Part shown: positions 1 to 64,000 of the stretch, piece by piece | How the letters are laid out: the number at the start of each line of letters is the position of its first letter | Numbering within the stretch: position 1 is the first letter of the stretch | Origin: Verrucomicrobiota bacterium | GTDB taxonomy: Bacteria; Verrucomicrobiota; Verrucomicrobiia; Limisphaerales; AAA164-E04 | Reading direction: 5' to 3' | NCBI GenBank assembly: GCA_047947115.1 | Contig: CP170459.1 | Location: 1,376,001-1,440,000 of the forward strand | Length of the DNA: 64,000 nt | The notes under the pieces: generated by a model | Told to the model about the DNA's origin: nothing | Databases searched by the model: none | Seen by the model: only the letters and a program-made list of their open reading frames with translations | Made by a program: the position numbers and the translations under genes

Positions 1-558
1 TGGTATTTAATTTGTTTAGTTGATCCTTAAAGTGCGCCGTGAAAAGGTGCGAACCTCCAGTGGGAGAGGAAACTAAACCCACCCGGCAACTTTCGCTCCA
101 GCCGGTAGCAGCCGAGGCAGACGTGGAAGTAATGAAGCGGCTGAAGCCCTTGGCGCAAAAGGCCCGAATTTAGTTGCGGGTCAGCGAACGAGCAGGCCGT
201 AATGCGAATGAACACTGAGCAAGTCCCGAAACCAGACAGATGCGAATGCCGTCCTAGCTTTAAGATAGGGAAGGCTGCCATTACGTGGGAAGTGAGCGAA
301 AACTGCACCACGCAAGTTCGCCGGGGCATTGGTGACGGCATGTCCGTGACAGGAGATTCGTTGCAACACGGGAAATCCCATTTTGTGGCCCTCACAAAGG
401 CCAACCCTTATTCCGTGAGGAACAGAAGGGGCATCATGGGATGGCGGAAAGGTCCGTATAAGCAAAGAAGCGGTGTAATGACTGCAGAGCAAAGGGGCCT
501 TAGTTCAAGTGAAACGCGTGAAGAGATAAAGGCCGGGAGATTGACATGAAACGTCTAG

Positions 559-2041
559 CAGCCCGTTAAAAAAGTCACAATTCTTCACGAAAAGATTCGT
601 GATTGATCACATGATCAAGTAAAGTATTTGCCATGGCACTTGGCAAACGGAAAACGAAACAGCAAGAACTGTTCATTGCCTCCAATCAGATTCCCAAAAC
701 GCCGGCTCACCCGTTTTATTCCAAACTCAATCAGGTTTTTGATGAGTGCGGATTTGATGCTTATGTCGAAGAGTTGTGCGCCCCGTTTTACAAGAATTTT
801 GGTAGGCCAGGCATTGCGCCCGGTATTTATTTCCGGATGATTTTCATCGGATACTTTGAAGGGCTCAACAGTCAACGTGGTATCGCATGGAGATGTCATG
901 ATAGCCTTTGCCTGCGTGAATTTCTCGGCATCAGTTTGACAGAGAAAACTCCTGTTCACGCATCGATGACAATTATCCGTCAACGCTTGTCCGATGAAGT
1001 GTTTCACAAGGTTTTCCTTTTTGTCCTTGAACAACTCAAAGAGAAAAAGCTTTTGAAGGGAAAAACTCTTGGTGTTGATGCCACCACCCTGGAAGCCAAT
1101 GCAGCCATGCGTAGCATCGTGCGCAAAGGGACGGGTGAGGATTGGAAAGAATACCTTCGTGAACTGGCCAAAGAAGAAGGCATTGAAAATCCGAGTGATG
1201 AAGACATTCAGCGCATCGACCGAGGGCGCAAGGGGAAGAAAGTTTCCAACAAAGAATGGCAAAGCAAGTCAGATCCGGACAGCCGCATTACCAAGATGAA
1301 AGATGGGCGCACACATCTTGCATATAAGGCTGAACATTCGGTGGACTTGGAAACCGAGGCAATTGTTTCTTGTCATGTCACACATGCAGATCAAGGCGAT
1401 ACAACCACGGGGCCTGAGAGCCTCATCTTGGCTGAAGCCAATCTACAATTAATCGAATCAGAAAGGACCGTTGAAGAGGCGGTGATGGACAAGGGATATC
1501 ACAGCAACGCATTGTTGGAACGGCTCACGCAGTGGGGTATCCGCACATACATACCAGAGAAGAAGCAAAAGAAGCGTAAGTGGGTGGACAAGCCGGAAAG
1601 CTACGAACACGCATTCCGTGGTAATCGACGAAGAGTTCGGAGTGTCAAGGGTAAGCGACTGAGTCGAAAACGAAGCGAACTTGTGGAGCGAACATTTGCT
1701 CATGTGTGCGAAACAGGAGCTGGACGTCGAACCTGGCTCCAGGGAATGGAAAATGTCACCAAGATTCACACACTGAAGTGCGCAGCATTCAACCTCGGAT
1801 TGCTGATGCGGAAAATCTTTGGCCTCGCCAAGCCAAGAAACTGGGAAGCGAGCCTCGCTACCGCTTTGACGGCTGCTTTTGTCATAATTTTTGGCGAATG
1901 GATGACTCAGGGGGCGATAAATATGGCTCCCGCCGTCCTTTTACTGATTTCCACCATTTTATTATGCAGCTTGATGAAATCGAAGCCGGACGAGATTCGG
2001 ATCATTCGGTTTTTCGAAATTGGCACTTATTAAACGGGCTG
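559..2041 (+). mobile_element. IS1182-like insertion sequence, copy 1
   Basis: Terminal IRs CAGCCCGTT / AACGGGCTG; 4-bp target duplication CTAG at 555-558 and 2042-2045. Confidence 0.9.
633..2033 (+). CDS. DDE transposase (IS1182/IS5-like), 466 aa
   Basis: GRPGIAP N-terminal motif, GVDATTLEANA, DPDSR, MDKGY, VERTFA. Confidence 0.88.
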   Translation: MALGKRKTKQQELFIASNQIPKTPAHPFYSKLNQVFDECGFDAYVEELCAPFYKNFGRPGIAPGIYFRMIFIGYFEGLNSQRGIAWRCHDSLCLREFLGISLTEKTPVHASMTIIRQRLSDEVFHKVFLFVLEQLKEKKLLKGKTLGVDATTLEANAAMRSIVRKGTGEDWKEYLRELAKEEGIENPSDEDIQRIDRGRKGKKVSNKEWQSKSDPDSRITKMKDGRTHLAYKAEHSVDLETEAIVSCHVTHADQGDTTTGPESLILAEANLQLIESERTVEEAVMDKGYHSNALLERLTQWGIRTYIPEKKQKKRKWVDKPESYEHAFRGNRRRVRSVKGKRLSRKRSELVERTFAHVCETGAGRRTWLQGMENVTKIHTLKCAAFNLGLLMRKIFGLAKPRNWEASLATALTAAFVIIFGEWMTQGAINMAPAVLLLISTILLCSLMKSKPDEIRIIRFFEIGTY

Positions 2042-3624
2042 CTAGGAACCCCATTAAAGGTCAGAGAACTTCAGAGCGCGTTGCATGCGAAAGCGAAGGG
2101 AGATCCGGTTTTTCGGTTCTATAGCCTCTACGATAAACTAATTCGAAAAGACATCCTTTTAGATGCCTGGCGGCGTTGTCGAATCAACGATGGGGCAGCT
2201 GGAATTGATAAGGAAACATTCGAGTCGATAGAGAAGGAAGGGCTGGAGAAATGGCTGGATCTACTGGTGAAGGAGTTAAGGGAAAAGACATACCAACCCC
2301 GACCGGTAAAACGGGTTTGGATCCCGAAGCCTAACGGAAAACTTCGGCCTTTAGGTCTGCCTTGTATAAGAGATCGAGTTGCCCAAATGGCAACGGTGAT
2401 CTTGCTAGAGCCGATCTTCAAGGCCGATTTGGCAGACGAGCAATATGGTTATCGGCCAGGACGAAGTGCGCATGATGCCGTAAGGCAAATCCACCGTAGT
2501 CTTAATGAGGGACACCGTGAAGTTATTGACGCTGATCTCAGCGGATATTTCGATACGATTCCACATGCGGAATTGATGAAATGTTTGGCACGAAGAATAA
2601 GCGACGGAGCGATGTTGCACCTGCTCAAGATGTGGTTGGAAATGCCGGTCGAAGAGATTGATGAGCGTGGAAGAATCCATCGTTCTACAGATAACCGAGA
2701 TACAGGACGGGGAACACCTCAAGGTGCCCCTATCTCGCCTCTATTATCAAACCTCTACATGCGACGCTTTGTTTTGGGGTGGAAGCAACGCGGTCTTGAC
2801 CGACGATTTCAGAGTCGACTTGTCGTTTATGCGGACGACTTTGTCATCTTGTGTCGCTATCAAAGTCAAGAAGCGATGATCCAGATGAAGAAACTAATGA
2901 TATGCCTCAAACTGCAAGTCAACGAACAGAAAACAAGCATTCGGAAATTACCTGAAGAAGATATGGAATTTCTAGGTTACCGGATTGGCCAATACTATTC
3001 GGTCAAACGGAAAAGATCCTTCATTGGAACCAGTCCTTCGAAGAAGGGAGTGCAGAGCTTCTGTAAGGAGATTAGCAAAATGACGCGACGCCAGAGGTTT
3101 CACCTGGAACCAGAAGAGCTCGTAAGTCAAATAAACCGAAAACTTAGGGGGTGGGCGAATTACTTTTGTCTGGGCTCCGTGAGCCGAAGTTATCGGGTAG
3201 TGGACAATCACACCCGGCACCGGCTCCGCCAGTGGCTAAATGGAAAACGACGCAGCCAAGGTGTATATCCGGTTAGGCAGTCAGCTGCCTACCTGCATCG
3301 AAAATTAGGGCTGCTGTGCCTCGAAGGCACCACGAAACGCCTACCGTGGGCGAAGGCATGAGAACCTTGTCCGAAAGCCGGATGCGGGAAAACCGCATGT
3401 CCGGTTTGCTGAGCGGGATCTGGAAACGTATGCAAGGAAAGATTAGTGAGGCACCGTAGGTCGAAAGACTCGGTAACAGATAGATCGATCCTAAACATGG
3501 CGCGTCAGATCTCGACTCTACAACTCACGATAGGTGCAATTTTATTGGATTTTTTGCGGTTTTTGCTTCGCCATTTCGACCGGGGAAAAGTATAGTTGTT
3601 GAAGTTCCTGGTCGATTTGCCTCT

Positions 3625-4767
3625 ATGAAATCAAAGCTCAAGCCTTCCCAACAACGATCACTCATTTTTCCCACACTCTCCGAACAGTGTGATCCGTGGC
3701 AACCACTCAAAAAATTGGCCGACGCCATTCCTTGGGATAAGTTCGAAAACGCTTTTTCGGATTACTACAGCGAGGTAGGCCGGCCCGCCAAACCCATCCG
3801 TTTGATGGTGGGCTTGCTAATATTGAAACAACTTGGAAATTTGAGTGATGAGGTTGTCGTTGAAAGATGGATCCAGAATCCCTACTACCAGTATTTTTGC
3901 GGGATGACGGAATTTGAGTGGGACTTTCCCTGCAATCCATCCGACCTGGTTCATTTTCGAAATCGGATCGGTGAAGAAGGTCTGCATCTGATCTTTGCAA
4001 TTACCACTGACCTTCATCGCAATCGAATTGAAAAGGAGAGTGAGATCAATGTGGATACCACGGTTCAGGAAAAGAACATAACTGTTCTAACGGATAGCAA
4101 ACTACATTCACGGATTATCGGTCGATGCTGGCGCCTGGCCGACAAGTATGGAATCAAACTGCGACGGCGTTATCGCAAAGAGCTGCGAGAATGTTTGCTG
4201 AGCCAAAGGTGGCGGCGTCATCCAGGAAAGGCCAAGCTTGCACGCAAGGCGCAGAAACACATCAAGACAATCGCGGGTATCTTTCTGCGTGAACTGGATA
4301 GAAAATTACCAAGGCAAATCCTTAAAGCTCACCTTGAAGATTTCAAACTTTACCTTCGAGTCCTGAATCAACAGAAGAACGACAAGAATAAGGTCTACTC
4401 TTTGCATGAACCGCAGGCCTACTGCATCGCCAAGGGCAAGGAAAACAAGAAGAATGAGTATGACAGTAAAGCATCGGTCGCCGTGACAGCAGATACAGGC
4501 ATCATTGTCAGTGTTGTTGCTCATCCTGAAAACATTTATGATGGCCATACTTTACCGGAAGTCTTGGAATTAGCGGAAGCTGTCATGGGAGAACGACCGA
4601 AGAAGGGCATTGTGGATCGTGGCTATCAAGGCGAAAAACATCTTGATGGAACGGACATACTTTCACCCGAGAACGGTAAAGCTGAACAAACCTTTATTAT
4701 GCAGCTTGATGAAATCGAAGCGGGACGAGATTTGGATCATTCTGTTTTACAAATTAGCACTTATTAA
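3625..4767 (+). pseudogene. IS5-family transposase, C-terminally truncated and fused at ~4693 to an IS1182-like end
   Basis: GRPAKPIRLMVGLLILK, VDTTVQEKNI, KVYSLHEP, VDRGY; the last 23 aa derive from the IS1182-like right end. Confidence 0.85.
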
Positions 4768-4768
4768 A

Positions 4769-6225
4769 CACAGCCATCCCATAGGATGACTCAAAAAAGG
4801 GCTGGTAATCTTTCTTGAACCCTGCCACTCAGCAGGGATGAAATCCAAAAAACGAAAACCAACCCGTAGCAAGATCACTGCCCTCAGTCAGATTTGCAAC
4901 CTCATTCCAGGCCATTTGGTCAAAAAACTTTCCAACGAAACTGGTGCTGAGAAAAAAGCACGCAGCTTTTCTTCGTGGAGTCATGTCGTTTCCATGCTCT
5001 ATGCTCAAATGTCTCGGAGCATCGGATTGAATGACGTGTGCGACAGTTTGCAGATTCATTCAGGGCCTCTCTCGCAAATCCGAGGTGCCAGACCACCCAG
5101 TCGCAACGGGCTTTCCCATGCCAATAAAAACCGGACGGCCAAGCTGCCGGAAAGATTGTTTTGGGAAGTCACTGACCATTTGAAGACGACCTTTCCTCAA
5201 CATGCCCAAGGAAGGCTTCCCAAAGGACTCTTCAGATTCAAGAGACAGATCCACATCATCGATTCCACAACGATTGAACTTGTGGCCAACTGCATGGATT
5301 GGGCAAAACACCGAAGGCGCAAGGCGGCGGCCAAAACACACATGCGGCTAGACATGGAAAGCATGCTTCCCCGTTTTGCCATCGTTGATACGGCCAAACA
5401 CAACGACAATTTGCGTGCCCGCGAACTGTGTGCCGGACTAAAAGCAGGCGAAATCGTCATATTTGACAGGGCTTACAACGACTTTGATCATCTCAAGGAT
5501 CTTGAAGAGCGCAATGTCCAATGGGTGGGACGACAGAAAAAGCGCACCGCATACGAAGTGATCGACCGCATGGAAACCAGCGGGGACGTCACACACGATG
5601 AACTTATTGTTCTTAACAACGGATTGGTTGTCAGAAGGGTGAGCGCATGGGTTGAAGTAGAAGGCAAACAACGCAAGTTCACTTTCTTGACCAACAATCG
5701 GAAATGGAGCGCTCAAACCATTTGCGAGCTCTACAAGGCCCGGTGGCAGATCGAAGTGTTTTTCAAACAGATCAAGCAGACACTCAAGTTGAGCGACTTT
5801 CTCGGCCATTCAGCAAACGCAGTGCGTTGGCAAATTTGGACGGCTCTCCTTGTTTATGTACTGCTCCGGTTCCTCAGTCGGATGAGTTCGTGGTCCCATA
5901 GTTTTACTCGAGTTTTTGCAGTGGTGCGTGCTGCCCTATGGGAGCGCATTGATCTGCTCGGATTTTTGAGAATGCTCTGTGGGACAGCAGACGGTGATTT
6001 TAGAAACCTGGCCCGACCAGATCAGGCATATTTCCCAGGATTTTAAGGGGAATCAGGAAAGTTCCTGGGACAGCACAATCACCAGAAAGGAGCAAATACC
6101 CCAGCAAGGAGAAAGAGGTCCGAAAAAATCAAAATCTCGAAAATGAGCATTAGCCCAACGTCATACAAATTCCTTGGGAAAATGGAACATTTTGCCATCA
6201 CCAGATGGCTTATGGGATGCTACTG
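4769..6225 (+). mobile_element. IS4-family insertion sequence
   Basis: Imperfect IRs CACAGCCATCCCATAGG / CTTATGGGATGCTACTG; 9-bp target duplication CTTATTAAA at 4760-4768 and 6226-6234. Confidence 0.9.
4838..6046 (+). CDS. IS4-family transposase, 402 aa
   Basis: IIDSTTI, IFDRAY and Y-x2-R-x3-E-x6-K signature (YKARWQIEVFFKQIK). Confidence 0.92.
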   Translation: MKSKKRKPTRSKITALSQICNLIPGHLVKKLSNETGAEKKARSFSSWSHVVSMLYAQMSRSIGLNDVCDSLQIHSGPLSQIRGARPPSRNGLSHANKNRTAKLPERLFWEVTDHLKTTFPQHAQGRLPKGLFRFKRQIHIIDSTTIELVANCMDWAKHRRRKAAAKTHMRLDMESMLPRFAIVDTAKHNDNLRARELCAGLKAGEIVIFDRAYNDFDHLKDLEERNVQWVGRQKKRTAYEVIDRMETSGDVTHDELIVLNNGLVVRRVSAWVEVEGKQRKFTFLTNNRKWSAQTICELYKARWQIEVFFKQIKQTLKLSDFLGHSANAVRWQIWTALLVYVLLRFLSRMSSWSHSFTRVFAVVRAALWERIDLLGFLRMLCGTADGDFRNLARPDQAYFPGF

Positions 6226-6316
6226 CTTATTAAACGGGCTGTTAACTAGCAGCAATACGCATCATAAATCATGCTTGTAAAGAACTCAATAAAACGAAAA
6301 AACACGTAAAAGTAAA

Positions 6317-7144
6317 ATGAAGTCTACACTGTTAAATTTAATAAGGTATTTAATGCGTAAAAATATACTGAATCGAAGTATACTAGATGCAAAAATTTTT
6401 CGTGCCAAATCACCTAAAATATATAAATTGTTTCGAAAATTTAAAGGAAATCGATGTGTTATAATCGGAAATGGGCCTAGTTTAAATGAATGCGATTTAA
6501 AATTATTAGAAAACGAGTTTACCTTTGGGGTTAACGGAATATTTTATAAGACTAAAGAATGTGGATTTAGACCGACATTTTACACGGTAGAAGATAGCCA
6601 TGTAATGCGTGATAACTTAAAAGAAATTATTTCTTTTGAGGCCCCTTATAAATTTTTTCCCACAAATTATTTAAAATATTTCCGTGGTCAAAAGTGTGAC
6701 AATCTTTACTTTTTCAACATGAATAGGGGTTTTTATGAAGTTGCCGGTGATAACTATGAGAAACCTTATATAAGCACTGATTGCAGTGAAGTGGTTTACT
6801 GTGGGCAATCAGTTACAATAATAAATTTACAATTAGCACTTTATATGGGATTCTCGCAAATTTATTTGATCGGTATGGATTTTGATTATGAAATCCCCGC
6901 TTCTGCCATAGTGGAAGGTCAAGATATAACTTCGACAGACTATGACGTAAACCATTTTCATCCTGACTATTTTGGTAAAGGTAAAAAGTGGCACGATCCT
7001 AAATTACATAATGTTTTAAAATCTTACAAACACATTCAGGATGTGGCCAATAAAATGGATGTTAAGATTTTTAACGCTACTAAAGGTGGGAAATTGGAAG
7101 TTTTTGAAAGGGTAAATTATGAAAACGTCTTCAAAGCTACTTAG
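6317..7144 (+). CDS. DUF115/Maf-like (MptE-like) protein, probable glycan-modifying transferase
   Basis: VIIGNGPSL, YMGFSQIYLIGMD, HFHPDYF, IFNATKGGKLEVFERV motifs; AT-rich. Confidence 0.75.
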   Translation: MKSTLLNLIRYLMRKNILNRSILDAKIFRAKSPKIYKLFRKFKGNRCVIIGNGPSLNECDLKLLENEFTFGVNGIFYKTKECGFRPTFYTVEDSHVMRDNLKEIISFEAPYKFFPTNYLKYFRGQKCDNLYFFNMNRGFYEVAGDNYEKPYISTDCSEVVYCGQSVTIINLQLALYMGFSQIYLIGMDFDYEIPASAIVEGQDITSTDYDVNHFHPDYFGKGKKWHDPKLHNVLKSYKHIQDVANKMDVKIFNATKGGKLEVFERVNYENVFKAT

Positions 7145-7973
7145 TTGTGTGTTAACTACACGAGATAAAACAAGCTTTGTTAATTGTTTTATTCAGTCCA
7201 TTGAAAAAAGTAATTTAAGTCAAAAAGTTGAGCTGATTATCATTATTCAAAGCAATTCAGGAATAACTTTTAGTCATAATCGTAACATTGAAATAAAAGA
7301 AATACATACCGGTAATCTTTCATTGAGTAAAGCTAGAAATATAGGTCTACAATATGCTAAAGGTTTAATTGTTTCATTTCCAGACGACGACTGTTTGTAT
7401 GATCGGTATTTAATTAAAAAACTTGAAGAATTGCATCAAAAGTTTTGTGATTCAAGTTTTGTAGGTATTTTAAAAACGTTGGACAACAAAGATCATCCAT
7501 TTTCTGGTAAAATAAAATTACGTAACTTGAGTAAAGTTTTAATTAGTAACTATATTGACATTACCACAAGTGTAACGGTATTCTTTAGGAATAAAAATCT
7601 ACCAAGATTTGATGAAAGATTTGGCTTAGGTGCGAATTTTCCATCTTGTGAAGAACACATATTTACTCAATCACTGCTCTACGGCCAAAAGGACTTAGTT
7701 TTTTGTAAAGAGTTAAAAGTGTTTCATCCGTTGGTTAATTATGATGAGAAGCGGTTGAGGCAAAGTAGCATAGGGCACGGTGCATTTATTGGTCTGCTGT
7801 TTCATAAGTATGGCCTTCTCAATAAATATACTATAAACGCTTTATGGGTGTATTATTTAAGAAATATCGTCGGTCTGTTGTTTTTAAAAAAAACAACACC
7901 CTTAAATTTCAGAAAGATTTTTGTCAAATACAGAATTAAAGGTTTTTGTGAGTTTTTTAAGTGCATTCGTTAG
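7119..7973 (+). CDS. Family 2 glycosyltransferase
   Basis: LSKARNIGL, FPDDDC (DxD), FDERFGLGA. Confidence 0.85.
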   Translation: MKTSSKLLSCVLTTRDKTSFVNCFIQSIEKSNLSQKVELIIIIQSNSGITFSHNRNIEIKEIHTGNLSLSKARNIGLQYAKGLIVSFPDDDCLYDRYLIKKLEELHQKFCDSSFVGILKTLDNKDHPFSGKIKLRNLSKVLISNYIDITTSVTVFFRNKNLPRFDERFGLGANFPSCEEHIFTQSLLYGQKDLVFCKELKVFHPLVNYDEKRLRQSSIGHGAFIGLLFHKYGLLNKYTINALWVYYLRNIVGLLFLKKTTPLNFRKIFVKYRIKGFCEFFKCIR

Positions 7974-8110
7974 CTTACTCCAAACAATTCTTTCACCAGA
8001 AAGGGCCGTATAGTTAAATATCTTTACTGTAGTTGATCCTTAACAGCCCGTTAAAAAAGTCACAATTCTTCACGAAAAGAATCGTGATTGATCACATGAT
8101 CAAGTAAAGT

Positions 8111-9458
8111 GGTTCTTCGATAATTCCAGTGGAATTAACTTAAGCCGGGATTCTGAGTTTGCCTGCTACAAAGTAAAGCATAGTGGTCATGTATACGGAT
8201 GAGCGAAAACCTCTGGCCTTCCGCTTGACCGCGCTGAAAACGCTATTCAATCCTTCCATGAACGCTGTGGTCAGTTTCTTTTTCCAATGAGCAAGTATAC
8301 CTTCCAAGTGACGTTCAATACTGTTTGCCACCTTGACCATTGGTTCCAACAAGTCCCCTGATTTTTTCGCCCTTCGTTTTACCCATCCTATCCATTTGAC
8401 CATGTTTTTTCGCGCTGTAACCTCATTGCGACTGCGATAGACTTGTTGGAAATTTAATCGCATCTGGTAGGCGATTCCGGTTACTAAATTCTTCAAATCC
8501 AATTCCTCTAGCTGCTGGGTTTGACTCTTGGTTAGATTGGAGGGGTTTTTACGAAATATCCAACGACTTGCTATGAGCTCCTTTTTGAAATCCTTGTCTC
8601 CTTGATTTGCTTCGGCTTTGCGCACTTTATCGACTGCGTCATTGACCATGGCCACAGCATGATACTTGTCGAATACAATCTCTGCGTTGCATAGATTCTC
8701 CCTTACTCCCTTTTGATAGGCCGGACTCATATCGATGGCAACTTGAGTGATCGCTTTTGGATGTCCGTTGTGCGCATATAACGCATCAGCAAAGCGTTGG
8801 AATGTTTCAGCGTCTTTGCCCTCGGTGGCAAAAATGACTCGCTTCTCCATCAAATCAGCAAACACCGTCAGGTAATCATGCCCTTTGCGTGCAGACAATT
8901 CGTCCGCACCGATCCAAACCACTTCACTCATATCCAACTTGGAATACGCTTCGTCAACATGGGCAAAAAGAATGCGCCACATGCGTTGATCACACTCTCC
9001 AATCAGTCCTGATGCTTTACTAACCGGCATCTCCCTCATCAATGCCAACGCAAACCCCTCAAACGCCTGAGTAAAATGTTTTCCTTTACCCTCCCAGGGA
9101 ACTTTAACCCGATAGGTTCGGTGACAAGATGGGCATTTGCCGCGAGGCACATTGCAGAGAATTTCAGATCGTTTTCCAAATACATCCATATGTCGCCAAG
9201 ACCTTGTTTCGGTGTGATCGTAACAGGTAATCCCAGACGATTTGCAGGTCTGATGGGGACAAACTTCTTTCTCCCAGAGTTTGTCAGTTTCAGTAATAAC
9301 CATGAAAAACTTTTCCGTCTCTGAATCGTAGTCAACGCCTCGAACTTCCCAACACTCATCAAGTCCCAGCAATCCATGAATGGTCTTCTCAATATTCATG
9401 GAGCCATCATCTCACGACAGTTCCAAATGCTCAATTCCACTGTTTTTGTCGAAGAACC
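8111..9458 (-). mobile_element. ISL3-family insertion sequence
   Basis: IRs GGTTCTTCGA / TCGAAGAACC; 8-bp duplication AGTAAAGT at 8103-8110 and 9459-9466. Confidence 0.92.
8140..9399 (-). CDS. ISL3 transposase, 419 aa
   Basis: Zn-finger cysteines, IGADE, IDMSPAY, FDKYH, EGLNS...KRKARGFR. Confidence 0.92.
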   Translation of the reverse strand: MNIEKTIHGLLGLDECWEVRGVDYDSETEKFFMVITETDKLWEKEVCPHQTCKSSGITCYDHTETRSWRHMDVFGKRSEILCNVPRGKCPSCHRTYRVKVPWEGKGKHFTQAFEGFALALMREMPVSKASGLIGECDQRMWRILFAHVDEAYSKLDMSEVVWIGADELSARKGHDYLTVFADLMEKRVIFATEGKDAETFQRFADALYAHNGHPKAITQVAIDMSPAYQKGVRENLCNAEIVFDKYHAVAMVNDAVDKVRKAEANQGDKDFKKELIASRWIFRKNPSNLTKSQTQQLEELDLKNLVTGIAYQMRLNFQQVYRSRNEVTARKNMVKWIGWVKRRAKKSGDLLEPMVKVANSIERHLEGILAHWKKKLTTAFMEGLNSVFSAVKRKARGFRSSVYMTTMLYFVAGKLRIPA

Positions 9459-9473
9459 AGTAAAGTATTTGCT

Positions 9474-10874
9474 ATGGCACTTGGTAAACGGAAAACGAAA
9501 CAGCAAGAACTGTTCATTGCCTCCAATCAGATTCCCAAAACGCCGGCTCACCCGTTTTACTCCAAATTCAATCAGGTTTTTGATGAGTGCGGATTTGATG
9601 CTTATGTTGAAGAGTTGTGTGCCACGTTTTACAAGAATTTTGGTAGGCCAGGCATTGCGCCCGGAATTTATTTCCGAATGATTTTCATCGGTTACTTTGA
9701 AGGGCTCAACAGTCAACGAGGTATCGCATGGAGATGTCATGACAGCCTTTGCCTGCGTGAATTTCTCGGCATCAGTTTGACGGAGAAAACTCCTGTTCAC
9801 GCATCGATGACAATTATCCGTCAACGCTTGTCCGATGAAGTGTTTCACAAGGTTTTCCATTTTGTCCTTGAACAACTCAAAGAGAAAAAGCTTTTGAAGG
9901 GAAAAACTCTTGGTGTCGATGCTACCACCCTGGAAGCCAATGCAGCCATGCGTAGCATCGTGCGCAAAGGCACAGGTGAGGATTGGAAAGAATACCTTCG
10001 TGAACTGGCCAAAGAAGAAGGCATTGAAAATCCGAGTGATGAGGACATTCAGCGCATCGCCCGAGGGCGCAAGGGGAAGAAAGTTTCCAACAAAGAATGG
10101 CAAAGCAAGTCAGATCCGGACAGCCGCATTACCAAGTTGAAAGATGGGCGCACATATCTTGCATATAAGGCTGAACATTCGGTGGACTTGGAAACCGAGG
10201 CAATTGTTTCTTGTCATGTCACTCATGCAGATCAAGGCGATACAACCACGGGGCCTGAGAGCCTCATCTTGGCTGAAGCCAATCTACAGTTAATCGAATC
10301 AGAAAGGACCGTTGAAGAAGCGGTGATGGACAAGGGATATCACAGCAACGCATTGTTGGAACGGCTCACGCAGTGGGGTATCCGCACATACATTCCAGAG
10401 AAGAAGCAAAAGAAGCGTAAGTGGGTGGACAAACCGGAATCCTACGAACACGCATTCCGCGGTAATCGACGAAGAGTTCGGAGTGACAAGGGTAAGCGAC
10501 TGAGTCGAAAACGAAGCGAACTTGTGGAGCGAACATTTGCTCATGTGTGCGAAACCGGAGCTGGACGTCGAACCTGGCTCCAGGGAATGGAAAATGTCAC
10601 CAAGATTCACACACTGAAGTGCGCAGCATTCAACCTCGGATTGCTGATACGGAAAATCTTTGGCCTCGCCAAGCCAAGAAACTGGGAAGCGAGCCTCGCT
10701 ACCGCTTTGGCGGCCGTTTTTTTCATGATTTTTGGCGAATGGATGACTCAGGGGGCGATAAGAATGGCTCCCGCCGACCTTTTACTGATTTCCACCATTT
10801 TATTATGCAGCTTGATGAAATCGAAGCGGGACGAGATTCGGATCATTCTGTTTTACAAAATTAGCACTTATTAA
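9474..10874 (+). CDS. DDE transposase (IS1182/IS5-like), 466 aa, copy 2
   Basis: Near-identical to 633-2033. Confidence 0.88.
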   Translation: MALGKRKTKQQELFIASNQIPKTPAHPFYSKFNQVFDECGFDAYVEELCATFYKNFGRPGIAPGIYFRMIFIGYFEGLNSQRGIAWRCHDSLCLREFLGISLTEKTPVHASMTIIRQRLSDEVFHKVFHFVLEQLKEKKLLKGKTLGVDATTLEANAAMRSIVRKGTGEDWKEYLRELAKEEGIENPSDEDIQRIARGRKGKKVSNKEWQSKSDPDSRITKLKDGRTYLAYKAEHSVDLETEAIVSCHVTHADQGDTTTGPESLILAEANLQLIESERTVEEAVMDKGYHSNALLERLTQWGIRTYIPEKKQKKRKWVDKPESYEHAFRGNRRRVRSDKGKRLSRKRSELVERTFAHVCETGAGRRTWLQGMENVTKIHTLKCAAFNLGLLIRKIFGLAKPRNWEASLATALAAVFFMIFGEWMTQGAIRMAPADLLLISTILLCSLMKSKRDEIRIILFYKISTY

Positions 10875-10887
10875 ACGGGCTGTTAAA

Positions 10888-12104
10888 GTGTGCCGTGAAA
10901 AGGTGCGAACCTCCAGTGGGAGAGGAAACTAATCTCCCCCGGCAACTTTCGCTCCAACCGGTAGCAGTCGAGGCAGACGTGGAAGCAATGAAGCGGCTGA
11001 AGCCCTGGGTGTAAAAGGCCCGAATTTAGTTGTGGGTCAGCGAGCGAGCAGGCCGTAGTACGAATGAACACTGAGCAAGTCCCAAATCCAGACAGATGCG
11101 AATGCCGACCTAGCTTTAAGATAGGGAAGGTTGCCATTGCGTGGGAAGTGAGCGAAAACCGCACCACGCAAGTTCGCCGGGGCATTGGTGACGGCATGTT
11201 CGTGAAAGGAGATTCGTCGCAACACGGGACGTCCCATTATGTGGCCCTAGAAGCCATCTCATAAATAAATATTGTACTTATAACGATAAAGTATAGTGGT
11301 TATGGATGGACTTGAGCGAAGTACAATGGAACATCGTTAAAGACATCTTACCAGTAGACCCTGTAAGGGAAGATCGACGCTGTCGTCCTTGGAGTGACAG
11401 ACGGAAAATACTGAATGGAATCCTTTGGATTTTGTGAACCGGTGCGCCATGGAAAGACATGCCTCCACGGTATAGAACTTATCAAACCGTTCATCGTCGG
11501 TTTCAAAACTGGGTTCAGGATGGAGTCCTCGAAAAACTCCTTTTTGCCATCGCCAAAGATCTGCAGGAACGAGGCGGTTTGGATCTCAGTGAATGTTTCA
11601 AAGACGGCACTTTCGTGCCGGCCAAAAAGGGGGTACCTCGTCGGCAAAACAAAGCGAGGCAAGGGCAGCAAGATCATGGCAATTGCAGACGGCGCTGGTC
11701 TTCCTGTCGCCATATGCGCAGCCAGTGCTTCGCCAGCTGAAGTAACGCTGGTTCAGTATACCATAGAGCATAGAGTCGTAGAGGATACACCTGAAAAACT
11801 GATCGGGGACAAAACCTATGATAGTGATCCATTGGATCAAGGAATTGAGGAAATATTCGGAACTGAAATGATAGCGCCAAATCGTCGAGGGCGGAAAAAA
11901 TCCAATCAAACACAGGACGGTCGTAAACTGAGGCGATACAAACGACGATGGAAAGTCGAACGTCTGTTTGCTTGGCTCTTCAACTTCAGGCGACTGGTTG
12001 TACGTTACGAATACGATGCTGTAGATTTCATCGGGTTCATCCACCTTGCCTGTGCGATGATACTAATGAGGCATTTATGAGATAGCTTCTAACAAAGGAC
12101 CACC
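10888..12104 (+). mobile_element. 5' fragment (domain I region) of a second group II intron copy, interrupted by an IS at 11248-12091 and truncated
   Basis: GTGTGCCGTGAAAAGG start; 10888-11247 highly similar to 32-392; same EBS1 at 11115-11120; ACAAAGG resumes after the IS. Confidence 0.88.
11248..12091 (+). mobile_element. IS5-family (IS427-like, two-ORF) element with an inactivated transposase
   Basis: IRs TAGAAGCCATCTCATAAAT / ATTTATGAGATAGCTTCTA; orfA from 11306 has a premature TGA at 11435; AAAAAGGGGG frameshift motif at 11624-11633; orfB has GDKTYD and [11 protein letters not shown]. Confidence 0.88.
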
Positions 12105-12755
12105 CTCCAAAGTGTCGGAACGCATTTTCCAGACATCGGATGAAAGCATCAGTAATCTGTCGCCACACATCTTTACTGTATGCCTTTCTGGAATGACTGA
12201 GAACAATCCGGAACAGGTGAGGACGCTTTCGCTTTCCTTCGACATAAGTCCAGGCACCCTGCCCAAAATCCACCTGAGCTTCCTCTCTCGGGTCGCATTC
12301 CATGCGCCGGAACGGCAGCTCTGTGGTTTGGTTAAGGCGTTGGACAAAGCGTTTAACCGAATCATAACTCCCCTGGAAAGCATGTTCACTGACCAAGTCC
12401 TGGTAAATCCTCTGTGCCTTCAGGCCTTGCTTTAACCATTGGAGGATCTGTTCACCAAAGGGTTCACACTCACTACGGCGACCTGTTGAGCCGTGGGGCG
12501 AAATGGCTGCATTTGGAGGAGGCGAAGCCAGATAACGGCTGACGGTTCCTCGGTCGATCTCCAATTTACGGGCAATCTCCCGCATGGAGAGGCCCTGTTC
12601 ATGTAATACGCGTATGGAATGTTGCTTGTGAACTTTGAGTTGATTCATCGCCCTCTGGAAAACCTTTGTGGCCCTCCAAAAGCAACGATTTTATCACCTC
12701 AAAGTGGCTGCATTTGATTCGTCCCTAGGTGGCTGTATTTGACCGCCCGCTGACA
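12100..12755 (-). mobile_element. istA: IS21-family left end with truncated istA
   Basis: End TGTCAGCGGGCGGTCAAA at 12755; HTH SMREIARKLEIDRGTVSRY, SYDSVKRF, EAQVDFG, LSHSRK, AFRHFGG, then breaks off. Confidence 0.85.
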
Positions 12756-12864
12756 CCACGACTGCAGCAGCTGGATTTGGACCGCTAAGAATAGCGGCAG
12801 TGAAGGAATCAGGGTGAGCATCAAAACCGATCACCCGAGAAGTATTTATTGCATCATTGATCAT
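12756..12864 (-). pseudogene. N-terminal 36 codons of an IS110-family recombinase, cut by the IS21 end
   Basis: MINDAINTSRVIGFDAHPDSFTAAIL resembles the first strand of the RuvC-like DEDD domain (IG-x-D-x-H). Confidence 0.65.
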
Positions 12865-12878
12865 AGTCAGTGAGAGTA

Positions 12879-13080
12879 TGCAGGCAGACTGAAAGCTGGC
12901 AGGCGAATACATGCACTCAGGTATGCGGGGCGGTCCCCATGTAGGTGCTTTTCGCCATCACTCATTCTCAGAAACGGAGATAAAACTCCAAGCGAACTCT
13001 ACGAGTGTATCCAGCACGGCCACCTGCGGTTTAGCCTACCAACAGGTCCTGAGGGTGCCAGTCTTTCAGTCTTACTTGCA
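12879..13080 (-). ncRNA. Candidate IS110 bridge RNA in the non-coding left end
   Basis: Long closing stem 12880-12901 / 13056-13079 enclosing three hairpins, two with large internal loops; lies directly upstream of the IS110-like start codon. Confidence 0.55.
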
Positions 13081-13133
13081 ACTATTGTTGCTATCCGAGT
13101 GTGCAGGGCGCCCCGATGACAAACAACATACCC

Positions 13134-13442
13134 TCACAGAGAGGAAGCAGGGGAGTTGATGGTTTATTTTGAACAGTTCTGTCGAACCGCTCAAAATAAA
13201 CTATCAAACTATCAGTCCCGCAGGGGCAATGCTGCTTCTTAGCGATTACGTTCGCCCTTACTGAGGGTTTAATCGAATGCGTATGTTTTGCTCTCCGTAA
13301 ATTCAGTTAACTTTCGAAACATTTTCAGTGGGGGGGCTTTTGATTTCTTTGCTATTTCACGGAAATCGTAAAGAAATCAAAAACTCCTTTCTCCTCTGTG
13401 GCCCTCTGTGCTCTCAAGTGAGGGACCGAACGGGTGGTGGAA
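13134..13442 (+). repeat. Hairpin repeat element copy A (left arm truncated)
   Basis: CACAGAGAGG remnant, 52-nt hairpin 13156-13207, second hairpin, right arm CTCAAGTGAGGGACCGAACGGGTGGT. Confidence 0.8.
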
Positions 13443-13469
13443 AAACGTATCAGTGACGATCCGTTCTAC

Positions 13470-15569
13470 CTATTGATCTCCCGCGGTCACCATTTTGATC
13501 GCGCAGAGGATCACGAAGAGGTGCATGATGGATACGACTTGTAGAGGAAAATCGAATAGGGCGTGGAGGAGGCAGCCTGCGATGGCGAGGTTGAGACCGA
13601 TGCGGAGCCAGCCGGCGCTTATCAATCCGGTCTGAGATTTTAAAGGCAGCAGGGTTAATCCCACTAGCATTAGGCCAGGGATGGCTCCGAACAGGCCGAA
13701 AGTGATCCAGTATTCGAGCCAGTCACAGTGAACCCAGGCATCCCATACTTCGTCTGCGTCATGATAAAGGAAATAGACGGTGGACCAGGCACCGGATCCG
13801 CAGCCCAGCCACCGGAAGTCTTTAGCCATGCGCCAGGAATCTTCGTAGATGCGGTCGCGGGAGCTTGACAGTGATGCGAGTGCGGTCAAACTCCATTTTC
13901 TCGTTAAATCAATTGTGACGGTTTGTTGAGAGATCTTAGATTCACTTTCCTTATTAGCGATAGGTTGTATGCTGAATAAGCGGCCTTCGAGGTCCGGTTC
14001 GCCGGTCTTGATGGTCGCTGTTTTGTTTACATAGACCTCGTTGGGGATGATGGGGTGATCCCATGTGGGGGGAGTTGGGCCTGATCTTTTTTCGATGCCT
14101 TCAAGTGTTGTATCATTTACTTGGACCGATAAGCCTTCTGCTCCACGTACTACCTTCAGGTTTAGAAACCCCGTTTCGAGATACTCGATCAAGTTAGTGA
14201 ACGTGGTGTTGACGTGGCTTTTTGTTTTGGCGTTGTAGAGTAGGATCCTCAGATTTCCATTCTTGTAAAGGATTGAGTTTAGATATCCTTTTCGGAACTT
14301 GCCGTTTTGAGAATCTGTGATGAGGAATAGTTGAAGGTTTCGATCATAGGGAGGAGGTGGCAGTTGGCATTCACAGGTGATAGTTTCGGCGGTGCTCGCT
14401 TGTTCTATCTGTGTTTCGTGCCATGGATTCTGGGAATTTAATCGTTTTAAGAGTGGTTCCCAGCCAATGTAATAGGATAAACCAATTCCTGCTACCATGA
14501 GGACGGCAAATCCCATGCGTTGGCGTCCTTTGAGGAGGTGGGGTTTGATCAGGATGAGGGCGATGCCTGCGGCCAGTAAGAATCCCAGTATGACAAATCC
14601 GCCACGACTTAGGGAAACGAAAGGAGCCGCTACCATCATGCAGACGGCGGGGATCAGGGTGAAATGTGATTCGCTTCCTTTGCTTCCGGTTTGCATGCGG
14701 ATGGAGCGTGCTCTCTGGATGGCCCACATCAGGAAACCAATACAGATCGGCAGAACCATGTTGAGGTAGGTGGCCCCATTGCCTCGGTAACCAAAGGGGC
14801 CAAAGCTTTGTGTGGAAGTGCCAAATCGCGGACGTTCATAGAGCCAGAGGAGCTTTGGGGTGCCGTCCAGGCGCTGAACGATGCCAATCAGTGCGAGACA
14901 TCCACCGCTGATGCACAGAAGCCAGAGTAGCCGGTTCAGGCGGATAGGGATGGATGGAGCTGAAAGGTCTTTATCAAAATACGGATTTGATTCTTCGTCC
15001 GGTTCACTTGAGTCCGTGCGTTCTTTCCTGGTTTTACCGAGGAGCCAATCCCGGAAACCCCAAAAGCAGCAGGCCAATCCCAGAAAATTCAGAAAACTCT
15101 GGATGGTGGCGGATTTGTCGTAGGTGTGGGGGAGCCATTGGATGTAGTTTTCATTGTAGTTTTCGAAAAAATTGAATTCGTGGTTGAAGGTGGCTCGGAC
15201 GTTTAGAATGGATATGAGGATGTAGCCTAACATGTAAATTGTCAGTGCGGCGACGGCCTTGGTGCGCCAGTCTCTCTTTTGAGGGTGGGTGGTGCTTTGG
15301 CCGTTTTTTTGTGTCGTCCAGCGGGGTGGGTAGTAGCCGGTTGTATAGCGGATAGCCCATTTGGTCAGGAGGAGTGCACCTATTCCGTAGTTAGCAAGGT
15401 TCATCGTCAGGATGGCCCAGTCGTGGACGGTGCCGAATGCCCAGGGGCCCCAGAGGATGGTGAAATAGATCAGTGCTTCTGTGGCAATGTCCGCCCAGCG
15501 GTAGAGTTTGGGGGTGCGGCTGTGTGTGCGGTGCGGGCGCTTTTTGGAACCTGTGTTGGAAATGTTCAT
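13470..15569 (-). CDS. O-antigen ligase (Wzy_C) family membrane protein, 699 aa
   Basis: Many hydrophobic segments, FGPFGYRGN, SLSRGG, GCGSG, VHCDWLE, LLHALFDFP. Confidence 0.85.
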   Translation of the reverse strand: MNISNTGSKKRPHRTHSRTPKLYRWADIATEALIYFTILWGPWAFGTVHDWAILTMNLANYGIGALLLTKWAIRYTTGYYPPRWTTQKNGQSTTHPQKRDWRTKAVAALTIYMLGYILISILNVRATFNHEFNFFENYNENYIQWLPHTYDKSATIQSFLNFLGLACCFWGFRDWLLGKTRKERTDSSEPDEESNPYFDKDLSAPSIPIRLNRLLWLLCISGGCLALIGIVQRLDGTPKLLWLYERPRFGTSTQSFGPFGYRGNGATYLNMVLPICIGFLMWAIQRARSIRMQTGSKGSESHFTLIPAVCMMVAAPFVSLSRGGFVILGFLLAAGIALILIKPHLLKGRQRMGFAVLMVAGIGLSYYIGWEPLLKRLNSQNPWHETQIEQASTAETITCECQLPPPPYDRNLQLFLITDSQNGKFRKGYLNSILYKNGNLRILLYNAKTKSHVNTTFTNLIEYLETGFLNLKVVRGAEGLSVQVNDTTLEGIEKRSGPTPPTWDHPIIPNEVYVNKTATIKTGEPDLEGRLFSIQPIANKESESKISQQTVTIDLTRKWSLTALASLSSSRDRIYEDSWRMAKDFRWLGCGSGAWSTVYFLYHDADEVWDAWVHCDWLEYWITFGLFGAIPGLMLVGLTLLPLKSQTGLISAGWLRIGLNLAIAGCLLHALFDFPLQVVSIMHLFVILCAIKMVTAGDQ

Positions 15570-15581
15570 GAGGTTTGCTTA

Positions 15582-15730
15582 TTCACCACCCGTCCCGCAT
15601 TCGCGGGACTAGAGGACACAGAGGTTCGAGAGAGGTTAAAGAAGTAAGTTAGGGCAAGAGTTGATGGTTTTATTACGGGATGTTCAACAGAACATCCCGT
15701 AATAAAACCACAAGCTACCAATCCTGCGGA
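15582..15730 (+). repeat. Hairpin repeat element copy B (left arm + hairpin)
   Basis: TTCACCACCCGT...AGAGGACACAGAG, hairpin 15661-15713, CCTGCGG tail. Confidence 0.8.
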
Positions 15731-15880
15731 GAGTAGGTCCTTATAGGAGTATGCTGTGGTAAATGCGGGAGGCATTGTTATTGTTTGGTTGAGCATGTGC
15801 CGTGTTTGTTTTGGTGATCTGTTTCCGAGTATCATCTTGGTCGTGATTGAAATGTCAATCTTCTGTGGATGTGAGTTTAT

Positions 15881-16235
15881 TAACCACCCGTCTTGCTGCG
15901 CGCGACTTGAGGACACAGAGATGGAGGAGAGGAGTTGAAGAATCATTTCAGCGCGTTCTCCAAACGAACTGAAATGATTCTTCAAACCATCGGCCTTGCA
16001 GGCGGCAATAATGATTCACAACCGGTATGATAATTTTATGTGAAAGAAATGTCTTGAAGACTCCCAATGCCCTCTGAAACGAGTGTAACCCCATCAGCAA
16101 TCGAATTCTTTTAAGTGTGATACTTTTTGGTTTACTTTGTTATGACGATCATGAATAGCCAAGAAAACCAAAAGCCTTTTCTTAAATCTCTTTGGCCCTC
16201 TGTGTTCTCAAGTGAGGGACCGAACGGGTGGTGAA
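15881..16235 (+). repeat. Hairpin repeat element copy C (complete)
   Basis: Left arm ACCACCCGTCTTGCTGCGCGCGAC, hairpin 15935-15985, right arm ending ACGGGTGGTGAA. Confidence 0.82.
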
Positions 16236-16336
16236 AAATGAACGAGCACGCCGTCTCCACGAGTCTGACGTGATGTAAATGGTCTGAAACGAGTCTTGAG
16301 GCATGTCGGCCTTCTGGCATAGCATCTTGAGTGACA

Positions 16337-18475
16337 ATGTTACAAATTCTGCAGAACATAAAGACTGGTGAAACGATGTTGGCCGAGGTGCCTGCGCCTA
16401 TGGTGCGGTCGGGGTCTCTTTTGATCGCCACGCATTCCAGTCTTGTTTCTGCTGGGACGGAGCGGATGTTGGTGGATTTCGGTAAGTCGGGGTGGATTCA
16501 GAAGGCTCGGAGTCAACCCGATAAGGTCCGGGCGGTGATTGATAAGATCAAGGTAGATGGGCTGAAGCCGACTCTTCAAGCGGTTCAGTCCAAGTTGGAT
16601 CAACCTTTACCAATGGGGTATTGTAATGTCGGATCTGTCCTTGAGGTGGGGAATGGTGTTCCACCGGCCGAGTTTGCTGTGGGGGATCGGGTGGTTTCGA
16701 ATGGGCATCATGCGGAGATGGTTTGTGTTCCCAAAAACCTCTGTTGCAAGGTGCCTGATGGTGTCAGTGATGAAGAGGCCGCTTTTACGGTTGTTGGGGC
16801 GATCGGATTGCAGGGCATTCGATTGTTGCAGCCCACTTTGGGGGAGTCGGTGGTTGTCACTGGATTGGGATTGATCGGATTGCTTTGTGTTCAGATGCTG
16901 CGCGCCAATGGGTGTCGGGTGCTTGGAATTGATTTTGATTCTTCAAAGTGTGCCTTGGCGCAGGCTTTTGGAGCTGAAACGGTGGATTTGTCAAAGGGGG
17001 AAGATCCTGTGTCCAAAGCAATGACCTGGACTCGGGGGAGAGGGGTGGATGGAGTTTTGATCACCGCTTCCACAAAAAGTAATGATCCGGTGCATCAGGC
17101 CGCTTTGATGTCCCGTAAACGTGGGCGGATCATTTTGGTCGGAGTGGTTGGATTGGAGCTTTCCCGTGCTGATTTTTATGAGAAGGAACTGAGTTTTCAG
17201 GTAAGTTGCAGTTACGGCCCTGGTCGATATGACGCTCAGTATGAAGAACAAGGGATTGATTACCCTCTGCCCTTTGTTCGTTGGACCGAGCAGCGGAATT
17301 TTGAAGCGTTTCTGGATTTGCTGACTCAAAAGGCTTTGGATCTATCCCCGTTGATCACGCATCGTTTTGAACTGAAGGATGCCTTAAGGGCGTATGAAAC
17401 TGTGGGCAACAAAGAGGGAATTGGTATTGTCATTCAGTACCCTGGAGACAACCGCAAATTGGCGTCCACCAGTCTTGCTCGGTCAATTGACCTGAAAACC
17501 GAGAAGCGTTCGTCCGTTGGCAAGGTTGGTTGTAGTGTCATTGGGGCTGGCAATTTCACGCGCCAAACGTTGTTGCCTGCCTTGGCGCAAACTTCAGCAA
17601 GGCTCCGGACTATTGTTTCAAGCGGAGGGGTGACCGCATCGGATTTGGGTCGTAAATTTAAATTCGAACGCGCCGCCACGGATACCAAGGAAGTGTTCAA
17701 GGATGACGCCACGAACTTGCTGGTCGTCACCACCCGTCATAATACTCACGCGTGTTTTGTGAAGGATGCCATTCAGCTCAACAAGGCTGTATTTGTCGAA
17801 AAACCGTTGTGTTTGAAACGCTCCGAGCTTGAATCAATTGTGGGAGATTACCAAGCGGCAAAAAGTCCCTTCGTCATGGTGGGGTTCAATCGACGCTTCG
17901 CTTCGCTCATCACGTCCATGGCATTACTGATTCAGGCCAGGAGTGAGCCAAAGTCGTTTATTTATACCGTGAACGCCGGGTGCATTCCTCCCGATCATTG
18001 GACACAAGATCCGGAGGTTGGTGGAGGCAGGTTGTTGGGTGAGGGATGCCACTTTATTGATTTGTTAAGATTTTTGGCGGGTAGCAGCATTGGTTCTGCC
18101 AAAGTGTCTTACACCACACCAAATGGGCTGGATACGCAGGATACTTTTTCCATTCAGATATCTTTCGCGGATGGAAGTATTGGAACTGTTCACTACTTTG
18201 CAAATGGATCCAAAAGTTTCCCAAAGGAACGTCTGGAGGTGTTTTGCGGAGGGGGCGTGCTGCAGTTGGATAATTTCCGGACACTGCAGGGGTTTGGTTG
18301 GAAGGGGTTCTCCAAGCAGAAATCTGGAGGTCAGGACAAGGGGCACAACGCTGAATTGAAGGCAGTGGTGGATGCCCTGGAGCAGGGTAAGCAGGCTCCC
18401 ATACCGTTCGATGAGATTGTGGAGGTGACGGATGTTTCCTTGGCGTTGGTGGAGGTAGGGGAATACTTTAGGTAG
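16337..18475 (+). CDS. Bi-domain oxidoreductase (Zn-ADH-like + Gfo/Idh/MocA), typical of polysaccharide loci
   Basis: SLVSAGTE, GLGLIG, SCSYGPGRYD, IGAGNF, VFVEKP, VGFNRRF, GEGCHFID. Confidence 0.9.
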   Translation: MLQILQNIKTGETMLAEVPAPMVRSGSLLIATHSSLVSAGTERMLVDFGKSGWIQKARSQPDKVRAVIDKIKVDGLKPTLQAVQSKLDQPLPMGYCNVGSVLEVGNGVPPAEFAVGDRVVSNGHHAEMVCVPKNLCCKVPDGVSDEEAAFTVVGAIGLQGIRLLQPTLGESVVVTGLGLIGLLCVQMLRANGCRVLGIDFDSSKCALAQAFGAETVDLSKGEDPVSKAMTWTRGRGVDGVLITASTKSNDPVHQAALMSRKRGRIILVGVVGLELSRADFYEKELSFQVSCSYGPGRYDAQYEEQGIDYPLPFVRWTEQRNFEAFLDLLTQKALDLSPLITHRFELKDALRAYETVGNKEGIGIVIQYPGDNRKLASTSLARSIDLKTEKRSSVGKVGCSVIGAGNFTRQTLLPALAQTSARLRTIVSSGGVTASDLGRKFKFERAATDTKEVFKDDATNLLVVTTRHNTHACFVKDAIQLNKAVFVEKPLCLKRSELESIVGDYQAAKSPFVMVGFNRRFASLITSMALLIQARSEPKSFIYTVNAGCIPPDHWTQDPEVGGGRLLGEGCHFIDLLRFLAGSSIGSAKVSYTTPNGLDTQDTFSIQISFADGSIGTVHYFANGSKSFPKERLEVFCGGGVLQLDNFRTLQGFGWKGFSKQKSGGQDKGHNAELKAVVDALEQGKQAPIPFDEIVEVTDVSLALVEVGEYFR

Positions 18476-18498
18476 TTTGGATCGCCCCTGATACATGT

Positions 18499-18637
18499 TT
18501 CACCACCCGTCTTGCTGCGCGCGACTAGAGGACACAGAGATCACAGAGTTTTTTGGGGGGAGGGGAGTTGAGGTTTTATTTTGGGATGTTCGATCGAACA
18601 TCCCAAAATAAAACCTCAAAGTCTCAGCCCTGCGGGC
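18499..18637 (+). repeat. Hairpin repeat element copy D (left arm + hairpin)
   Basis: Left arm; perfect 52-bp palindrome 18568-18619; CAGCCCTGCGGGC tail. Confidence 0.82.
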
Positions 18638-18737
18638 AAGGTAGCTCCGATAGTCTCTGATCGGAAGGTCTCCAATAGCCTAGTGTTTTCTTGAAACAAA
18701 TGGAGGGTGTTCTAGCCTGACTTGGTAAGCTCATTTT

Positions 18738-19007
18738 ATGAAACACAGTCACATGACCAAGAAGAAACATTCGGGGCATGCAGAAAAAGAGAAGACCTAC
18801 GAGACGTCTTTTCGCAGCCATCACGATGTATTATTTGCCAAGCCGGAACATGTGGCGGCAAGTATGCCAACCAAACCATCCAAGCGACTATTGGGGGTGG
18901 ACGAAGGATTGGTGCATTTCTCTGAGGATTGGGATTCAGCTGAGACCAATCAGGAAATTGCCCGGATGTTTGGATTGGATCACTTGGATGATGCCCATAC
19001 CCTGTGA
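18738..19007 (+). pseudogene. Probable antitoxin remnant
   Basis: C-terminal KRLLGVDEGLVHFSEDWD...EIARMF resembles tails of Phd/DUF2281-type antitoxins; no toxin follows. Confidence 0.4.
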
Positions 19008-19607
19008 ATCCTTATGAATTTGCAATGGAAGAGCAACAGGCAATTAAACTCTCAAGGCTTCCCGCGTTCCGGGTTTCTTGCTTAGGGAAGTTTTTAGGTT
19101 GAAGTATGGGTACGGGGTGGCACCCGTCCCTCCGGTTTTGTTACTACAGCAATTAGAATATGTCATTAATTGATATCATCGCAGGGGCCAGACCCAATTT
19201 CATGAAGATTGCACCGATTATTCGGGCGATCAAGCATTCTCAATCGTTGGGTGGAACGTTAGAGTATCGCCTCGTTCATACGGGGCAGCATTACGATGAG
19301 CGGATGTCGGCGAGTTTTTTCAAGCAGTTGGGAATTCCTGATCCGGATATCAATCTCGAGGTGGGATCCGGGACTCAGGCCGAGCAGACGGCGAAGATCA
19401 TGATGCGTTATGAGGCATTGCTTTTGGAGAAGCCATCCAAGCTTTGCCTGGTGGTGGGGGATGTGACGAGCACCATGGCGTGTGCGATAGCGGCTCAAAA
19501 GTTGTGTGTTCCGGTGGCGCATGTGGAGGCGGGGATTCGGTCGGGTGATTGGTCCATGCCCGAGGAAATCAACCGGATGGTGACGGATTCGATCACCAAT
19601 TACTTTT

Positions 19608-21139
19608 GCCTCTTCTTCAGAATCTGTGGGTAAATTTAGGTTCGGGTAGTTCACCCATTGTGTGAAAAAGGGCTATTTTAAGCACTTCAAAGCTACGATA
19701 GCCGTAGGCTTTTCTGGTAGTCAGATTTATTTTGCGGTTCAAACCCTCAACAACTCCCGACGAAATAGTCTTTTTGGCCCTGAACCAATTCAGGATCAGC
19801 GGCTGATGTTTTCGTAGGCTGCTGGCAAATTTCTTGATGGGTTCCAGACGTGAGCGCATAGCTCTGGTGCACCACTTGTTCAAATACCACTCAGCCCAAT
19901 ATGGGCTAGTGTAATTCCAAAAGAACTCAAATGCTTCTTTGAGCAAAAATGCCCGAACACTTTTCAGATCATACTGGAGGACTTCCTCCAGCTTAATCTT
20001 TTGATTGGGCGTGAGGTTCTCACGACGTTTGAGAAAGCAGTATTTGGTGTGTTTAAGCACTTCCTGGTATCCGTCCTGACGCATCTTACGCGCTTCGACC
20101 GCCCTGACTTCATTGATTGCTTTGTTCAGATTGGCTACGATATGGAAGCGATCCAACACGTGGAGGGCGTGTTCGAGTTTTTCCTTAATCACATTGAGAT
20201 AAGGTTTCCACATGTCCGAACAAACAAATTGAATGGACTCAAGTTGCTTTTGAGTGAGGATCTTAAAAAAATCCCGAAGGGATTGCTCGGTTCTCTCCTT
20301 GGTGACGCTTAACAATCGGCGCGTGCCTTGATCTATCTGGTAAACCACCGTCAGATACTTTTGCCCCTTTCCAAAATGCACCTCATCAACTCCGATGGCA
20401 TTAATATCGTCCAAACTCCTGTGCTTCAAGCCGTATTCAACAATGGAAGCAACGGACCGATACACCGATTGCCAACTGACTTCAAAGGTCTGGGCAACTT
20501 CTTTCCATGAAAGTTTCCGAGCCCACTGTGCAAGGAAGTGTTCCATGACACAGGTTATCCGGCTTTTTCCTTTGGCCCAAGGAACCGATTCGATGACAAC
20601 ACCGTCATTGGGGCAGTTAACTCTTCGCATCCGGTATTCAAGAAACACCGGCCACCCCCATAAGGGGATGAATCGAAACTTTCGTTTTCCAGGACGATGG
20701 TCATAGGTGGAAGCACTACGATTGCACTTTGAACATACTGGGCGGCTGTTTTGCCGTGGTTCAACGCTTACGACAATAGCTTCGACTCCTTCAACTTCCT
20801 GGAAGCATGCTTGGCGATAGACAAAGGATTTGAATTTATGGCAACGATTGAGCAAGGTTTTCAACAGCATCGGCAATCTTTGACGAGGTTTGTTTTGGCG
20901 ACGCCATGTTGAGGAGATTGCCGATGCTTTTCGAATAAAAATCCTCTGGGTTTTTCTTGGAGAAAAACCACACCACCCGTAGGCCCTCTCGCGTCGTGGA
21001 AGTCCAGGAAAACATCATATAAGTGCCGAAGGCCGACTCCGCGTCAGCGGGGGAGTTATGCTGATGTTTTACTGGACTGGAACAGAGCGATAGGGCATCC
21101 CGACGTGCTCAATTTACCCACTCTTTTTTGAGAAGACCC
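19608..21139 (-). mobile_element. ISL3-family insertion sequence (distinct from 8111-9458)
   Basis: Imperfect IRs sharing TCTTCT...GTGGGTAAATT; 8-bp duplication TTACTTTT at 19600-19607 and 21140-21147. Confidence 0.9.
19617..20876 (-). CDS. ISL3 transposase, 419 aa
   Basis: CSKC...CP, IGVDE, CSDMWKPY, LDRFH, VEGLN...RKAYGYR. Confidence 0.92.
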   Translation of the reverse strand: MPMLLKTLLNRCHKFKSFVYRQACFQEVEGVEAIVVSVEPRQNSRPVCSKCNRSASTYDHRPGKRKFRFIPLWGWPVFLEYRMRRVNCPNDGVVIESVPWAKGKSRITCVMEHFLAQWARKLSWKEVAQTFEVSWQSVYRSVASIVEYGLKHRSLDDINAIGVDEVHFGKGQKYLTVVYQIDQGTRRLLSVTKERTEQSLRDFFKILTQKQLESIQFVCSDMWKPYLNVIKEKLEHALHVLDRFHIVANLNKAINEVRAVEARKMRQDGYQEVLKHTKYCFLKRRENLTPNQKIKLEEVLQYDLKSVRAFLLKEAFEFFWNYTSPYWAEWYLNKWCTRAMRSRLEPIKKFASSLRKHQPLILNWFRAKKTISSGVVEGLNRKINLTTRKAYGYRSFEVLKIALFHTMGELPEPKFTHRF

Positions 21140-21846
21140 TTACTTTTTTACCACCAGCCAATACGCGAATAAAAATCTCAAGTCCGCTGGTATTTCTGAT
21201 GACAGGATCTTTTTTGTCGGAAATACCATGATTGATACGTTGTTGCATGAGATGGATCGGTTTTCGGCTCCGGATTGCTTTGAGTCTTTGGGGTTGGTTC
21301 AGGGGAATTACATCGTCCTGACTCTGCATCGTCCCGCCAACGTGGATGCAGAACAGCACTTGACCAAAACTCTGGAAGCGATCATGCAGCATGCGGGTGA
21401 TCTGCCGGTTGTTTTTCCGGTTCATCCACGGACTGCAAAGCAGTTGGAACATATTCATACGGCATGGGATAACCTGCATTGTGTGGAGCCATTGCCGTAT
21501 CTGCAGTTCAATTATTTGGTCAAACACGCGAAAGCGGTCATCACGGATTCGGGTGGCATCACCGAGGAGACGACGGTGATGGGGATTCCTTGCATGACTT
21601 TGCGTGATTCCACGGAGCGACCGGAAACGGTGGATGTTGGGACGAACGAGTTGATTGGGACCAATCCTGAACGCATCCCGCCGGCCATGGAACGGCTGCT
21701 TACAGGCCAGTGGAAGAAGGGGGCAATCCCCGAAAAGTGGGATGGCAAGGCCGCGGAGCGGATTGTGGAAGTGCTGGAGAGGTGTGTTTGAGTGTGGAGT
21801 TTTTTTAATTCTCATCCCGCGAGGCGGGACGGGGGCGCCGAGTTTT

Positions 21847-21990
21847 TTCACCACCCGTTCGATTCCTCACTTGAGGGCACAGAGATCACAGAGAGTGGAG
21901 GGGAGTTGGGGTTATATTTCAGCTCGTTTTGACAAACGAGCTGAAATATAACCCCAAAACTATCAGCCCTGCGGGCGGCAACAATGATTC
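21847..21990 (+). repeat. Hairpin repeat element copy E (left arm + hairpin)
   Basis: Left arm ACCACCCGTTCGATTCCTCACTTGAG; hairpin 21906-21957; tail. Confidence 0.82.
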
Positions 21991-22063
21991 GTCACGGAAA
22001 TGTTCATCGAGCATGTTCGGGAGTGCGGCGGCTTTTAGATTGGTATCCAATGGAAAGTGATTC

Positions 22064-22369
22064 TTAATCTCGCGCCAGTCGTTTACGCCACTTTTTGGGG
22101 TCTTGTGAGCAATGAAACACTGCGTAAACGACGATTCCGTCTTCTAAAGGTTCGTAAAAAATTTCGAATGGAAAGCGTTGAATTGTAGCGTGGCGAAATT
22201 CATCAATAGCAACCGGAAACAGGTGGGGGTGGTCTTTTATGATGGTAAGGCCCTTTTCCACAGATTGTAGAAAATCCTCGCCAAGTCCCTCCTCCCGACT
22301 CTCATACCAATCAAATGCATCAGAGACGTCCTGCTCAGCTTCTGGAATAAAGATGATCCTGCTAATCAT
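22064..22369 (-). CDS. RelE/ParE-family toxin
   Basis: EAEQDVSDAFDWYE...GLGEDF...RFPFEIFY...AVFHCSQDP. Confidence 0.85.
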   Translation of the reverse strand: MISRIIFIPEAEQDVSDAFDWYESREEGLGEDFLQSVEKGLTIIKDHPHLFPVAIDEFRHATIQRFPFEIFYEPLEDGIVVYAVFHCSQDPKKWRKRLARD

Positions 22370-22583
22370 GTTTATTGCGTATACTCTCTTTGACTTGAGA
22401 CCAGAGTCGTCCTGAAGAGGGTTGGGCAAGGAAACCTTCTTTTCTATTTCTCAACACATCTTGTTTTGCTTCCGAGACAGGCAGCTCGGATTCTTCTCGA
22501 GCGATGCTATCCCATAGATCTTCAACTAGCTGAATCCGTTCTCCTCGAGGGAGCTTTAGAAGATGCTCTAATGTCGTATCCAT
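22362..22583 (-). CDS. Addiction-module antitoxin (TIGR02574-like)
   Basis: LPRGERIQLVEDLWDSI...WSQVK; overlaps the toxin start. Confidence 0.85.
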   Translation of the reverse strand: MDTTLEHLLKLPRGERIQLVEDLWDSIAREESELPVSEAKQDVLRNRKEGFLAQPSSGRLWSQVKESIRNKHD

Positions 22584-22681
22584 GCTGAGTAATGTATATC
22601 GAGAACGTTCGGTCTTCAAGATGGACTTTCAATGTCTGCTTTTGAGTTTTTGGACGACATTCAATATCCGAACACCTTTTC

Positions 22682-23022
22682 TTCACCACCCGTCTTGCTG
22701 CGCGCGACTAGAGGGCACAGAGTTCACAGAGAGGTAGAGGGGAGTTGGGGTTATATTTCAGCTCGTTTTGACAAACGAGCTGAAATATAACCCCAAAAAG
22801 ATCAGCCTTGCAGGCGGCGATTACGTCCGCTCTCTTACTGAGTTCTAAATTGAATAGGTATGAACTCCCGTGGTTTTGGCCCACGCAAATCCAGATAACT
22901 TTCGAATCCTTTTAAGTGCAGTAACTTTTTGATTTCTTTGCTATTTCATGGAAATCGTTATGAAATCAAAATTTCCTCCGTGCTCTCTGTGTTCTCAAGT
23001 GAGGAATCGAACGGGTGGTTAA
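22682..23022 (+). repeat. Hairpin repeat element copy F (complete)
   Basis: Left arm, hairpin 22745-22796 identical to copy E, internal part similar to copy A, right arm. Confidence 0.82.
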
Positions 23023-23206
23023 CAAAACAGATCCCTCGGTCGACGCGATAAACTTTCCGTTCTACCTATTGCCTTACTGTCATCACGGGGCAAGCCGTGG
23101 ATTTAACAGCGGTTCTTACTTGATTTGGAGGTCCTGGACCTTGTTAATCGTTGGGTAGACACTAGGGGTTGACGCATTGGGCGTTGGTTCGAGTCAAATA
23201 TCCATC

Positions 23207-24025
23207 ATGAATCAGGGATTAAATCAGAAACAGTTGGGGCAGGCGCTCAAAGTGGCTGAGGTTGCTGCGAGTGCTGCCGGTGACTTGATGCGTCATTTTT
23301 TGAGCAAACCCAAGAAGCGCAACGAGGAGTCTCAGCATGACATCAAACTAGAACTCGATGTCCGATGCCAGAAGACCATCGAATTGGAGCTAAGTCGCTT
23401 CAACTCATCCATTCCGGTTTTGGGGGAAGAGGGTTATTCGGGGGACATCAGTGAGTCATTGCGATGGATTGTTGATCCGATTGATGGGACGGTGAATTTT
23501 ACATACGGACTGCCTCATGCTTGTGTCAGCATCGCTCTTCAGGAGCACAACCCCTCCAAACGCGGCAAGGATAAATATGAAACCGTGCTGGGATTGGTAT
23601 ATGATCCATTTTTGGATGAAATGTGGACGGCCATCAAAGGCAAGCCCGCGCGTATGAACGGCAAAGTAATCCGACCCAACTGGCACGGCAAACTAGAGGA
23701 AACCATGTTGGCCATCGGTTTTTCCAAATCAAAAGAAGCCCTGGACGAAATGTTGCCTGCTTTCAATCACTTGGTTTACAAAGTCAGAAAGGTGCGCATC
23801 ATGGGAGCCGCAGCCCTGTCGCTGGCCTGGATAGCTAATGGCCGATTGGACGCTTTTATGGAAAAGGGAGTGCGCATATGGGATATTGTTGCTGGCGGAT
23901 TCATACTCGAACAGGCCGGGGGCGATTTTTATCACAAAGCCATCGACGACGAGTATCGCTATGCCATGGTCGCCAACAATGGTCGTTTGCGCAAAAAACT
24001 CCTTCCATACATGCCTAAAAGCTAA
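23207..24025 (+). CDS. suhB: Inositol monophosphatase family protein
   Basis: LGEE, WIVDPIDGTVNF, WDIVAG. Confidence 0.85.
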   Translation: MNQGLNQKQLGQALKVAEVAASAAGDLMRHFLSKPKKRNEESQHDIKLELDVRCQKTIELELSRFNSSIPVLGEEGYSGDISESLRWIVDPIDGTVNFTYGLPHACVSIALQEHNPSKRGKDKYETVLGLVYDPFLDEMWTAIKGKPARMNGKVIRPNWHGKLEETMLAIGFSKSKEALDEMLPAFNHLVYKVRKVRIMGAAALSLAWIANGRLDAFMEKGVRIWDIVAGGFILEQAGGDFYHKAIDDEYRYAMVANNGRLRKKLLPYMPKS

Positions 24026-24061
24026 GCCTGATTTATTTAACACTTTCAAATTGCTCAATTC

Positions 24062-25486
24062 ATGGAATACGAACCCATCATCGGACTGGAAACCCACGTC
24101 CAGCTGAAAACTAAATCCAAGATGTGGTGCGGGTGCGCCAACCAGTATGGAGCCGACCCGAACACGCAGGTGTGTCCCGTGTGTCTTGGCATGCCGGGTG
24201 TTTTGCCGGTCGCCAACGAGGAGGCCCTGCGATTGACCGTCCTGACGGGCTATCTGCTCAATTGTGACTTGCCACGGCATGCCCGTTTTGATCGGAAGAA
24301 TTATTTTTATCCAGACGTAGCCAAGAATTATCAGATCACTCAGTTGGCGCTTCCTTCCACCCTGAATGGACACGTTGATTTTGAACTCAACGGTCGTACC
24401 GAACGGGTTCGACTCACGCGGGCGCATCTGGAGGAGGATGTTGGCAAAAGCTTCCATTTCGATCGGCAAAGTGGCGTGGATTTCAATCGTGGTGGTGTGC
24501 CCTTGCTGGAAATTGTCACCGAACCCGACATCACCAGCGCGGACATGGCGTATGCATACCTCAATGCTTTGAAGGATATTTTGACTTATGCCGGCATCAG
24601 TGATTGCGACATGGAAAAGGGCATGGTGCGATGCGATGTCAACATCAGTGTGCGTCCGAAGGGGAGTCAGGAACTGGGGGCCAAGGTTGAGATTAAAAAC
24701 ATGAACAGCTTCAGTGGCGTGCGACGTGCGGTGCTTTATGAAGTTCCACGTCAGATCGAAGCCTTGAAGAATGGTGAAACAATCGTTCAGGAGACACGCC
24801 GCTGGGATGATATCGCCGGTATTACCGAAAGCATGCGAACCAAGGAGGATGCGCATGACTACCGGTATTTTCCCGATCCCGATCTCATGCCGTTCGAACC
24901 TTCAGAAGCGTGGTTTGAAGAAGTGCGACAGGGGGTGGTGGAATTGCCATTGGCACGCAAGCATCGGTTTGTTGAACAATACCAACTTCCGGAAGGGGAC
25001 GCAGAGGTATTCGTGAATGATGTGCCGTTGGGGGATTATTTTGAACAGGTCGCGGGTAAAGCCAAACAGCCCAAAGCCATCGCGAATTGGGTGATCAACA
25101 ACCTGCGGGCCAAGCTTGTTGAAAGCGAATCCAATCTTGAGGATCTGAATTTTGAGCCCGCGTCCCTGCTGGAATTGGTTCAACTGGTGGAGTCTGGCAA
25201 GATCAGCAGCAAGATTGCGCAAACTGTTTTCGGTGAAATGTTCAATAGCGGCAAGGCGCCTGGTGCCATCGTCGAAGAAAAGGGTTTGGTACAGGTGTCT
25301 GATACGGGGGCGATTGAACAGTTTTGTGATCAAGCCATCGAAGCGAATCCCGGTCCGGCCGATGATTACCGAAATGGAAAGGAAGCGGCTCTTAATTTTC
25401 TCAAGGGCCAGGTCATGAAATTGAGCCGTGGCAAGGCGAATCCTGCCTTGGTGGGTGAGATGCTTCAGAAGAAGTTGAAGGGGTGA
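24062..25486 (+). CDS. gatB: Asp/Glu-tRNA amidotransferase subunit B
   Basis: IGLETHVQL, FDRKNYFYPD, HLEEDVGK, RCDVNIS, YRYFPDPD. Confidence 0.97.
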   Translation: MEYEPIIGLETHVQLKTKSKMWCGCANQYGADPNTQVCPVCLGMPGVLPVANEEALRLTVLTGYLLNCDLPRHARFDRKNYFYPDVAKNYQITQLALPSTLNGHVDFELNGRTERVRLTRAHLEEDVGKSFHFDRQSGVDFNRGGVPLLEIVTEPDITSADMAYAYLNALKDILTYAGISDCDMEKGMVRCDVNISVRPKGSQELGAKVEIKNMNSFSGVRRAVLYEVPRQIEALKNGETIVQETRRWDDIAGITESMRTKEDAHDYRYFPDPDLMPFEPSEAWFEEVRQGVVELPLARKHRFVEQYQLPEGDAEVFVNDVPLGDYFEQVAGKAKQPKAIANWVINNLRAKLVESESNLEDLNFEPASLLELVQLVESGKISSKIAQTVFGEMFNSGKAPGAIVEEKGLVQVSDTGAIEQFCDQAIEANPGPADDYRNGKEAALNFLKGQVMKLSRGKANPALVGEMLQKKLKG

Positions 25487-25491
25487 TTTTT

Positions 25492-26038
25492 TTCACGCGG
25501 AGACGCAGAGGTTTTTTATTGAAAGGATCTGTAAATTCAAACGAGCAACCATCCGAGAAAAAGCGGATTGATCATGCTGTGAAAAATGCCAAACCAGATT
25601 TTGCCAAACGCAGAGCCGACCTCTGGGGAGATCGGGTTTTTAGCTTTGAAGAAATTGAGTCTATGCGCCTGAATGAGCTGGAGGGAGTTGAACGTGAATC
25701 TTTTCCCTTATGCATCTGATTCATTGCTTGGGCGTTCTTATGGGAATAAGGGACCTGATTGTTGCAATGAAGGAGAGATGCTTTAACGGAGACATTTTGT
25801 GTGAAAATAACAAAGCATATCAAAGGGCAATTACCGGATATCAAGGAACGTAGTCATGCCGAGGGAACTGTCACCTATCTCAAAACACAAGGAGATTTTG
25901 ATGAACAAGTAATGCGGTCTGTCGTTGGCAGAGGGGCTTTGGCTGAAATTGGATCAACCAAAGATCTGATTGATGAATTTCGAGGGCCGGTAGAATTGCC
26001 ATGACATCGACCGTCGATTCTCCTGCATTGATTTCAAT
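25492..26038 (+). pseudogene. Decayed toxin-antitoxin remnants after a CACGCGGAGACGCAGAG repeat
   Basis: KPDFAKRRADLWGDRVFS and LIDEFRGPVELP resemble antitoxin C-termini; MTSTVDSPALISI (from 26001) resembles a PIN-domain start. Confidence 0.35.
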
Positions 26039-26611
26039 CTACCTATTCCGACTAATTTCCTCAAATAACCACGCCCGGGCGTAGGCCCAGTTGCGTTTGG
26101 CGGTGCGTTCGGACATGTTGAGGATTTTGGCGGCCTGTACGTTTGGCAAACCGACAAAAAACCTCAGTTTGATCAGTTCGGCGCTTTCCGGGTCTTCTTC
26201 TTCCAGTTTGGCCAGAGCCTCGTTGACCAGGATCAGTTGGTCATCGTTTGCGGTGACGGCGACGTCGAGGCCGTTTAAATCGACTCGCTGCCATTCTCCC
26301 CCGTGCCGGATGCGTTGTTTGCGGCGTGCATTTTCCACCAGAATCCGGCGCATGGCTTCGGCTGCCGCCGAGAAAAAGTGGCGACGGTTTTCCCACTGTT
26401 GCTCTCCCCCTCCTACCAGGCGCAGGTAAGCTTCATGAACCAGCGCGGTGGGTTGCAGCGTGTGATTCGAGTTTTCCTTCGCCATCTGGCGCGCAGCTTG
26501 TTGGCGTAGCTCTTTGTAGACCAGCGGCAGTAGCTGCTCGGAAGCCTTTTCATCCCCGCTTTCGATGTCGTGCAGGATGCGGGTGATATCAATGGACTTG
26601 GTCGTGCTCAA
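26039..26611 (-). CDS. ECF sigma factor, TIGR02999/Planctomycete type
   Basis: LLPLVYKELR, HTLQPTALVHEAYLRL, AAEAMRRILV, ARAWL. Confidence 0.92.
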   Translation of the reverse strand: MSTTKSIDITRILHDIESGDEKASEQLLPLVYKELRQQAARQMAKENSNHTLQPTALVHEAYLRLVGGGEQQWENRRHFFSAAAEAMRRILVENARRKQRIRHGGEWQRVDLNGLDVAVTANDDQLILVNEALAKLEEEDPESAELIKLRFFVGLPNVQAAKILNMSERTAKRNWAYARAWLFEEISRNR

Positions 26612-26612
26612 A

Positions 26613-27500
26613 TCAACCCAGTGCCTTGGTAACCATGTCTTCGAACACCTTACGTTGTTCCGTCAGAGCCTTGATTTTATCCTCCGGATTCGTGCGGGCT
26701 TCCAAGAGGATCCAGCCATCGTAATGGGTTTTGACAAACAGATTAATCAAGTCCTGGTAGGGATAATCTCCCATGTTCAATTCGCGAACATGGACCGTTG
26801 ACCCGAATCGTTCACGGACACTGTTGAAATTTGCTTCCAAGCCTTCGCCGTTCAAATCGACATCATTTGAGTTCCAGCAAACCCCCACGTTCGGATGATT
26901 GGCGACATCGAAAATGGCTTTCATCACGGGCAGTTCGCTGGTGCCTTTTCCATGGACTTCCACGCGAATTTCCTGACCCCAGTCGTCCGCATAGGCGGCA
27001 ACCTCATTGAGGGCGCGTCCGATTTGCAAAATGGTTTGTTCCTGGGACAGGCCTTTAGGGAAACCGTTAGGTTTGACTTTGACGCCACTGCCCCCGCAAT
27101 CATGCATGAGCCGCACGTATTGTTTGGTGAGTTCGATGTTGGCTTTTACTTTGGCGGGATCGTCTTCATGATATTGGGCATTGGATCCATACCCAACCAA
27201 TTCCACTGAACTGTCCGCAAATCGTTTCTTGACCTCGGCGCGTTCGGCTTTCGACAGGGATGGTTCGACTCCGTGTGCATGTTCGGTTCGTGTTTCCACT
27301 CCGTGAAGGCCAGACGCTTCGCAGGCATGGATCAGTTCGGGAAGTTTCATGTCTTTCCCCCACAGATAAGTCACCAGACCGAATTTCATTTTGGACTTCG
27401 CTTGAGCGGCGGTGGCCTGGAACAAGCCGGAAGCCAAAGCGGCTGAAAGGATGGAGCTGTTCCCGATGAACGATCTGCGCGTTTGCTTTGGAGAATTCAT
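26613..27500 (-). CDS. Sugar phosphate isomerase/epimerase (TIM barrel) with Tat signal
   Basis: TRRSFI leader; VEVHG, VHVREL, YDGWILLE. Confidence 0.8.
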   Translation of the reverse strand: MNSPKQTRRSFIGNSSILSAALASGLFQATAAQAKSKMKFGLVTYLWGKDMKLPELIHACEASGLHGVETRTEHAHGVEPSLSKAERAEVKKRFADSSVELVGYGSNAQYHEDDPAKVKANIELTKQYVRLMHDCGGSGVKVKPNGFPKGLSQEQTILQIGRALNEVAAYADDWGQEIRVEVHGKGTSELPVMKAIFDVANHPNVGVCWNSNDVDLNGEGLEANFNSVRERFGSTVHVRELNMGDYPYQDLINLFVKTHYDGWILLEARTNPEDKIKALTEQRKVFEDMVTKALG

Positions 27501-27619
27501 GACCTGAAGCATAGGACAGGCAGGGGAATTCTGACAAGAACGATCCATACATGTTACAAAGGTGGGGCGATTTGAAAAAAGGTTTGCAATAAACCGATTT
27601 CCATCAAACATCAGCTCGC

Positions 27620-28081
27620 ATGAACAAACCGAATATTCTGATACTTTGCACAGGAAATTCCTGCCGTAGTCATATGGCCGAGGGCATACTGCGGCATGCG
27701 GTGGGTGATACCGTCGAAGTCCATAGCGCCGGATCCGACCCGACGGGCAAGGTGCATCCGATGGCCATTGAAGCGTTGAAGGAGATTGGCATCGATATCT
27801 CCCAGCACACTTCCAAGCACATGAACGATTTTCTGAAAAAGGACATAGCAGTGGTGATCACCGTTTGTGACAACGCGGACCAGGCTTGTCCGGTTTTCCC
27901 TGGACAGGCTGTCCGTTATCATTGGCCTTTTCCGGATCCGGCCAAAGTGGAAGGTCCGGATGATCAGGTGATGCAGGTGTTTCGTCAGGTGCGGGATCAG
28001 ATTCGCTTGATCTTCGACATGTACGCCGCCGGACTGGTGGATGGTTCCAAATTGTTTCAACCTGCAAAATCATCCGAATAA
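27620..28081 (+). CDS. arsC: Arsenate reductase (LMW-PTP/thioredoxin type)
   Basis: CTGNSCRS P-loop, TVCDNADQACPVFP, HWPFPDP. Confidence 0.9.
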   Translation: MNKPNILILCTGNSCRSHMAEGILRHAVGDTVEVHSAGSDPTGKVHPMAIEALKEIGIDISQHTSKHMNDFLKKDIAVVITVCDNADQACPVFPGQAVRYHWPFPDPAKVEGPDDQVMQVFRQVRDQIRLIFDMYAAGLVDGSKLFQPAKSSE

Positions 28082-28082
28082 C

Positions 28083-28874
28083 ATGATCCCAAGATGGGCG
28101 CTCGGCGAGATCGTCGGGACATTTTTACTGATATTCTTTGGGTGTGGTGCCGTGGCGGGAGCGGTGGCTTTCGGTGCTTTTCAGGGGGTGTTTCAGGTGG
28201 CCATGGTATGGGGTATGGGACTGACGGTAGCGATTTATATGACACAAGGCCATAGTCAGGCACATTTCAATCCAGCCATCACCTGGGCGATGTTTCTCTT
28301 TCGAAAGATGGAGGGGAAGCAGGCGATTGGATATGTGGTATGCCAATTTCTAGGAGCTTTCATTGCTGCAGCCTGTTTGTTTCTTATTTTTCGGGAGGCG
28401 CTCGCCGTGCATGAGAGTGCGCTTGGGATCGTGCGTGGTGAGAGTGGGAGTGAAGCCACCGCCATGGTCTTTGGGGAATATTTCCCCAACCCGGGAGGCA
28501 AGCCGCTTGCTGAAGATGCTTCAAAAAAACTTTCACTCGGTAGCGCCTTTATAGCTGAAGTTTTGGGAACGGGTCTGTTGGCGTTTGCTGTGTTTGGTTT
28601 CACCTCGCCAGCGATCGGTCCGAGATTGGGCCCTGCTGTTCCCTTGGCGATCGGAGCCACTTTGATGGTGCTCATTTGTCTGTTTGGTCCGGTCACGATG
28701 GCTTGTTTCAATCCTGCGCGCGATTTGAGTCCGCGGTTGTTTTCTGCTTTGGCTGGGTGGGGGACTTTGCCTTTTCATGTGAACGGGCATGGGTGGTGGT
28801 TGGTGTATATCTTTGCACCTATTTGTGGGAGTTCTGTCGGGGGGTGGTTGAGTACGCGGATGTGGGGCGATTGA
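28083..28874 (+). CDS. MIP-family aquaglyceroporin
   Basis: Two NPA boxes, HFNPA and FNPARD. Confidence 0.9.
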   Translation: MIPRWALGEIVGTFLLIFFGCGAVAGAVAFGAFQGVFQVAMVWGMGLTVAIYMTQGHSQAHFNPAITWAMFLFRKMEGKQAIGYVVCQFLGAFIAAACLFLIFREALAVHESALGIVRGESGSEATAMVFGEYFPNPGGKPLAEDASKKLSLGSAFIAEVLGTGLLAFAVFGFTSPAIGPRLGPAVPLAIGATLMVLICLFGPVTMACFNPARDLSPRLFSALAGWGTLPFHVNGHGWWLVYIFAPICGSSVGGWLSTRMWGD

Positions 28875-29014
28875 ATGGTGAATAGTGAATTTAGAATAGT
28901 GAATTTTGACTGCAGGGTGAGTCGGTGAGTTCATCAACAGGGTTGCGCGTCAAGACGACACACGCTATCTGCGGGCCGATCGATCCCATTCACCATTCAC
29001 TATTTTCAATTCAC
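28873..29014. repeat. Inverted pair of heptamer tandem repeats (TGAATAG-like)
   Basis: TGAATGGTGAATAGTGAATTTAGAATAGTGAA and CATTCACCATTCACTATTTTCAATTCAC between convergent genes. Confidence 0.7.
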
Positions 29015-29036
29015 CCTTTTAAAGGGGCGCCACGCT

Positions 29037-32000
29037 CTACCGTTGGCAGCCGGCGCAAACAGCCGGGTCATGCATGATCAGGCCGGATGCCAGCGGTGAT
29101 TGCTCCCAGTAAAACGGTTTTCTGATTCGGGGATGGTTGCCGATTTCGTTCATGGTTTTGGCTTCGAACATCCGTCCGTTGGCGATTACCCATTCGATGT
29201 TTTGTGACTGTCGAATGTCTTTTGTTGGGTCGGCATCTTCCTCAAAGATGATCAGGTCAGCCAGCTTGCCGGTTTCGATCGTACCCAAATCCTTATCCAG
29301 CCCCAGATATAGAGCGCCGTGGAGGGTTCCTGATCGCAGGGCTTCCAATGGCGTCATACCTCCCTGCACAAAACTCCACATTTCCCAGTGGGTGCAGATG
29401 CCGTTCAATTGGCCGTGCCCGCCGGCTTGAACCAGACCGCCGTTGTCGATCAGTCGTTTCGTGATCCGTGCCTGCCGGATGTGATTGTAATCTTCAATCG
29501 GCGCCGTAGTACGTCGACGCGCGCGGGGAATGACTTTGTGTGGGGGATTAAACGCCATTACGCGGTCGTTGCGCCATACTTCATCCACATCATACCAATA
29601 ATTCTCCCCACCTAATCCTCCGTATGCCACACTCAACGTTGGGGTATATCCCACCGGAACATTCCTCCACAGATCCAATACGTCTCCATAGATCATTTCC
29701 ACTGGAACGGTGTGTTCAATTCCAGTGTGACCATCCACGATCATGGTCAGATTGTGCATGAAAGTGGCCCCGCCTTCAGGAACCACCATCATGTTCAGAT
29801 CCCTGGCTGCCTCGATGACCTGTTGACGTTGATCGCGGCGTGGTTGATTGTAGCTTTTCACACTGAAAGCCCCGATGGCTTTCATTCTGCGCAGGTGGAA
29901 GGCGGCGTCTTCCAGTGAATCAATCTCCGCTTTGAAACTTCCGGCAGCTCCATAAAGGATACGCCCGGTTGAAAAGGTGCGTGGCGCGGTGATCAATCCT
30001 GCTTTGGTCAATTCATTGGCGGCAAAAATCGCTTCCGTGTCGTTGGATGGATCGTGCACGGTGGTGACACCAAATCCGAGGCGCGCGTAATCCACCCAGT
30101 TCTGTTGGGGTGTGATACCAGAACTGGCTTGTTGTCCGTGAGCGTGTGTGTCGATGAATCCGGGCATGATCAAACGACCGTTCAGTTTGACGATGTGGGC
30201 GTTCTTGGGAATTGCGACCGCGCCATCAGGTCCTATGTCCACGATGCGATTGTGCTGGATGATGATGGTGGTGTTTTCGTCGATAAAAGGTCCCGCCATC
30301 GAAAGCATGCGTCCTCCGGTCAGGGCAATAATTCCGGAAGGCTTGTCGTGGGGGATTTCAAATCCAATGGTGGTTTGAGTAGGTTCGGAAGGTTCATCTT
30401 CCTTCGAGCGGGTCATTGCATCCATGGAAACCGGCAGTGTGAAAAGGTCCGGGCCGAGCGACCAGTGCAGCGAAGTTCCATCCTTCGAAAAATGAATCCA
30501 ATCACCTGCTTCCTCGCTCGCCTTCATCATAGGGATTCCTTTTTGATCAGGTCCAAGGCTGATGGTTTTGCCTGTCTGGACAAAGGGGGCCACATAGACA
30601 TGAAAACGTTCGATGAAGGCGATCCATTTTCCGTCGGGTGAAACCCTGTAGTCGGTGGCCCAGGTGCTGGAAAAGTGTTCTTGTTCTTCTTTGCCATCGA
30701 GTCCGATGGAGAAAAGTTTACGGTTGTCCGCGTTGGATTCGGATTGGTTGCGTTGAAGGAAAATGCGTTCGCTGGAAGCGCCAAATTGAGGGCGTGATCC
30801 ACGGTCGGTGACTTTGGACATCTCTCCCCCGTCGATCGAAGCAGCGTAGATCCCCAAATCCCGGGACCAAAGCGGACTGGTCAACCACCCCCCGCCTATT
30901 TTCTGGAATACGATGGTATTGCCGTCGGGTGAAAAGACGGGATCGATGTAGTGCCCTGGTTTGGTGGTGATGACTTTGCTGTCCGCATTAGGTTCATTCG
31001 TAACCGGTGCCACTCTGATCTCGCCCAGGTGTTCATCGTGCCAGGTGGTGTAAACGATCTGCTTTCCATCCGCTGAAAAACCGGGGTGAAACTCGAAATG
31101 CTCATTTTGCTCCGTTAACCGTCTGGGAGTGCCATCGGGAAGATCCTTGATATAGATGTGCCCGAGGGCCTGGTAAGCGACTCGATCACCTTGTGGTGAA
31201 ACTTGAACCCATTGGAGCATTTTGACCGGGAATGTTTCCGGCGCGACATCCATCGAAAACCGAACCGGTTCCGAGACGTCGCGTGTATCGCGAATATGAA
31301 ACGGAATTTCTGTTACAGATTGATCTGAAAGATTGAGTTGTTTGATCTTGCCCCTTGCCCAGAACACGATGGATCTGCCGTCCGGTGTCCATGAGTAGCC
31401 TGGATACACTCCGTGGATCGCCCAGGTTTCCTGCATGTCTCGCTCAAGATCATTATAGACCATTTGCACCGCTCCAGATGCGACATCCATCAAATGGAGA
31501 GCTGATTTTCCATCGTGTCTGCGCACAAACGAGATGGTTTTTCCATCCGGAGAGGGAGCTGGCCGGCAGGCTCCGCCTGGTCCGTCGATGAAGGTTTCGC
31601 GTTCGCCGGTTTTCAGTTTCAATCGATGTACGACATAGATTTGTCCATTGGAATCTTTGTCGTATTCAAAGCTTCCTCCGGGTGTGGCGTCTTCAGAATA
31701 GTAAAGGTATTCTCCGTCGGGTGAAAAAACAGGTTCGTTGACATCCTTTTGTTCGTTGTTTTTGGAGGTCAACTGAACCCCCGCGTGCGCTCCTCCTTCG
31801 ACACCTGACTTGTGGAACATCCACATTTCCCCTGCGCCCAGCGAGCGTCGACTGGTGAAATGTTTTCGGGCGACGATGTATTCCCCATCCGGTGACCAGT
31901 CGGGGTTGTTGAACAGCCGAAATGTTTCCTGAGTGATTTGATGGAGTATTCCGGATTCGATGTCGATGGTCCAGATGTTGTCTCCACCGCGTTCGTTTTT

Positions 32001-32384
32001 GCCCGTTCGATCGCTGGTGAAAGCCAATGTTTTTCCATCCGGACTGAAGCGAGGTTGCATGTCCCAGGCGACGCCGGAGGTCAGGTGAATGAGGGAATCC
32101 CTGTCGTCGTTTGGCATGCCTTCGATCGGCATCAGGTAAAGGTCCCCCAGCAAATCGAACGCAATCCATTTGCCATCCGGGCTGACATCGAGATTCATCC
32201 AGGTCCCTTCGCGCGTGTCGATGATTTGTTCGAAATGTGGGCCCAGGCCTGAATCGACGTTCCAGGCTGTTTTTTCTTCCCGGGTGCCTTCGGTTGTTGC
32301 TGTGCCGGCATCATCTGCATTTGCTGATCCGAGAGTTACCAACCCAAAAACCATGGTCACCATCCAATTGTTCCATCTGGTCAT
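29037..32384 (-). CDS. Secreted amidohydrolase with PD40/TolB-like beta-propeller repeats, 1115 aa
   Basis: Signal peptide, repeated SPDG motifs, PGFIDTHAH, GTIETGKLADL. Confidence 0.88.
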   Translation of the reverse strand: MTRWNNWMVTMVFGLVTLGSANADDAGTATTEGTREEKTAWNVDSGLGPHFEQIIDTREGTWMNLDVSPDGKWIAFDLLGDLYLMPIEGMPNDDRDSLIHLTSGVAWDMQPRFSPDGKTLAFTSDRTGKNERGGDNIWTIDIESGILHQITQETFRLFNNPDWSPDGEYIVARKHFTSRRSLGAGEMWMFHKSGVEGGAHAGVQLTSKNNEQKDVNEPVFSPDGEYLYYSEDATPGGSFEYDKDSNGQIYVVHRLKLKTGERETFIDGPGGACRPAPSPDGKTISFVRRHDGKSALHLMDVASGAVQMVYNDLERDMQETWAIHGVYPGYSWTPDGRSIVFWARGKIKQLNLSDQSVTEIPFHIRDTRDVSEPVRFSMDVAPETFPVKMLQWVQVSPQGDRVAYQALGHIYIKDLPDGTPRRLTEQNEHFEFHPGFSADGKQIVYTTWHDEHLGEIRVAPVTNEPNADSKVITTKPGHYIDPVFSPDGNTIVFQKIGGGWLTSPLWSRDLGIYAASIDGGEMSKVTDRGSRPQFGASSERIFLQRNQSESNADNRKLFSIGLDGKEEQEHFSSTWATDYRVSPDGKWIAFIERFHVYVAPFVQTGKTISLGPDQKGIPMMKASEEAGDWIHFSKDGTSLHWSLGPDLFTLPVSMDAMTRSKEDEPSEPTQTTIGFEIPHDKPSGIIALTGGRMLSMAGPFIDENTTIIIQHNRIVDIGPDGAVAIPKNAHIVKLNGRLIMPGFIDTHAHGQQASSGITPQQNWVDYARLGFGVTTVHDPSNDTEAIFAANELTKAGLITAPRTFSTGRILYGAAGSFKAEIDSLEDAAFHLRRMKAIGAFSVKSYNQPRRDQRQQVIEAARDLNMMVVPEGGATFMHNLTMIVDGHTGIEHTVPVEMIYGDVLDLWRNVPVGYTPTLSVAYGGLGGENYWYDVDEVWRNDRVMAFNPPHKVIPRARRRTTAPIEDYNHIRQARITKRLIDNGGLVQAGGHGQLNGICTHWEMWSFVQGGMTPLEALRSGTLHGALYLGLDKDLGTIETGKLADLIIFEEDADPTKDIRQSQNIEWVIANGRMFEAKTMNEIGNHPRIRKPFYWEQSPLASGLIMHDPAVCAGCQR

Positions 32385-32446
32385 GACGTCAGTTTGAACG
32401 TTCGAACGATAATTGACGATACAAAATCATCAGGTAAAACATTCCC

Positions 32447-33820
32447 ATGATCACACGACGTCGTTTTCTCACTCGTTCGCTGGCCAGTGCCGCCGTTCTG
32501 GCTGTGCCGGGTATGTCCTTTTTGAAGCTCAGCGCTCAGGATCTTCGTCGCAAGGCATTGGGTAACCGTTTTTTTGACATCGAATCTGTCGAAAGAACGA
32601 CACTCAAGGTGCCTTATCGCGAGATTCCGAACCGGGCGATGAGTCGCGAATTGCCACATTGGAAGTGGACCGAAATCGTTGAGGTGCGGCTCAAGTCTGG
32701 CGTCAGTGGCTTTGGGGAAACCTTGCTTTACTACACTTGGGGAGCCTCGAGTGACGAAGATGTGCAGCGTTGTCTGGGAGCGAATGCCGCCGATCTCATG
32801 TGGGACGATTCGCTGGGGGCCGGATTGCAGATGGCATTGTTTGATGCGGTGGCTCGGACGCTGGAGGTTCCTCTTCATCGCTTGTTGGGGCGCCAGGTGC
32901 ATGACAAGACCCCTCTGTCCTGGTGGAACATTGACACCTCGGCCGCCGACATGGCTTCCGAATGTCGGACGGCTTATGAACAGGGATACATGTCCTATAA
33001 GACCAAGGGGCGGCCTTGGTTTGATATTTACGAGCAGTTGAAACAGTCGTCGGAAGTGGTTCCCGAGGCGTTCAAGATCGATATGGATTTCAATTCCACA
33101 CTGTTGACCGCTGACAAAGGGATGAAAATCATCAAGGATCTCGAGGCATACCCGCAAGTTGACATCTACGAATCTCCCATTCCCCAATCCGATGTCGAAG
33201 GCAATCGGCGCATTCGTGAAGCAACTCGCGTGAATATTGCGCTGCATTATGGAACACCCAAGCCCCGGGTGGTGGTGGAGCAGGGTGTATGCGATGGATT
33301 TGTGGTCGGGGGCGGAGCGAGTTCCGTACTGCGCCAGGCCGCATTTTGTTCCCAGGTGGACATGCCGTTCTGGTTACAACTGGTTGGGACCGGGCTGACT
33401 GCCGCCTATTCACTGCATTTTGGCGCTGTTTCGAGCCATGCGACCTGGCCGGCTGTGAATTGTCATCAGTTATACAGTCATGATCTTCTTTCCAACCCGA
33501 TTAAAGTGCGGGAAGGATTTGCCCAGGTTCCGGACGCTCCGGGGATTGGCTTTGAGTTGGATCGGGATATGATGGAGCGGTTCCGTGTGGAAAAACCGGT
33601 TGAACGGCCCAATCCGAGACGCATGGTGGAGATCACGTGGCCAACCGGCAAGCGCATGCTGCTGGCCACTACCGAGGTCAATTTCGTGTTGAATGCTGCC
33701 AACCGAGGGGAAATTCCTTACTACGAAACGGGAGCGGACACGCGTTTGTATCCCGATAACGGATCGAGTGAATGGGCTGAACTCTACGAGAAAGCGTTGA
33801 AGGGGCCGGTGACTTTGTAG
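32447..33820 (+). CDS. Mandelate racemase/enolase-superfamily protein with Tat signal
   Basis: TRRRFL leader; MALFD, KTK, DFN, YESP, PDAPGIG. Confidence 0.82.
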   Translation: MITRRRFLTRSLASAAVLAVPGMSFLKLSAQDLRRKALGNRFFDIESVERTTLKVPYREIPNRAMSRELPHWKWTEIVEVRLKSGVSGFGETLLYYTWGASSDEDVQRCLGANAADLMWDDSLGAGLQMALFDAVARTLEVPLHRLLGRQVHDKTPLSWWNIDTSAADMASECRTAYEQGYMSYKTKGRPWFDIYEQLKQSSEVVPEAFKIDMDFNSTLLTADKGMKIIKDLEAYPQVDIYESPIPQSDVEGNRRIREATRVNIALHYGTPKPRVVVEQGVCDGFVVGGGASSVLRQAAFCSQVDMPFWLQLVGTGLTAAYSLHFGAVSSHATWPAVNCHQLYSHDLLSNPIKVREGFAQVPDAPGIGFELDRDMMERFRVEKPVERPNPRRMVEITWPTGKRMLLATTEVNFVLNAANRGEIPYYETGADTRLYPDNGSSEWAELYEKALKGPVTL

Positions 33821-33890
33821 CCTCTGTAACCATCCGGGCGGGGAAACGGTTCCCTGTTGCCCATTGTGCGCAGATCATTCTTTAGAAAAT

Positions 33891-34065
33891 GGAGGGACCG
33901 GTTCCACCCGGTTCCCAAATCTTCACCTAAAAGCAATCCTGATCCATTGAGGTGGAACGCGGGAAGCCATTGGTGTCCGTTTGTTTGTGGTGTATCCTTC
34001 GCCAGCAGATGGTCATGCGAATGCCCCGAGGATAGAAGTGGGCGCAAAGCGGCGTTTGCCCCTCC
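33891..34065. repeat. REP-like inverted doublet (GGAGGG...CCCTCC)
   Basis: GGAGGGACCGGTTCCACCCGGTTCC and GGGCGCAAAGCGGCGTTTGCCCCTCC. Confidence 0.4.
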
Positions 34066-34105
34066 GGATTTGGATTTATAATTTTTGAGCTGCGCCCTCG
34101 CTCAT

Positions 34106-34960
34106 TTATTGTCGGCCTTGTTGCTTCAACCATTCGATGGCGTCCGGGTATTTGTCCCATGTGTCAATGATGGTGTCGGCGAGGATTTCGGCCTCTTCAA
34201 GTGAGCCCAGCGCATAATGGCTTTGTTCGGCGCCGGAGTACTTCCGGGTGCCGTTGATGAATTCTTCCATGTATTTGTTCTGTTTCCGGGCCACTTTCAA
34301 CGTTGCCGCGGCGGCGTCGAAATCCCCCTGGATAAAGTGGAACAGCACCTTGCCCCAGGAAAAACAGCATTCCCCCCCGACTTCGTCAAATCGTTCGAAA
34401 AGCGCTTCCGCTTTTTGGAGCATGCGTTCGGTCAGGTAGCACATGAGTAAAGGGTGACGGACCGCCTGGTTGTCGTTGGGATTCAGGCGAAGCATGTCTT
34501 CCCACTCCTTAATGGCCTTCTTGTAGTGGTTCTGCAAAAAATATTCATCAGCCAGTGCGAAGCATACGCGCATGTAGGGTCGGGTTTCATGGATCAACCA
34601 GAAGTGGCCAATGCCGTCCTTGAAAAGGGCATTCCCCAGTTTCTTGCGAGCAATTTTCTTGAGGCGTTGGAGGATGGGGATCAGGTGTTGATCTTCCAGG
34701 AAAGATTGATCGAGGAATTCAAGATGGATATCCACATTGGCGGGATCGCATTCCAGGGCTTCCAGCAGGAGTTCAATGGTTTCATCGGGATCTTCGTTTT
34801 CGTAGGCCTGATCCAGCATGTCCAGGGCCTTCATTTCCTCTTCCGGGCTGACGTTCTGGTAGTTCTCCAGAATGTCGTCCAGCATTTGAATGACCGATTC
34901 GCCGGGGTCCGCGAATGGGCTGTCCATTCCATCGAAGTCATTATTGGGGCCAATACTCAT
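34106..34960 (-). CDS. TPR-like protein
   Basis: HFWLIHETRPYMR, LRLNPNDNQAVR, acidic helical repeats. Confidence 0.7.
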   Translation of the reverse strand: MSIGPNNDFDGMDSPFADPGESVIQMLDDILENYQNVSPEEEMKALDMLDQAYENEDPDETIELLLEALECDPANVDIHLEFLDQSFLEDQHLIPILQRLKKIARKKLGNALFKDGIGHFWLIHETRPYMRVCFALADEYFLQNHYKKAIKEWEDMLRLNPNDNQAVRHPLLMCYLTERMLQKAEALFERFDEVGGECCFSWGKVLFHFIQGDFDAAAATLKVARKQNKYMEEFINGTRKYSGAEQSHYALGSLEEAEILADTIIDTWDKYPDAIEWLKQQGRQ

Positions 34961-35070
34961 AAGGTTGTTGATCGTTGATTGATCTTCTGGAATGGATCAA
35001 ACGGATTTCCAACCCATATTGCAAGGGTGTAGTGCGGGTGTCGTGCGATACAGGATGTTGGTCGCCCTCT

Positions 35071-35173
35071 GGTAGGGCTGAGCTGCTGCTCGGCCGCCAA
35101 CGGATTCGAATCACACCATAAGCATTCCCAAATCTTTTGTGCGCTCGCGGACCTGCGGCAGCAGGTCCCTACC
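35071..35173. repeat. GTAG-type REP inverted doublet
   Basis: GGTAGGGCTGAGCTGCTGCTCGGCCGC ... GCGGACCTGCGGCAGCAGGTCCCTACC. Confidence 0.6.
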
Positions 35174-35246
35174 GAGGGTATGCTCGACAGCGTGTCTATG
35201 CAAAATCACACTTTAAGCCGATTGCGAGATGTTATAGTGTTGCCGC

Positions 35247-36695
35247 ATGTCCATTTTTTTTCGATGCATTCCTTGGGTGGTATTGTTGACATCTGTGATG
35301 TCGCCTTTGCTGACAATTGCTTCCGAGAAGCAACCGCATATCGTGTTCATTCTGGTGGATGACATGGGGTATGGCGACTTGAAGTGTTACAACCACAATT
35401 CCAAAATTCTTACCCCGCACATGAACCGTTTGGCGGATGAGGGGATGCGTTTTACGGATGCGCATGCCTCTGGGCCTCTGTGTCATGTGTCGCGATACGG
35501 GTTGATGACAGGGCAGTATCCTTTCCGTGCAAACCCCAACGCCTGGCGCCAACGCGGGACGATTGATGCCGGGCGGGTAACGCTTCCATCTTTTCTTAAA
35601 TCAAACGGCTATCGCACTGCCATGGTGGGTAAATGGCATCTTGGCTTTGATGAAAACGGTTATGATAAACCACTGCCCGGCGGTCCGGTGGATCGAGGAT
35701 TCGATTCGTATTTTGGGATTCGAGCTTCCACGGACATTCCTCCCTATTTTTACATTCGCGATCATCGGGCAGTGGTGCCTCCGACCAGCCGCATCGAGGC
35801 CAACAACAGTGAGGGATGGTCACCGATTCAGGGTGCTTTTTGGAGAGAGGGTGGCATTGCTCCGGGATTGGAGCTCAAGGATGTGTTGCCGAAGTTCACC
35901 GATGAAGCCGTTCGCACGATTGAGTCGCACGCTTCGGTTCAGCATGAGAAACCCCTGTTCCTGTATTTGGCTTATCCTGCCCCTCACACTCCCTGGTTGC
36001 CTTCGAAGGAGTTTCAGGGGAAGAGTGAGGTCGGAATGTACGGGGATTTTACCATGATGGTGGATGCCATGGTGGGACGTGTGTTGAAGGCTTTGGATGA
36101 TACGGGCATGGCTGGAGAGACCATGGTCGTTCTCAGTTCGGATAACGGTCCGGTCTGGTATGGGGAAGACACCCGGAGATTCGGTCACGATTCCTGTGGA
36201 GGCTTGCGTGGCATGAAAGCGGATGCGTGGGAGGCTGGGCATCGCATGCCGTTCGTCGTGCGATGGCCGGGCAAGGTGCGGCCCGGTTCTCAAAGTCAAC
36301 AAACGATCAGTTTCGTGGATATGTTGCCTACGGCAGCGGAGCTTGTCGGCAAAGAGTTGCCGAATGGAGCCGGTCCAGATGGGGTCAGTTTTTTCAAGGT
36401 CTTGACCGGGCAACAGCCCGAGGGTGTTGCGATCAGGGATTCGTTGGTGGTTCCTTCGGGCAACGGAACTTTGACCCTTCGCAAAGGCCCCTGGAAATTG
36501 ATCAAAGGGCTCGGATCGGGTGGTTTCACGAAGCCCGCCAGAGTGCAGTCCAAGCCCGGTGAACCTGCCGGACAGTTATATCATCTGGACCAGGATTTGT
36601 CTGAGAGCAACAATCTTTATCTGCAGCATCCGGACGTTGTCAAAGAAATGGAAGCCATGCTCGAGCAGATCGTATCAGGTCCCGACAACATTTAG
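35247..36695 (+). CDS. Arylsulfatase-family sulfatase
   Basis: PHIVFILVDDMGYGD, CHVSRYGLMTG, GKWHLG, SSDNG. Confidence 0.92.
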   Translation: MSIFFRCIPWVVLLTSVMSPLLTIASEKQPHIVFILVDDMGYGDLKCYNHNSKILTPHMNRLADEGMRFTDAHASGPLCHVSRYGLMTGQYPFRANPNAWRQRGTIDAGRVTLPSFLKSNGYRTAMVGKWHLGFDENGYDKPLPGGPVDRGFDSYFGIRASTDIPPYFYIRDHRAVVPPTSRIEANNSEGWSPIQGAFWREGGIAPGLELKDVLPKFTDEAVRTIESHASVQHEKPLFLYLAYPAPHTPWLPSKEFQGKSEVGMYGDFTMMVDAMVGRVLKALDDTGMAGETMVVLSSDNGPVWYGEDTRRFGHDSCGGLRGMKADAWEAGHRMPFVVRWPGKVRPGSQSQQTISFVDMLPTAAELVGKELPNGAGPDGVSFFKVLTGQQPEGVAIRDSLVVPSGNGTLTLRKGPWKLIKGLGSGGFTKPARVQSKPGEPAGQLYHLDQDLSESNNLYLQHPDVVKEMEAMLEQIVSGPDNI

Positions 36696-37054
36696 TCTGC
36701 TGATTCTCTGTCTCTCATAATCTTCACTCCGACATAGCTTGTGTTGGGGAGAATGAATTTTTTGATTTCGATTTGCACTCCGGCGATTGAATATCGGTCC
36801 AGAATCCAGTCGGCAATGTTCGAAGCCAGGGTTTCGATGAGTTTCCATTCCCGTGCCTGTCCCCATTGGATGAGTGATCGGGTCAGTTCACCGTAATCGA
36901 CCGTATGTTGGACATCATCAGTCCGGGCCGCTTCCTTGAAATCCGTGAAGAGGCGAATCGTGATCAACAGTTTCTGAGGGTTGGCTCTTTCGGCATCGGG
37001 GACTCCAATACAAAAGGATGCTTCCAGGTCATTGATTTCGATGATGTCGTTCAT
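36692..37054 (-). CDS. folB: Dihydroneopterin aldolase
   Basis: IGVPDAER..PQ, TVDY, KLIETLA, IKK. Confidence 0.92.
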   Translation of the reverse strand: MNDIIEINDLEASFCIGVPDAERANPQKLLITIRLFTDFKEAARTDDVQHTVDYGELTRSLIQWGQAREWKLIETLASNIADWILDRYSIAGVQIEIKKFILPNTSYVGVKIMRDRESAD

Positions 37055-38145
37055 GGTTTTTGACAGGAATGGTTTCGGAGGACTTCTTCGATGAGTATGC
37101 GTGTGGGTTGGTTCAGTTCCATGTTCAAAGCCTCGGCAGGCTTGATCCAACGAAAGGATTGTGCCTCGTCATTGAGTGTGACTTCCGGTGGTTCGTTCAG
37201 GCATTGGCAAGTGTAGTTCATCAGCAGGAAGTGGGCGTCTTTGTAGAACTCCTTCGGTGATATGGCGTCCTGGACCATGATGAATTCGATGGAACCGACG
37301 GTTAAGGCGGTTTCTTCCATGATCTCGCGATGGAGTGCATCTTCGGAAGATTCTCCGGTATGAATTTTTCCCCCGGGAATGCCCCATTTGTCCGACCACT
37401 TTTGGGTGCGGATCATCAGGACTTCGCCCGCTTGATTATAAATCAAGGCGCCCACTGTGGGGATTGGGTAGGGGGAATCCGACAGGGAATTTGCGGATCT
37501 CGCAGATTCAAGCGGATTCATTCGGGTTTTTTCCATCAAGGATTTGAGTTCCCCTAGGTGTTCGACGATCAATTCGGGACGGCTGGCCTGGAGCGCCTTC
37601 AGTCCTTTGAAACCGGTCAAGACCGCACAGGCAGCGACACCGCCGTGGTGAGCGGTTTCGATGTCGTGTTCCATGTCACCGATGTAGAGTGTTTCCTCGG
37701 GTTTCAGCTCGTGTTCTTTGATGATTTCATGGATCTTTTTGCGTTTGTCCCATACGCCGGTGTAGGATTGTTCAAAGTAATCTCCAAACCCTGACAGTTC
37801 GGTATGTACCTCGAAGTGTTGAGGGTGAATGGCGCTCAAGACAAAAGAGCGGATATCCCGTTCGCGGCAAAATGAAAGGAATGACTTCGAATGCGTCATG
37901 GGGCGGACGGTGTGCTGTTCCGCAGAGAATGCTTCGTGAAACCATCGTTCGAGCTGTTCGATGGGGACATGGGGAACGTAGCGGTCATAAAACCCCGTGA
38001 ATGGCAGTTCGAATTCGTCTCTGAACGCTTCCAGTGACAGGGCCGGAACGTTCGCTTTTTCGAATACCTTGCACGTGGCGCGCCACACTGCCGGAAGATC
38101 ATCCATCAGGGTGCCACACCAATCGAATATGATATTTTTGATCAC
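37051..38145 (-). CDS. HAD phosphatase-Nudix hydrolase fusion
   Basis: IIFDWCGTL and YIGDMEHD (HAD); GGKIHTGESSEDALHREIMEETAL (Nudix box). Confidence 0.88.
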   Translation of the reverse strand: MIKNIIFDWCGTLMDDLPAVWRATCKVFEKANVPALSLEAFRDEFELPFTGFYDRYVPHVPIEQLERWFHEAFSAEQHTVRPMTHSKSFLSFCRERDIRSFVLSAIHPQHFEVHTELSGFGDYFEQSYTGVWDKRKKIHEIIKEHELKPEETLYIGDMEHDIETAHHGGVAACAVLTGFKGLKALQASRPELIVEHLGELKSLMEKTRMNPLESARSANSLSDSPYPIPTVGALIYNQAGEVLMIRTQKWSDKWGIPGGKIHTGESSEDALHREIMEETALTVGSIEFIMVQDAISPKEFYKDAHFLLMNYTCQCLNEPPEVTLNDEAQSFRWIKPAEALNMELNQPTRILIEEVLRNHSCQKP

Positions 38146-38252
38146 CGCCGTGGAGTCTAAGGCAGGATTTGTTAAAATCAAATGATGAAGCATCGGGTGG
38201 ATATTTGGTTTCCTTGGCGGAAAAAAAGCTTCAACATGGGGAGGAAGTTATC

Positions 38253-39587
38253 ATGAATGGCAAATTTGGATTGGAACTGGCGATTATCTGCCTGTTGATT
38301 TTGGCGAACGGCTTGTTCGCCATGGCTGAAATGGCCATTGTGTCCGCACGCAAATCGAGATTGCGTCGATGGGCTCGCGACGGTGTCAAGGGGGCTCAAA
38401 CCGCCCTGGATCTGGCGGCGTCTCCCAATCGGTTTCTTTCCACCGTGCAGTTTGGGATTACCTTGATCGGTATTCTGGCGGGAGCTTTTGGTGGTGCAAC
38501 GATTGCCACGACTGTCTCCGGATGGGTCGAGCAAAGCCCTCAGCTGGCTCCTTATGCAGACAAGATTGGATTCGGTATCGTGGTGGTGTTCATCACGCTG
38601 GCCTCACTGATTTTTGGGGAAATACTGCCCAAGCGCATGGCCCTGGCCCAGGGAGAAAAGATTGCCTCGACCCTGGCCCCCATGATGCACGGGTTATCCA
38701 TCATAGCTTCGCCGTTCGTGAGCTTTGTGGGGTGGGTGATCGAGATCACGTTGAAACTTTTGGGTGTCGAGACACATCAAGACAGCTCGGTCAGTGAGGA
38801 AGATATTCGCGTGATGGTGGAGCAGGGATCTCATGCCGGGACCTTTCACAAAGCGGAAATCGAACTGGTGGCCAGTGTCATGCGACTGGACGAAACGCGG
38901 ATCGTCGATATCATGCTGCCTTGTGCCCAGATGGTTTGTCTGGAAACAACGGATCGTGGGCAGGTTCTCAACGAAAAGATTGCCAAGGCAGGCCGCTCCT
39001 ACTTTCCACTCAAGGATGCTTCCAACGGTCAAATACTTGGTCTGATTTCCCTGCGCAATTTATGGGCTCGGTATAGCGGAACAGCACCGGAAGAAATTGA
39101 TCTTAAGGCAGTGGTCAGTACTCCGTTGATCGTGCCCGAGTCCACGCATGTGGTGAAACTTCTTGAAGCGTTCAAGCGATCGGTCTGGCATGCGGCTTTG
39201 GTGGCGGATGAGTATGGGGAGATCACCGGGATGGTGTCGATTTTGGATGTGATGGAAGCGATTGCCGGGGATTTCTCGCACCTCCAGGAAGAGACATTCA
39301 CGCGACCCAAACAACTCAAGGACGGGGCTTGGCTGGCAGACGGACTGACGGATGTGGAAGATGTCGTCCGGTGCATTTCTCCGGACCGTCCCTTGCCCGT
39401 TCCTCCGGGTAAATATCATACCATTGGAGGCATGGTGGTGACTGTTTTGGGAAGGATTCCGGAGGAGGGAGATCGCATTCCCTGGGAAGACTTCTGGATT
39501 GAAGTGGTCGACATGGATCGAAATCGAATCGATAAACTCAGAATTACCAGAGGCTCGAATGGGTCCGGTGAGGGACATGTGTCCTGA
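38253..39587 (+). CDS. Hemolysin-family CNNM/CBS/CorC protein
   Basis: NGLFAMAEMA, FLSTVQFGIT, GEILPK, VADEYG, TIGG, DMDRNRID. Confidence 0.9.
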   Translation: MNGKFGLELAIICLLILANGLFAMAEMAIVSARKSRLRRWARDGVKGAQTALDLAASPNRFLSTVQFGITLIGILAGAFGGATIATTVSGWVEQSPQLAPYADKIGFGIVVVFITLASLIFGEILPKRMALAQGEKIASTLAPMMHGLSIIASPFVSFVGWVIEITLKLLGVETHQDSSVSEEDIRVMVEQGSHAGTFHKAEIELVASVMRLDETRIVDIMLPCAQMVCLETTDRGQVLNEKIAKAGRSYFPLKDASNGQILGLISLRNLWARYSGTAPEEIDLKAVVSTPLIVPESTHVVKLLEAFKRSVWHAALVADEYGEITGMVSILDVMEAIAGDFSHLQEETFTRPKQLKDGAWLADGLTDVEDVVRCISPDRPLPVPPGKYHTIGGMVVTVLGRIPEEGDRIPWEDFWIEVVDMDRNRIDKLRITRGSNGSGEGHVS

Positions 39588-39630
39588 GGGGAAAGAGGCA
39601 ACCTCACCCAGACTTTGACCTGAGTAAACT

Positions 39631-40854
39631 ATGCCGAAATCAATCAACATCCACTGTGAATCACAGTTGAAGGAGATCCGTTCCCAAGGATTGTATCGAC
39701 AACAACGCACGGTGGAGACGGCGCAGTCGGCCTTGATCCGAATGGACGGATCGGTCGTTCACAATTTTTCGTCGAACGATTATCTCGGTCTGGCCAACGA
39801 TCCTCTGATGAAGGATTGCCTTCGAAAAGCTGTCGAATCCTACGGTGTGGGATCGGGAGCCTCGCCTCTGATTTCTGGTGCTCTGCAGCCCTTGCATGAT
39901 CTGCAACGGGACATCGCCGTGTTGAAGGGCACCGAGTCGGCGCTGGTTTTTAGCACCGGATATGCAACCGCCACCGGAACCCTTTCCGCACTTTTTGGAC
40001 GAAACGATATTCTGATACTCGACAAACTCAGTCATGCGTGTCTGGTGGACGGAGCCAAGATGAGCCAGGCTAAATTGCGCATTTGCCGTCACAACGATGT
40101 GAAAGATTTGGAAAAACTACTGCAATGGGCATCCGTAGAAATGAGCCGTCGAGCTGAAAATGAACGTGGTCACATCTGTGTTGTTTTGGAAAGTGTTTAT
40201 TCCATGGATGGAGATTTGGCTCCGCTTGAGGCCTGTGTCCGTTTGAAAGAGCTATACGGAGCCTGGTTGATGGTGGACGAAGCTCATGCCACTGGAGTGT
40301 TGGGGCAACGCGGTGAAGGATTGGTCGGTTCGTTAGGATTGAGTGAGCGTGTTGAAATTCAGATGGGGACTTTAGGTAAAGCCCTTGGTTGCTCGGGTGG
40401 ATTTATCGCCGGTTCAAAACCGTTGATCGATTTGTTGATCAACAAAGCCAGATCCCTCATTTTCTCGACGGCCCCCTCTCCGTCAATATTGGCGACGGCA
40501 AGAAGCGGGATTGAGATAGGTCGTTCCACAGAAGGGCAAACTCGACGGAAATGCCTGTTCGGTCTTGTGGATGCATTTTGGGATGAAGTTCCGCCGGCAT
40601 GGCGTGATCACATTGGGCAAGGGAGCAAGCCCGTTACGCCCATTATCCCCTGGCATGTGGGAGATGCTGTTGTTGCGGTGCGTTTATCCGACGAGTTGAA
40701 AGGTGAGGGGTATTTTGTGCCCGCCATACGCTTCCCCACCGTCTCACGGAACAGCGCTCGGCTTCGAATCACTTTAACCGCGTCTCATACGGTGGAGTCC
40801 GTTCGTCATCTGGCTCGCGTGGTGGTCAAATGCCATGGCAAATTGAAACAATGA
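39631..40854 (+). CDS. bioF: 8-amino-7-oxononanoate synthase
   Basis: SSNDYLGL, HACLVDG, SMDGD, VDEAH, TLGKA. Confidence 0.93.
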   Translation: MPKSINIHCESQLKEIRSQGLYRQQRTVETAQSALIRMDGSVVHNFSSNDYLGLANDPLMKDCLRKAVESYGVGSGASPLISGALQPLHDLQRDIAVLKGTESALVFSTGYATATGTLSALFGRNDILILDKLSHACLVDGAKMSQAKLRICRHNDVKDLEKLLQWASVEMSRRAENERGHICVVLESVYSMDGDLAPLEACVRLKELYGAWLMVDEAHATGVLGQRGEGLVGSLGLSERVEIQMGTLGKALGCSGGFIAGSKPLIDLLINKARSLIFSTAPSPSILATARSGIEIGRSTEGQTRRKCLFGLVDAFWDEVPPAWRDHIGQGSKPVTPIIPWHVGDAVVAVRLSDELKGEGYFVPAIRFPTVSRNSARLRITLTASHTVESVRHLARVVVKCHGKLKQ

Positions 40855-40866
40855 ACTAATCAAATC

Positions 40867-42297
40867 ATGCATCCAATAGCCAAAAAAGATCATCAACATA
40901 TATGGCATCCATTCACTCAGATGCAGGACTGGTGCAAAGAAGAGCCCATCGTAATCATGAGTGGGAAGGGCGCCGAGCTCGAAGATCAGCATGGTCGGCG
41001 TTATCTGGATGCCAATGCGTCCATTTGGACGAATCTGCATGGTCACGGTCATCCGCGGATCAATCGGGTGATTCGCCAGCAACTCGGAAAGATTGCGCAT
41101 TCTTCTGCTCTGGGGTTGGCCAATGAGCCGGCCTCCTTGCTGGCGGAACAACTCGTTCGCAACGCGAATCCGGCGAAGTTGTTCCGAAAGACATCGTCTT
41201 CATGGAAGCAGTCAAAGTTGAACAAAGTGTTCTACTCCGATGACGGGGCCACCGCGATGGAGGCTGCATTCAAACTTGCCTACGAACACGCGCGACGCAG
41301 CGGGCGCAGCAGGAAACCGAAGTTTCTTTCCATCGACCATGCGTATCATGGTGATACGATCGGAGCGGTGAGTGTGGGGCAGGTCGATTTGTTTCATCGT
41401 TCTTTTGCCGGTCTTTTGTTTCCAACCGACAAAGTGATGTCACCTTATTGCTATCGATGTCCCTTTAACCGGGCCAAGCCGGACCGGGCGGAAGCCAGGC
41501 TAGGCCGAAAATGCCAGTGGGAATGCATCGGTAAAATTGAGAAACGATTCGAGGCGATTGATAAGAAAAAGCAGGCCTATGCCGGTTTTGTGTTTGAGCC
41601 CGTCATTCAAGGCGTGGCGGGCATGATCGTGCAACCCAAGGGATGGCTGGAGCGAGCGGCGACCATTGCGCGGCAGGCCCGGACACCTTTGATTGCGGAT
41701 GAAGTCATGACCGGATTCGGACGGACGGGATCCCTGTTCGCCTCGCATCAGGAAAACGTGCAACCCGATTTTCTTTGCCTGGCCAAAGGGATGACCGGAG
41801 GTTATCTGCCCATGGCGGCCACGCTGACGACTCAGGTGGTTTATGATAGCTTTTTAGGCCCCTACGACTCTTATAAGAGTTTTTTTCATGGCCACAGTTA
41901 CACCGGAAATCAATTGGGTGCTGCGGCTTCGTTGGCCAGTCTTGAATTATTGAAAGCGCCCGGCGCCGCCGTATTGCGAAAGGGATTGGCGTGCGATTTC
42001 AAGGAAGCATTGGATGGTCTGTGGGAATCACCGTTTGTGGGGGACGTGCGTCATACGGGGTTGGTGGCGGGTGTCGAGCTGGTGCGCGACTGGAAGACCC
42101 GATTGCCTTGGGACTTGAAAAAACAGGTGGGAATCCGGGTCTGTCGCGAAATGGCGGATCGCGGTGTGTTGACCCGTCCGATTGGGAATCTTATTGTGCT
42201 GATGCCGCCGTATTGTTGTTCGACCCGGCAGGTTCGAAAAATGGTGGATGTCCTGAAGCAGTCCATCGATGCTGTTCTGGGCAAGCAACGGATTTGA
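40867..42297 (+). CDS. bioA: Adenosylmethionine-8-amino-7-oxononanoate transaminase
   Basis: IWHPFTQM, YHGDT, IADEVMTGFGRTG, AKGMTGGYLP, HGHSYTGN. Confidence 0.95.
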   Translation: MHPIAKKDHQHIWHPFTQMQDWCKEEPIVIMSGKGAELEDQHGRRYLDANASIWTNLHGHGHPRINRVIRQQLGKIAHSSALGLANEPASLLAEQLVRNANPAKLFRKTSSSWKQSKLNKVFYSDDGATAMEAAFKLAYEHARRSGRSRKPKFLSIDHAYHGDTIGAVSVGQVDLFHRSFAGLLFPTDKVMSPYCYRCPFNRAKPDRAEARLGRKCQWECIGKIEKRFEAIDKKKQAYAGFVFEPVIQGVAGMIVQPKGWLERAATIARQARTPLIADEVMTGFGRTGSLFASHQENVQPDFLCLAKGMTGGYLPMAATLTTQVVYDSFLGPYDSYKSFFHGHSYTGNQLGAAASLASLELLKAPGAAVLRKGLACDFKEALDGLWESPFVGDVRHTGLVAGVELVRDWKTRLPWDLKKQVGIRVCREMADRGVLTRPIGNLIVLMPPYCCSTRQVRKMVDVLKQSIDAVLGKQRI

Positions 42298-42304
42298 CAA
42301 AGAA

Positions 42305-42334
42305 AAAAGGCACAGGCGTTTGCCTGTGCCTTTT
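42305..42334. terminator. Bidirectional intrinsic terminator
   Basis: AAAAGGCACAGGC-GTTT-GCCTGTGCCTTTT between convergent genes. Confidence 0.8.
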
Positions 42335-42367
42335 GGAAGGTCTTATGGTTGCCCGGATTTCAAGAAT

Positions 42368-44776
42368 CTATTCCTTTTCGGATTCAGCGGATTCTTCGTC
42401 ATCTTCTGATGATTTGCCCAGCCCCGCTTTTTGCATGGGGTTTTTATCTTCCTTGTCCTCGGATAACTTGAAGTGAGATTTTCCGATTTCTGGAGGGTAA
42501 ACGTTGTTTGATGTGTCACTGTCGGCTGTTTGAAGATGTGGATCGAGTCGCAGTGCACGAACGGGCTCGCGGGTGATCAGCAATTTGGTGACCTTGTCAC
42601 TGTACTGGCGCCATATTTCGGCCGGGTAGGTGTGTGTTTCCTTGCTCCCGTTGAAATATTCGATTTCGAGAATGATAGGCATGACCAAGCCTCCGACATT
42701 TTCAAAATCAACCGTGTAGAAATGCCGTTCCAGTTTCAGAAGATCACGGTCTTCGGACGCAAGCTCGGCCAGTTTTTCTTCGCTCTCTTTCTTTTCATCT
42801 TCCAACACATCGAGGGGATCGTAGTCGTTGTAGAAGTCAATCAGTTCAGGAAAGCGATCCACGAGGCGTTTCAGGTTCCTGTTTCGGATTTCTGAAATGG
42901 TCGTGGGGTCTTCATCTCGTTCCTGTTTGCGCCGGTCGTTGTCCACGATGGGATCGAGCGTGTCCAAGCGGTATTCTGTGACCCCTGTGATGGCCAGATC
43001 AACATGATCGGTGGAATAAAACCAACCACGCCAGAACCAATCCAAATCAATGCCGGAAGCATCTTCAATGGTGCGGAAAAGATCCGCCGGCTGCGGGCGC
43101 TTGAACATCCAGCGCTGGGAATAGGTGCGGAAGGCAAAATCAAATAATTCACGTCCAAGAATGGTTTCGCGCAGGATGTTCAGCGCCGTGGCAGGTTTGC
43201 CGTAGGCGTTGTTGCCGAATTGCAGGATGGATTCGGAGTTACTCATGATCGGCACTTGCGAACTTGAAATCATGTAAGAAACCATGTCTTTGGGTTCTCC
43301 GCGGTTGGATGGATAGTCCTCTTCCCACTCCTGTTCCGCGAGGTACTGAAGGAAGGTGTTCAATCCTTCATCCATCCAGGTCCATTGCCGTTCGTCGTTG
43401 TTGACGATCATGGGGAAGTAATTGTGTCCCACTTCATGAATGACCACGGAAATCAATCCGTATTTGGAATGCATCCACTGTTCACGGCTTTTAGGGACGC
43501 CCCAGTAGGTGCCGTCGGGCAATGGTCTTGGCGCGTTGAAACAAATCATGGGGTATTCCATGCCTCCGACAGGGCCATTGACGGAAATCGCAACCGGGTA
43601 AGGGTAATCGAAGGAGAACTTTGAATAGACATCCATGGTGTGGGCCACTGCATGGGTGGAGTATTTGCTCCACAATGGTTCGGCTTCGTTGGGGTAAAAA
43701 GACATCGCCAGGACATTGTTTTTTCCGGACTGGTGTGCCATGGCGTCCCAGATGAATTTACGTGAACTGGCAAATGCGAAATCGCGTACGTTGATTGCTT
43801 TGAAAACCCAGGTTTTTTTCCCGGTGGGTGACGTCGATTCATTGGCTTTTGCTTCTTCCGGTGTGATGACGAACAGCGGTTTTTCAGATGTGCGAGCCTT
43901 TTGCAAACGTGTTTGTTGCTCGGTGGTGAGGACTTCATCCGCATTTTGGAGTTCGCCTGTCGCTGCGACCACATGATCGTCAGGGACGGTGATGGCCACC
44001 TGATAATCACCGAACTCCAGAGTAAATTCTCCGCTGCCCAGAAACTGCTTGTGGTGCCAGCCGCGATCATCGGTGTAAGAGGCCATGCGCGGGAACCATT
44101 GGGCCATTTCATAGATGAAATTTCCGTCTTCCGGAAAGAACTCATAACCGCTTCGTGCACGAATCAGCTTTGCGTCGACGATGTTGTAGGACCAGTCGAT
44201 GGAGAATCGGAATGATTTTCCCGGGTTCAGGGCAAATGGGAGATCCACCCGCATCATGGTCTTGACGATCTGGTGTTCCAAATCGGCTCCGGCGGAATCG
44301 CGCACCGCGTGAATCCTTGCTTTACCATCGAATTGTTCCCTTTCCAGAATGGAACGAAGGGAACGGAATTTGAGGTTGGACATATCGGGTGCCAGTTCGG
44401 TGATGTGGCCTTCGGAATCTTTGGCGAACAGGTTTGGATCGATCTGGATCCACAAATATTCCAGGGCATCCGGACTGTTGTTGGTGTAGTGAATGGTTTC
44501 AGATCCGATGATGCGCTGTTGTTCATCGTTCAATTCCACATCGATTTCGTAATCGGCCCTTTGTTGCCAATAAGCATCTCCCGGGGCTCCGGAAGCGGTG
44601 CGGTAGTGGTTGGGGGTGGGAAGGATTTCTTCCAGTTGCCGAAATTTAGGCTCGGCGAACTCCGCGGCAATGGTCTGATGGCAGAGGGGTAATTGAAACG
44701 CACACAACCATGCGACGCCTGTCAGCATGGCAACTGTTGCAAGAGATCTGAACGGATTCACTGGTGGCTTAAACAT
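42368..44776 (-). CDS. M1-family metallopeptidase, secreted
   Basis: GGMEYP, HEVGH, WMDEG. Confidence 0.92.
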   Translation of the reverse strand: MFKPPVNPFRSLATVAMLTGVAWLCAFQLPLCHQTIAAEFAEPKFRQLEEILPTPNHYRTASGAPGDAYWQQRADYEIDVELNDEQQRIIGSETIHYTNNSPDALEYLWIQIDPNLFAKDSEGHITELAPDMSNLKFRSLRSILEREQFDGKARIHAVRDSAGADLEHQIVKTMMRVDLPFALNPGKSFRFSIDWSYNIVDAKLIRARSGYEFFPEDGNFIYEMAQWFPRMASYTDDRGWHHKQFLGSGEFTLEFGDYQVAITVPDDHVVAATGELQNADEVLTTEQQTRLQKARTSEKPLFVITPEEAKANESTSPTGKKTWVFKAINVRDFAFASSRKFIWDAMAHQSGKNNVLAMSFYPNEAEPLWSKYSTHAVAHTMDVYSKFSFDYPYPVAISVNGPVGGMEYPMICFNAPRPLPDGTYWGVPKSREQWMHSKYGLISVVIHEVGHNYFPMIVNNDERQWTWMDEGLNTFLQYLAEQEWEEDYPSNRGEPKDMVSYMISSSQVPIMSNSESILQFGNNAYGKPATALNILRETILGRELFDFAFRTYSQRWMFKRPQPADLFRTIEDASGIDLDWFWRGWFYSTDHVDLAITGVTEYRLDTLDPIVDNDRRKQERDEDPTTISEIRNRNLKRLVDRFPELIDFYNDYDPLDVLEDEKKESEEKLAELASEDRDLLKLERHFYTVDFENVGGLVMPIILEIEYFNGSKETHTYPAEIWRQYSDKVTKLLITREPVRALRLDPHLQTADSDTSNNVYPPEIGKSHFKLSEDKEDKNPMQKAGLGKSSEDDEESAESEKE

Positions 44777-44937
44777 GCGCGGAGGTTAGCATGCTTTTTG
44801 GATGAGGCAATCCTCTTCACAAGCTTTGGTTTGCCTGACACGAGAAAGCATTTTGTCCGATGTGCCGACATCCGGTCTAACCGGCTGAATTTCCGGTTCA
44901 TATTGACAACGCACATTGGGTACTTCCAATTTACAGA

Positions 44938-45168
44938 GAATGCCGGCGCCGGTTCGATATCGTCTGCCCCGATTTGCACTACTTCCTGCACGGCTTCAAC
45001 CAATAATCCAACGAATTTTTCTTCACCGTTGGATTTCCGGATTTGAACCATGATGATGCAGGTGTGTTCATCCTGTTCGATGGGTGCCATCCCAAAGCGC
45101 AGACTCAGGTCAATCACGGGTATGATCTTTCCTCGAAAGTGGATGATACCTTTGATGAAATGCGGAGC
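44938..45168 (-). pseudogene. cheW: CheW internal fragment
   Basis: PHFIKGIIHFRGKIIPVIDLSLRFG...GLLVEAVQEV...IEPAP; both termini missing. Confidence 0.8.
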
Positions 45169-45383
45169 TTTAGGAATTGGATGCCATCCATACTCGGCAT
45201 TTCAATATCGAGCGTGATCACATCCGGATCGTGATGAATGATAAGATCCTTTGCCTCGTACGGATCTTTTGCTTCCCCGACAATTTCAAATGCGGGTTCA
45301 CTGGTCAAAATCCGTACAATGGCTTTTCGGACCATGGCTGAATCGTCTACGACCCATACGCGAGTCTTTTTAGAGGGGTTCAT
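45169..45383 (-). pseudogene. cheB: CheB receiver-domain N-terminal fragment
   Basis: VVDDSAMVR, AKDPYEA, PDVITLDIEMPSMDG; methylesterase domain absent. Confidence 0.8.
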
Positions 45384-45420
45384 CAGTAAGTATGTTTTTG
45401 AATTTTGAATTGATTTCACT

Positions 45421-46233
45421 TTAAGTATCGATGATGGCTTCCTCGATGTTCGTTTCGGATAAGGCCATGACTGAAAGGCTTTCGGGCGACAGTTCGTCAG
45501 AAAGTGACTGAAAACCAAATGAAAGTCCGATGGAATGGGCGCACCAGTTTGCGATATGGATGAGGTGAGACAAAGGATTTCCCAGGGTGGGGTCGTGATG
45601 CTCGCCGATGGCGGCCGCAAAAAAAGGCGGGAATTTCCAGTTGGTCAGGATGAGTGCTCCAACCTCGCTGTGGTCTGTTCCTATCAGGGAGCGTTCTCTT
45701 TCGATGTTCGATTGGGTGGCTTCGGGGGCATCATCTTTGAGTGCTGCCTCTTGTTCCGCCAGGACCTCGTTGATGGCAATCTTTCCAATATCATGCAGAA
45801 GACCCGCCGTAAAAGCCGTGTCCGGGGTAAAGGGTAGAATGGAACAGTATTTGGTCAATTCTCTGGCAGCTGCCGCGGCGCAAATGGAGTGCTTGCGCAG
45901 ACCCGATGGAGGAATCCCATACTTTGCCAATCCCCTGTTCATGCTCGCTCCAATGGTTATCTCCAACACAATGTTCATGATAGTGCTGGTTCCGAGCAGT
46001 TGGATCGCCTGGTTGAGCGAAGAGACTCCACCGCGCTGCGCAAAAAAAGCTGTGTTGCATCTTTTTAAGACCGCCGCGGTCAAGGCCGGATCTGTCTGCA
46101 GGATGTGGATGACATCTTCTGTGTGAAATTCCTGGGCAAGGATCTCGATCAGCTTGGTGACCGCAACCGGCGGAGGTTGTATTTGGTCGATGCTTTCGAT
46201 GATGCGTGGATCCATATTGGCTAGATTGCTCAT
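45421..46233 (-). CDS. HDOD-domain protein
   Basis: DPALTAAVLKRCN, AGLLHDIGK, DHSEVG, HHDP. Confidence 0.85.
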   Translation of the reverse strand: MSNLANMDPRIIESIDQIQPPPVAVTKLIEILAQEFHTEDVIHILQTDPALTAAVLKRCNTAFFAQRGGVSSLNQAIQLLGTSTIMNIVLEITIGASMNRGLAKYGIPPSGLRKHSICAAAAARELTKYCSILPFTPDTAFTAGLLHDIGKIAINEVLAEQEAALKDDAPEATQSNIERERSLIGTDHSEVGALILTNWKFPPFFAAAIGEHHDPTLGNPLSHLIHIANWCAHSIGLSFGFQSLSDELSPESLSVMALSETNIEEAIIDT

Positions 46234-46235
46234 GG

Positions 46236-46463
46236 TCAAGGGGGGCTTTTCTTGCTTTTGGATGGCTGGATGGATGATTCCGGGAGCAGTATGTGAAGCA
46301 ATCCTCCAACCTGACGGTCCCGGTCCCAGGCTGCCACACCGATACATGACCCGAGAGAGTATGTTTTCAGGTACGCAACGGGGTCACCACTGACTTGCAT
46401 GTCAGAAATCCCTACAACCAATACCGAGTTGGTAGACCCTATTCTGATGACTTCCATGATCAA
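46236..46463 (-). pseudogene. cheD: CheD N-terminal half
   Basis: VGISDM, TYSLGSCIGV, GGLLHILLP, stops at 75 aa. Confidence 0.82.
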
Positions 46464-46464
46464 T

Positions 46465-46683
46465 TTAATATGTCACAACTTGCTTTTGATAGATGCTGGA
46501 CCCATGCGGGATCATCCCGTGTTGAATGCTACTGAGGCTTTCAGAACATCCTGCAATGAGATACCCGTCTGGAGTCAATTTCCTTTCCAGTTTGGCTACC
46601 AGTTCCTGTTGGGTATCTTTGTCAAAATAAATCATCACATTCCGACAAAAAATCACATCGAAAGATGAGTTGCTGATTTTCAA
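46465..46683 (-). pseudogene. cheR: CheR C-terminal fragment
   Basis: FDVIFCRNVMIYFD...GYLIAGCSESL. Confidence 0.85.
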
Positions 46684-46858
46684 AATCGTCCCAATTCTTT
46701 CATTATCATATCGGCATTCGAATTCCGGTGCTTAAATGGATTCTAGTTTCGCTTCCGATTGCCGATGAATAGAAATGTCATGGGCTGCATGTGTCGGTCT
46801 GTTGATTCGGGTTGAAACTTTCAAGAACTGTCATGGAACCGGAAATCATATTGTCCTT

Positions 46859-47563
46859 GGACTTGAGCGCATCCTGAAGAAAGCCATAGAGAAGGGCGTA
46901 GTATCACCCAATGCCCAGTTATCTGACAGCGAGGTGTACAATCTCATTTTTGAGCCCGGATTTTCAACGGCTGCCCAAGTTACGGACATCTCCGGTCGAG
47001 GAGTGGGGATGGATGTGGTCCGTCGCAATATTCATGAGATGCGGGGCAAGATACGCATCAGTTCTGTTGAGGGACATGGATCGACCTTTACCATATTCCT
47101 GCCTTTGACACTTGCCATCATTGAAGGGTTGATCATTAAGGTGGGCTCACAAAGATTCGTGGTACCTGTCAGCAGCGTGCGTGAATCTTTCCGGATCACG
47201 TCCGATATGCTGACCTCCACTCTCGGAAAGGGTGAGGTCCTGAATGTGCGCAATCAACTCATTCCTCTCCTGCGGCTGAGTCATTACCTGACCATCGATG
47301 ACGCAACTGAAGACGTCAACAATGGCATTGTCATCCATCTTGAATCCGAGCATCAAAGCCGGTGCCTTTTGGTGGATGCTTTGGTTGGTAAACAAGAGGT
47401 CGTGATCAAGAATCTGGGCGACGTTTATGACAATGATCCAGCGATTGCCGGTGGAACGATTCTGGGAGACGGACAGGTTGTCCTCATCCTGGATCCATCC
47501 GCATTGGTCAAGCTGTCAAGCAAGCCCATGGAACCATCCGGCATGGCGGATTCCCTGTTTTAA
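46859..47563 (+). pseudogene. cheA: CheA C-terminal fragment (end of ATPase domain + CheW-like domain)
   Basis: IFEPGFST, SGRGVGMDVV, LPLTLAI, TILGDG; Hpt and dimerisation domains missing. Confidence 0.88.
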
Positions 47564-47641
47564 CTTTCAACCGATTCCCAACAGAATCCGGAGCGTCTCG
47601 ATCTTTGTGTTAAGATTGAGGCGTTCTCTTTTTGAGAAAAG

Positions 47642-49150
47642 TCAAGGTTGAGCAGATTGTTCTACAGCCCAGGCAGGCAGGGAGTTCATCTGAATGTCGA
47701 ATACATACGGGCCAATGATCCATAGCACAGCCACGACAATCGGCACCAAAAGTAGATTCAACAACAATCCCGCCTTTGCCATTTGGGGTAAAGTGATCAG
47801 CCCGCTTCCGAAAACGATTGCGTTGGGCGGGGTGCCGACAGGCATCATATAGGAGCAATTGGCTGCCAGAGCGGTTGGAACCAGAAACAACAACGGGTTT
47901 TGTTCCAGACTGATCGCCACGGCGGCAATAATGGGGATGAAGGTTGCTGCAGTGCCCGTGTTGCTGGTCAATTCGGTGAGCATCAGGATCCCAAAACAAA
48001 TCAACGCCACAATCAGAATGACCGGTAATCCGCCAAGACCTGTGGTCAGGTTTCCAAGATACTCCGAAAGCTGATGTTCACTGATCATGCCTGCCAGGCT
48101 GAGTCCGCCGCCGAACAGCAGGAGCACCCCCCATGGCAAATCTTTGGTGGCTTCCCAATTCAGGGCAAAAACCCCTTTGCGAGGTTCGATCGGGATGCAG
48201 AACAATGCCAGCGCTCCGCCAATGGCAATCGTGGTGTCAGAAATCATGGGAATACTGGTGGCGATCCAGGGCCGGAAAATCCAGCACAACGCCGTGGAGA
48301 CAAACACTCCTGCCACAACTTTTTCCCCGGTGCCAAAGGGGCCCAGTTGCTGTTTTTCATGTTCAAGCAACGCTTTCATCCCCGGGATTTCCTGATTGGA
48401 CAAGCGAAATGAGATCCGAGTCAGCACGAAATAAACCACGGGCAAGGCCAGGAACGTAACCGGTAGTCCGATCAACATCCATTGACCGAAACCGATGTCC
48501 ACGTCGTAGATTTTTCCCATATAGCCGGCAAGCAAAGCATTTGGTGGCGTGCCAATCAAGGTGGCCATGCCCCCGGTGGTTGCCCCGTAAGCCACTGCCA
48601 GCATGAGGGCGGGACCGAGGTTTTGGTGCGAACTACGCTCGCCGGTGGCCACCAATGCCACCACGGAAGCGGCAATGGGCAACATCATCATGGCGGTGGC
48701 GGTGTTGCTCACCCACATGCTCGTCAGTGCGCCCGTCAGCAAAAAGCCGGCAATGACGCGAGTCGGGCGCGTGCCCAGTGCCCGGATTAAATTGATTGCC
48801 AGCCGTTTGTGCAAATTCCAGCGCTGCATGGCCAGGGCGATCAGAAAACCTCCTAGAAATAGAAATACCAATGGATTGGCATATGGAGCTGCCACTTCTT
48901 TGATGCTACCCAGTCCCAGAAGAGGAAACAGAACCAGAGGCAGCAGGGCGGTGGCGGCGATGGGGATGGGTTCGGTGATCCACCATGTTGCCATCAACAG
49001 AGCTGCTCCCAGAGTTTTCCACCCACCCTCACTCAAACCCTCCGGTGCCTCAAAAAGGAAAGTCAACGCCAATGCCAAAGGACCGAGCAGCCAACCACTC
49101 CTTTGGCGCCATCCGTATTCAGAAGGATTGTGGTGATTGTTTGATTGCAT
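47642..49150 (-). CDS. SLC13/DASS sodium-coupled anion symporter
   Basis: SMWVSNTAT, GTPPNA twice, TELTSNT. Confidence 0.92.
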   Translation of the reverse strand: MQSNNHHNPSEYGWRQRSGWLLGPLALALTFLFEAPEGLSEGGWKTLGAALLMATWWITEPIPIAATALLPLVLFPLLGLGSIKEVAAPYANPLVFLFLGGFLIALAMQRWNLHKRLAINLIRALGTRPTRVIAGFLLTGALTSMWVSNTATAMMMLPIAASVVALVATGERSSHQNLGPALMLAVAYGATTGGMATLIGTPPNALLAGYMGKIYDVDIGFGQWMLIGLPVTFLALPVVYFVLTRISFRLSNQEIPGMKALLEHEKQQLGPFGTGEKVVAGVFVSTALCWIFRPWIATSIPMISDTTIAIGGALALFCIPIEPRKGVFALNWEATKDLPWGVLLLFGGGLSLAGMISEHQLSEYLGNLTTGLGGLPVILIVALICFGILMLTELTSNTGTAATFIPIIAAVAISLEQNPLLFLVPTALAANCSYMMPVGTPPNAIVFGSGLITLPQMAKAGLLLNLLLVPIVVAVLWIIGPYVFDIQMNSLPAWAVEQSAQP

Positions 49151-49333
49151 GTCAGAAGTGCGCCATTGGTTTTGACTGTATCCGAGGACAGACTATCACC
49201 CGGGCATCGGCAGGAAAGCAGTTTTTAGGTCGGACATGGATCATGGTAAATGACCGATACTTTTCCGAACTACCTTAATCATCTTGACCTGCGAGCACCT
49301 TACACACTATGTTCCACCGATTCAGGCACATTC

Positions 49334-50362
49334 ATGTTGTCTCAGTTTAAAAGCTTATTCTCCAATGACATTGGAATTGATCTAGGGACGGCGAACTCGT
49401 TGGTTTACGTTCGTGATCAAGGTATTGTACTGAGGGAGCCATCCGTCGTCGCGATACAGGCGGGGACGACCAATGTGCTGGCCGTAGGGTTGGAAGCCAA
49501 GGAGATGCTGGGGCGCACGCCCAGTAACATTGTGGCCATTCGCCCGATGAAGGACGGGGTTATTGCAGATTTCGAGATCACGGAATCCATGCTGCGGTCC
49601 TTTATTCAAAAAGTTCATTACCGCAAACTCATCGCCCCTCGCGTGGTGGTGGCGGTTCCTTCCGGTATCACGGAAGTGGAAAAGCGGGCTGTCAAGGATT
49701 CGGCCACCCATGCAGGCGCCCGCGAAGTCTACCTGATCGAACAACCCATGGCATCGGCCATCGGGGTTGGATTGCCAGTGCACGAACCCGCCGGCAACAT
49801 GATCGTCGACATCGGCGGCGGGACCTGTGAAATAGCCATCATATCGTTGGCTGGGATTGTCTTCGCCCGGAGCCTGAGGGTTGGGGGAGACGAATTCGAC
49901 GAAACAATCGTGGCGCACATGAAGCGCGCCTATAACCTGATGATTGGCGAGCGCACGGCGGAGGAGATCAAAATCCGCGTGGGTTCGGCTTTTCCTTTGG
50001 AGCAGGAGCTGACTATGCAAGTCAAAGGAAGGGACCTAAGCTCCGGTCTCCCCAAAACATTATCGATTTGTTCAGAAGAGATTCGCGATGCTCTGAAAGA
50101 ACCATTGAATAGTATTTTGGAATCGATTCGTATCACCTTGGAACGTTGTCCGCCCGAATTGTCCGCCGATCTGGTGGATCGCGGAATCGTGATTGCTGGT
50201 GGTGGTGCCTTGTTAAGAGGTATCGACCGCCTGGTTGCCGAAGAAACCGGTTTGCCCGTTCATATTGCCGATGATCCGTTAACGGCTGTGGCAGAAGGTA
50301 CCGGACGTGTCCTGCACGAGTTGCAGTTCCTGAAACGAGTCGCTTCCTCAAGCCGAACCTAA
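49334..50362 (+). CDS. mreB: Rod shape-determining protein MreB
   Basis: IDLGTAN, DGVIADF, DIGGGT, GGGALL. Confidence 0.97.
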
Positions 50363-50395
50363 AAAAGTGCGTTCGCTCCGAAACAACGGAGTAGA

Positions 50396-51262
50396 ATGCT
50401 GAAGCAGCCACATATCGTAACGTTATGCTCGGTGTTGACGGCAGGGATTGTCCTGCTGAGTCTTCCCTTGCGTGTGAACACCCAGATTAAATGGGTGGCC
50501 GCAGGCTTGTTTCTCCCCTTTATCGGGCTCGCGGCTGCGGCCGATCAAAAGCTCGAATCCATCCAATCCATCGTGGTTTCCAAGCAGGAATTGCTGCGTG
50601 AAAACCAACGCCTCCGCAAAGAACTTGAAAACTACAAGATCGCACTCCTTCAGAGAAAAACGGTCGTGTCCGAGAACGACTTGTTGAGGGAGGAGATTCT
50701 CTGGAAAAAACGGCAGCCCTGGAATTTGTTGCCTGCGCGTGTTCAGGTTAAAGAGCCGAGCAATTGGTGGAGCAGTCTTTATATCAACGTTGGAACCGAG
50801 GATGGAGTGGTCGAGAACACCCCGGTTCTGTCCCCTCAAGGTCTGGTCGGCAAGGTGGACCAGGTGGAGCGTCATCGGTCGAAGGTTCGTCTGGTGGGGG
50901 ACCCTCACTGCAGGGTCTCGGCGATGTTGGCTCAAACCGCCACACGGCCTGAAGCTGAACAAGCTCACGGCACGGTCATGACGGGTCAGGACACCCAACT
51001 GAACCCCCGCATGGTCTCCTTCCAACACCTCCCGCTGAATACCCGGATCGAGCCGGGTGCCGAAGTGATCACCAGTGGCATGGGCGGCGGGTTTCCCCGT
51101 GGAATTCCTCTCGGGCATGTTGTTGATAGCCGTTCCTCGGGTGTTGGATTGTTCGCCGAAGCCAGGGTGCGTTTGACGGTGGATCTCAACCGTTTGGAGA
51201 TGGTCTGGTTGATATTGCCCGCCGAGCGCAATGGAAGAGCCCCGGGAGAGGATCCCCGTTGA
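50396..51262 (+). CDS. mreC: Rod shape-determining protein MreC
   Basis: TM + coiled coil, GLVGKV, TSGMGGGFPRG; operon position. Confidence 0.9.
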   Translation: MLKQPHIVTLCSVLTAGIVLLSLPLRVNTQIKWVAAGLFLPFIGLAAAADQKLESIQSIVVSKQELLRENQRLRKELENYKIALLQRKTVVSENDLLREEILWKKRQPWNLLPARVQVKEPSNWWSSLYINVGTEDGVVENTPVLSPQGLVGKVDQVERHRSKVRLVGDPHCRVSAMLAQTATRPEAEQAHGTVMTGQDTQLNPRMVSFQHLPLNTRIEPGAEVITSGMGGGFPRGIPLGHVVDSRSSGVGLFAEARVRLTVDLNRLEMVWLILPAERNGRAPGEDPR

Positions 51263-51299
51263 TCGGGGCATAGCCAACCAATCAAAGGAATCATCAACC

Positions 51300-51863
51300 A
51301 TGTCACGATCCACATTCACCAGCATGATACTGATAGCCATCGGAGTGGTCTATCTGGAAGCTCGCTGGACGGTCATCGAGGGTGGATGGCGTTGCCAGAT
51401 CGATGTGTTGCCTGTGTTTGCGGCTTATGCCGCCTTGCATGGCCGGGTCGGTGTCATGGCCGGAGTGGCAGCGTTGGGTGGAGGCTGGTTCGATCTCTTG
51501 TCGGCCAACCCTCTTGGAACTTCCTTGCTGTCGTTGTTTTTGACTTCCTACATGTTGCATGGAATGCATGAATTGTTGTTGAAAGGCCAGATGGCGGCGC
51601 AGTTTTTTGTTTGTGTTTTAGCCGGAGTATTGAATCCGGTCATCGCCGGATTTGCTCTATGGGTGATGAGTGCTGATCCCATGTTGGGATGGGGAACGCT
51701 TTGGCAAGTGTTGATCAACGCCATTTGTTGTGGTTTGGCTGGACCTGTCCTTTTCCTAATCCTGAACCAGTTGGATCAAAACCTGTCTCATACGCCGACC
51801 GCCAAGCCCTGGAATCGTCCGGTGGTGGAGGTCAAACGCAGCAAGCATTATCACCAGTTTTAA
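51300..51863 (+). CDS. mreD: Rod shape-determining protein MreD
   Basis: Hydrophobic, DLLSANPLG; between mreC and mrdA. Confidence 0.8.
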   Translation: MSRSTFTSMILIAIGVVYLEARWTVIEGGWRCQIDVLPVFAAYAALHGRVGVMAGVAALGGGWFDLLSANPLGTSLLSLFLTSYMLHGMHELLLKGQMAAQFFVCVLAGVLNPVIAGFALWVMSADPMLGWGTLWQVLINAICCGLAGPVLFLILNQLDQNLSHTPTAKPWNRPVVEVKRSKHYHQF

Positions 51864-51869
51864 AACACC

Positions 51870-53834
51870 ATGAGTCCCGTGAGCAAAACAAGACATGCCG
51901 ACACCAGCCTGCAATGGCTGGCCATTGGACTGTTGTTCTGTTTTGGCATCCTGGCGGGCGGGCTTTGGTATGTGCAGATCCTTTCGTTCAAGAAATACGA
52001 GAAATACCGAGAAGTACAGTCCTATCGCACCGTGCGGGTTCCTGCTCCGCGCGGGCTTATCTTCGACCGTAACTCGGTTGTGCTGGCGGATAACGAACCT
52101 CAGTTCAACATCGTTGTTTATTTGGATCAGCTTCGGGATCAGTTTCTGGAGACCTATTACGAACTGAAAGGGGACCGCAAGCTGAGCTACGAAGAGCAGT
52201 TGGAACTGGGAGCTGATGCCAGATATCTCACGGTGAGTAATCTGGTGGATCAAGCAGGTGTGCTCATCAATGAACCGGTGCGCAAGCTGAAACGGAAGGC
52301 GTTTGAAGATCATTATAAACAATATCGATACGTGGCCATGCCTGTGCTGTTGAATCTCAGTCGTGAACAGATGGCTCGGTTTATGGAACAGGGATCCAGG
52401 CTGCATGGTTTTGATTTGGAGGTCCGTTCCAAACGCAAATATCCGCACGGCACCACCGCCGCGCATGTGCTGGGCTATATGCGAAAACGGAATCGGGTTT
52501 CGTCTGAAAATGCGCCGACCCTGCAGATGTCCTTTGACTATGAATTGCCTGACATCAAAGGGCAGGCGGGATTGGAAGGGCAGTTTGAAACGGAACTGGC
52601 TGGCGAGCCGGGTGCAAAGTCCATTCTGGTGAACAACTTGATCTATCGACAGGAGGAAGAGGAATGGTTGCCGTCCTTACCAGGTAAGAACCTTTACCTT
52701 ACTCTGGACACTCGTATTCAGAAATCAGCCGAGAAGGCTTTGACGCATTACGATCCCAACATTCGCGGCGCTATTGTGGTGATGGATTGCACGAATGGAG
52801 ATGTGTTGGCCATGGCATCCGCGCCCACCTTTGATCCCAACATTTTCAACCGATCCCTCTCTCATGCCATGTCCGATTGGTTGTTTGATGATGAAGGGCC
52901 CTTGCCATTGTTCAATCGTGCTACATTTGGTCGTTATCACCCCGGGTCCATTTTCAAGATCATGGTGGGTTTGGCTGGATTGGAACAAAATATTATCGAT
53001 CCCTCTGACAAGTTCTTGTCACTGGGCTATTTTCCACTTGGCAAGCGCAGGATCGATGACACGGCAGGCCCTGGTTATTTCGATTTTGAGAGGGCCTTAG
53101 CTAAATCCAGTAATCCATACTTCATTCATTATGGTTTGGAAATGGGACCTGAGGTCATCTTAGATTTCAGTCGACAGATTTTTCTTGGCGAAAAAACCGG
53201 TTTGCTGACGAATCAGGAAACCGGCGGTTACTTGCCCGCGCTTCAGGATCTCAAGCGCGGTTGGTATGATGGAGACACCGCCAATCTGAGCATAGGACAA
53301 GGAAAAATCGACGTGACCCCTCTCCAGATGGCGGTGATGACCTCGGCTGTCGCCAATGGTGGAACGGTCTATTGGCCGCGTGTTGTTGCTGGTTTGGAAA
53401 CGATGGATCCTGTTGGAGGAAAGATCTTTGAAAGAGAGCCTGTGGGGCGGGTGCGAGGGCGCTTGAAAGTATCCCAGGATACTCTGCAGGTGGTGCAGCG
53501 AGCCATGCTTGCCGATGTGCAGACGCTGGATGGCACGGGGCGCATCTGTAAGATTGATGGCTACCTTGTTGGAGGCAAGACCGGTACCGCAGAAACCAAC
53601 CAGAAGGTCAAAGGTGGGCGCATGATCAAGCATACCTGGTTTGTTTCTTATGCACCCTTTGATAACCCGAGGTATGCCGTGGTTGTATTTGTTGAAGATG
53701 GTATGAGCGGCGGAGCCAGTTGCGCTCCATTGGCTGAAAAGGTTTATCAAACGCTGAAAGACTTGCCTGATCCCGAGCCGGTCAAACCCCAACGAAAGCA
53801 GATGACGTTAACAGGTTATGAACGCGCCTTATAA
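51870..53834 (+). CDS. mrdA: Penicillin-binding protein 2
   Basis: RGLIFDRN, SIFK (SxxK), SSN (SxN), KTG. Confidence 0.93.
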   Translation: MSPVSKTRHADTSLQWLAIGLLFCFGILAGGLWYVQILSFKKYEKYREVQSYRTVRVPAPRGLIFDRNSVVLADNEPQFNIVVYLDQLRDQFLETYYELKGDRKLSYEEQLELGADARYLTVSNLVDQAGVLINEPVRKLKRKAFEDHYKQYRYVAMPVLLNLSREQMARFMEQGSRLHGFDLEVRSKRKYPHGTTAAHVLGYMRKRNRVSSENAPTLQMSFDYELPDIKGQAGLEGQFETELAGEPGAKSILVNNLIYRQEEEEWLPSLPGKNLYLTLDTRIQKSAEKALTHYDPNIRGAIVVMDCTNGDVLAMASAPTFDPNIFNRSLSHAMSDWLFDDEGPLPLFNRATFGRYHPGSIFKIMVGLAGLEQNIIDPSDKFLSLGYFPLGKRRIDDTAGPGYFDFERALAKSSNPYFIHYGLEMGPEVILDFSRQIFLGEKTGLLTNQETGGYLPALQDLKRGWYDGDTANLSIGQGKIDVTPLQMAVMTSAVANGGTVYWPRVVAGLETMDPVGGKIFEREPVGRVRGRLKVSQDTLQVVQRAMLADVQTLDGTGRICKIDGYLVGGKTGTAETNQKVKGGRMIKHTWFVSYAPFDNPRYAVVVFVEDGMSGGASCAPLAEKVYQTLKDLPDPEPVKPQRKQMTLTGYERAL

Positions 53835-55017
53835 TCGTTGGAACCAGCATGTGGATTGGGTGCTCTGGCTGGCCTTGGCCGGTCTGGCAGTCATTGGGCT
53901 GGCGTTCATCTACAGCGCCGCGTCGGTCCACGGCCTGTCCGATCCTCAGCAATGGTATCAGCATCGCTTTGTGAAGCAAATGTTTGCGCTTGGGCTTGGG
54001 CTCGTTTTGGCAGGCGCTTTGTGTCTGGTTGATTACCACCTGATTGCTCGATGGTCTCTGGTGTTTTATTGGGCTTCCATTATTCTGTTGTTGCTCGTCC
54101 TTCTCTTCGATCCGGTTTATGGGGCGAGGAGGTGGATTTCGTTGGGGCCAATCAGATTGCAACCATCCGAGTTTGCTAAAATAGCCACCATTTGTGCTTT
54201 GGGTAACTTTTTAAGTCGACCTTTGGACGAACTCCGTGTGCCCAGTTTGTTTTTTCAAGCCCTGGGACTGATCGGGCTTCCATTTTGTTTGATCCTCATC
54301 GAACCCGATCTGGGATCTTCGCTCGTACTGATCCCGGTTGGATTGGTGATGATGTTCGTTGCCGGTATTCCAAGAACATTTCTGAGCCGCCTCGTCGGCG
54401 GCGCAGCTTTGATGATGGTGCTGGTGGTGATCGATACCCTTTTCTACCCCAAGTTGTTACCCGTAGTGCAGCTTGAGGAATATCAGAAAAACCGATTACG
54501 CGTTTATTTCGGAATGTCTTTTGCCCCGCCGGATGCGACTCCGACGGAAAAGCGAAACGCAGAAGTGGAAAAACGCAGATTCACCTACAACGTCGACCAG
54601 GCGTTGATTTCCGTCGGATCCGGCGGAATGACAGGAAAAGGATGGTGCCAGGGAACGCAAAACGCCCTTGGATACCTTCCAAAAACAGTGGCGCACAACG
54701 ACTTCATATTCTCCGTGATTGCCGAGGAGTGGGGGTTTTTGGGCAGCATGGCCGTGTTATGCCTCAATGCCGTGGTGGTGATCCAGGGTTTGAGAATCGC
54801 CTCCCAGGCCAGAGACCGGATGGGAAGGGTGATTGCGACAGGAGTAGTCATGCTTTGGTTCAGCCACGTCTTTATTAATATCGGCATGAACATAAGACTG
54901 ATGCCCGTGACCGGGTTACCCCTCCCCTTGTTGAGTGACGGAGGTTCTTCCGCACTCAGCTTCATGGTGGCTATGGGGCTTTTACAAAACGTCAAACTAT
55001 ACAAGAGGAACTATTAG
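53818..55017 (+). CDS. rodA: SEDS protein RodA
   Basis: LQPSEFAK, EPDLG, HNDFIFS, PVTGLPLP. Confidence 0.93.
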   Translation: MNAPYNRWNQHVDWVLWLALAGLAVIGLAFIYSAASVHGLSDPQQWYQHRFVKQMFALGLGLVLAGALCLVDYHLIARWSLVFYWASIILLLLVLLFDPVYGARRWISLGPIRLQPSEFAKIATICALGNFLSRPLDELRVPSLFFQALGLIGLPFCLILIEPDLGSSLVLIPVGLVMMFVAGIPRTFLSRLVGGAALMMVLVVIDTLFYPKLLPVVQLEEYQKNRLRVYFGMSFAPPDATPTEKRNAEVEKRRFTYNVDQALISVGSGGMTGKGWCQGTQNALGYLPKTVAHNDFIFSVIAEEWGFLGSMAVLCLNAVVVIQGLRIASQARDRMGRVIATGVVMLWFSHVFINIGMNIRLMPVTGLPLPLLSDGGSSALSFMVAMGLLQNVKLYKRNY

Positions 55018-55028
55018 AATCATTTATT

Positions 55029-57092
55029 ATGAGTCAACGAAAAGGGAACCGCCGCAGGAGCGCCGGCATGAGATTTAAGCCGGCATCCGGCATTGGGCCA
55101 AAAAACAAGAAAGCAGTGAAAGCGGCCGCGGTCGCTCGTGCTGAGGTTTTGGGAAATCCAACCGCCGATGAGGAACCGGTTTATGACAACCGCAAACATG
55201 CCCGCGAAATTCAACGGGCGGAAAATCTGGCTTCCGGACTGCCGCCGGATATCACCGATGAGGCTTTGAAGGAAAAAGAGGAAGCCAAAAAACGAGAAGA
55301 GGAAAACACCTCCGAAGACGGTAAATCCGGTCAGGATCGCAAGAACAGTGGTCGAAGCAAAGGGAAACAAACCGGCCAGGAAGGCAGGAAATCAGGTGGT
55401 AAAGGTCGTGGGCAGAAAAAGGATGAGCCCTATAAACCGGTGGAATTCACCGAACCTGCTCCAAAAGGCATCGTTGGAACCCTCAAGGCGGCTGCTGACA
55501 AAGTCATTTCCCGCGTCAAACGCGTATTTATTCCGCTGCAAAAACAGCACAAAGAACTGATCATCAATGTAGAGCCTCTAGAATCCAGGGTGGCGGTGTT
55601 GGAAGATGGTGTCTTGGAAGAGTTCACCATTGAACGAAACGAAGACCATCGTCTGGTGGGCAGCATTTACAAGGGTGTCGTCAAAAACCTGGAAGATGGT
55701 CTGAAGGCTGCCTTTGTGGACATTGGTTTCGAAAAGAATGCCTTCCTCCACTACTGGGATATCGTTCCAAACAGTTTCGACAGCAACATCGAAATCGTGG
55801 AACGTAAGAAAGGTCGGAAACAAAGACCCAAGATTACTCAAAAGGATATTCCGCGCCTTTACCCGATCGGCACCGAAATCATCGTTCAGGTGACCAAGGG
55901 ATCCATCGGCACCAAAGGACCTCGTATCACCACCAACCTGGCCATTCCAGGTCGGTTTCTGGTCCTGTTGCCGAATTCCGACCAATGCGGTATCTCACGT
56001 AAAATCGACAATTCCCAGGAACGTCAGCGCCTCAAACAAATTGTCCGCAACCTGACCATTCCCGATGGCATGGGCGTCATCATTCGAACTGCCGGTCAAG
56101 GCCAGAAGGCTCGCTACTTTGTGCGCGATCTTGCCTTCCTGGTGGAGGAATGGAACCGGATACAGGACCATATCAACACCAAAAAGCCACCTTATTGCGT
56201 GTTCCAGGAGCCTGACTTGATCGAGCGCACGGTTCGGGATTTTCTGACGGAAGACGTCGAGCGCATCGTGGTGGATTCTCCCGATGAGCATAAGCGCATT
56301 CAAAAAACGATCACTCGCATCTCCAAACGTTCCATCGAAAAGGTAAAACTTTATCAGGATACTCAGGCGATCTTTGACCGGTTTGGCATAACGCGTCAAT
56401 TGCATAGCACCTTTGCCCGAACGGTGCACCTGAAGAGCGGGGGGTATATCGTCATTGATGAAACCGAAGCTTTGGTTGCGATCGACGTGAACACGGGACG
56501 CCACAAAAGCAGTCAGAAGGAAAAAGATTCGACCATCTTGAAGGTCAATCTCGAGGCCGCCGAGGAAATCACCCGCCAGCTCAGGCTGCGTAACATTGGA
56601 GGTTTGATTATTCTCGATTTCATTGACATGAAATCCAGAAAAGACCAGCAACAGGTCTATCAAAAAGTCAAAGAAGGATTGAAGCGTGACAAGGCCAAGA
56701 CCCATGTGCTGCCCATTTCTCAGTTGGGATTGCTGGAAATGACCCGCCAGCGCCAGACCGAGAGCGTGCGCGCTTCGGTTAACGACGACTGTCCTTACTG
56801 CAGCGGCAAAGGCAAGGTGAAGAGCGTGGTGACCATGAGTGTGGAAATTCAACGCAAACTCGGCGAAATTCTTAAGAAACGCCAGCGTGATGAATCCGAT
56901 TATCAGTTGATGATTGTCGTGAATCCAAAGGTGTTCAATCGCTTGCGCACGGAGGATGAACAGTTGGTGATTCAAATGGAGAAACAATACTTCGGAAAAC
57001 TGTCCTTCCGTCCTGATCCGTCTTATCACTACGAAGAGTTTCGTATTGTGGACTTGGGCAGCAATCGAGAACTCGCTCGATCCGAGTCTTAA
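55029..57092 (+). CDS. Rne/Rng-family ribonuclease with a charged N-terminal extension
   Basis: AAFVDIG, IDVNTG, LRLRNIGG, DFIDM, CPYC. Confidence 0.93.
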   Translation: MSQRKGNRRRSAGMRFKPASGIGPKNKKAVKAAAVARAEVLGNPTADEEPVYDNRKHAREIQRAENLASGLPPDITDEALKEKEEAKKREEENTSEDGKSGQDRKNSGRSKGKQTGQEGRKSGGKGRGQKKDEPYKPVEFTEPAPKGIVGTLKAAADKVISRVKRVFIPLQKQHKELIINVEPLESRVAVLEDGVLEEFTIERNEDHRLVGSIYKGVVKNLEDGLKAAFVDIGFEKNAFLHYWDIVPNSFDSNIEIVERKKGRKQRPKITQKDIPRLYPIGTEIIVQVTKGSIGTKGPRITTNLAIPGRFLVLLPNSDQCGISRKIDNSQERQRLKQIVRNLTIPDGMGVIIRTAGQGQKARYFVRDLAFLVEEWNRIQDHINTKKPPYCVFQEPDLIERTVRDFLTEDVERIVVDSPDEHKRIQKTITRISKRSIEKVKLYQDTQAIFDRFGITRQLHSTFARTVHLKSGGYIVIDETEALVAIDVNTGRHKSSQKEKDSTILKVNLEAAEEITRQLRLRNIGGLIILDFIDMKSRKDQQQVYQKVKEGLKRDKAKTHVLPISQLGLLEMTRQRQTESVRASVNDDCPYCSGKGKVKSVVTMSVEIQRKLGEILKKRQRDESDYQLMIVVNPKVFNRLRTEDEQLVIQMEKQYFGKLSFRPDPSYHYEEFRIVDLGSNRELARSES

Positions 57093-57107
57093 ACCTGATT
57101 CAACAGG

Positions 57108-57149
57108 GCGTGCGAGAGAGTGTAAAAACCCTCGCACGCTTTTTTTTTG
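57108..57149 (+). terminator. Intrinsic terminator
   Basis: GCGTGCGAG...CTCGCACGC followed by a long T run. Confidence 0.75.
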
Positions 57150-57289
57150 CAAAAAGCTGCCTTTTTATCCGCCAAACACCTCAACCATTCTGTTTTTCAT
57201 GAGTTTTCCTTGGGATTGAGGTTGATTTAGGATTGAGGTTTTTTTAGGCTACTATCTTTTGAGGCATTGAACTTGCTAAGAAAACTGAG

Positions 57290-58255
57290 ATGCAAAAGAT
57301 TTACACCATATTGGCGCTTTGGCTTGTTTGTTGTTGGGCGACGCCATGTCATGCGGCTGAGACATACCCTTTCACCTTGGAAAACGGGAACGTGACCGAA
57401 GGTAGAATTTCCGTTATGGATGAAGAGAGTCTGGTTATCACCAAGACAAACGGGACTTTTACCGAAAGGATCGATTTGGTTTACCTCTCTCAGGACACGC
57501 TGAAGTATATCCAACAGCATCCCGAATACATTAAGAAGGGATATCACCAATATGTGGATCCTTTCATCGAATTGCCCGAAGAAGAAATCGAACCCCCGGA
57601 AATCACTGTGCGTCAACCTGAGCGCATGGAGCGTCCCGATGGCAAGACGACTTTCTTCTCCACATTGACCACGCCCATCGGCTTGCTCATTCTTGGTGCC
57701 GTGTATTTGGGGAATTTATTTGCCGCCTTTGAAATAGCTGTGTTCCGCGGACGCCCTATCCCCTTGGTATGCGGTGTGTCGGCGGTGCTTCCCATCATCG
57801 GTCCCATTCTGTTCATTTCCATGCCTGGTATCGAGACCGAATCCACCTATGACGAGTCTTATGATGACGGAGTTGCAGCTGCTCCGGAGGCTGCGCCCGA
57901 ATCCGCTCCTGCTCCGGGAGCCCCGGCCGCCAAATCCGGACTTGGATTGGCCAAAGGTGTCGGCGCTGGTGTGGGAGGAAGCGGGGGAGGTCTGGCCGGC
58001 TCTGTTTTCACCAAGGACGATACCCAGTTTAACCGCAGTTTTATTGAAACCAAGTTTAGTGAATTCTTCCGTGTTGTGCCTTCGCCTTCAATCAAGAACT
58101 TGGTTCTGGCGTTCAAGACTGTGAAGAGAGAGTTCGTGGCAACACGTATCACTCGTATTTCAGGCTCGGACCTCCACCTGCAATTGCAGCAAGGTTCCAA
58201 GGAAGTATCCATCGGCTTTGGGGAAATTGTCCGGATCGAAGTGCGCAATAAGTAA
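57290..58255 (+). CDS. Hypothetical membrane protein
   Basis: Signal peptide, two hydrophobic segments, Ala/Pro/Gly linker; no family recognised. Confidence 0.75.
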   Translation: MQKIYTILALWLVCCWATPCHAAETYPFTLENGNVTEGRISVMDEESLVITKTNGTFTERIDLVYLSQDTLKYIQQHPEYIKKGYHQYVDPFIELPEEEIEPPEITVRQPERMERPDGKTTFFSTLTTPIGLLILGAVYLGNLFAAFEIAVFRGRPIPLVCGVSAVLPIIGPILFISMPGIETESTYDESYDDGVAAAPEAAPESAPAPGAPAAKSGLGLAKGVGAGVGGSGGGLAGSVFTKDDTQFNRSFIETKFSEFFRVVPSPSIKNLVLAFKTVKREFVATRITRISGSDLHLQLQQGSKEVSIGFGEIVRIEVRNK

Positions 58256-58386
58256 TTCCATCCGTTCGATTCAATCACCATCTTTTTTGTCACAACCTGG
58301 GTCGCATCTCGCGATCCGGGTTGTTTTGCCTTACTTTCTGATGTGTGAACTGGTCGTTCGGTAAAATTGTCCAATTGGTTTTTGTC

Positions 58387-59349
58387 ATGATACGAGCCAT
58401 ATTCTTAGGAACCGCAGAGATAGCATGCCCCATCGTCCAAACCTTGCATGAGATGCCGGACGTGGCCTTGCTGGGTGTCATTTCCCAACCCGACCGACCG
58501 CAGGGAAGAAAAATGAAACTCACTCCCACCCCGATCAAATCGATCGCTTTGGATCTGGGGTTGGAGATTTGGCAGCCCGAGCGGTTGCGGAAGGATCCGG
58601 CATGTATGGAATGGATCAAGTCCCTGCAGTTGGATGTCGCCATCGTGATGGCCTATGGCCAAATCCTCCCGGTTTCCGTCCTCCAAATGCCAAAGTTTGG
58701 TTGTTTGAATATTCACACCTCCTTGTTGCCTAAATACAGAGGTGCCGCTCCCATTCAATGGGCGATTTGGACCGGGGATGAAGTTACCGGAGTGACATTG
58801 ATGCAGATGGATAAAGGCATGGATACCGGACCCATCGTCGCAACTTCCCAGGTCCCTATAACCCCGCAAACAACCGCTCCCATGCTTCACGATCAATTGG
58901 CCGAGGCGGGAGCCGACCTCCTGAAGCGCAGTCTTGCAGATTATTGTGATGGTAAATTGGCCGTCACTCCCCAACCCGAACACGGAGTTAGCCATGCCCG
59001 CAAGATCGAGAAACAGGATGGTGCCATCGATTGGACCCGGTCTGCGGTCGAGTTGGATCGTCAAGTGAGGGCACTTTCACCCTGGCCGGGATGTTTTACC
59101 GATATACGCTTTTCGTCCGGCGGGGTTGAACGCTTGAAGATCAAAGCGGTTCAACCACTTGAACTCAAAGCAGAAGGGTTTGAACCCGGTGAGATTGTGC
59201 AAGCCGACAAAGAAGGCCTGATTGTGAAAGCGGGACATGGCGCATTGCGGCTTCTGGAGCTTCAACGCCAGGGTGGCAAGGCAATGGACGCGAAAGCTTT
59301 CCTTTTGGGGATGCCACTTGCTTCAGGGGACTGTTTGATGAAACCCTAG
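58387..59349 (+). CDS. fmt: Methionyl-tRNA formyltransferase
   Basis: SQPDRPQGR, AYGQIL, HTSLLPKYRGAAPIQ, MDTG. Confidence 0.96.
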   Translation: MIRAIFLGTAEIACPIVQTLHEMPDVALLGVISQPDRPQGRKMKLTPTPIKSIALDLGLEIWQPERLRKDPACMEWIKSLQLDVAIVMAYGQILPVSVLQMPKFGCLNIHTSLLPKYRGAAPIQWAIWTGDEVTGVTLMQMDKGMDTGPIVATSQVPITPQTTAPMLHDQLAEAGADLLKRSLADYCDGKLAVTPQPEHGVSHARKIEKQDGAIDWTRSAVELDRQVRALSPWPGCFTDIRFSSGGVERLKIKAVQPLELKAEGFEPGEIVQADKEGLIVKAGHGALRLLELQRQGGKAMDAKAFLLGMPLASGDCLMKP

Positions 59350-59514
59350 TTAATCATACAGTCATATGTGAATTAGTTGTTTGAGAAGATCGGGTTAACT
59401 TATTGATGGAGATGGGGTCGTTTGTTTTGTGCTTCTTAACAATCAATGATGATTATGTGTTGATTTTTGTGGTCCAATCAACCATAAATGGCAATCGCCT
59501 GATCAAACCATAGC

Positions 59515-59728
59515 CTGGTTCTGAATGATCATGGCTGCAAATGGCCTGATAACAGTGAGTGGATCATCCTGATCTGGGGAGACCAAGATTCGCCTTTGTC
59601 TGAAGAGCCTGACAGATGGGCAATCCAGATCCGCTTGTTCTGATAAGGAAAGGCCGCCCGCATCTTGCACCATGCCGGATGCAGGTTTAAGAATTCCGTG
59701 GGGTGGGGACCCTTAGGAACGAAACCAG
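59515..59728 (+). ncRNA. Structured ncRNA candidate (family unassigned; 6S RNA possible)
   Basis: Ends pair (CTGGTT / AACCAG); nested stems; directly followed by a terminator; no ORF. Confidence 0.55.
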
Positions 59729-59756
59729 AAAAGGCTCCCGAAAGGGGGCCTTTTTT
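59729..59756 (+). terminator. Intrinsic terminator
   Basis: AAAAGGCTCCC-GAAA-GGGGGCCTTTTTT. Confidence 0.85.
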
Positions 59757-59765
59757 ATTTTTCGC

Positions 59766-59793
59766 TTGTCAAAGCCCGGATGCTTGCTAACGT
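59766..59793 (+). promoter_or_regulatory. Possible sigma70 promoter of rpmE2
   Basis: TTGTCA-16 nt-TAACGT with extended -10 TG. Confidence 0.3.
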
Positions 59794-59807
59794 TCCCGGC
59801 CTTATTT

Positions 59808-60101
59808 ATGAAAAGTGACATTCATCCGGAAAATTACAGGCCGGTAGTATTCAAGGACACAACTTCAGGATTCAGTTTCCTGAGCAAGTCCTGTGCACGC
59901 ACCACCCAGACAGTTCAGTGGGAAGACGGCAACGAATACCCATTGGTGATTCTTGGCATTAGTAGCGCATCCCATCCTTTCTATACGGGACAGCAAATGT
60001 TCGTGGATACCGCAGGCCGTGTTGACAAGTTTCAGCAACGTTTGGCCAAGACCAAACAGGCCCAGGAAAAGGCCGCTGCTTTCAAAAAGCGCAAGCGCTA
60101 A
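59808..60101 (+). CDS. rpmE2: 50S ribosomal protein L31 type B
   Basis: [34 protein letters not shown]. Confidence 0.95.
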
Positions 60102-60167
60102 ACTTCTTTTGCACATCGCCCGCATGCGGTCTGTCGCAGACTGCCTGCGGGTGATTTGTATTTATTT

Positions 60168-61247
60168 ATGGACCTTCACCCATTCATTGCCCGATTCCAA
60201 CGCCGACTGGCAGAAGTGGAATCCGCGTTGGGGGATCCTTCCGTTTTCAATAACCAGAAGAAATCCCAGGAACTTTCGCGGGAATACAATCGCCTCAAAT
60301 CATTGGTGGCTCAGGGTGAAGCTTTCCAACGCATCGAATCTGAAATTCGCGACAACGAAGAACTCCTCGAATCCGAACCGTCCGATTCCGAAATGGCATT
60401 GATGGCCAAAGAAGATCTGGTGGAGCTTAAGGAGCGTTACGCTGAGGCCACTGTCGCACTCCAGATGGGCATTGTCCCTCCCGATCCCACTGACAGCCGT
60501 GACACCATCGTAGAAATCCGCGCCGGAGCAGGTGGTTCCGAATCGGCTCTGTTCTCCGCAGATCTCTACCGTATGTTCTCCCGTTATTCGGAAGACAGAG
60601 GATGGAAACTCGAAGTCATGGACAGCAGCCCTTCAGATCTGGGCGGTTTCAAGGAAATCATTTTCAGCATCAGGGGAGAGGATGTTTTCAAACGACTGAA
60701 GTATGAAAGCGGCGTGCATCGTGTCCAGCGTGTTCCTGTCACAGAAACGCAAGGAAGGGTGCATACCAGCACCTGCACCGTGGCTGTACTCCCTGAAGCC
60801 GAAGAGGTGGATGTGGAAATCAAGCCCGACGACATTGAAGTATCCGTCTGTCGTGCATCCGGACCGGGCGGCCAGGGGGTCAACACCACCGACTCCGCCG
60901 TTCAGATCCAACACAAACCAACCGGCCTGATCGTTCGATGTGCGGATGGTCGTTCGCAGCACCAAAACAAATTTCAGGCGATGACAGTGCTTCGATCTCG
61001 TCTGCTGGAACGAAAGATTGCCGAGGAAAACGCCAAATACGCCGCTCAGCGCAAAGCACAGGTCGGCACCGGCGAACGCAATGAACGCATCCGCACCTAT
61101 AATTTCCCCCAGAATCGCGTAACCGATCACCGCATCGAGCTGACGCTCTATAACTTGCCCGCACTGATGGACGGTGATCTGGACAGCGTGATTGAACCAC
61201 TCATGCAGGATGACCTGCAACACAAGCTGGAGGAAATGAATCTATGA
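60168..61247 (+). CDS. prfA: Peptide chain release factor 1
   Basis: PVT (PxT) motif, GGQ, IRTYNFPQNR. Confidence 0.96.
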   Translation: MDLHPFIARFQRRLAEVESALGDPSVFNNQKKSQELSREYNRLKSLVAQGEAFQRIESEIRDNEELLESEPSDSEMALMAKEDLVELKERYAEATVALQMGIVPPDPTDSRDTIVEIRAGAGGSESALFSADLYRMFSRYSEDRGWKLEVMDSSPSDLGGFKEIIFSIRGEDVFKRLKYESGVHRVQRVPVTETQGRVHTSTCTVAVLPEAEEVDVEIKPDDIEVSVCRASGPGGQGVNTTDSAVQIQHKPTGLIVRCADGRSQHQNKFQAMTVLRSRLLERKIAEENAKYAAQRKAQVGTGERNERIRTYNFPQNRVTDHRIELTLYNLPALMDGDLDSVIEPLMQDDLQHKLEEMNL

Positions 61248-61813
61248 GCAGCGTATTCGATGGAATGATCTTTGACTGTGACGGAACTCTCATCGACTCC
61301 ATGCCTGCCCACTGGCTTGCATGGAAAGATGTGACAGAGCGGCATGGTTTGAATTTTCCTGAGGATCGATTTTATGCATTGGGAGGTGTGCCTTCCTGGC
61401 AGATCATTGAGATGCTGAGCAAGGAACAGGGGATCGAAGTGGACGCGCATGCAGTCGCACACGAAAAGGAAGAAGCCTACATTCCGCATATGGACAAGGT
61501 GGTCCCTATCGATTGTGTGATGGACATTGTGCGCAAAAATCATGGACGCATCCCGATGGCCGTTGCCACAGGGGGTGTGCATGAAATCATTGATCCCTTA
61601 TTGGAAAAATTGGGACTGTCCTCCTATTTCGAAACAATTGTCACCAGTCAGGACGTCCAACATCAAAAACCAGCTCCGGATATCTTTCTGGAAGCGGCGC
61701 GGCGTATCGGAGTCGATCCTTCAAAATGCCGTGCCTACGAGGATACCGACCTGGGCATGCAGGCCATTCGAGCAGCAGGAATGGATGCCGTGGATATACG
61801 TCTGATGCTCTAG
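61244..61813 (+). CDS. HAD phosphatase (YqaB/beta-PGM-like)
   Basis: FDCDGTL, KPAPD, YEDT. Confidence 0.88.
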   Translation: MSSVFDGMIFDCDGTLIDSMPAHWLAWKDVTERHGLNFPEDRFYALGGVPSWQIIEMLSKEQGIEVDAHAVAHEKEEAYIPHMDKVVPIDCVMDIVRKNHGRIPMAVATGGVHEIIDPLLEKLGLSSYFETIVTSQDVQHQKPAPDIFLEAARRIGVDPSKCRAYEDTDLGMQAIRAAGMDAVDIRLML

Positions 61814-62045
61814 GCACCCAATAAATTGCCCTTCATTGCTGACGCAAATCTGGTGTGCGGTGTGCAGCACCACTCCGGATACCCCAGACAAACGTTTTAG
61901 TATTCTTGTGCCAGATTGCTCCCGCGTATCCTTGTAAAGCCGTCCAAGGTGGCAGTTCAGGCACCGGGAGCTTGGACGGGGAATGCGTATGCGGACAATA
62001 CCCGGAGCGGGTCCGATGCATCGGAACACGCAGTCCAGAGGTGCT

Positions 62046-63383
62046 TTACCCTTCTGCAGGTTTCTCTGCCATCGCCGGTTGATTTTCACCCACCGGTTGC
62101 TTCCAAACATAGCGGAACATCAAGGTCCGTAATGCCGCTGTTAAAGGGATGGCCAACACGCCTCCGATAATCCCACCCATCAGAGTGGTGCCGATCATGA
62201 TGGCGATGATGACCGTCAATGGATGCATTCCGACCCGGTCGCCGATGATCTTGGGAGAAATGACCAGGCCCTCGGCCATCTGAACAAGAATGAAAATACC
62301 AAGCGTGCCCGCCGGATGAAGCCAACTGTCGGACTGGACAATGGAAATGGCCATGGCGGGAACAATGCTCAACATCACTCCCAGATAGGGCACTATACCC
62401 AGCACCCCGGCAATAAAACCGAGCAGCACGGCATACTTCAACTTGATGATGGAGAATCCAATCATCAACAAACCACCGACACACATCGCCACCAAAACTT
62501 GTCCCCGAAAAAATACAATCAGAGCATCGTTGATGGATCGAAGCACAAACACAATCTCATCCTTGATCCAGGATTCATGCACCGGCAGGTAACGTGTCCA
62601 ATTGTCTTTGATGCCTGATTTCTCGGAGAGGAAATAAAAGACGTAAACCGGCACCAATGCAAAACCCGCCAACATCCCGAAAATGGACGCCATGTTTTCT
62701 ATTTTGGCGCGTGCCCATAGCCCCATGCTGCGTACGCCTTTCCATGCTGCGTTGACAAAATCGCCAATCTGATCCGCATTCAAATCCAATCCCTTACCCT
62801 GGGATTCATCCACGGAAGGTTTTGTTGTTTCAGGGGAAGCTGTGCTGGTATTGGGAGTGGTGGAGTTGACAACCGGTGGCGACGCCTGGGCCACTTGATT
62901 GGTCTGAGTTGTCTCTGCTGTTTCAGTTTGATTGGTGCGATTCAACCAGGGAAGGTAACCCTTTACTGCGTCTGGCAGGTAATTCTCCAGTGAATGGTCC
63001 TTGCTCCAATCATTGTACTTCTTGATGATGCTGCTTTTGTATCCAGGAACTGCTGAGGCCAGAGATTTGGTGTCTTTAATCAAGAGCGGAACAAAAGTTG
63101 CGAAGAAGCCGGCCTGAAGTAACACGGCGAGGGCAAATACACTGACGATGGCCCAGGGCCTTTTGAGTCGTTTGTTCTCAAACCAATCCACCACGGGATC
63201 CAGCAGATAGGCGATGATGCCCGCCACCGCGAGGGGAAGCAGCACGGAGGAGAGTTGATTGGCCAACCAGCCGATGCCTGCAAAGATGGCGCTGATCAGG
63301 CCGAGAATGACCGCAATGGCCAGTCCGGTGACCGCTGTCCACAGAATCTTCGATTGTTGTTCGCTGGGGCCTTTGAGTTCCAT
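62046..63383 (-). CDS. AI-2E family transporter
   Basis: AYLLDPVV, FFRGQ, VPYLG, SPKIIGDRVGMHP. Confidence 0.9.
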   Translation of the reverse strand: MELKGPSEQQSKILWTAVTGLAIAVILGLISAIFAGIGWLANQLSSVLLPLAVAGIIAYLLDPVVDWFENKRLKRPWAIVSVFALAVLLQAGFFATFVPLLIKDTKSLASAVPGYKSSIIKKYNDWSKDHSLENYLPDAVKGYLPWLNRTNQTETAETTQTNQVAQASPPVVNSTTPNTSTASPETTKPSVDESQGKGLDLNADQIGDFVNAAWKGVRSMGLWARAKIENMASIFGMLAGFALVPVYVFYFLSEKSGIKDNWTRYLPVHESWIKDEIVFVLRSINDALIVFFRGQVLVAMCVGGLLMIGFSIIKLKYAVLLGFIAGVLGIVPYLGVMLSIVPAMAISIVQSDSWLHPAGTLGIFILVQMAEGLVISPKIIGDRVGMHPLTVIIAIMIGTTLMGGIIGGVLAIPLTAALRTLMFRYVWKQPVGENQPAMAEKPAEG

Positions 63384-63387
63384 TCAA

Positions 63388-64000
63388 TTATCCCAATGGT
63401 TTCAGACGTTTCGGTTTGGAACGTCGTCCGAGTTTTCGTGATTTGGCCGCCGCCGCGCGTACTGCGTTCATGACCGTGGCCCGCATCGCGCCTTTCTCCA
63501 GCTCGTGAACACCATCAATGGTGGTGCCGCCCGGGCTGGTGACCATGTCCTTTAACACACCAGGATGGCTTCCTGTTTCAAGAACCATCTTCGCGGCGCC
63601 CAAAACTGTTTGAGCGGCCAACTGCGTCGCCATGTCACGGGGCAATCCCGCCGACACGCCTCCGTCGCTGAGTGCTTCGATGAATTGATACACATAAGCG
63701 GGTCCACTGCCGCTCAGCCCGGTCACGGCATCCAGTAGTTTCTCGGGAACCTGCCTGGCAATGCCGATGGCGCTGAGCAGCGAAGCGGTCAGTTCCGCAT
63801 CCGATTCGCTGGCGTACTCGCCCAATGAGAACCCACTAGCCGAGGCTCCAACCAGCGCGGGTGTGTTGGGCATGACCCGGATGATGCGGGCTCCGGCAGG
63901 AAGGTGTGTGGCCATTTGGTCCAGCGATATTCCTGCCGCTATGGAAATCAACAATTGCGCTTCTCTCCAATAAGGATGAATCATCGAGAGCGCATCCTCG
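63388..64000 (-). CDS. proC: Pyrroline-5-carboxylate reductase (5' part outside window)
   Basis: SIAAG, RVMPNTP, GSGPAY, VTSPGGTT. Confidence 0.95.
   Translation of the reverse strand, partial: EDALSMIHPYWREAQLLISIAAGISLDQMATHLPAGARIIRVMPNTPALVGASASGFSLGEYASESDAELTASLLSAIGIARQVPEKLLDAVTGLSGSGPAYVYQFIEALSDGGVSAGLPRDMATQLAAQTVLGAAKMVLETGSHPGVLKDMVTSPGGTTIDGVHELEKGAMRATVMNAVRAAAAKSRKLGRRSKPKRLKPLG

Follow-up and report, generated by a model that had tools for sequence, protein, structure and literature searches.

What keeps the pairing and the length of a hairpin constant while its sequence changes from one gene junction to the next? This question is raised by six copies of a repeat in a 64-kb stretch of DNA (the window) from the genome under study, a member of the Verrucomicrobiota referred to as G000. 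Each copy carries a hairpin of about 52 nt (HP1), and some carry a related hairpin of about 49 nt (HP2). The reading considered here as, on balance, probable is that the repeat is a gene-less unit with the arms of GxxExxY nuclease genes, that its two long hairpins form in single-stranded or cruciform DNA, and that copies at gene junctions are recombination joints which reshuffle sugar and toxin-antitoxin genes. In build, our verdict is that the repeat is a mosaic of the REPIN/BIME kind with another nuclease as its partner, and its copies likely serve as recombination joints.

Layout and distribution of the units

All six left arms and all six hairpins described in the original prediction were recovered in place (Table 1). 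The HP1 stem is perfect in units D, E and F and has two to four mismatches in the other copies of the window. Three units had been described as complete, at about 340-355 bp, with a second hairpin in A and F. Units A, C and F do reach an inverted right arm, but C measures 350 bp and F 335 bp, and HP2 is also found in C and therefore in all three. Complete units across the genome (n = 11) range from 295 to 467 bp; unit length is thus variable and only the hairpin geometry is fixed.

Table 1. Features of the repeat locus and neighbouring genes, in positions of the whole 64-kb window.
Feature	Position	Strand	Description
Unit A	13134..13438	+	Truncated left arm, HP1 13156-13207, tail 13212-13224
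Unit A, 3' part	13322-13438	+	TTTT[A/C]AGTG motif 13322-13330, HP2 13338-13382, right arm 13394-13438
O-antigen ligase-like gene (Wzy_C)	13470..15569	-	Interval between units A and B; E 1e-10
Unit B (half)	15585..15735	+	Left arm, purine tract, HP1 15661-15713, degenerate tail
Unit C (complete)	15883..16232	+	Left arm, HP1 15935-15985, tail, spacer
Unit C, 3' part	16109-16232	+	Motif 16109-16117, HP2 16125-16173, right arm 16188-16232
Zn-dehydrogenase/GFO oxidoreductase gene	16331..18475	+	Interval between units C and D
Unit D (half)	18502..18668	+	Left arm, perfect 52-nt HP1 18568-18619, tail
Unit D, 3' part	from 18640	+	One GTAG-headed REP-like module
UDP-GlcNAc 2-epimerase gene	19160..21791	+	Interrupted by ISL3 element
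Site of GxxExxY gene in G002 and L218	21792..21846		In the window, short degenerate arm-like stretch only
Unit E (half)	21850..21975	+	Left arm, perfect HP1 21906-21957, tail
Addiction-module antitoxin and ParE toxin pair	22064..22619	-	Interval between units E and F
Unit F (complete)	22685..23019	+	Left arm, perfect HP1 22745-22796, tail, spacer
Unit F, 3' part	from 22910	+	Motif 22910-22918, HP2 22927-22971, right arm

G000 contains 15 copies of HP1 and 16 of HP2, all within one polysaccharide and toxin-antitoxin locus, and the single orientation noted for the window holds for every one of them. The repeat occupies 13 of the 16 gene junctions of the main cluster. Of 20 blastn clusters, 19 lie inside one 57-kb locus; bare arms are dispersed in some other genomes. 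Models of HP1 and HP2 matched G000 and G007 only among 151 genomes of the order, and G002, G004 and G007 in the scan of the family (a weak partial match in G008 was not counted). Because of stricter filters and incomplete genomes, the remaining genomes are scored as "not found" rather than "absent". In the searches made, the long hairpins were found only in one genus of marine bacteria. Viral contigs gave no arm match and three HP1-pattern matches, none of which was scored by the HP1 model.

Arms shared with GxxExxY nuclease genes

The outer arms of the unit are the same arms that flank genes of GxxExxY PD-(D/E)XK nucleases in several phyla. Inverted flanks beyond all 200 shuffles were observed at 23 of the 29 scorable GxxExxY genes; in L285 and L294 the arm of the present repeat stands on both sides of the gene, and L161 holds a truncated gene between two arms. 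GxxExxY was found in 34 of 36 arm-bearing genomes versus 103 of 201 Verrucomicrobiota genomes, a comparison that crosses phyla and in which kin are not independent. The original prediction was right that no cognate transposase lies in the window, but the RAYT/HUH link it proposed to look for is replaced by GxxExxY genes, to which the arms belong. Its REPIN/MITE-like unit, with shape placed over sequence, stands in so far as the unit is non-autonomous and stem length and pairing dominate; the partner enzyme and the confinement to a single locus had not been foreseen.

GxxExxY genes also occur inside the array of relatives (L241, L181, L218 and G002), where they lie between units and outside the left-to-right pair, whereas the usual layout is arm, gene, arm. 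The two array-borne proteins placed in the tree group with that of L299, whose gene also has the same arm on its 3' side, and apart from the solo copy of G000, a single GxxExxY gene with another arm type 2.4 Mb from the array. The fold appears PD-(D/E)XK and Cas4/RecB-like at weak scores, with a best Foldseek E of 0.003 and a Z of at most 7.8; these matches show the nuclease fold and nothing more specific. A solved structure was not found among relatives detected by sequence, nor a description of GxxExxY function in the literature searched; the same literature, mostly outside subscription journals, gave no description of the GxxExxY arms or the long hairpins. The HP1 model yielded nothing convincing over 88 other loci, GxxExxY loci included. 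A derivation of HP1 and HP2 from GxxExxY coding ends received no support.

In the reading preferred here, HP1 and HP2 would fold as single-stranded or cruciform DNA, and GxxExxY may act on the arms and spread the unit, much as in RAYT/REP and Ssn/NTS. A fixed motif together with a two-turn stem would be read by a protein, which may or may not be GxxExxY. Counting against this reading, no enzyme could be tied to HP1 or HP2, the array-borne genes have an atypical layout, and the one GxxExxY gene of G000 is distant and has another arm type. Nicks or breaks at the hairpins could then lead to homologous recombination among copies, while template switching would keep both arms of each hairpin matched.

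Geometry, covariation and strand bias of the hairpins

Folding of unit F gave z = -8.1 and -7.7 against 100 shuffles. Among 26 aligned HP1 copies, 88.8% of cells are paired and 18 of 22 pairs vary on both sides, a value reached in none of 500 shuffles, while slid controls pair at 34-48%. An HP1 arm pairs at 0.84 with its own partner and at 0.60 with the partner of another copy, and 116 of 163 departures are compensated within the copy (36 expected), figures from an alignment that includes two mis-anchored HP1 rows. A centre-based register is used for the full set of 68 HP1, which was collected as natural variants along with 58 HP2. In a held-out test, a metagenome pattern in which just a portion of the stem was fixed returned 87 matches. 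At least 18 of 24 positions pair in 32 of these, and the left arm lies upstream of 31 by the motif test, the remaining one having a variant left arm; it lies upstream of none of the other 55 matches.

The geometry is equally regular. An identical even centre is present in 61 of 68 distinct HP1, the tail motif lies exactly 30 nt from the centre in 49 of 68, and any bulge or register shift is limited to 5 of 68. The HP2 motif lies 30.5-32 nt from the centre in 48 of 51 copies, and the distance from HP2 to the arm ranges from 22 to 78 nt; distances from the hairpins are thus constant to the inner motifs and variable to the arms, a further point against an arm-bound enzyme that reads them. GTT/AAC in HP1 adjoins the loop and not the stem base, where an attC core would lie. 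The claim that pairing and length are kept although stems differ is therefore borne out, by covariation and by fixed geometry, in a larger set of copies.

Covariation is not in itself proof of selection, since template switching can create it, with multibase compensation and loop inversion, according to PMC8794818. L177 and L178 have the 4-nt centre of copy D in opposite orientations, although the perfect stem around it is otherwise nearly identical, and the centre seen in the window is a hybrid; this flipped loop suggests that part of the covariation comes from template switching. The hairpins might even be neutral passengers, that is, a chance palindrome in the GxxExxY-arm repeat that was spread by gene conversion and made symmetric by template switching alone. 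Such an origin would fit the inverted loop, the rarity of G-T/G-U intermediates in HP1 stems, and four of the seven genomes of the genus (79-93% complete) in which no match was found. It is nevertheless unlikely, because length and motif spacing are fixed across copies with a mutual likeness of only about 60%, next to tracts that are free to vary, and because a zone paired at 58% persists between zones paired at 93% and 90%. The strand bias of HP1 also opposes the expected mutation bias.

This bias is seen in sense-strand mismatches, which are A·C in 95 cases and G·T in 22 (52 versus 22 with relatives collapsed; 16 versus 3 by cluster, in 23 clusters), and it runs opposite to the C-to-T bias expected on the G-rich leading strand. 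With RNA folding parameters, the antisense strand folds better in 51 of 68 HP1. On the antisense strand the HP1 mismatches read as G·T, which suggests a structure formed in DNA and not in mRNA, and of the structured RNA or single-stranded DNA originally suggested, sense RNA is disfavoured for HP1. The bias of HP2 is weak (48 versus 29, p 0.04) and has the same direction as the local mutation bias.

It is quite improbable that the units work in the mRNA of the operon and tune its genes one by one, whether through RNase III cleavage, stabilisation or attenuation. Stems of 22-24 bp suit RNase III, all copies follow operon direction in G000, G002 and G007, and HP2 folds slightly better as sense RNA. 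EPS genes of Thauera are likewise flanked by REP arrays, as reported in PMC3733652. Against this role stand, in addition to the antisense folding of HP1, the changes in its stems, with 8 one-sided wobble changes against 105 two-sided changes in 572 cells. A scan for promoters and terminators showed no enrichment: promoter-like sites numbered 3 where 10.4 were expected, and terminator-like sites 16 where 12.0 were expected. A known RNA family is rejected as well, since Rfam gave no match at gathering score, in keeping with the earlier failure to recognise a family.

Least probable of the readings considered is that a dimeric protein, such as the HTH regulator of the locus or a serine recombinase, binds HP1 and HP2 as duplexes or makes crossovers in them. 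Each half-site does have two conserved blocks about one helical turn apart, the sites fall into two classes, one of 52 bp and one of about 49 bp, and the array includes a GbsR/CudC-like HTH gene (score below cut-off). However, the mirrored variable positions are unneeded for duplex binding and would be destroyed by crossover between unlike copies, a strand bias is meaningless for a duplex, and a recombinase gene was seen in none of the array-bearing loci.

Probable gene shuffling and comparison with known systems

The comparison with empty sites proposed in the original prediction yielded one case. MNT and HEPN genes normally overlap, as they do in L190, and in G000 a unit splits them with a 6-bp duplication, which is also required for both overlapping genes to stay intact. 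A flanking word of at least 6 letters is shared at 3 of the 11 complete units, with this one plausible duplication; a MITE of a DDE insertion sequence was rejected on that count and for want of any blastn link to the insertion sequence ends of G000. Gene order differs in L233, L196, L227 and L176, rearrangements that rest on short-read assemblies, possibly chimeric at repeats. Breakpoints between strains fall in several modules and not at the terminal GGT. Hairpins differ at sites with nearly identical flanks, as in exchange between strains, in a comparison that leaves out ten low identities which are register artefacts of odd-centre hairpins. Contigs from public runs contain many joints between units; being assembly graphs over repeats, they are not evidence. 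The RNA runs, present as contigs alone, bear on neither the strand nor the ends of transcripts.

A bolder version of the preferred reading is integron-like shuffling without an integrase, in which a domesticated GxxExxY or a partner would cut single-stranded hairpins of fixed geometry at almost all gene junctions, and repair between the shared arms would continually re-deal surface-polysaccharide and toxin-antitoxin genes; this is considered distinctly unlikely. The locus offers a putative substrate set (68 HP1, 58 HP2 and the arms) and a biological setting for the widespread GxxExxY family. Should it be the shape of the hairpins on one DNA strand that is read, they would be, like attC, natural DNA sites defined by structure, and the accumulation of toxin-antitoxin genes and short repeats in polysaccharide loci would have an explanation. 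Should the hairpins be neutral, they would be a clear natural case of template switching that mimics RNA-style covariation.

Among known systems, REPINs with RAYTs and BIMEs, as described in PMC3337134 and PMC3733652, resemble the repeat in their intergenic inverted short repeats around a spacer (here 11 complete units) and in having gene-less copies as well as copies that flank one small enzyme gene. The mosaic of several REP modules in BIMEs is matched by GTAG-headed modules inside the units; GTAG at the foot of short clustered hairpins is confined to these inner modules and is not seen in the arms or in HP1 and HP2. The partner here is a PD-(D/E)XK nuclease and not an HUH tyrosine transposase, each arm consists of tandem 9-mers into which a hairpin is inserted, copies keep to a single locus, and two long covarying hairpins lie inside. 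Y1_Tnp has five matches in G000, and none of them has a copy nearby in the search with the arms; the flanks of the best three of the five lack such arms, and the best one has another GTAG repeat.

Ssn with its NTS/SRM repeats, as described in PMC11893778, is likewise a single-domain nuclease between its own oriented hairpin repeats, with clusters beside cell-surface genes, and on one strand the hairpin is preceded on its 5' side by a conserved motif. Ssn is GIY-YIG, whereas the nuclease here is PD-(D/E)XK. SRMs are sequence-conserved over 20-50 nt, and a changed SRM stem with the fold kept abolished activity, whereas the stems described here vary freely. The SRM consensus has 21 matches in the genome and none in the locus, and of four GIY-YIG matches in G000 the three short ones have flanks without arms or long hairpins.

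Integron attC sites, as described in PMC5027507, share in outline the one-way array, low-conservation single-strand hairpins between small genes, the bottom-strand G·T bias and the toxin-antitoxin cargo. The left-to-right unit might be a very large attC-like site for the integron integrase of the genome, whose own cassettes have GGT/ACC cores; ACC starts and GGT ends all 11 units, and 7 of 11 left ends fit RYYYACC. This is highly improbable, given that GGTRRRY is matched by just 3 of the 11 right ends, that the units are as long as 295-467 bp, and that the R box, unpaired spacer and extrahelical base architecture of attC is absent, with pairing that continues through the core and bulges as rare as stated. 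The integron, with its integrase at 741 kb, lies 0.6 Mb from the locus and its attC sites are unrelated to the units; in other phyla GxxExxY genes are bordered by the ends seen here, and one unit splits a toxin-antitoxin pair. Four-helix-bundle, RAYT, integrase and GIY-YIG genes of G000 are neither beside the array nor flanked by its hairpins.

Anatomy and distribution of the repeat units

The six copies of the repeat (units A-F) in the original prediction were all found at their predicted positions, with perfect hairpins in three and a few mismatches in the other three. A second hairpin had been ascribed to units A and F; both carry it, and unit C, which had been overlooked for this feature, carries one too. 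Unit F folds far more stably than shuffled sequences on both strands. The left arm consists, in order, of ACCACCCG, a small hairpin insert, CTAGAG and tandem CACAGAG 9-mers. A full unit continues with a purine tract, the ~52-nt hairpin (HP1), a TCAGCCC tail and a varying series of REP-like modules headed by GTAG, followed by an A/C-rich spacer, the TTTTAAGTG motif, a related ~49-nt hairpin (HP2) and the inverted arm. Complete units (n = 11) measure 295-467 bp. A T-rich block is common to HP1 and HP2 (TTTTATTT, TTTTCTTT), and the two hairpins may derive from opposite ends of a single symmetric ancestor. Over 49 spacers that precede the TTTTAAGTG motif, AA dinucleotides show a periodicity of ~9-9.5 nt (no control), which would suit an origin of the spacer from a tandem 9-mer arm that has since decayed.

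The host genome, of the Verrucomicrobiota judging from its kin, is a single contig of 6.08 Mb; the window corresponds to G000:C1:1376001-1440000. A whole-genome blastn search placed 19 of 20 match clusters within two stretches, and all copies detected by covariance models (15 HP1 of 52 nt; 16 HP2 of 44-50 nt) lie there in a single orientation. Sugar-nucleotide enzymes, an O-antigen ligase and an HTH regulator are encoded between the units, together with toxin-antitoxin genes (MNT, HEPN, RelE, HicA/B, AbiEii-like, ParE); one 75-aa gene we take to be HicB-like. The stretch that begins with the GDP-mannose dehydratase gene and ends at tRNA-His has 16 gene junctions; by our own reading, a whole or half unit occupies 13 of them, and the three unit-free junctions lie inside coupled gene pairs. 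The two clusters enclose a 34-kb core, rich in IS elements and lower in GC, in which no units were found; the clusters could serve as anchors for exchange of the whole glycosyltransferase core. Since contigs from three public runs join across the ISL3 site, where 8 letters fit either side, an empty allele exists.

Coordinates of features in the window and elsewhere in the host genome (G000)
Feature	Coordinates	Remarks
Dense IS and group II intron fragments	window 1-13130	ISL3, DDE and IS21-like genes
Group II intron fragments (RF02003)	window 64-207; 10920-11063	
Group II intron fragment (RF00029)	window 3373-3521	
72-aa ORF	window 12694-12912	adjoins truncated arm of unit A; no Pfam match; presumably resembles IS110 N-terminus
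ISL3 element	window 19600-21139	interrupts UDP-GlcNAc 2-epimerase gene
AA-periodic spacer (example)	window 22850-22909	
Unit clusters	1,341.7-1,355.3 kb; 1,389.1-1,399.0 kb	
Core bracketed by both clusters	G000:C1:1355500-1389000	low-GC, IS-rich, glycosyltransferase genes
Match to an extra module of L177/L178	G000:C1:1491830-1491948	
Gene-less short inverted pairs outside the locus	G000:C1:2706095-2706180; 5178080-5178150; 6035175-6035265	plain CACAGAG arm, without inserts or long hairpins
Integron	G000:C1:739000-742214	cassette sites include CCTACC/GGTAGG cores; sequence unrelated to repeat
Two four-helix-bundle (TIGR02436) genes	G000:C1:3302400-3303000; 2824200-2824640	flanks are inverted arrays of 7-nt tandem words
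Two short GIY-YIG genes	G000:C1:3010900-3011400; 3758700-3759300	each with a tRNA on one side and a copy of that tRNA's 3' part on the other

Pairing, geometry and strand bias of the hairpins

Across 26 copies of HP1, both sides had changed in 18 of 22 pairs, a value reached by no shuffle, and departures from consensus were mirrored in 116 of 163 cases (36 expected). A metagenome pattern search gave 87 matches, 32 of them well paired; by our own motif test the arm was present in 31 of these 32 and in 0 of the 55 others. In the pooled set including metagenome loci (68 distinct HP1, 58 distinct HP2), the same even centre was found in 61 of 68 HP1, the tail motif stood 30 nt from the HP1 centre in 49 of 68, and the HP2 centre-to-motif distance was 30.5-32 nt in 48 of 51. 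Distances from hairpin to arm vary by tens of bases, and the hairpins are thus coupled to the inner motifs and not to the arms. Within HP1, pairing drops from 93% next to the loop to 58% at positions 7-10 and rises again to 90% farther out. There is a very slight chance that the hairpins are duplex binding sites.

Covariation alone is no proof of function, because template switching can yield compensatory changes as well as loop inversions (cited sections of PMC8794818). At the centre of copy D, locus L178 reads GACT, L177 has the reverse complement AGTC, and the window has GATC; such variants bear the signature of template switching. That the hairpins are neutral and maintained by this process is unlikely. 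In L177 and L178, copy D is followed by additional tandem modules and by a CopG/PIN toxin-antitoxin pair, all missing from the window.

Sense-strand mismatches in HP1 are A·C in 95 cases vs G·T in 22 (68 distinct copies), or 52 vs 22 with relatives collapsed; by cluster, A·C is in excess in 16 vs 3 of 23, with 4 ties. These A·C mismatches become wobble pairs when read on the antisense strand. That the units are mRNA elements is improbable. The locus lies ~200 kb from the origin with its sense strand leading, and C-to-T changes on the leading strand, as known from GC skew, should favour the class opposite to that of HP1. In HP2 the bias is reversed (60 vs 38; 48 vs 29 collapsed), which fits unit symmetry but also the local mutation bias. 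A bottom-strand G·T excess of similar kind is described for attC sites (cited sections of PMC5027507); attC arrays resemble the locus in outline only, and it is highly improbable that the units are giant attC-like sites.

Arms, GxxExxY genes and strain variation

The arm pattern occurs in at least 122 stretches of the genome collection (Verrucomicrobiota, Chlamydiota, Desulfobacterota, Planctomycetota and others), with an inverted partner within 400 bp for 98 of 138 arms; short inverted pairs are frequent. GxxExxY, a small nuclease family (TIGR04256, PDDEXK_3), was present in 34 of 36 arm-bearing genomes tested vs 103 of 201 genomes of the phylum Verrucomicrobiota. Inverted flanks were found at 23 of 29 GxxExxY genes, two of which bear the repeat's own arm on both sides, and locus L161 is an internally deleted copy. 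Four related arrays contain a GxxExxY gene, in two directly after the epimerase gene, and this site in the window holds a short remnant only. The two array-borne proteins included in a tree cluster with that of locus L299 (support 94/87), and the only GxxExxY of the host genome falls in a clade with another arm word, arm labels being assigned by eye. The predicted fold (pLDDT 96.7) is that of a minimal PD-(D/E)XK nuclease, and the model's closest match is Cas4, with weak scores. Pontiella (L056) and a Desulfuromonadaceae genome (L047) have polysaccharide loci in which arms are likewise mixed with toxin-antitoxin genes; HP1 was not found in these two loci. Literature searches returned no description of the GxxExxY arms or of the hairpins and, for GxxExxY itself, a passing mention.

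Of the seven other genomes in the genus, three (G002, G004, G007) gave an HP1 match, as did 31 metagenome loci; the larger of these loci all have polysaccharide or toxin-antitoxin genes. Among 151 genomes of the order, the HP1 and HP2 models matched only the host genome and G007, and public runs containing the stretch came from marine, estuarine or marsh samples. MNT and HEPN overlap in locus L190, stop codon with start codon; in the host genome a unit separates the two genes, with ACGTGA at either side. Close strains have altered gene order, some missing genes or different hairpins at nearly identical sites, with breakpoints spread over REP modules, arms, motif and outer repeats rather than at a single base. 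As read from short-read contigs, these differences would fit exchange between copies by homologous recombination and gene conversion.

The unit most likely spread as a gene-less GxxExxY-arm element, which would land at gene junctions, like GxxExxY genes themselves judging from the flanks of these genes, and would have accumulated other repeat modules. The hairpins probably adopt an extruded form, single-stranded or cruciform, are likely read through the fixed motif and two-turn stem, and may well promote breaks, with repair occurring between copies. Arms, geometry, strand bias and strain variation were observed directly; we infer the enzyme, the cutting and any host benefit.

Comparison with known systems

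No RAYT gene flanked by the repeat was found and the copies are not dispersed, which sets the family outside REPIN/RAYT; likewise, neither a flanked GIY-YIG gene nor, within the locus, an SRM was found as in Ssn/NTS. At one of the short GIY-YIG genes, the tRNA 3' copy contains the small hairpin insert common to the repeat's arms and tails. The TIGR02436 genes share the gene-plus-arms design of GxxExxY in a different protein family. The unit's mode of working is nonetheless like that of REPIN/RAYT and BIME mosaics (PMC3337134; PMC3733652) and of Ssn/NTS (PMC11893778).
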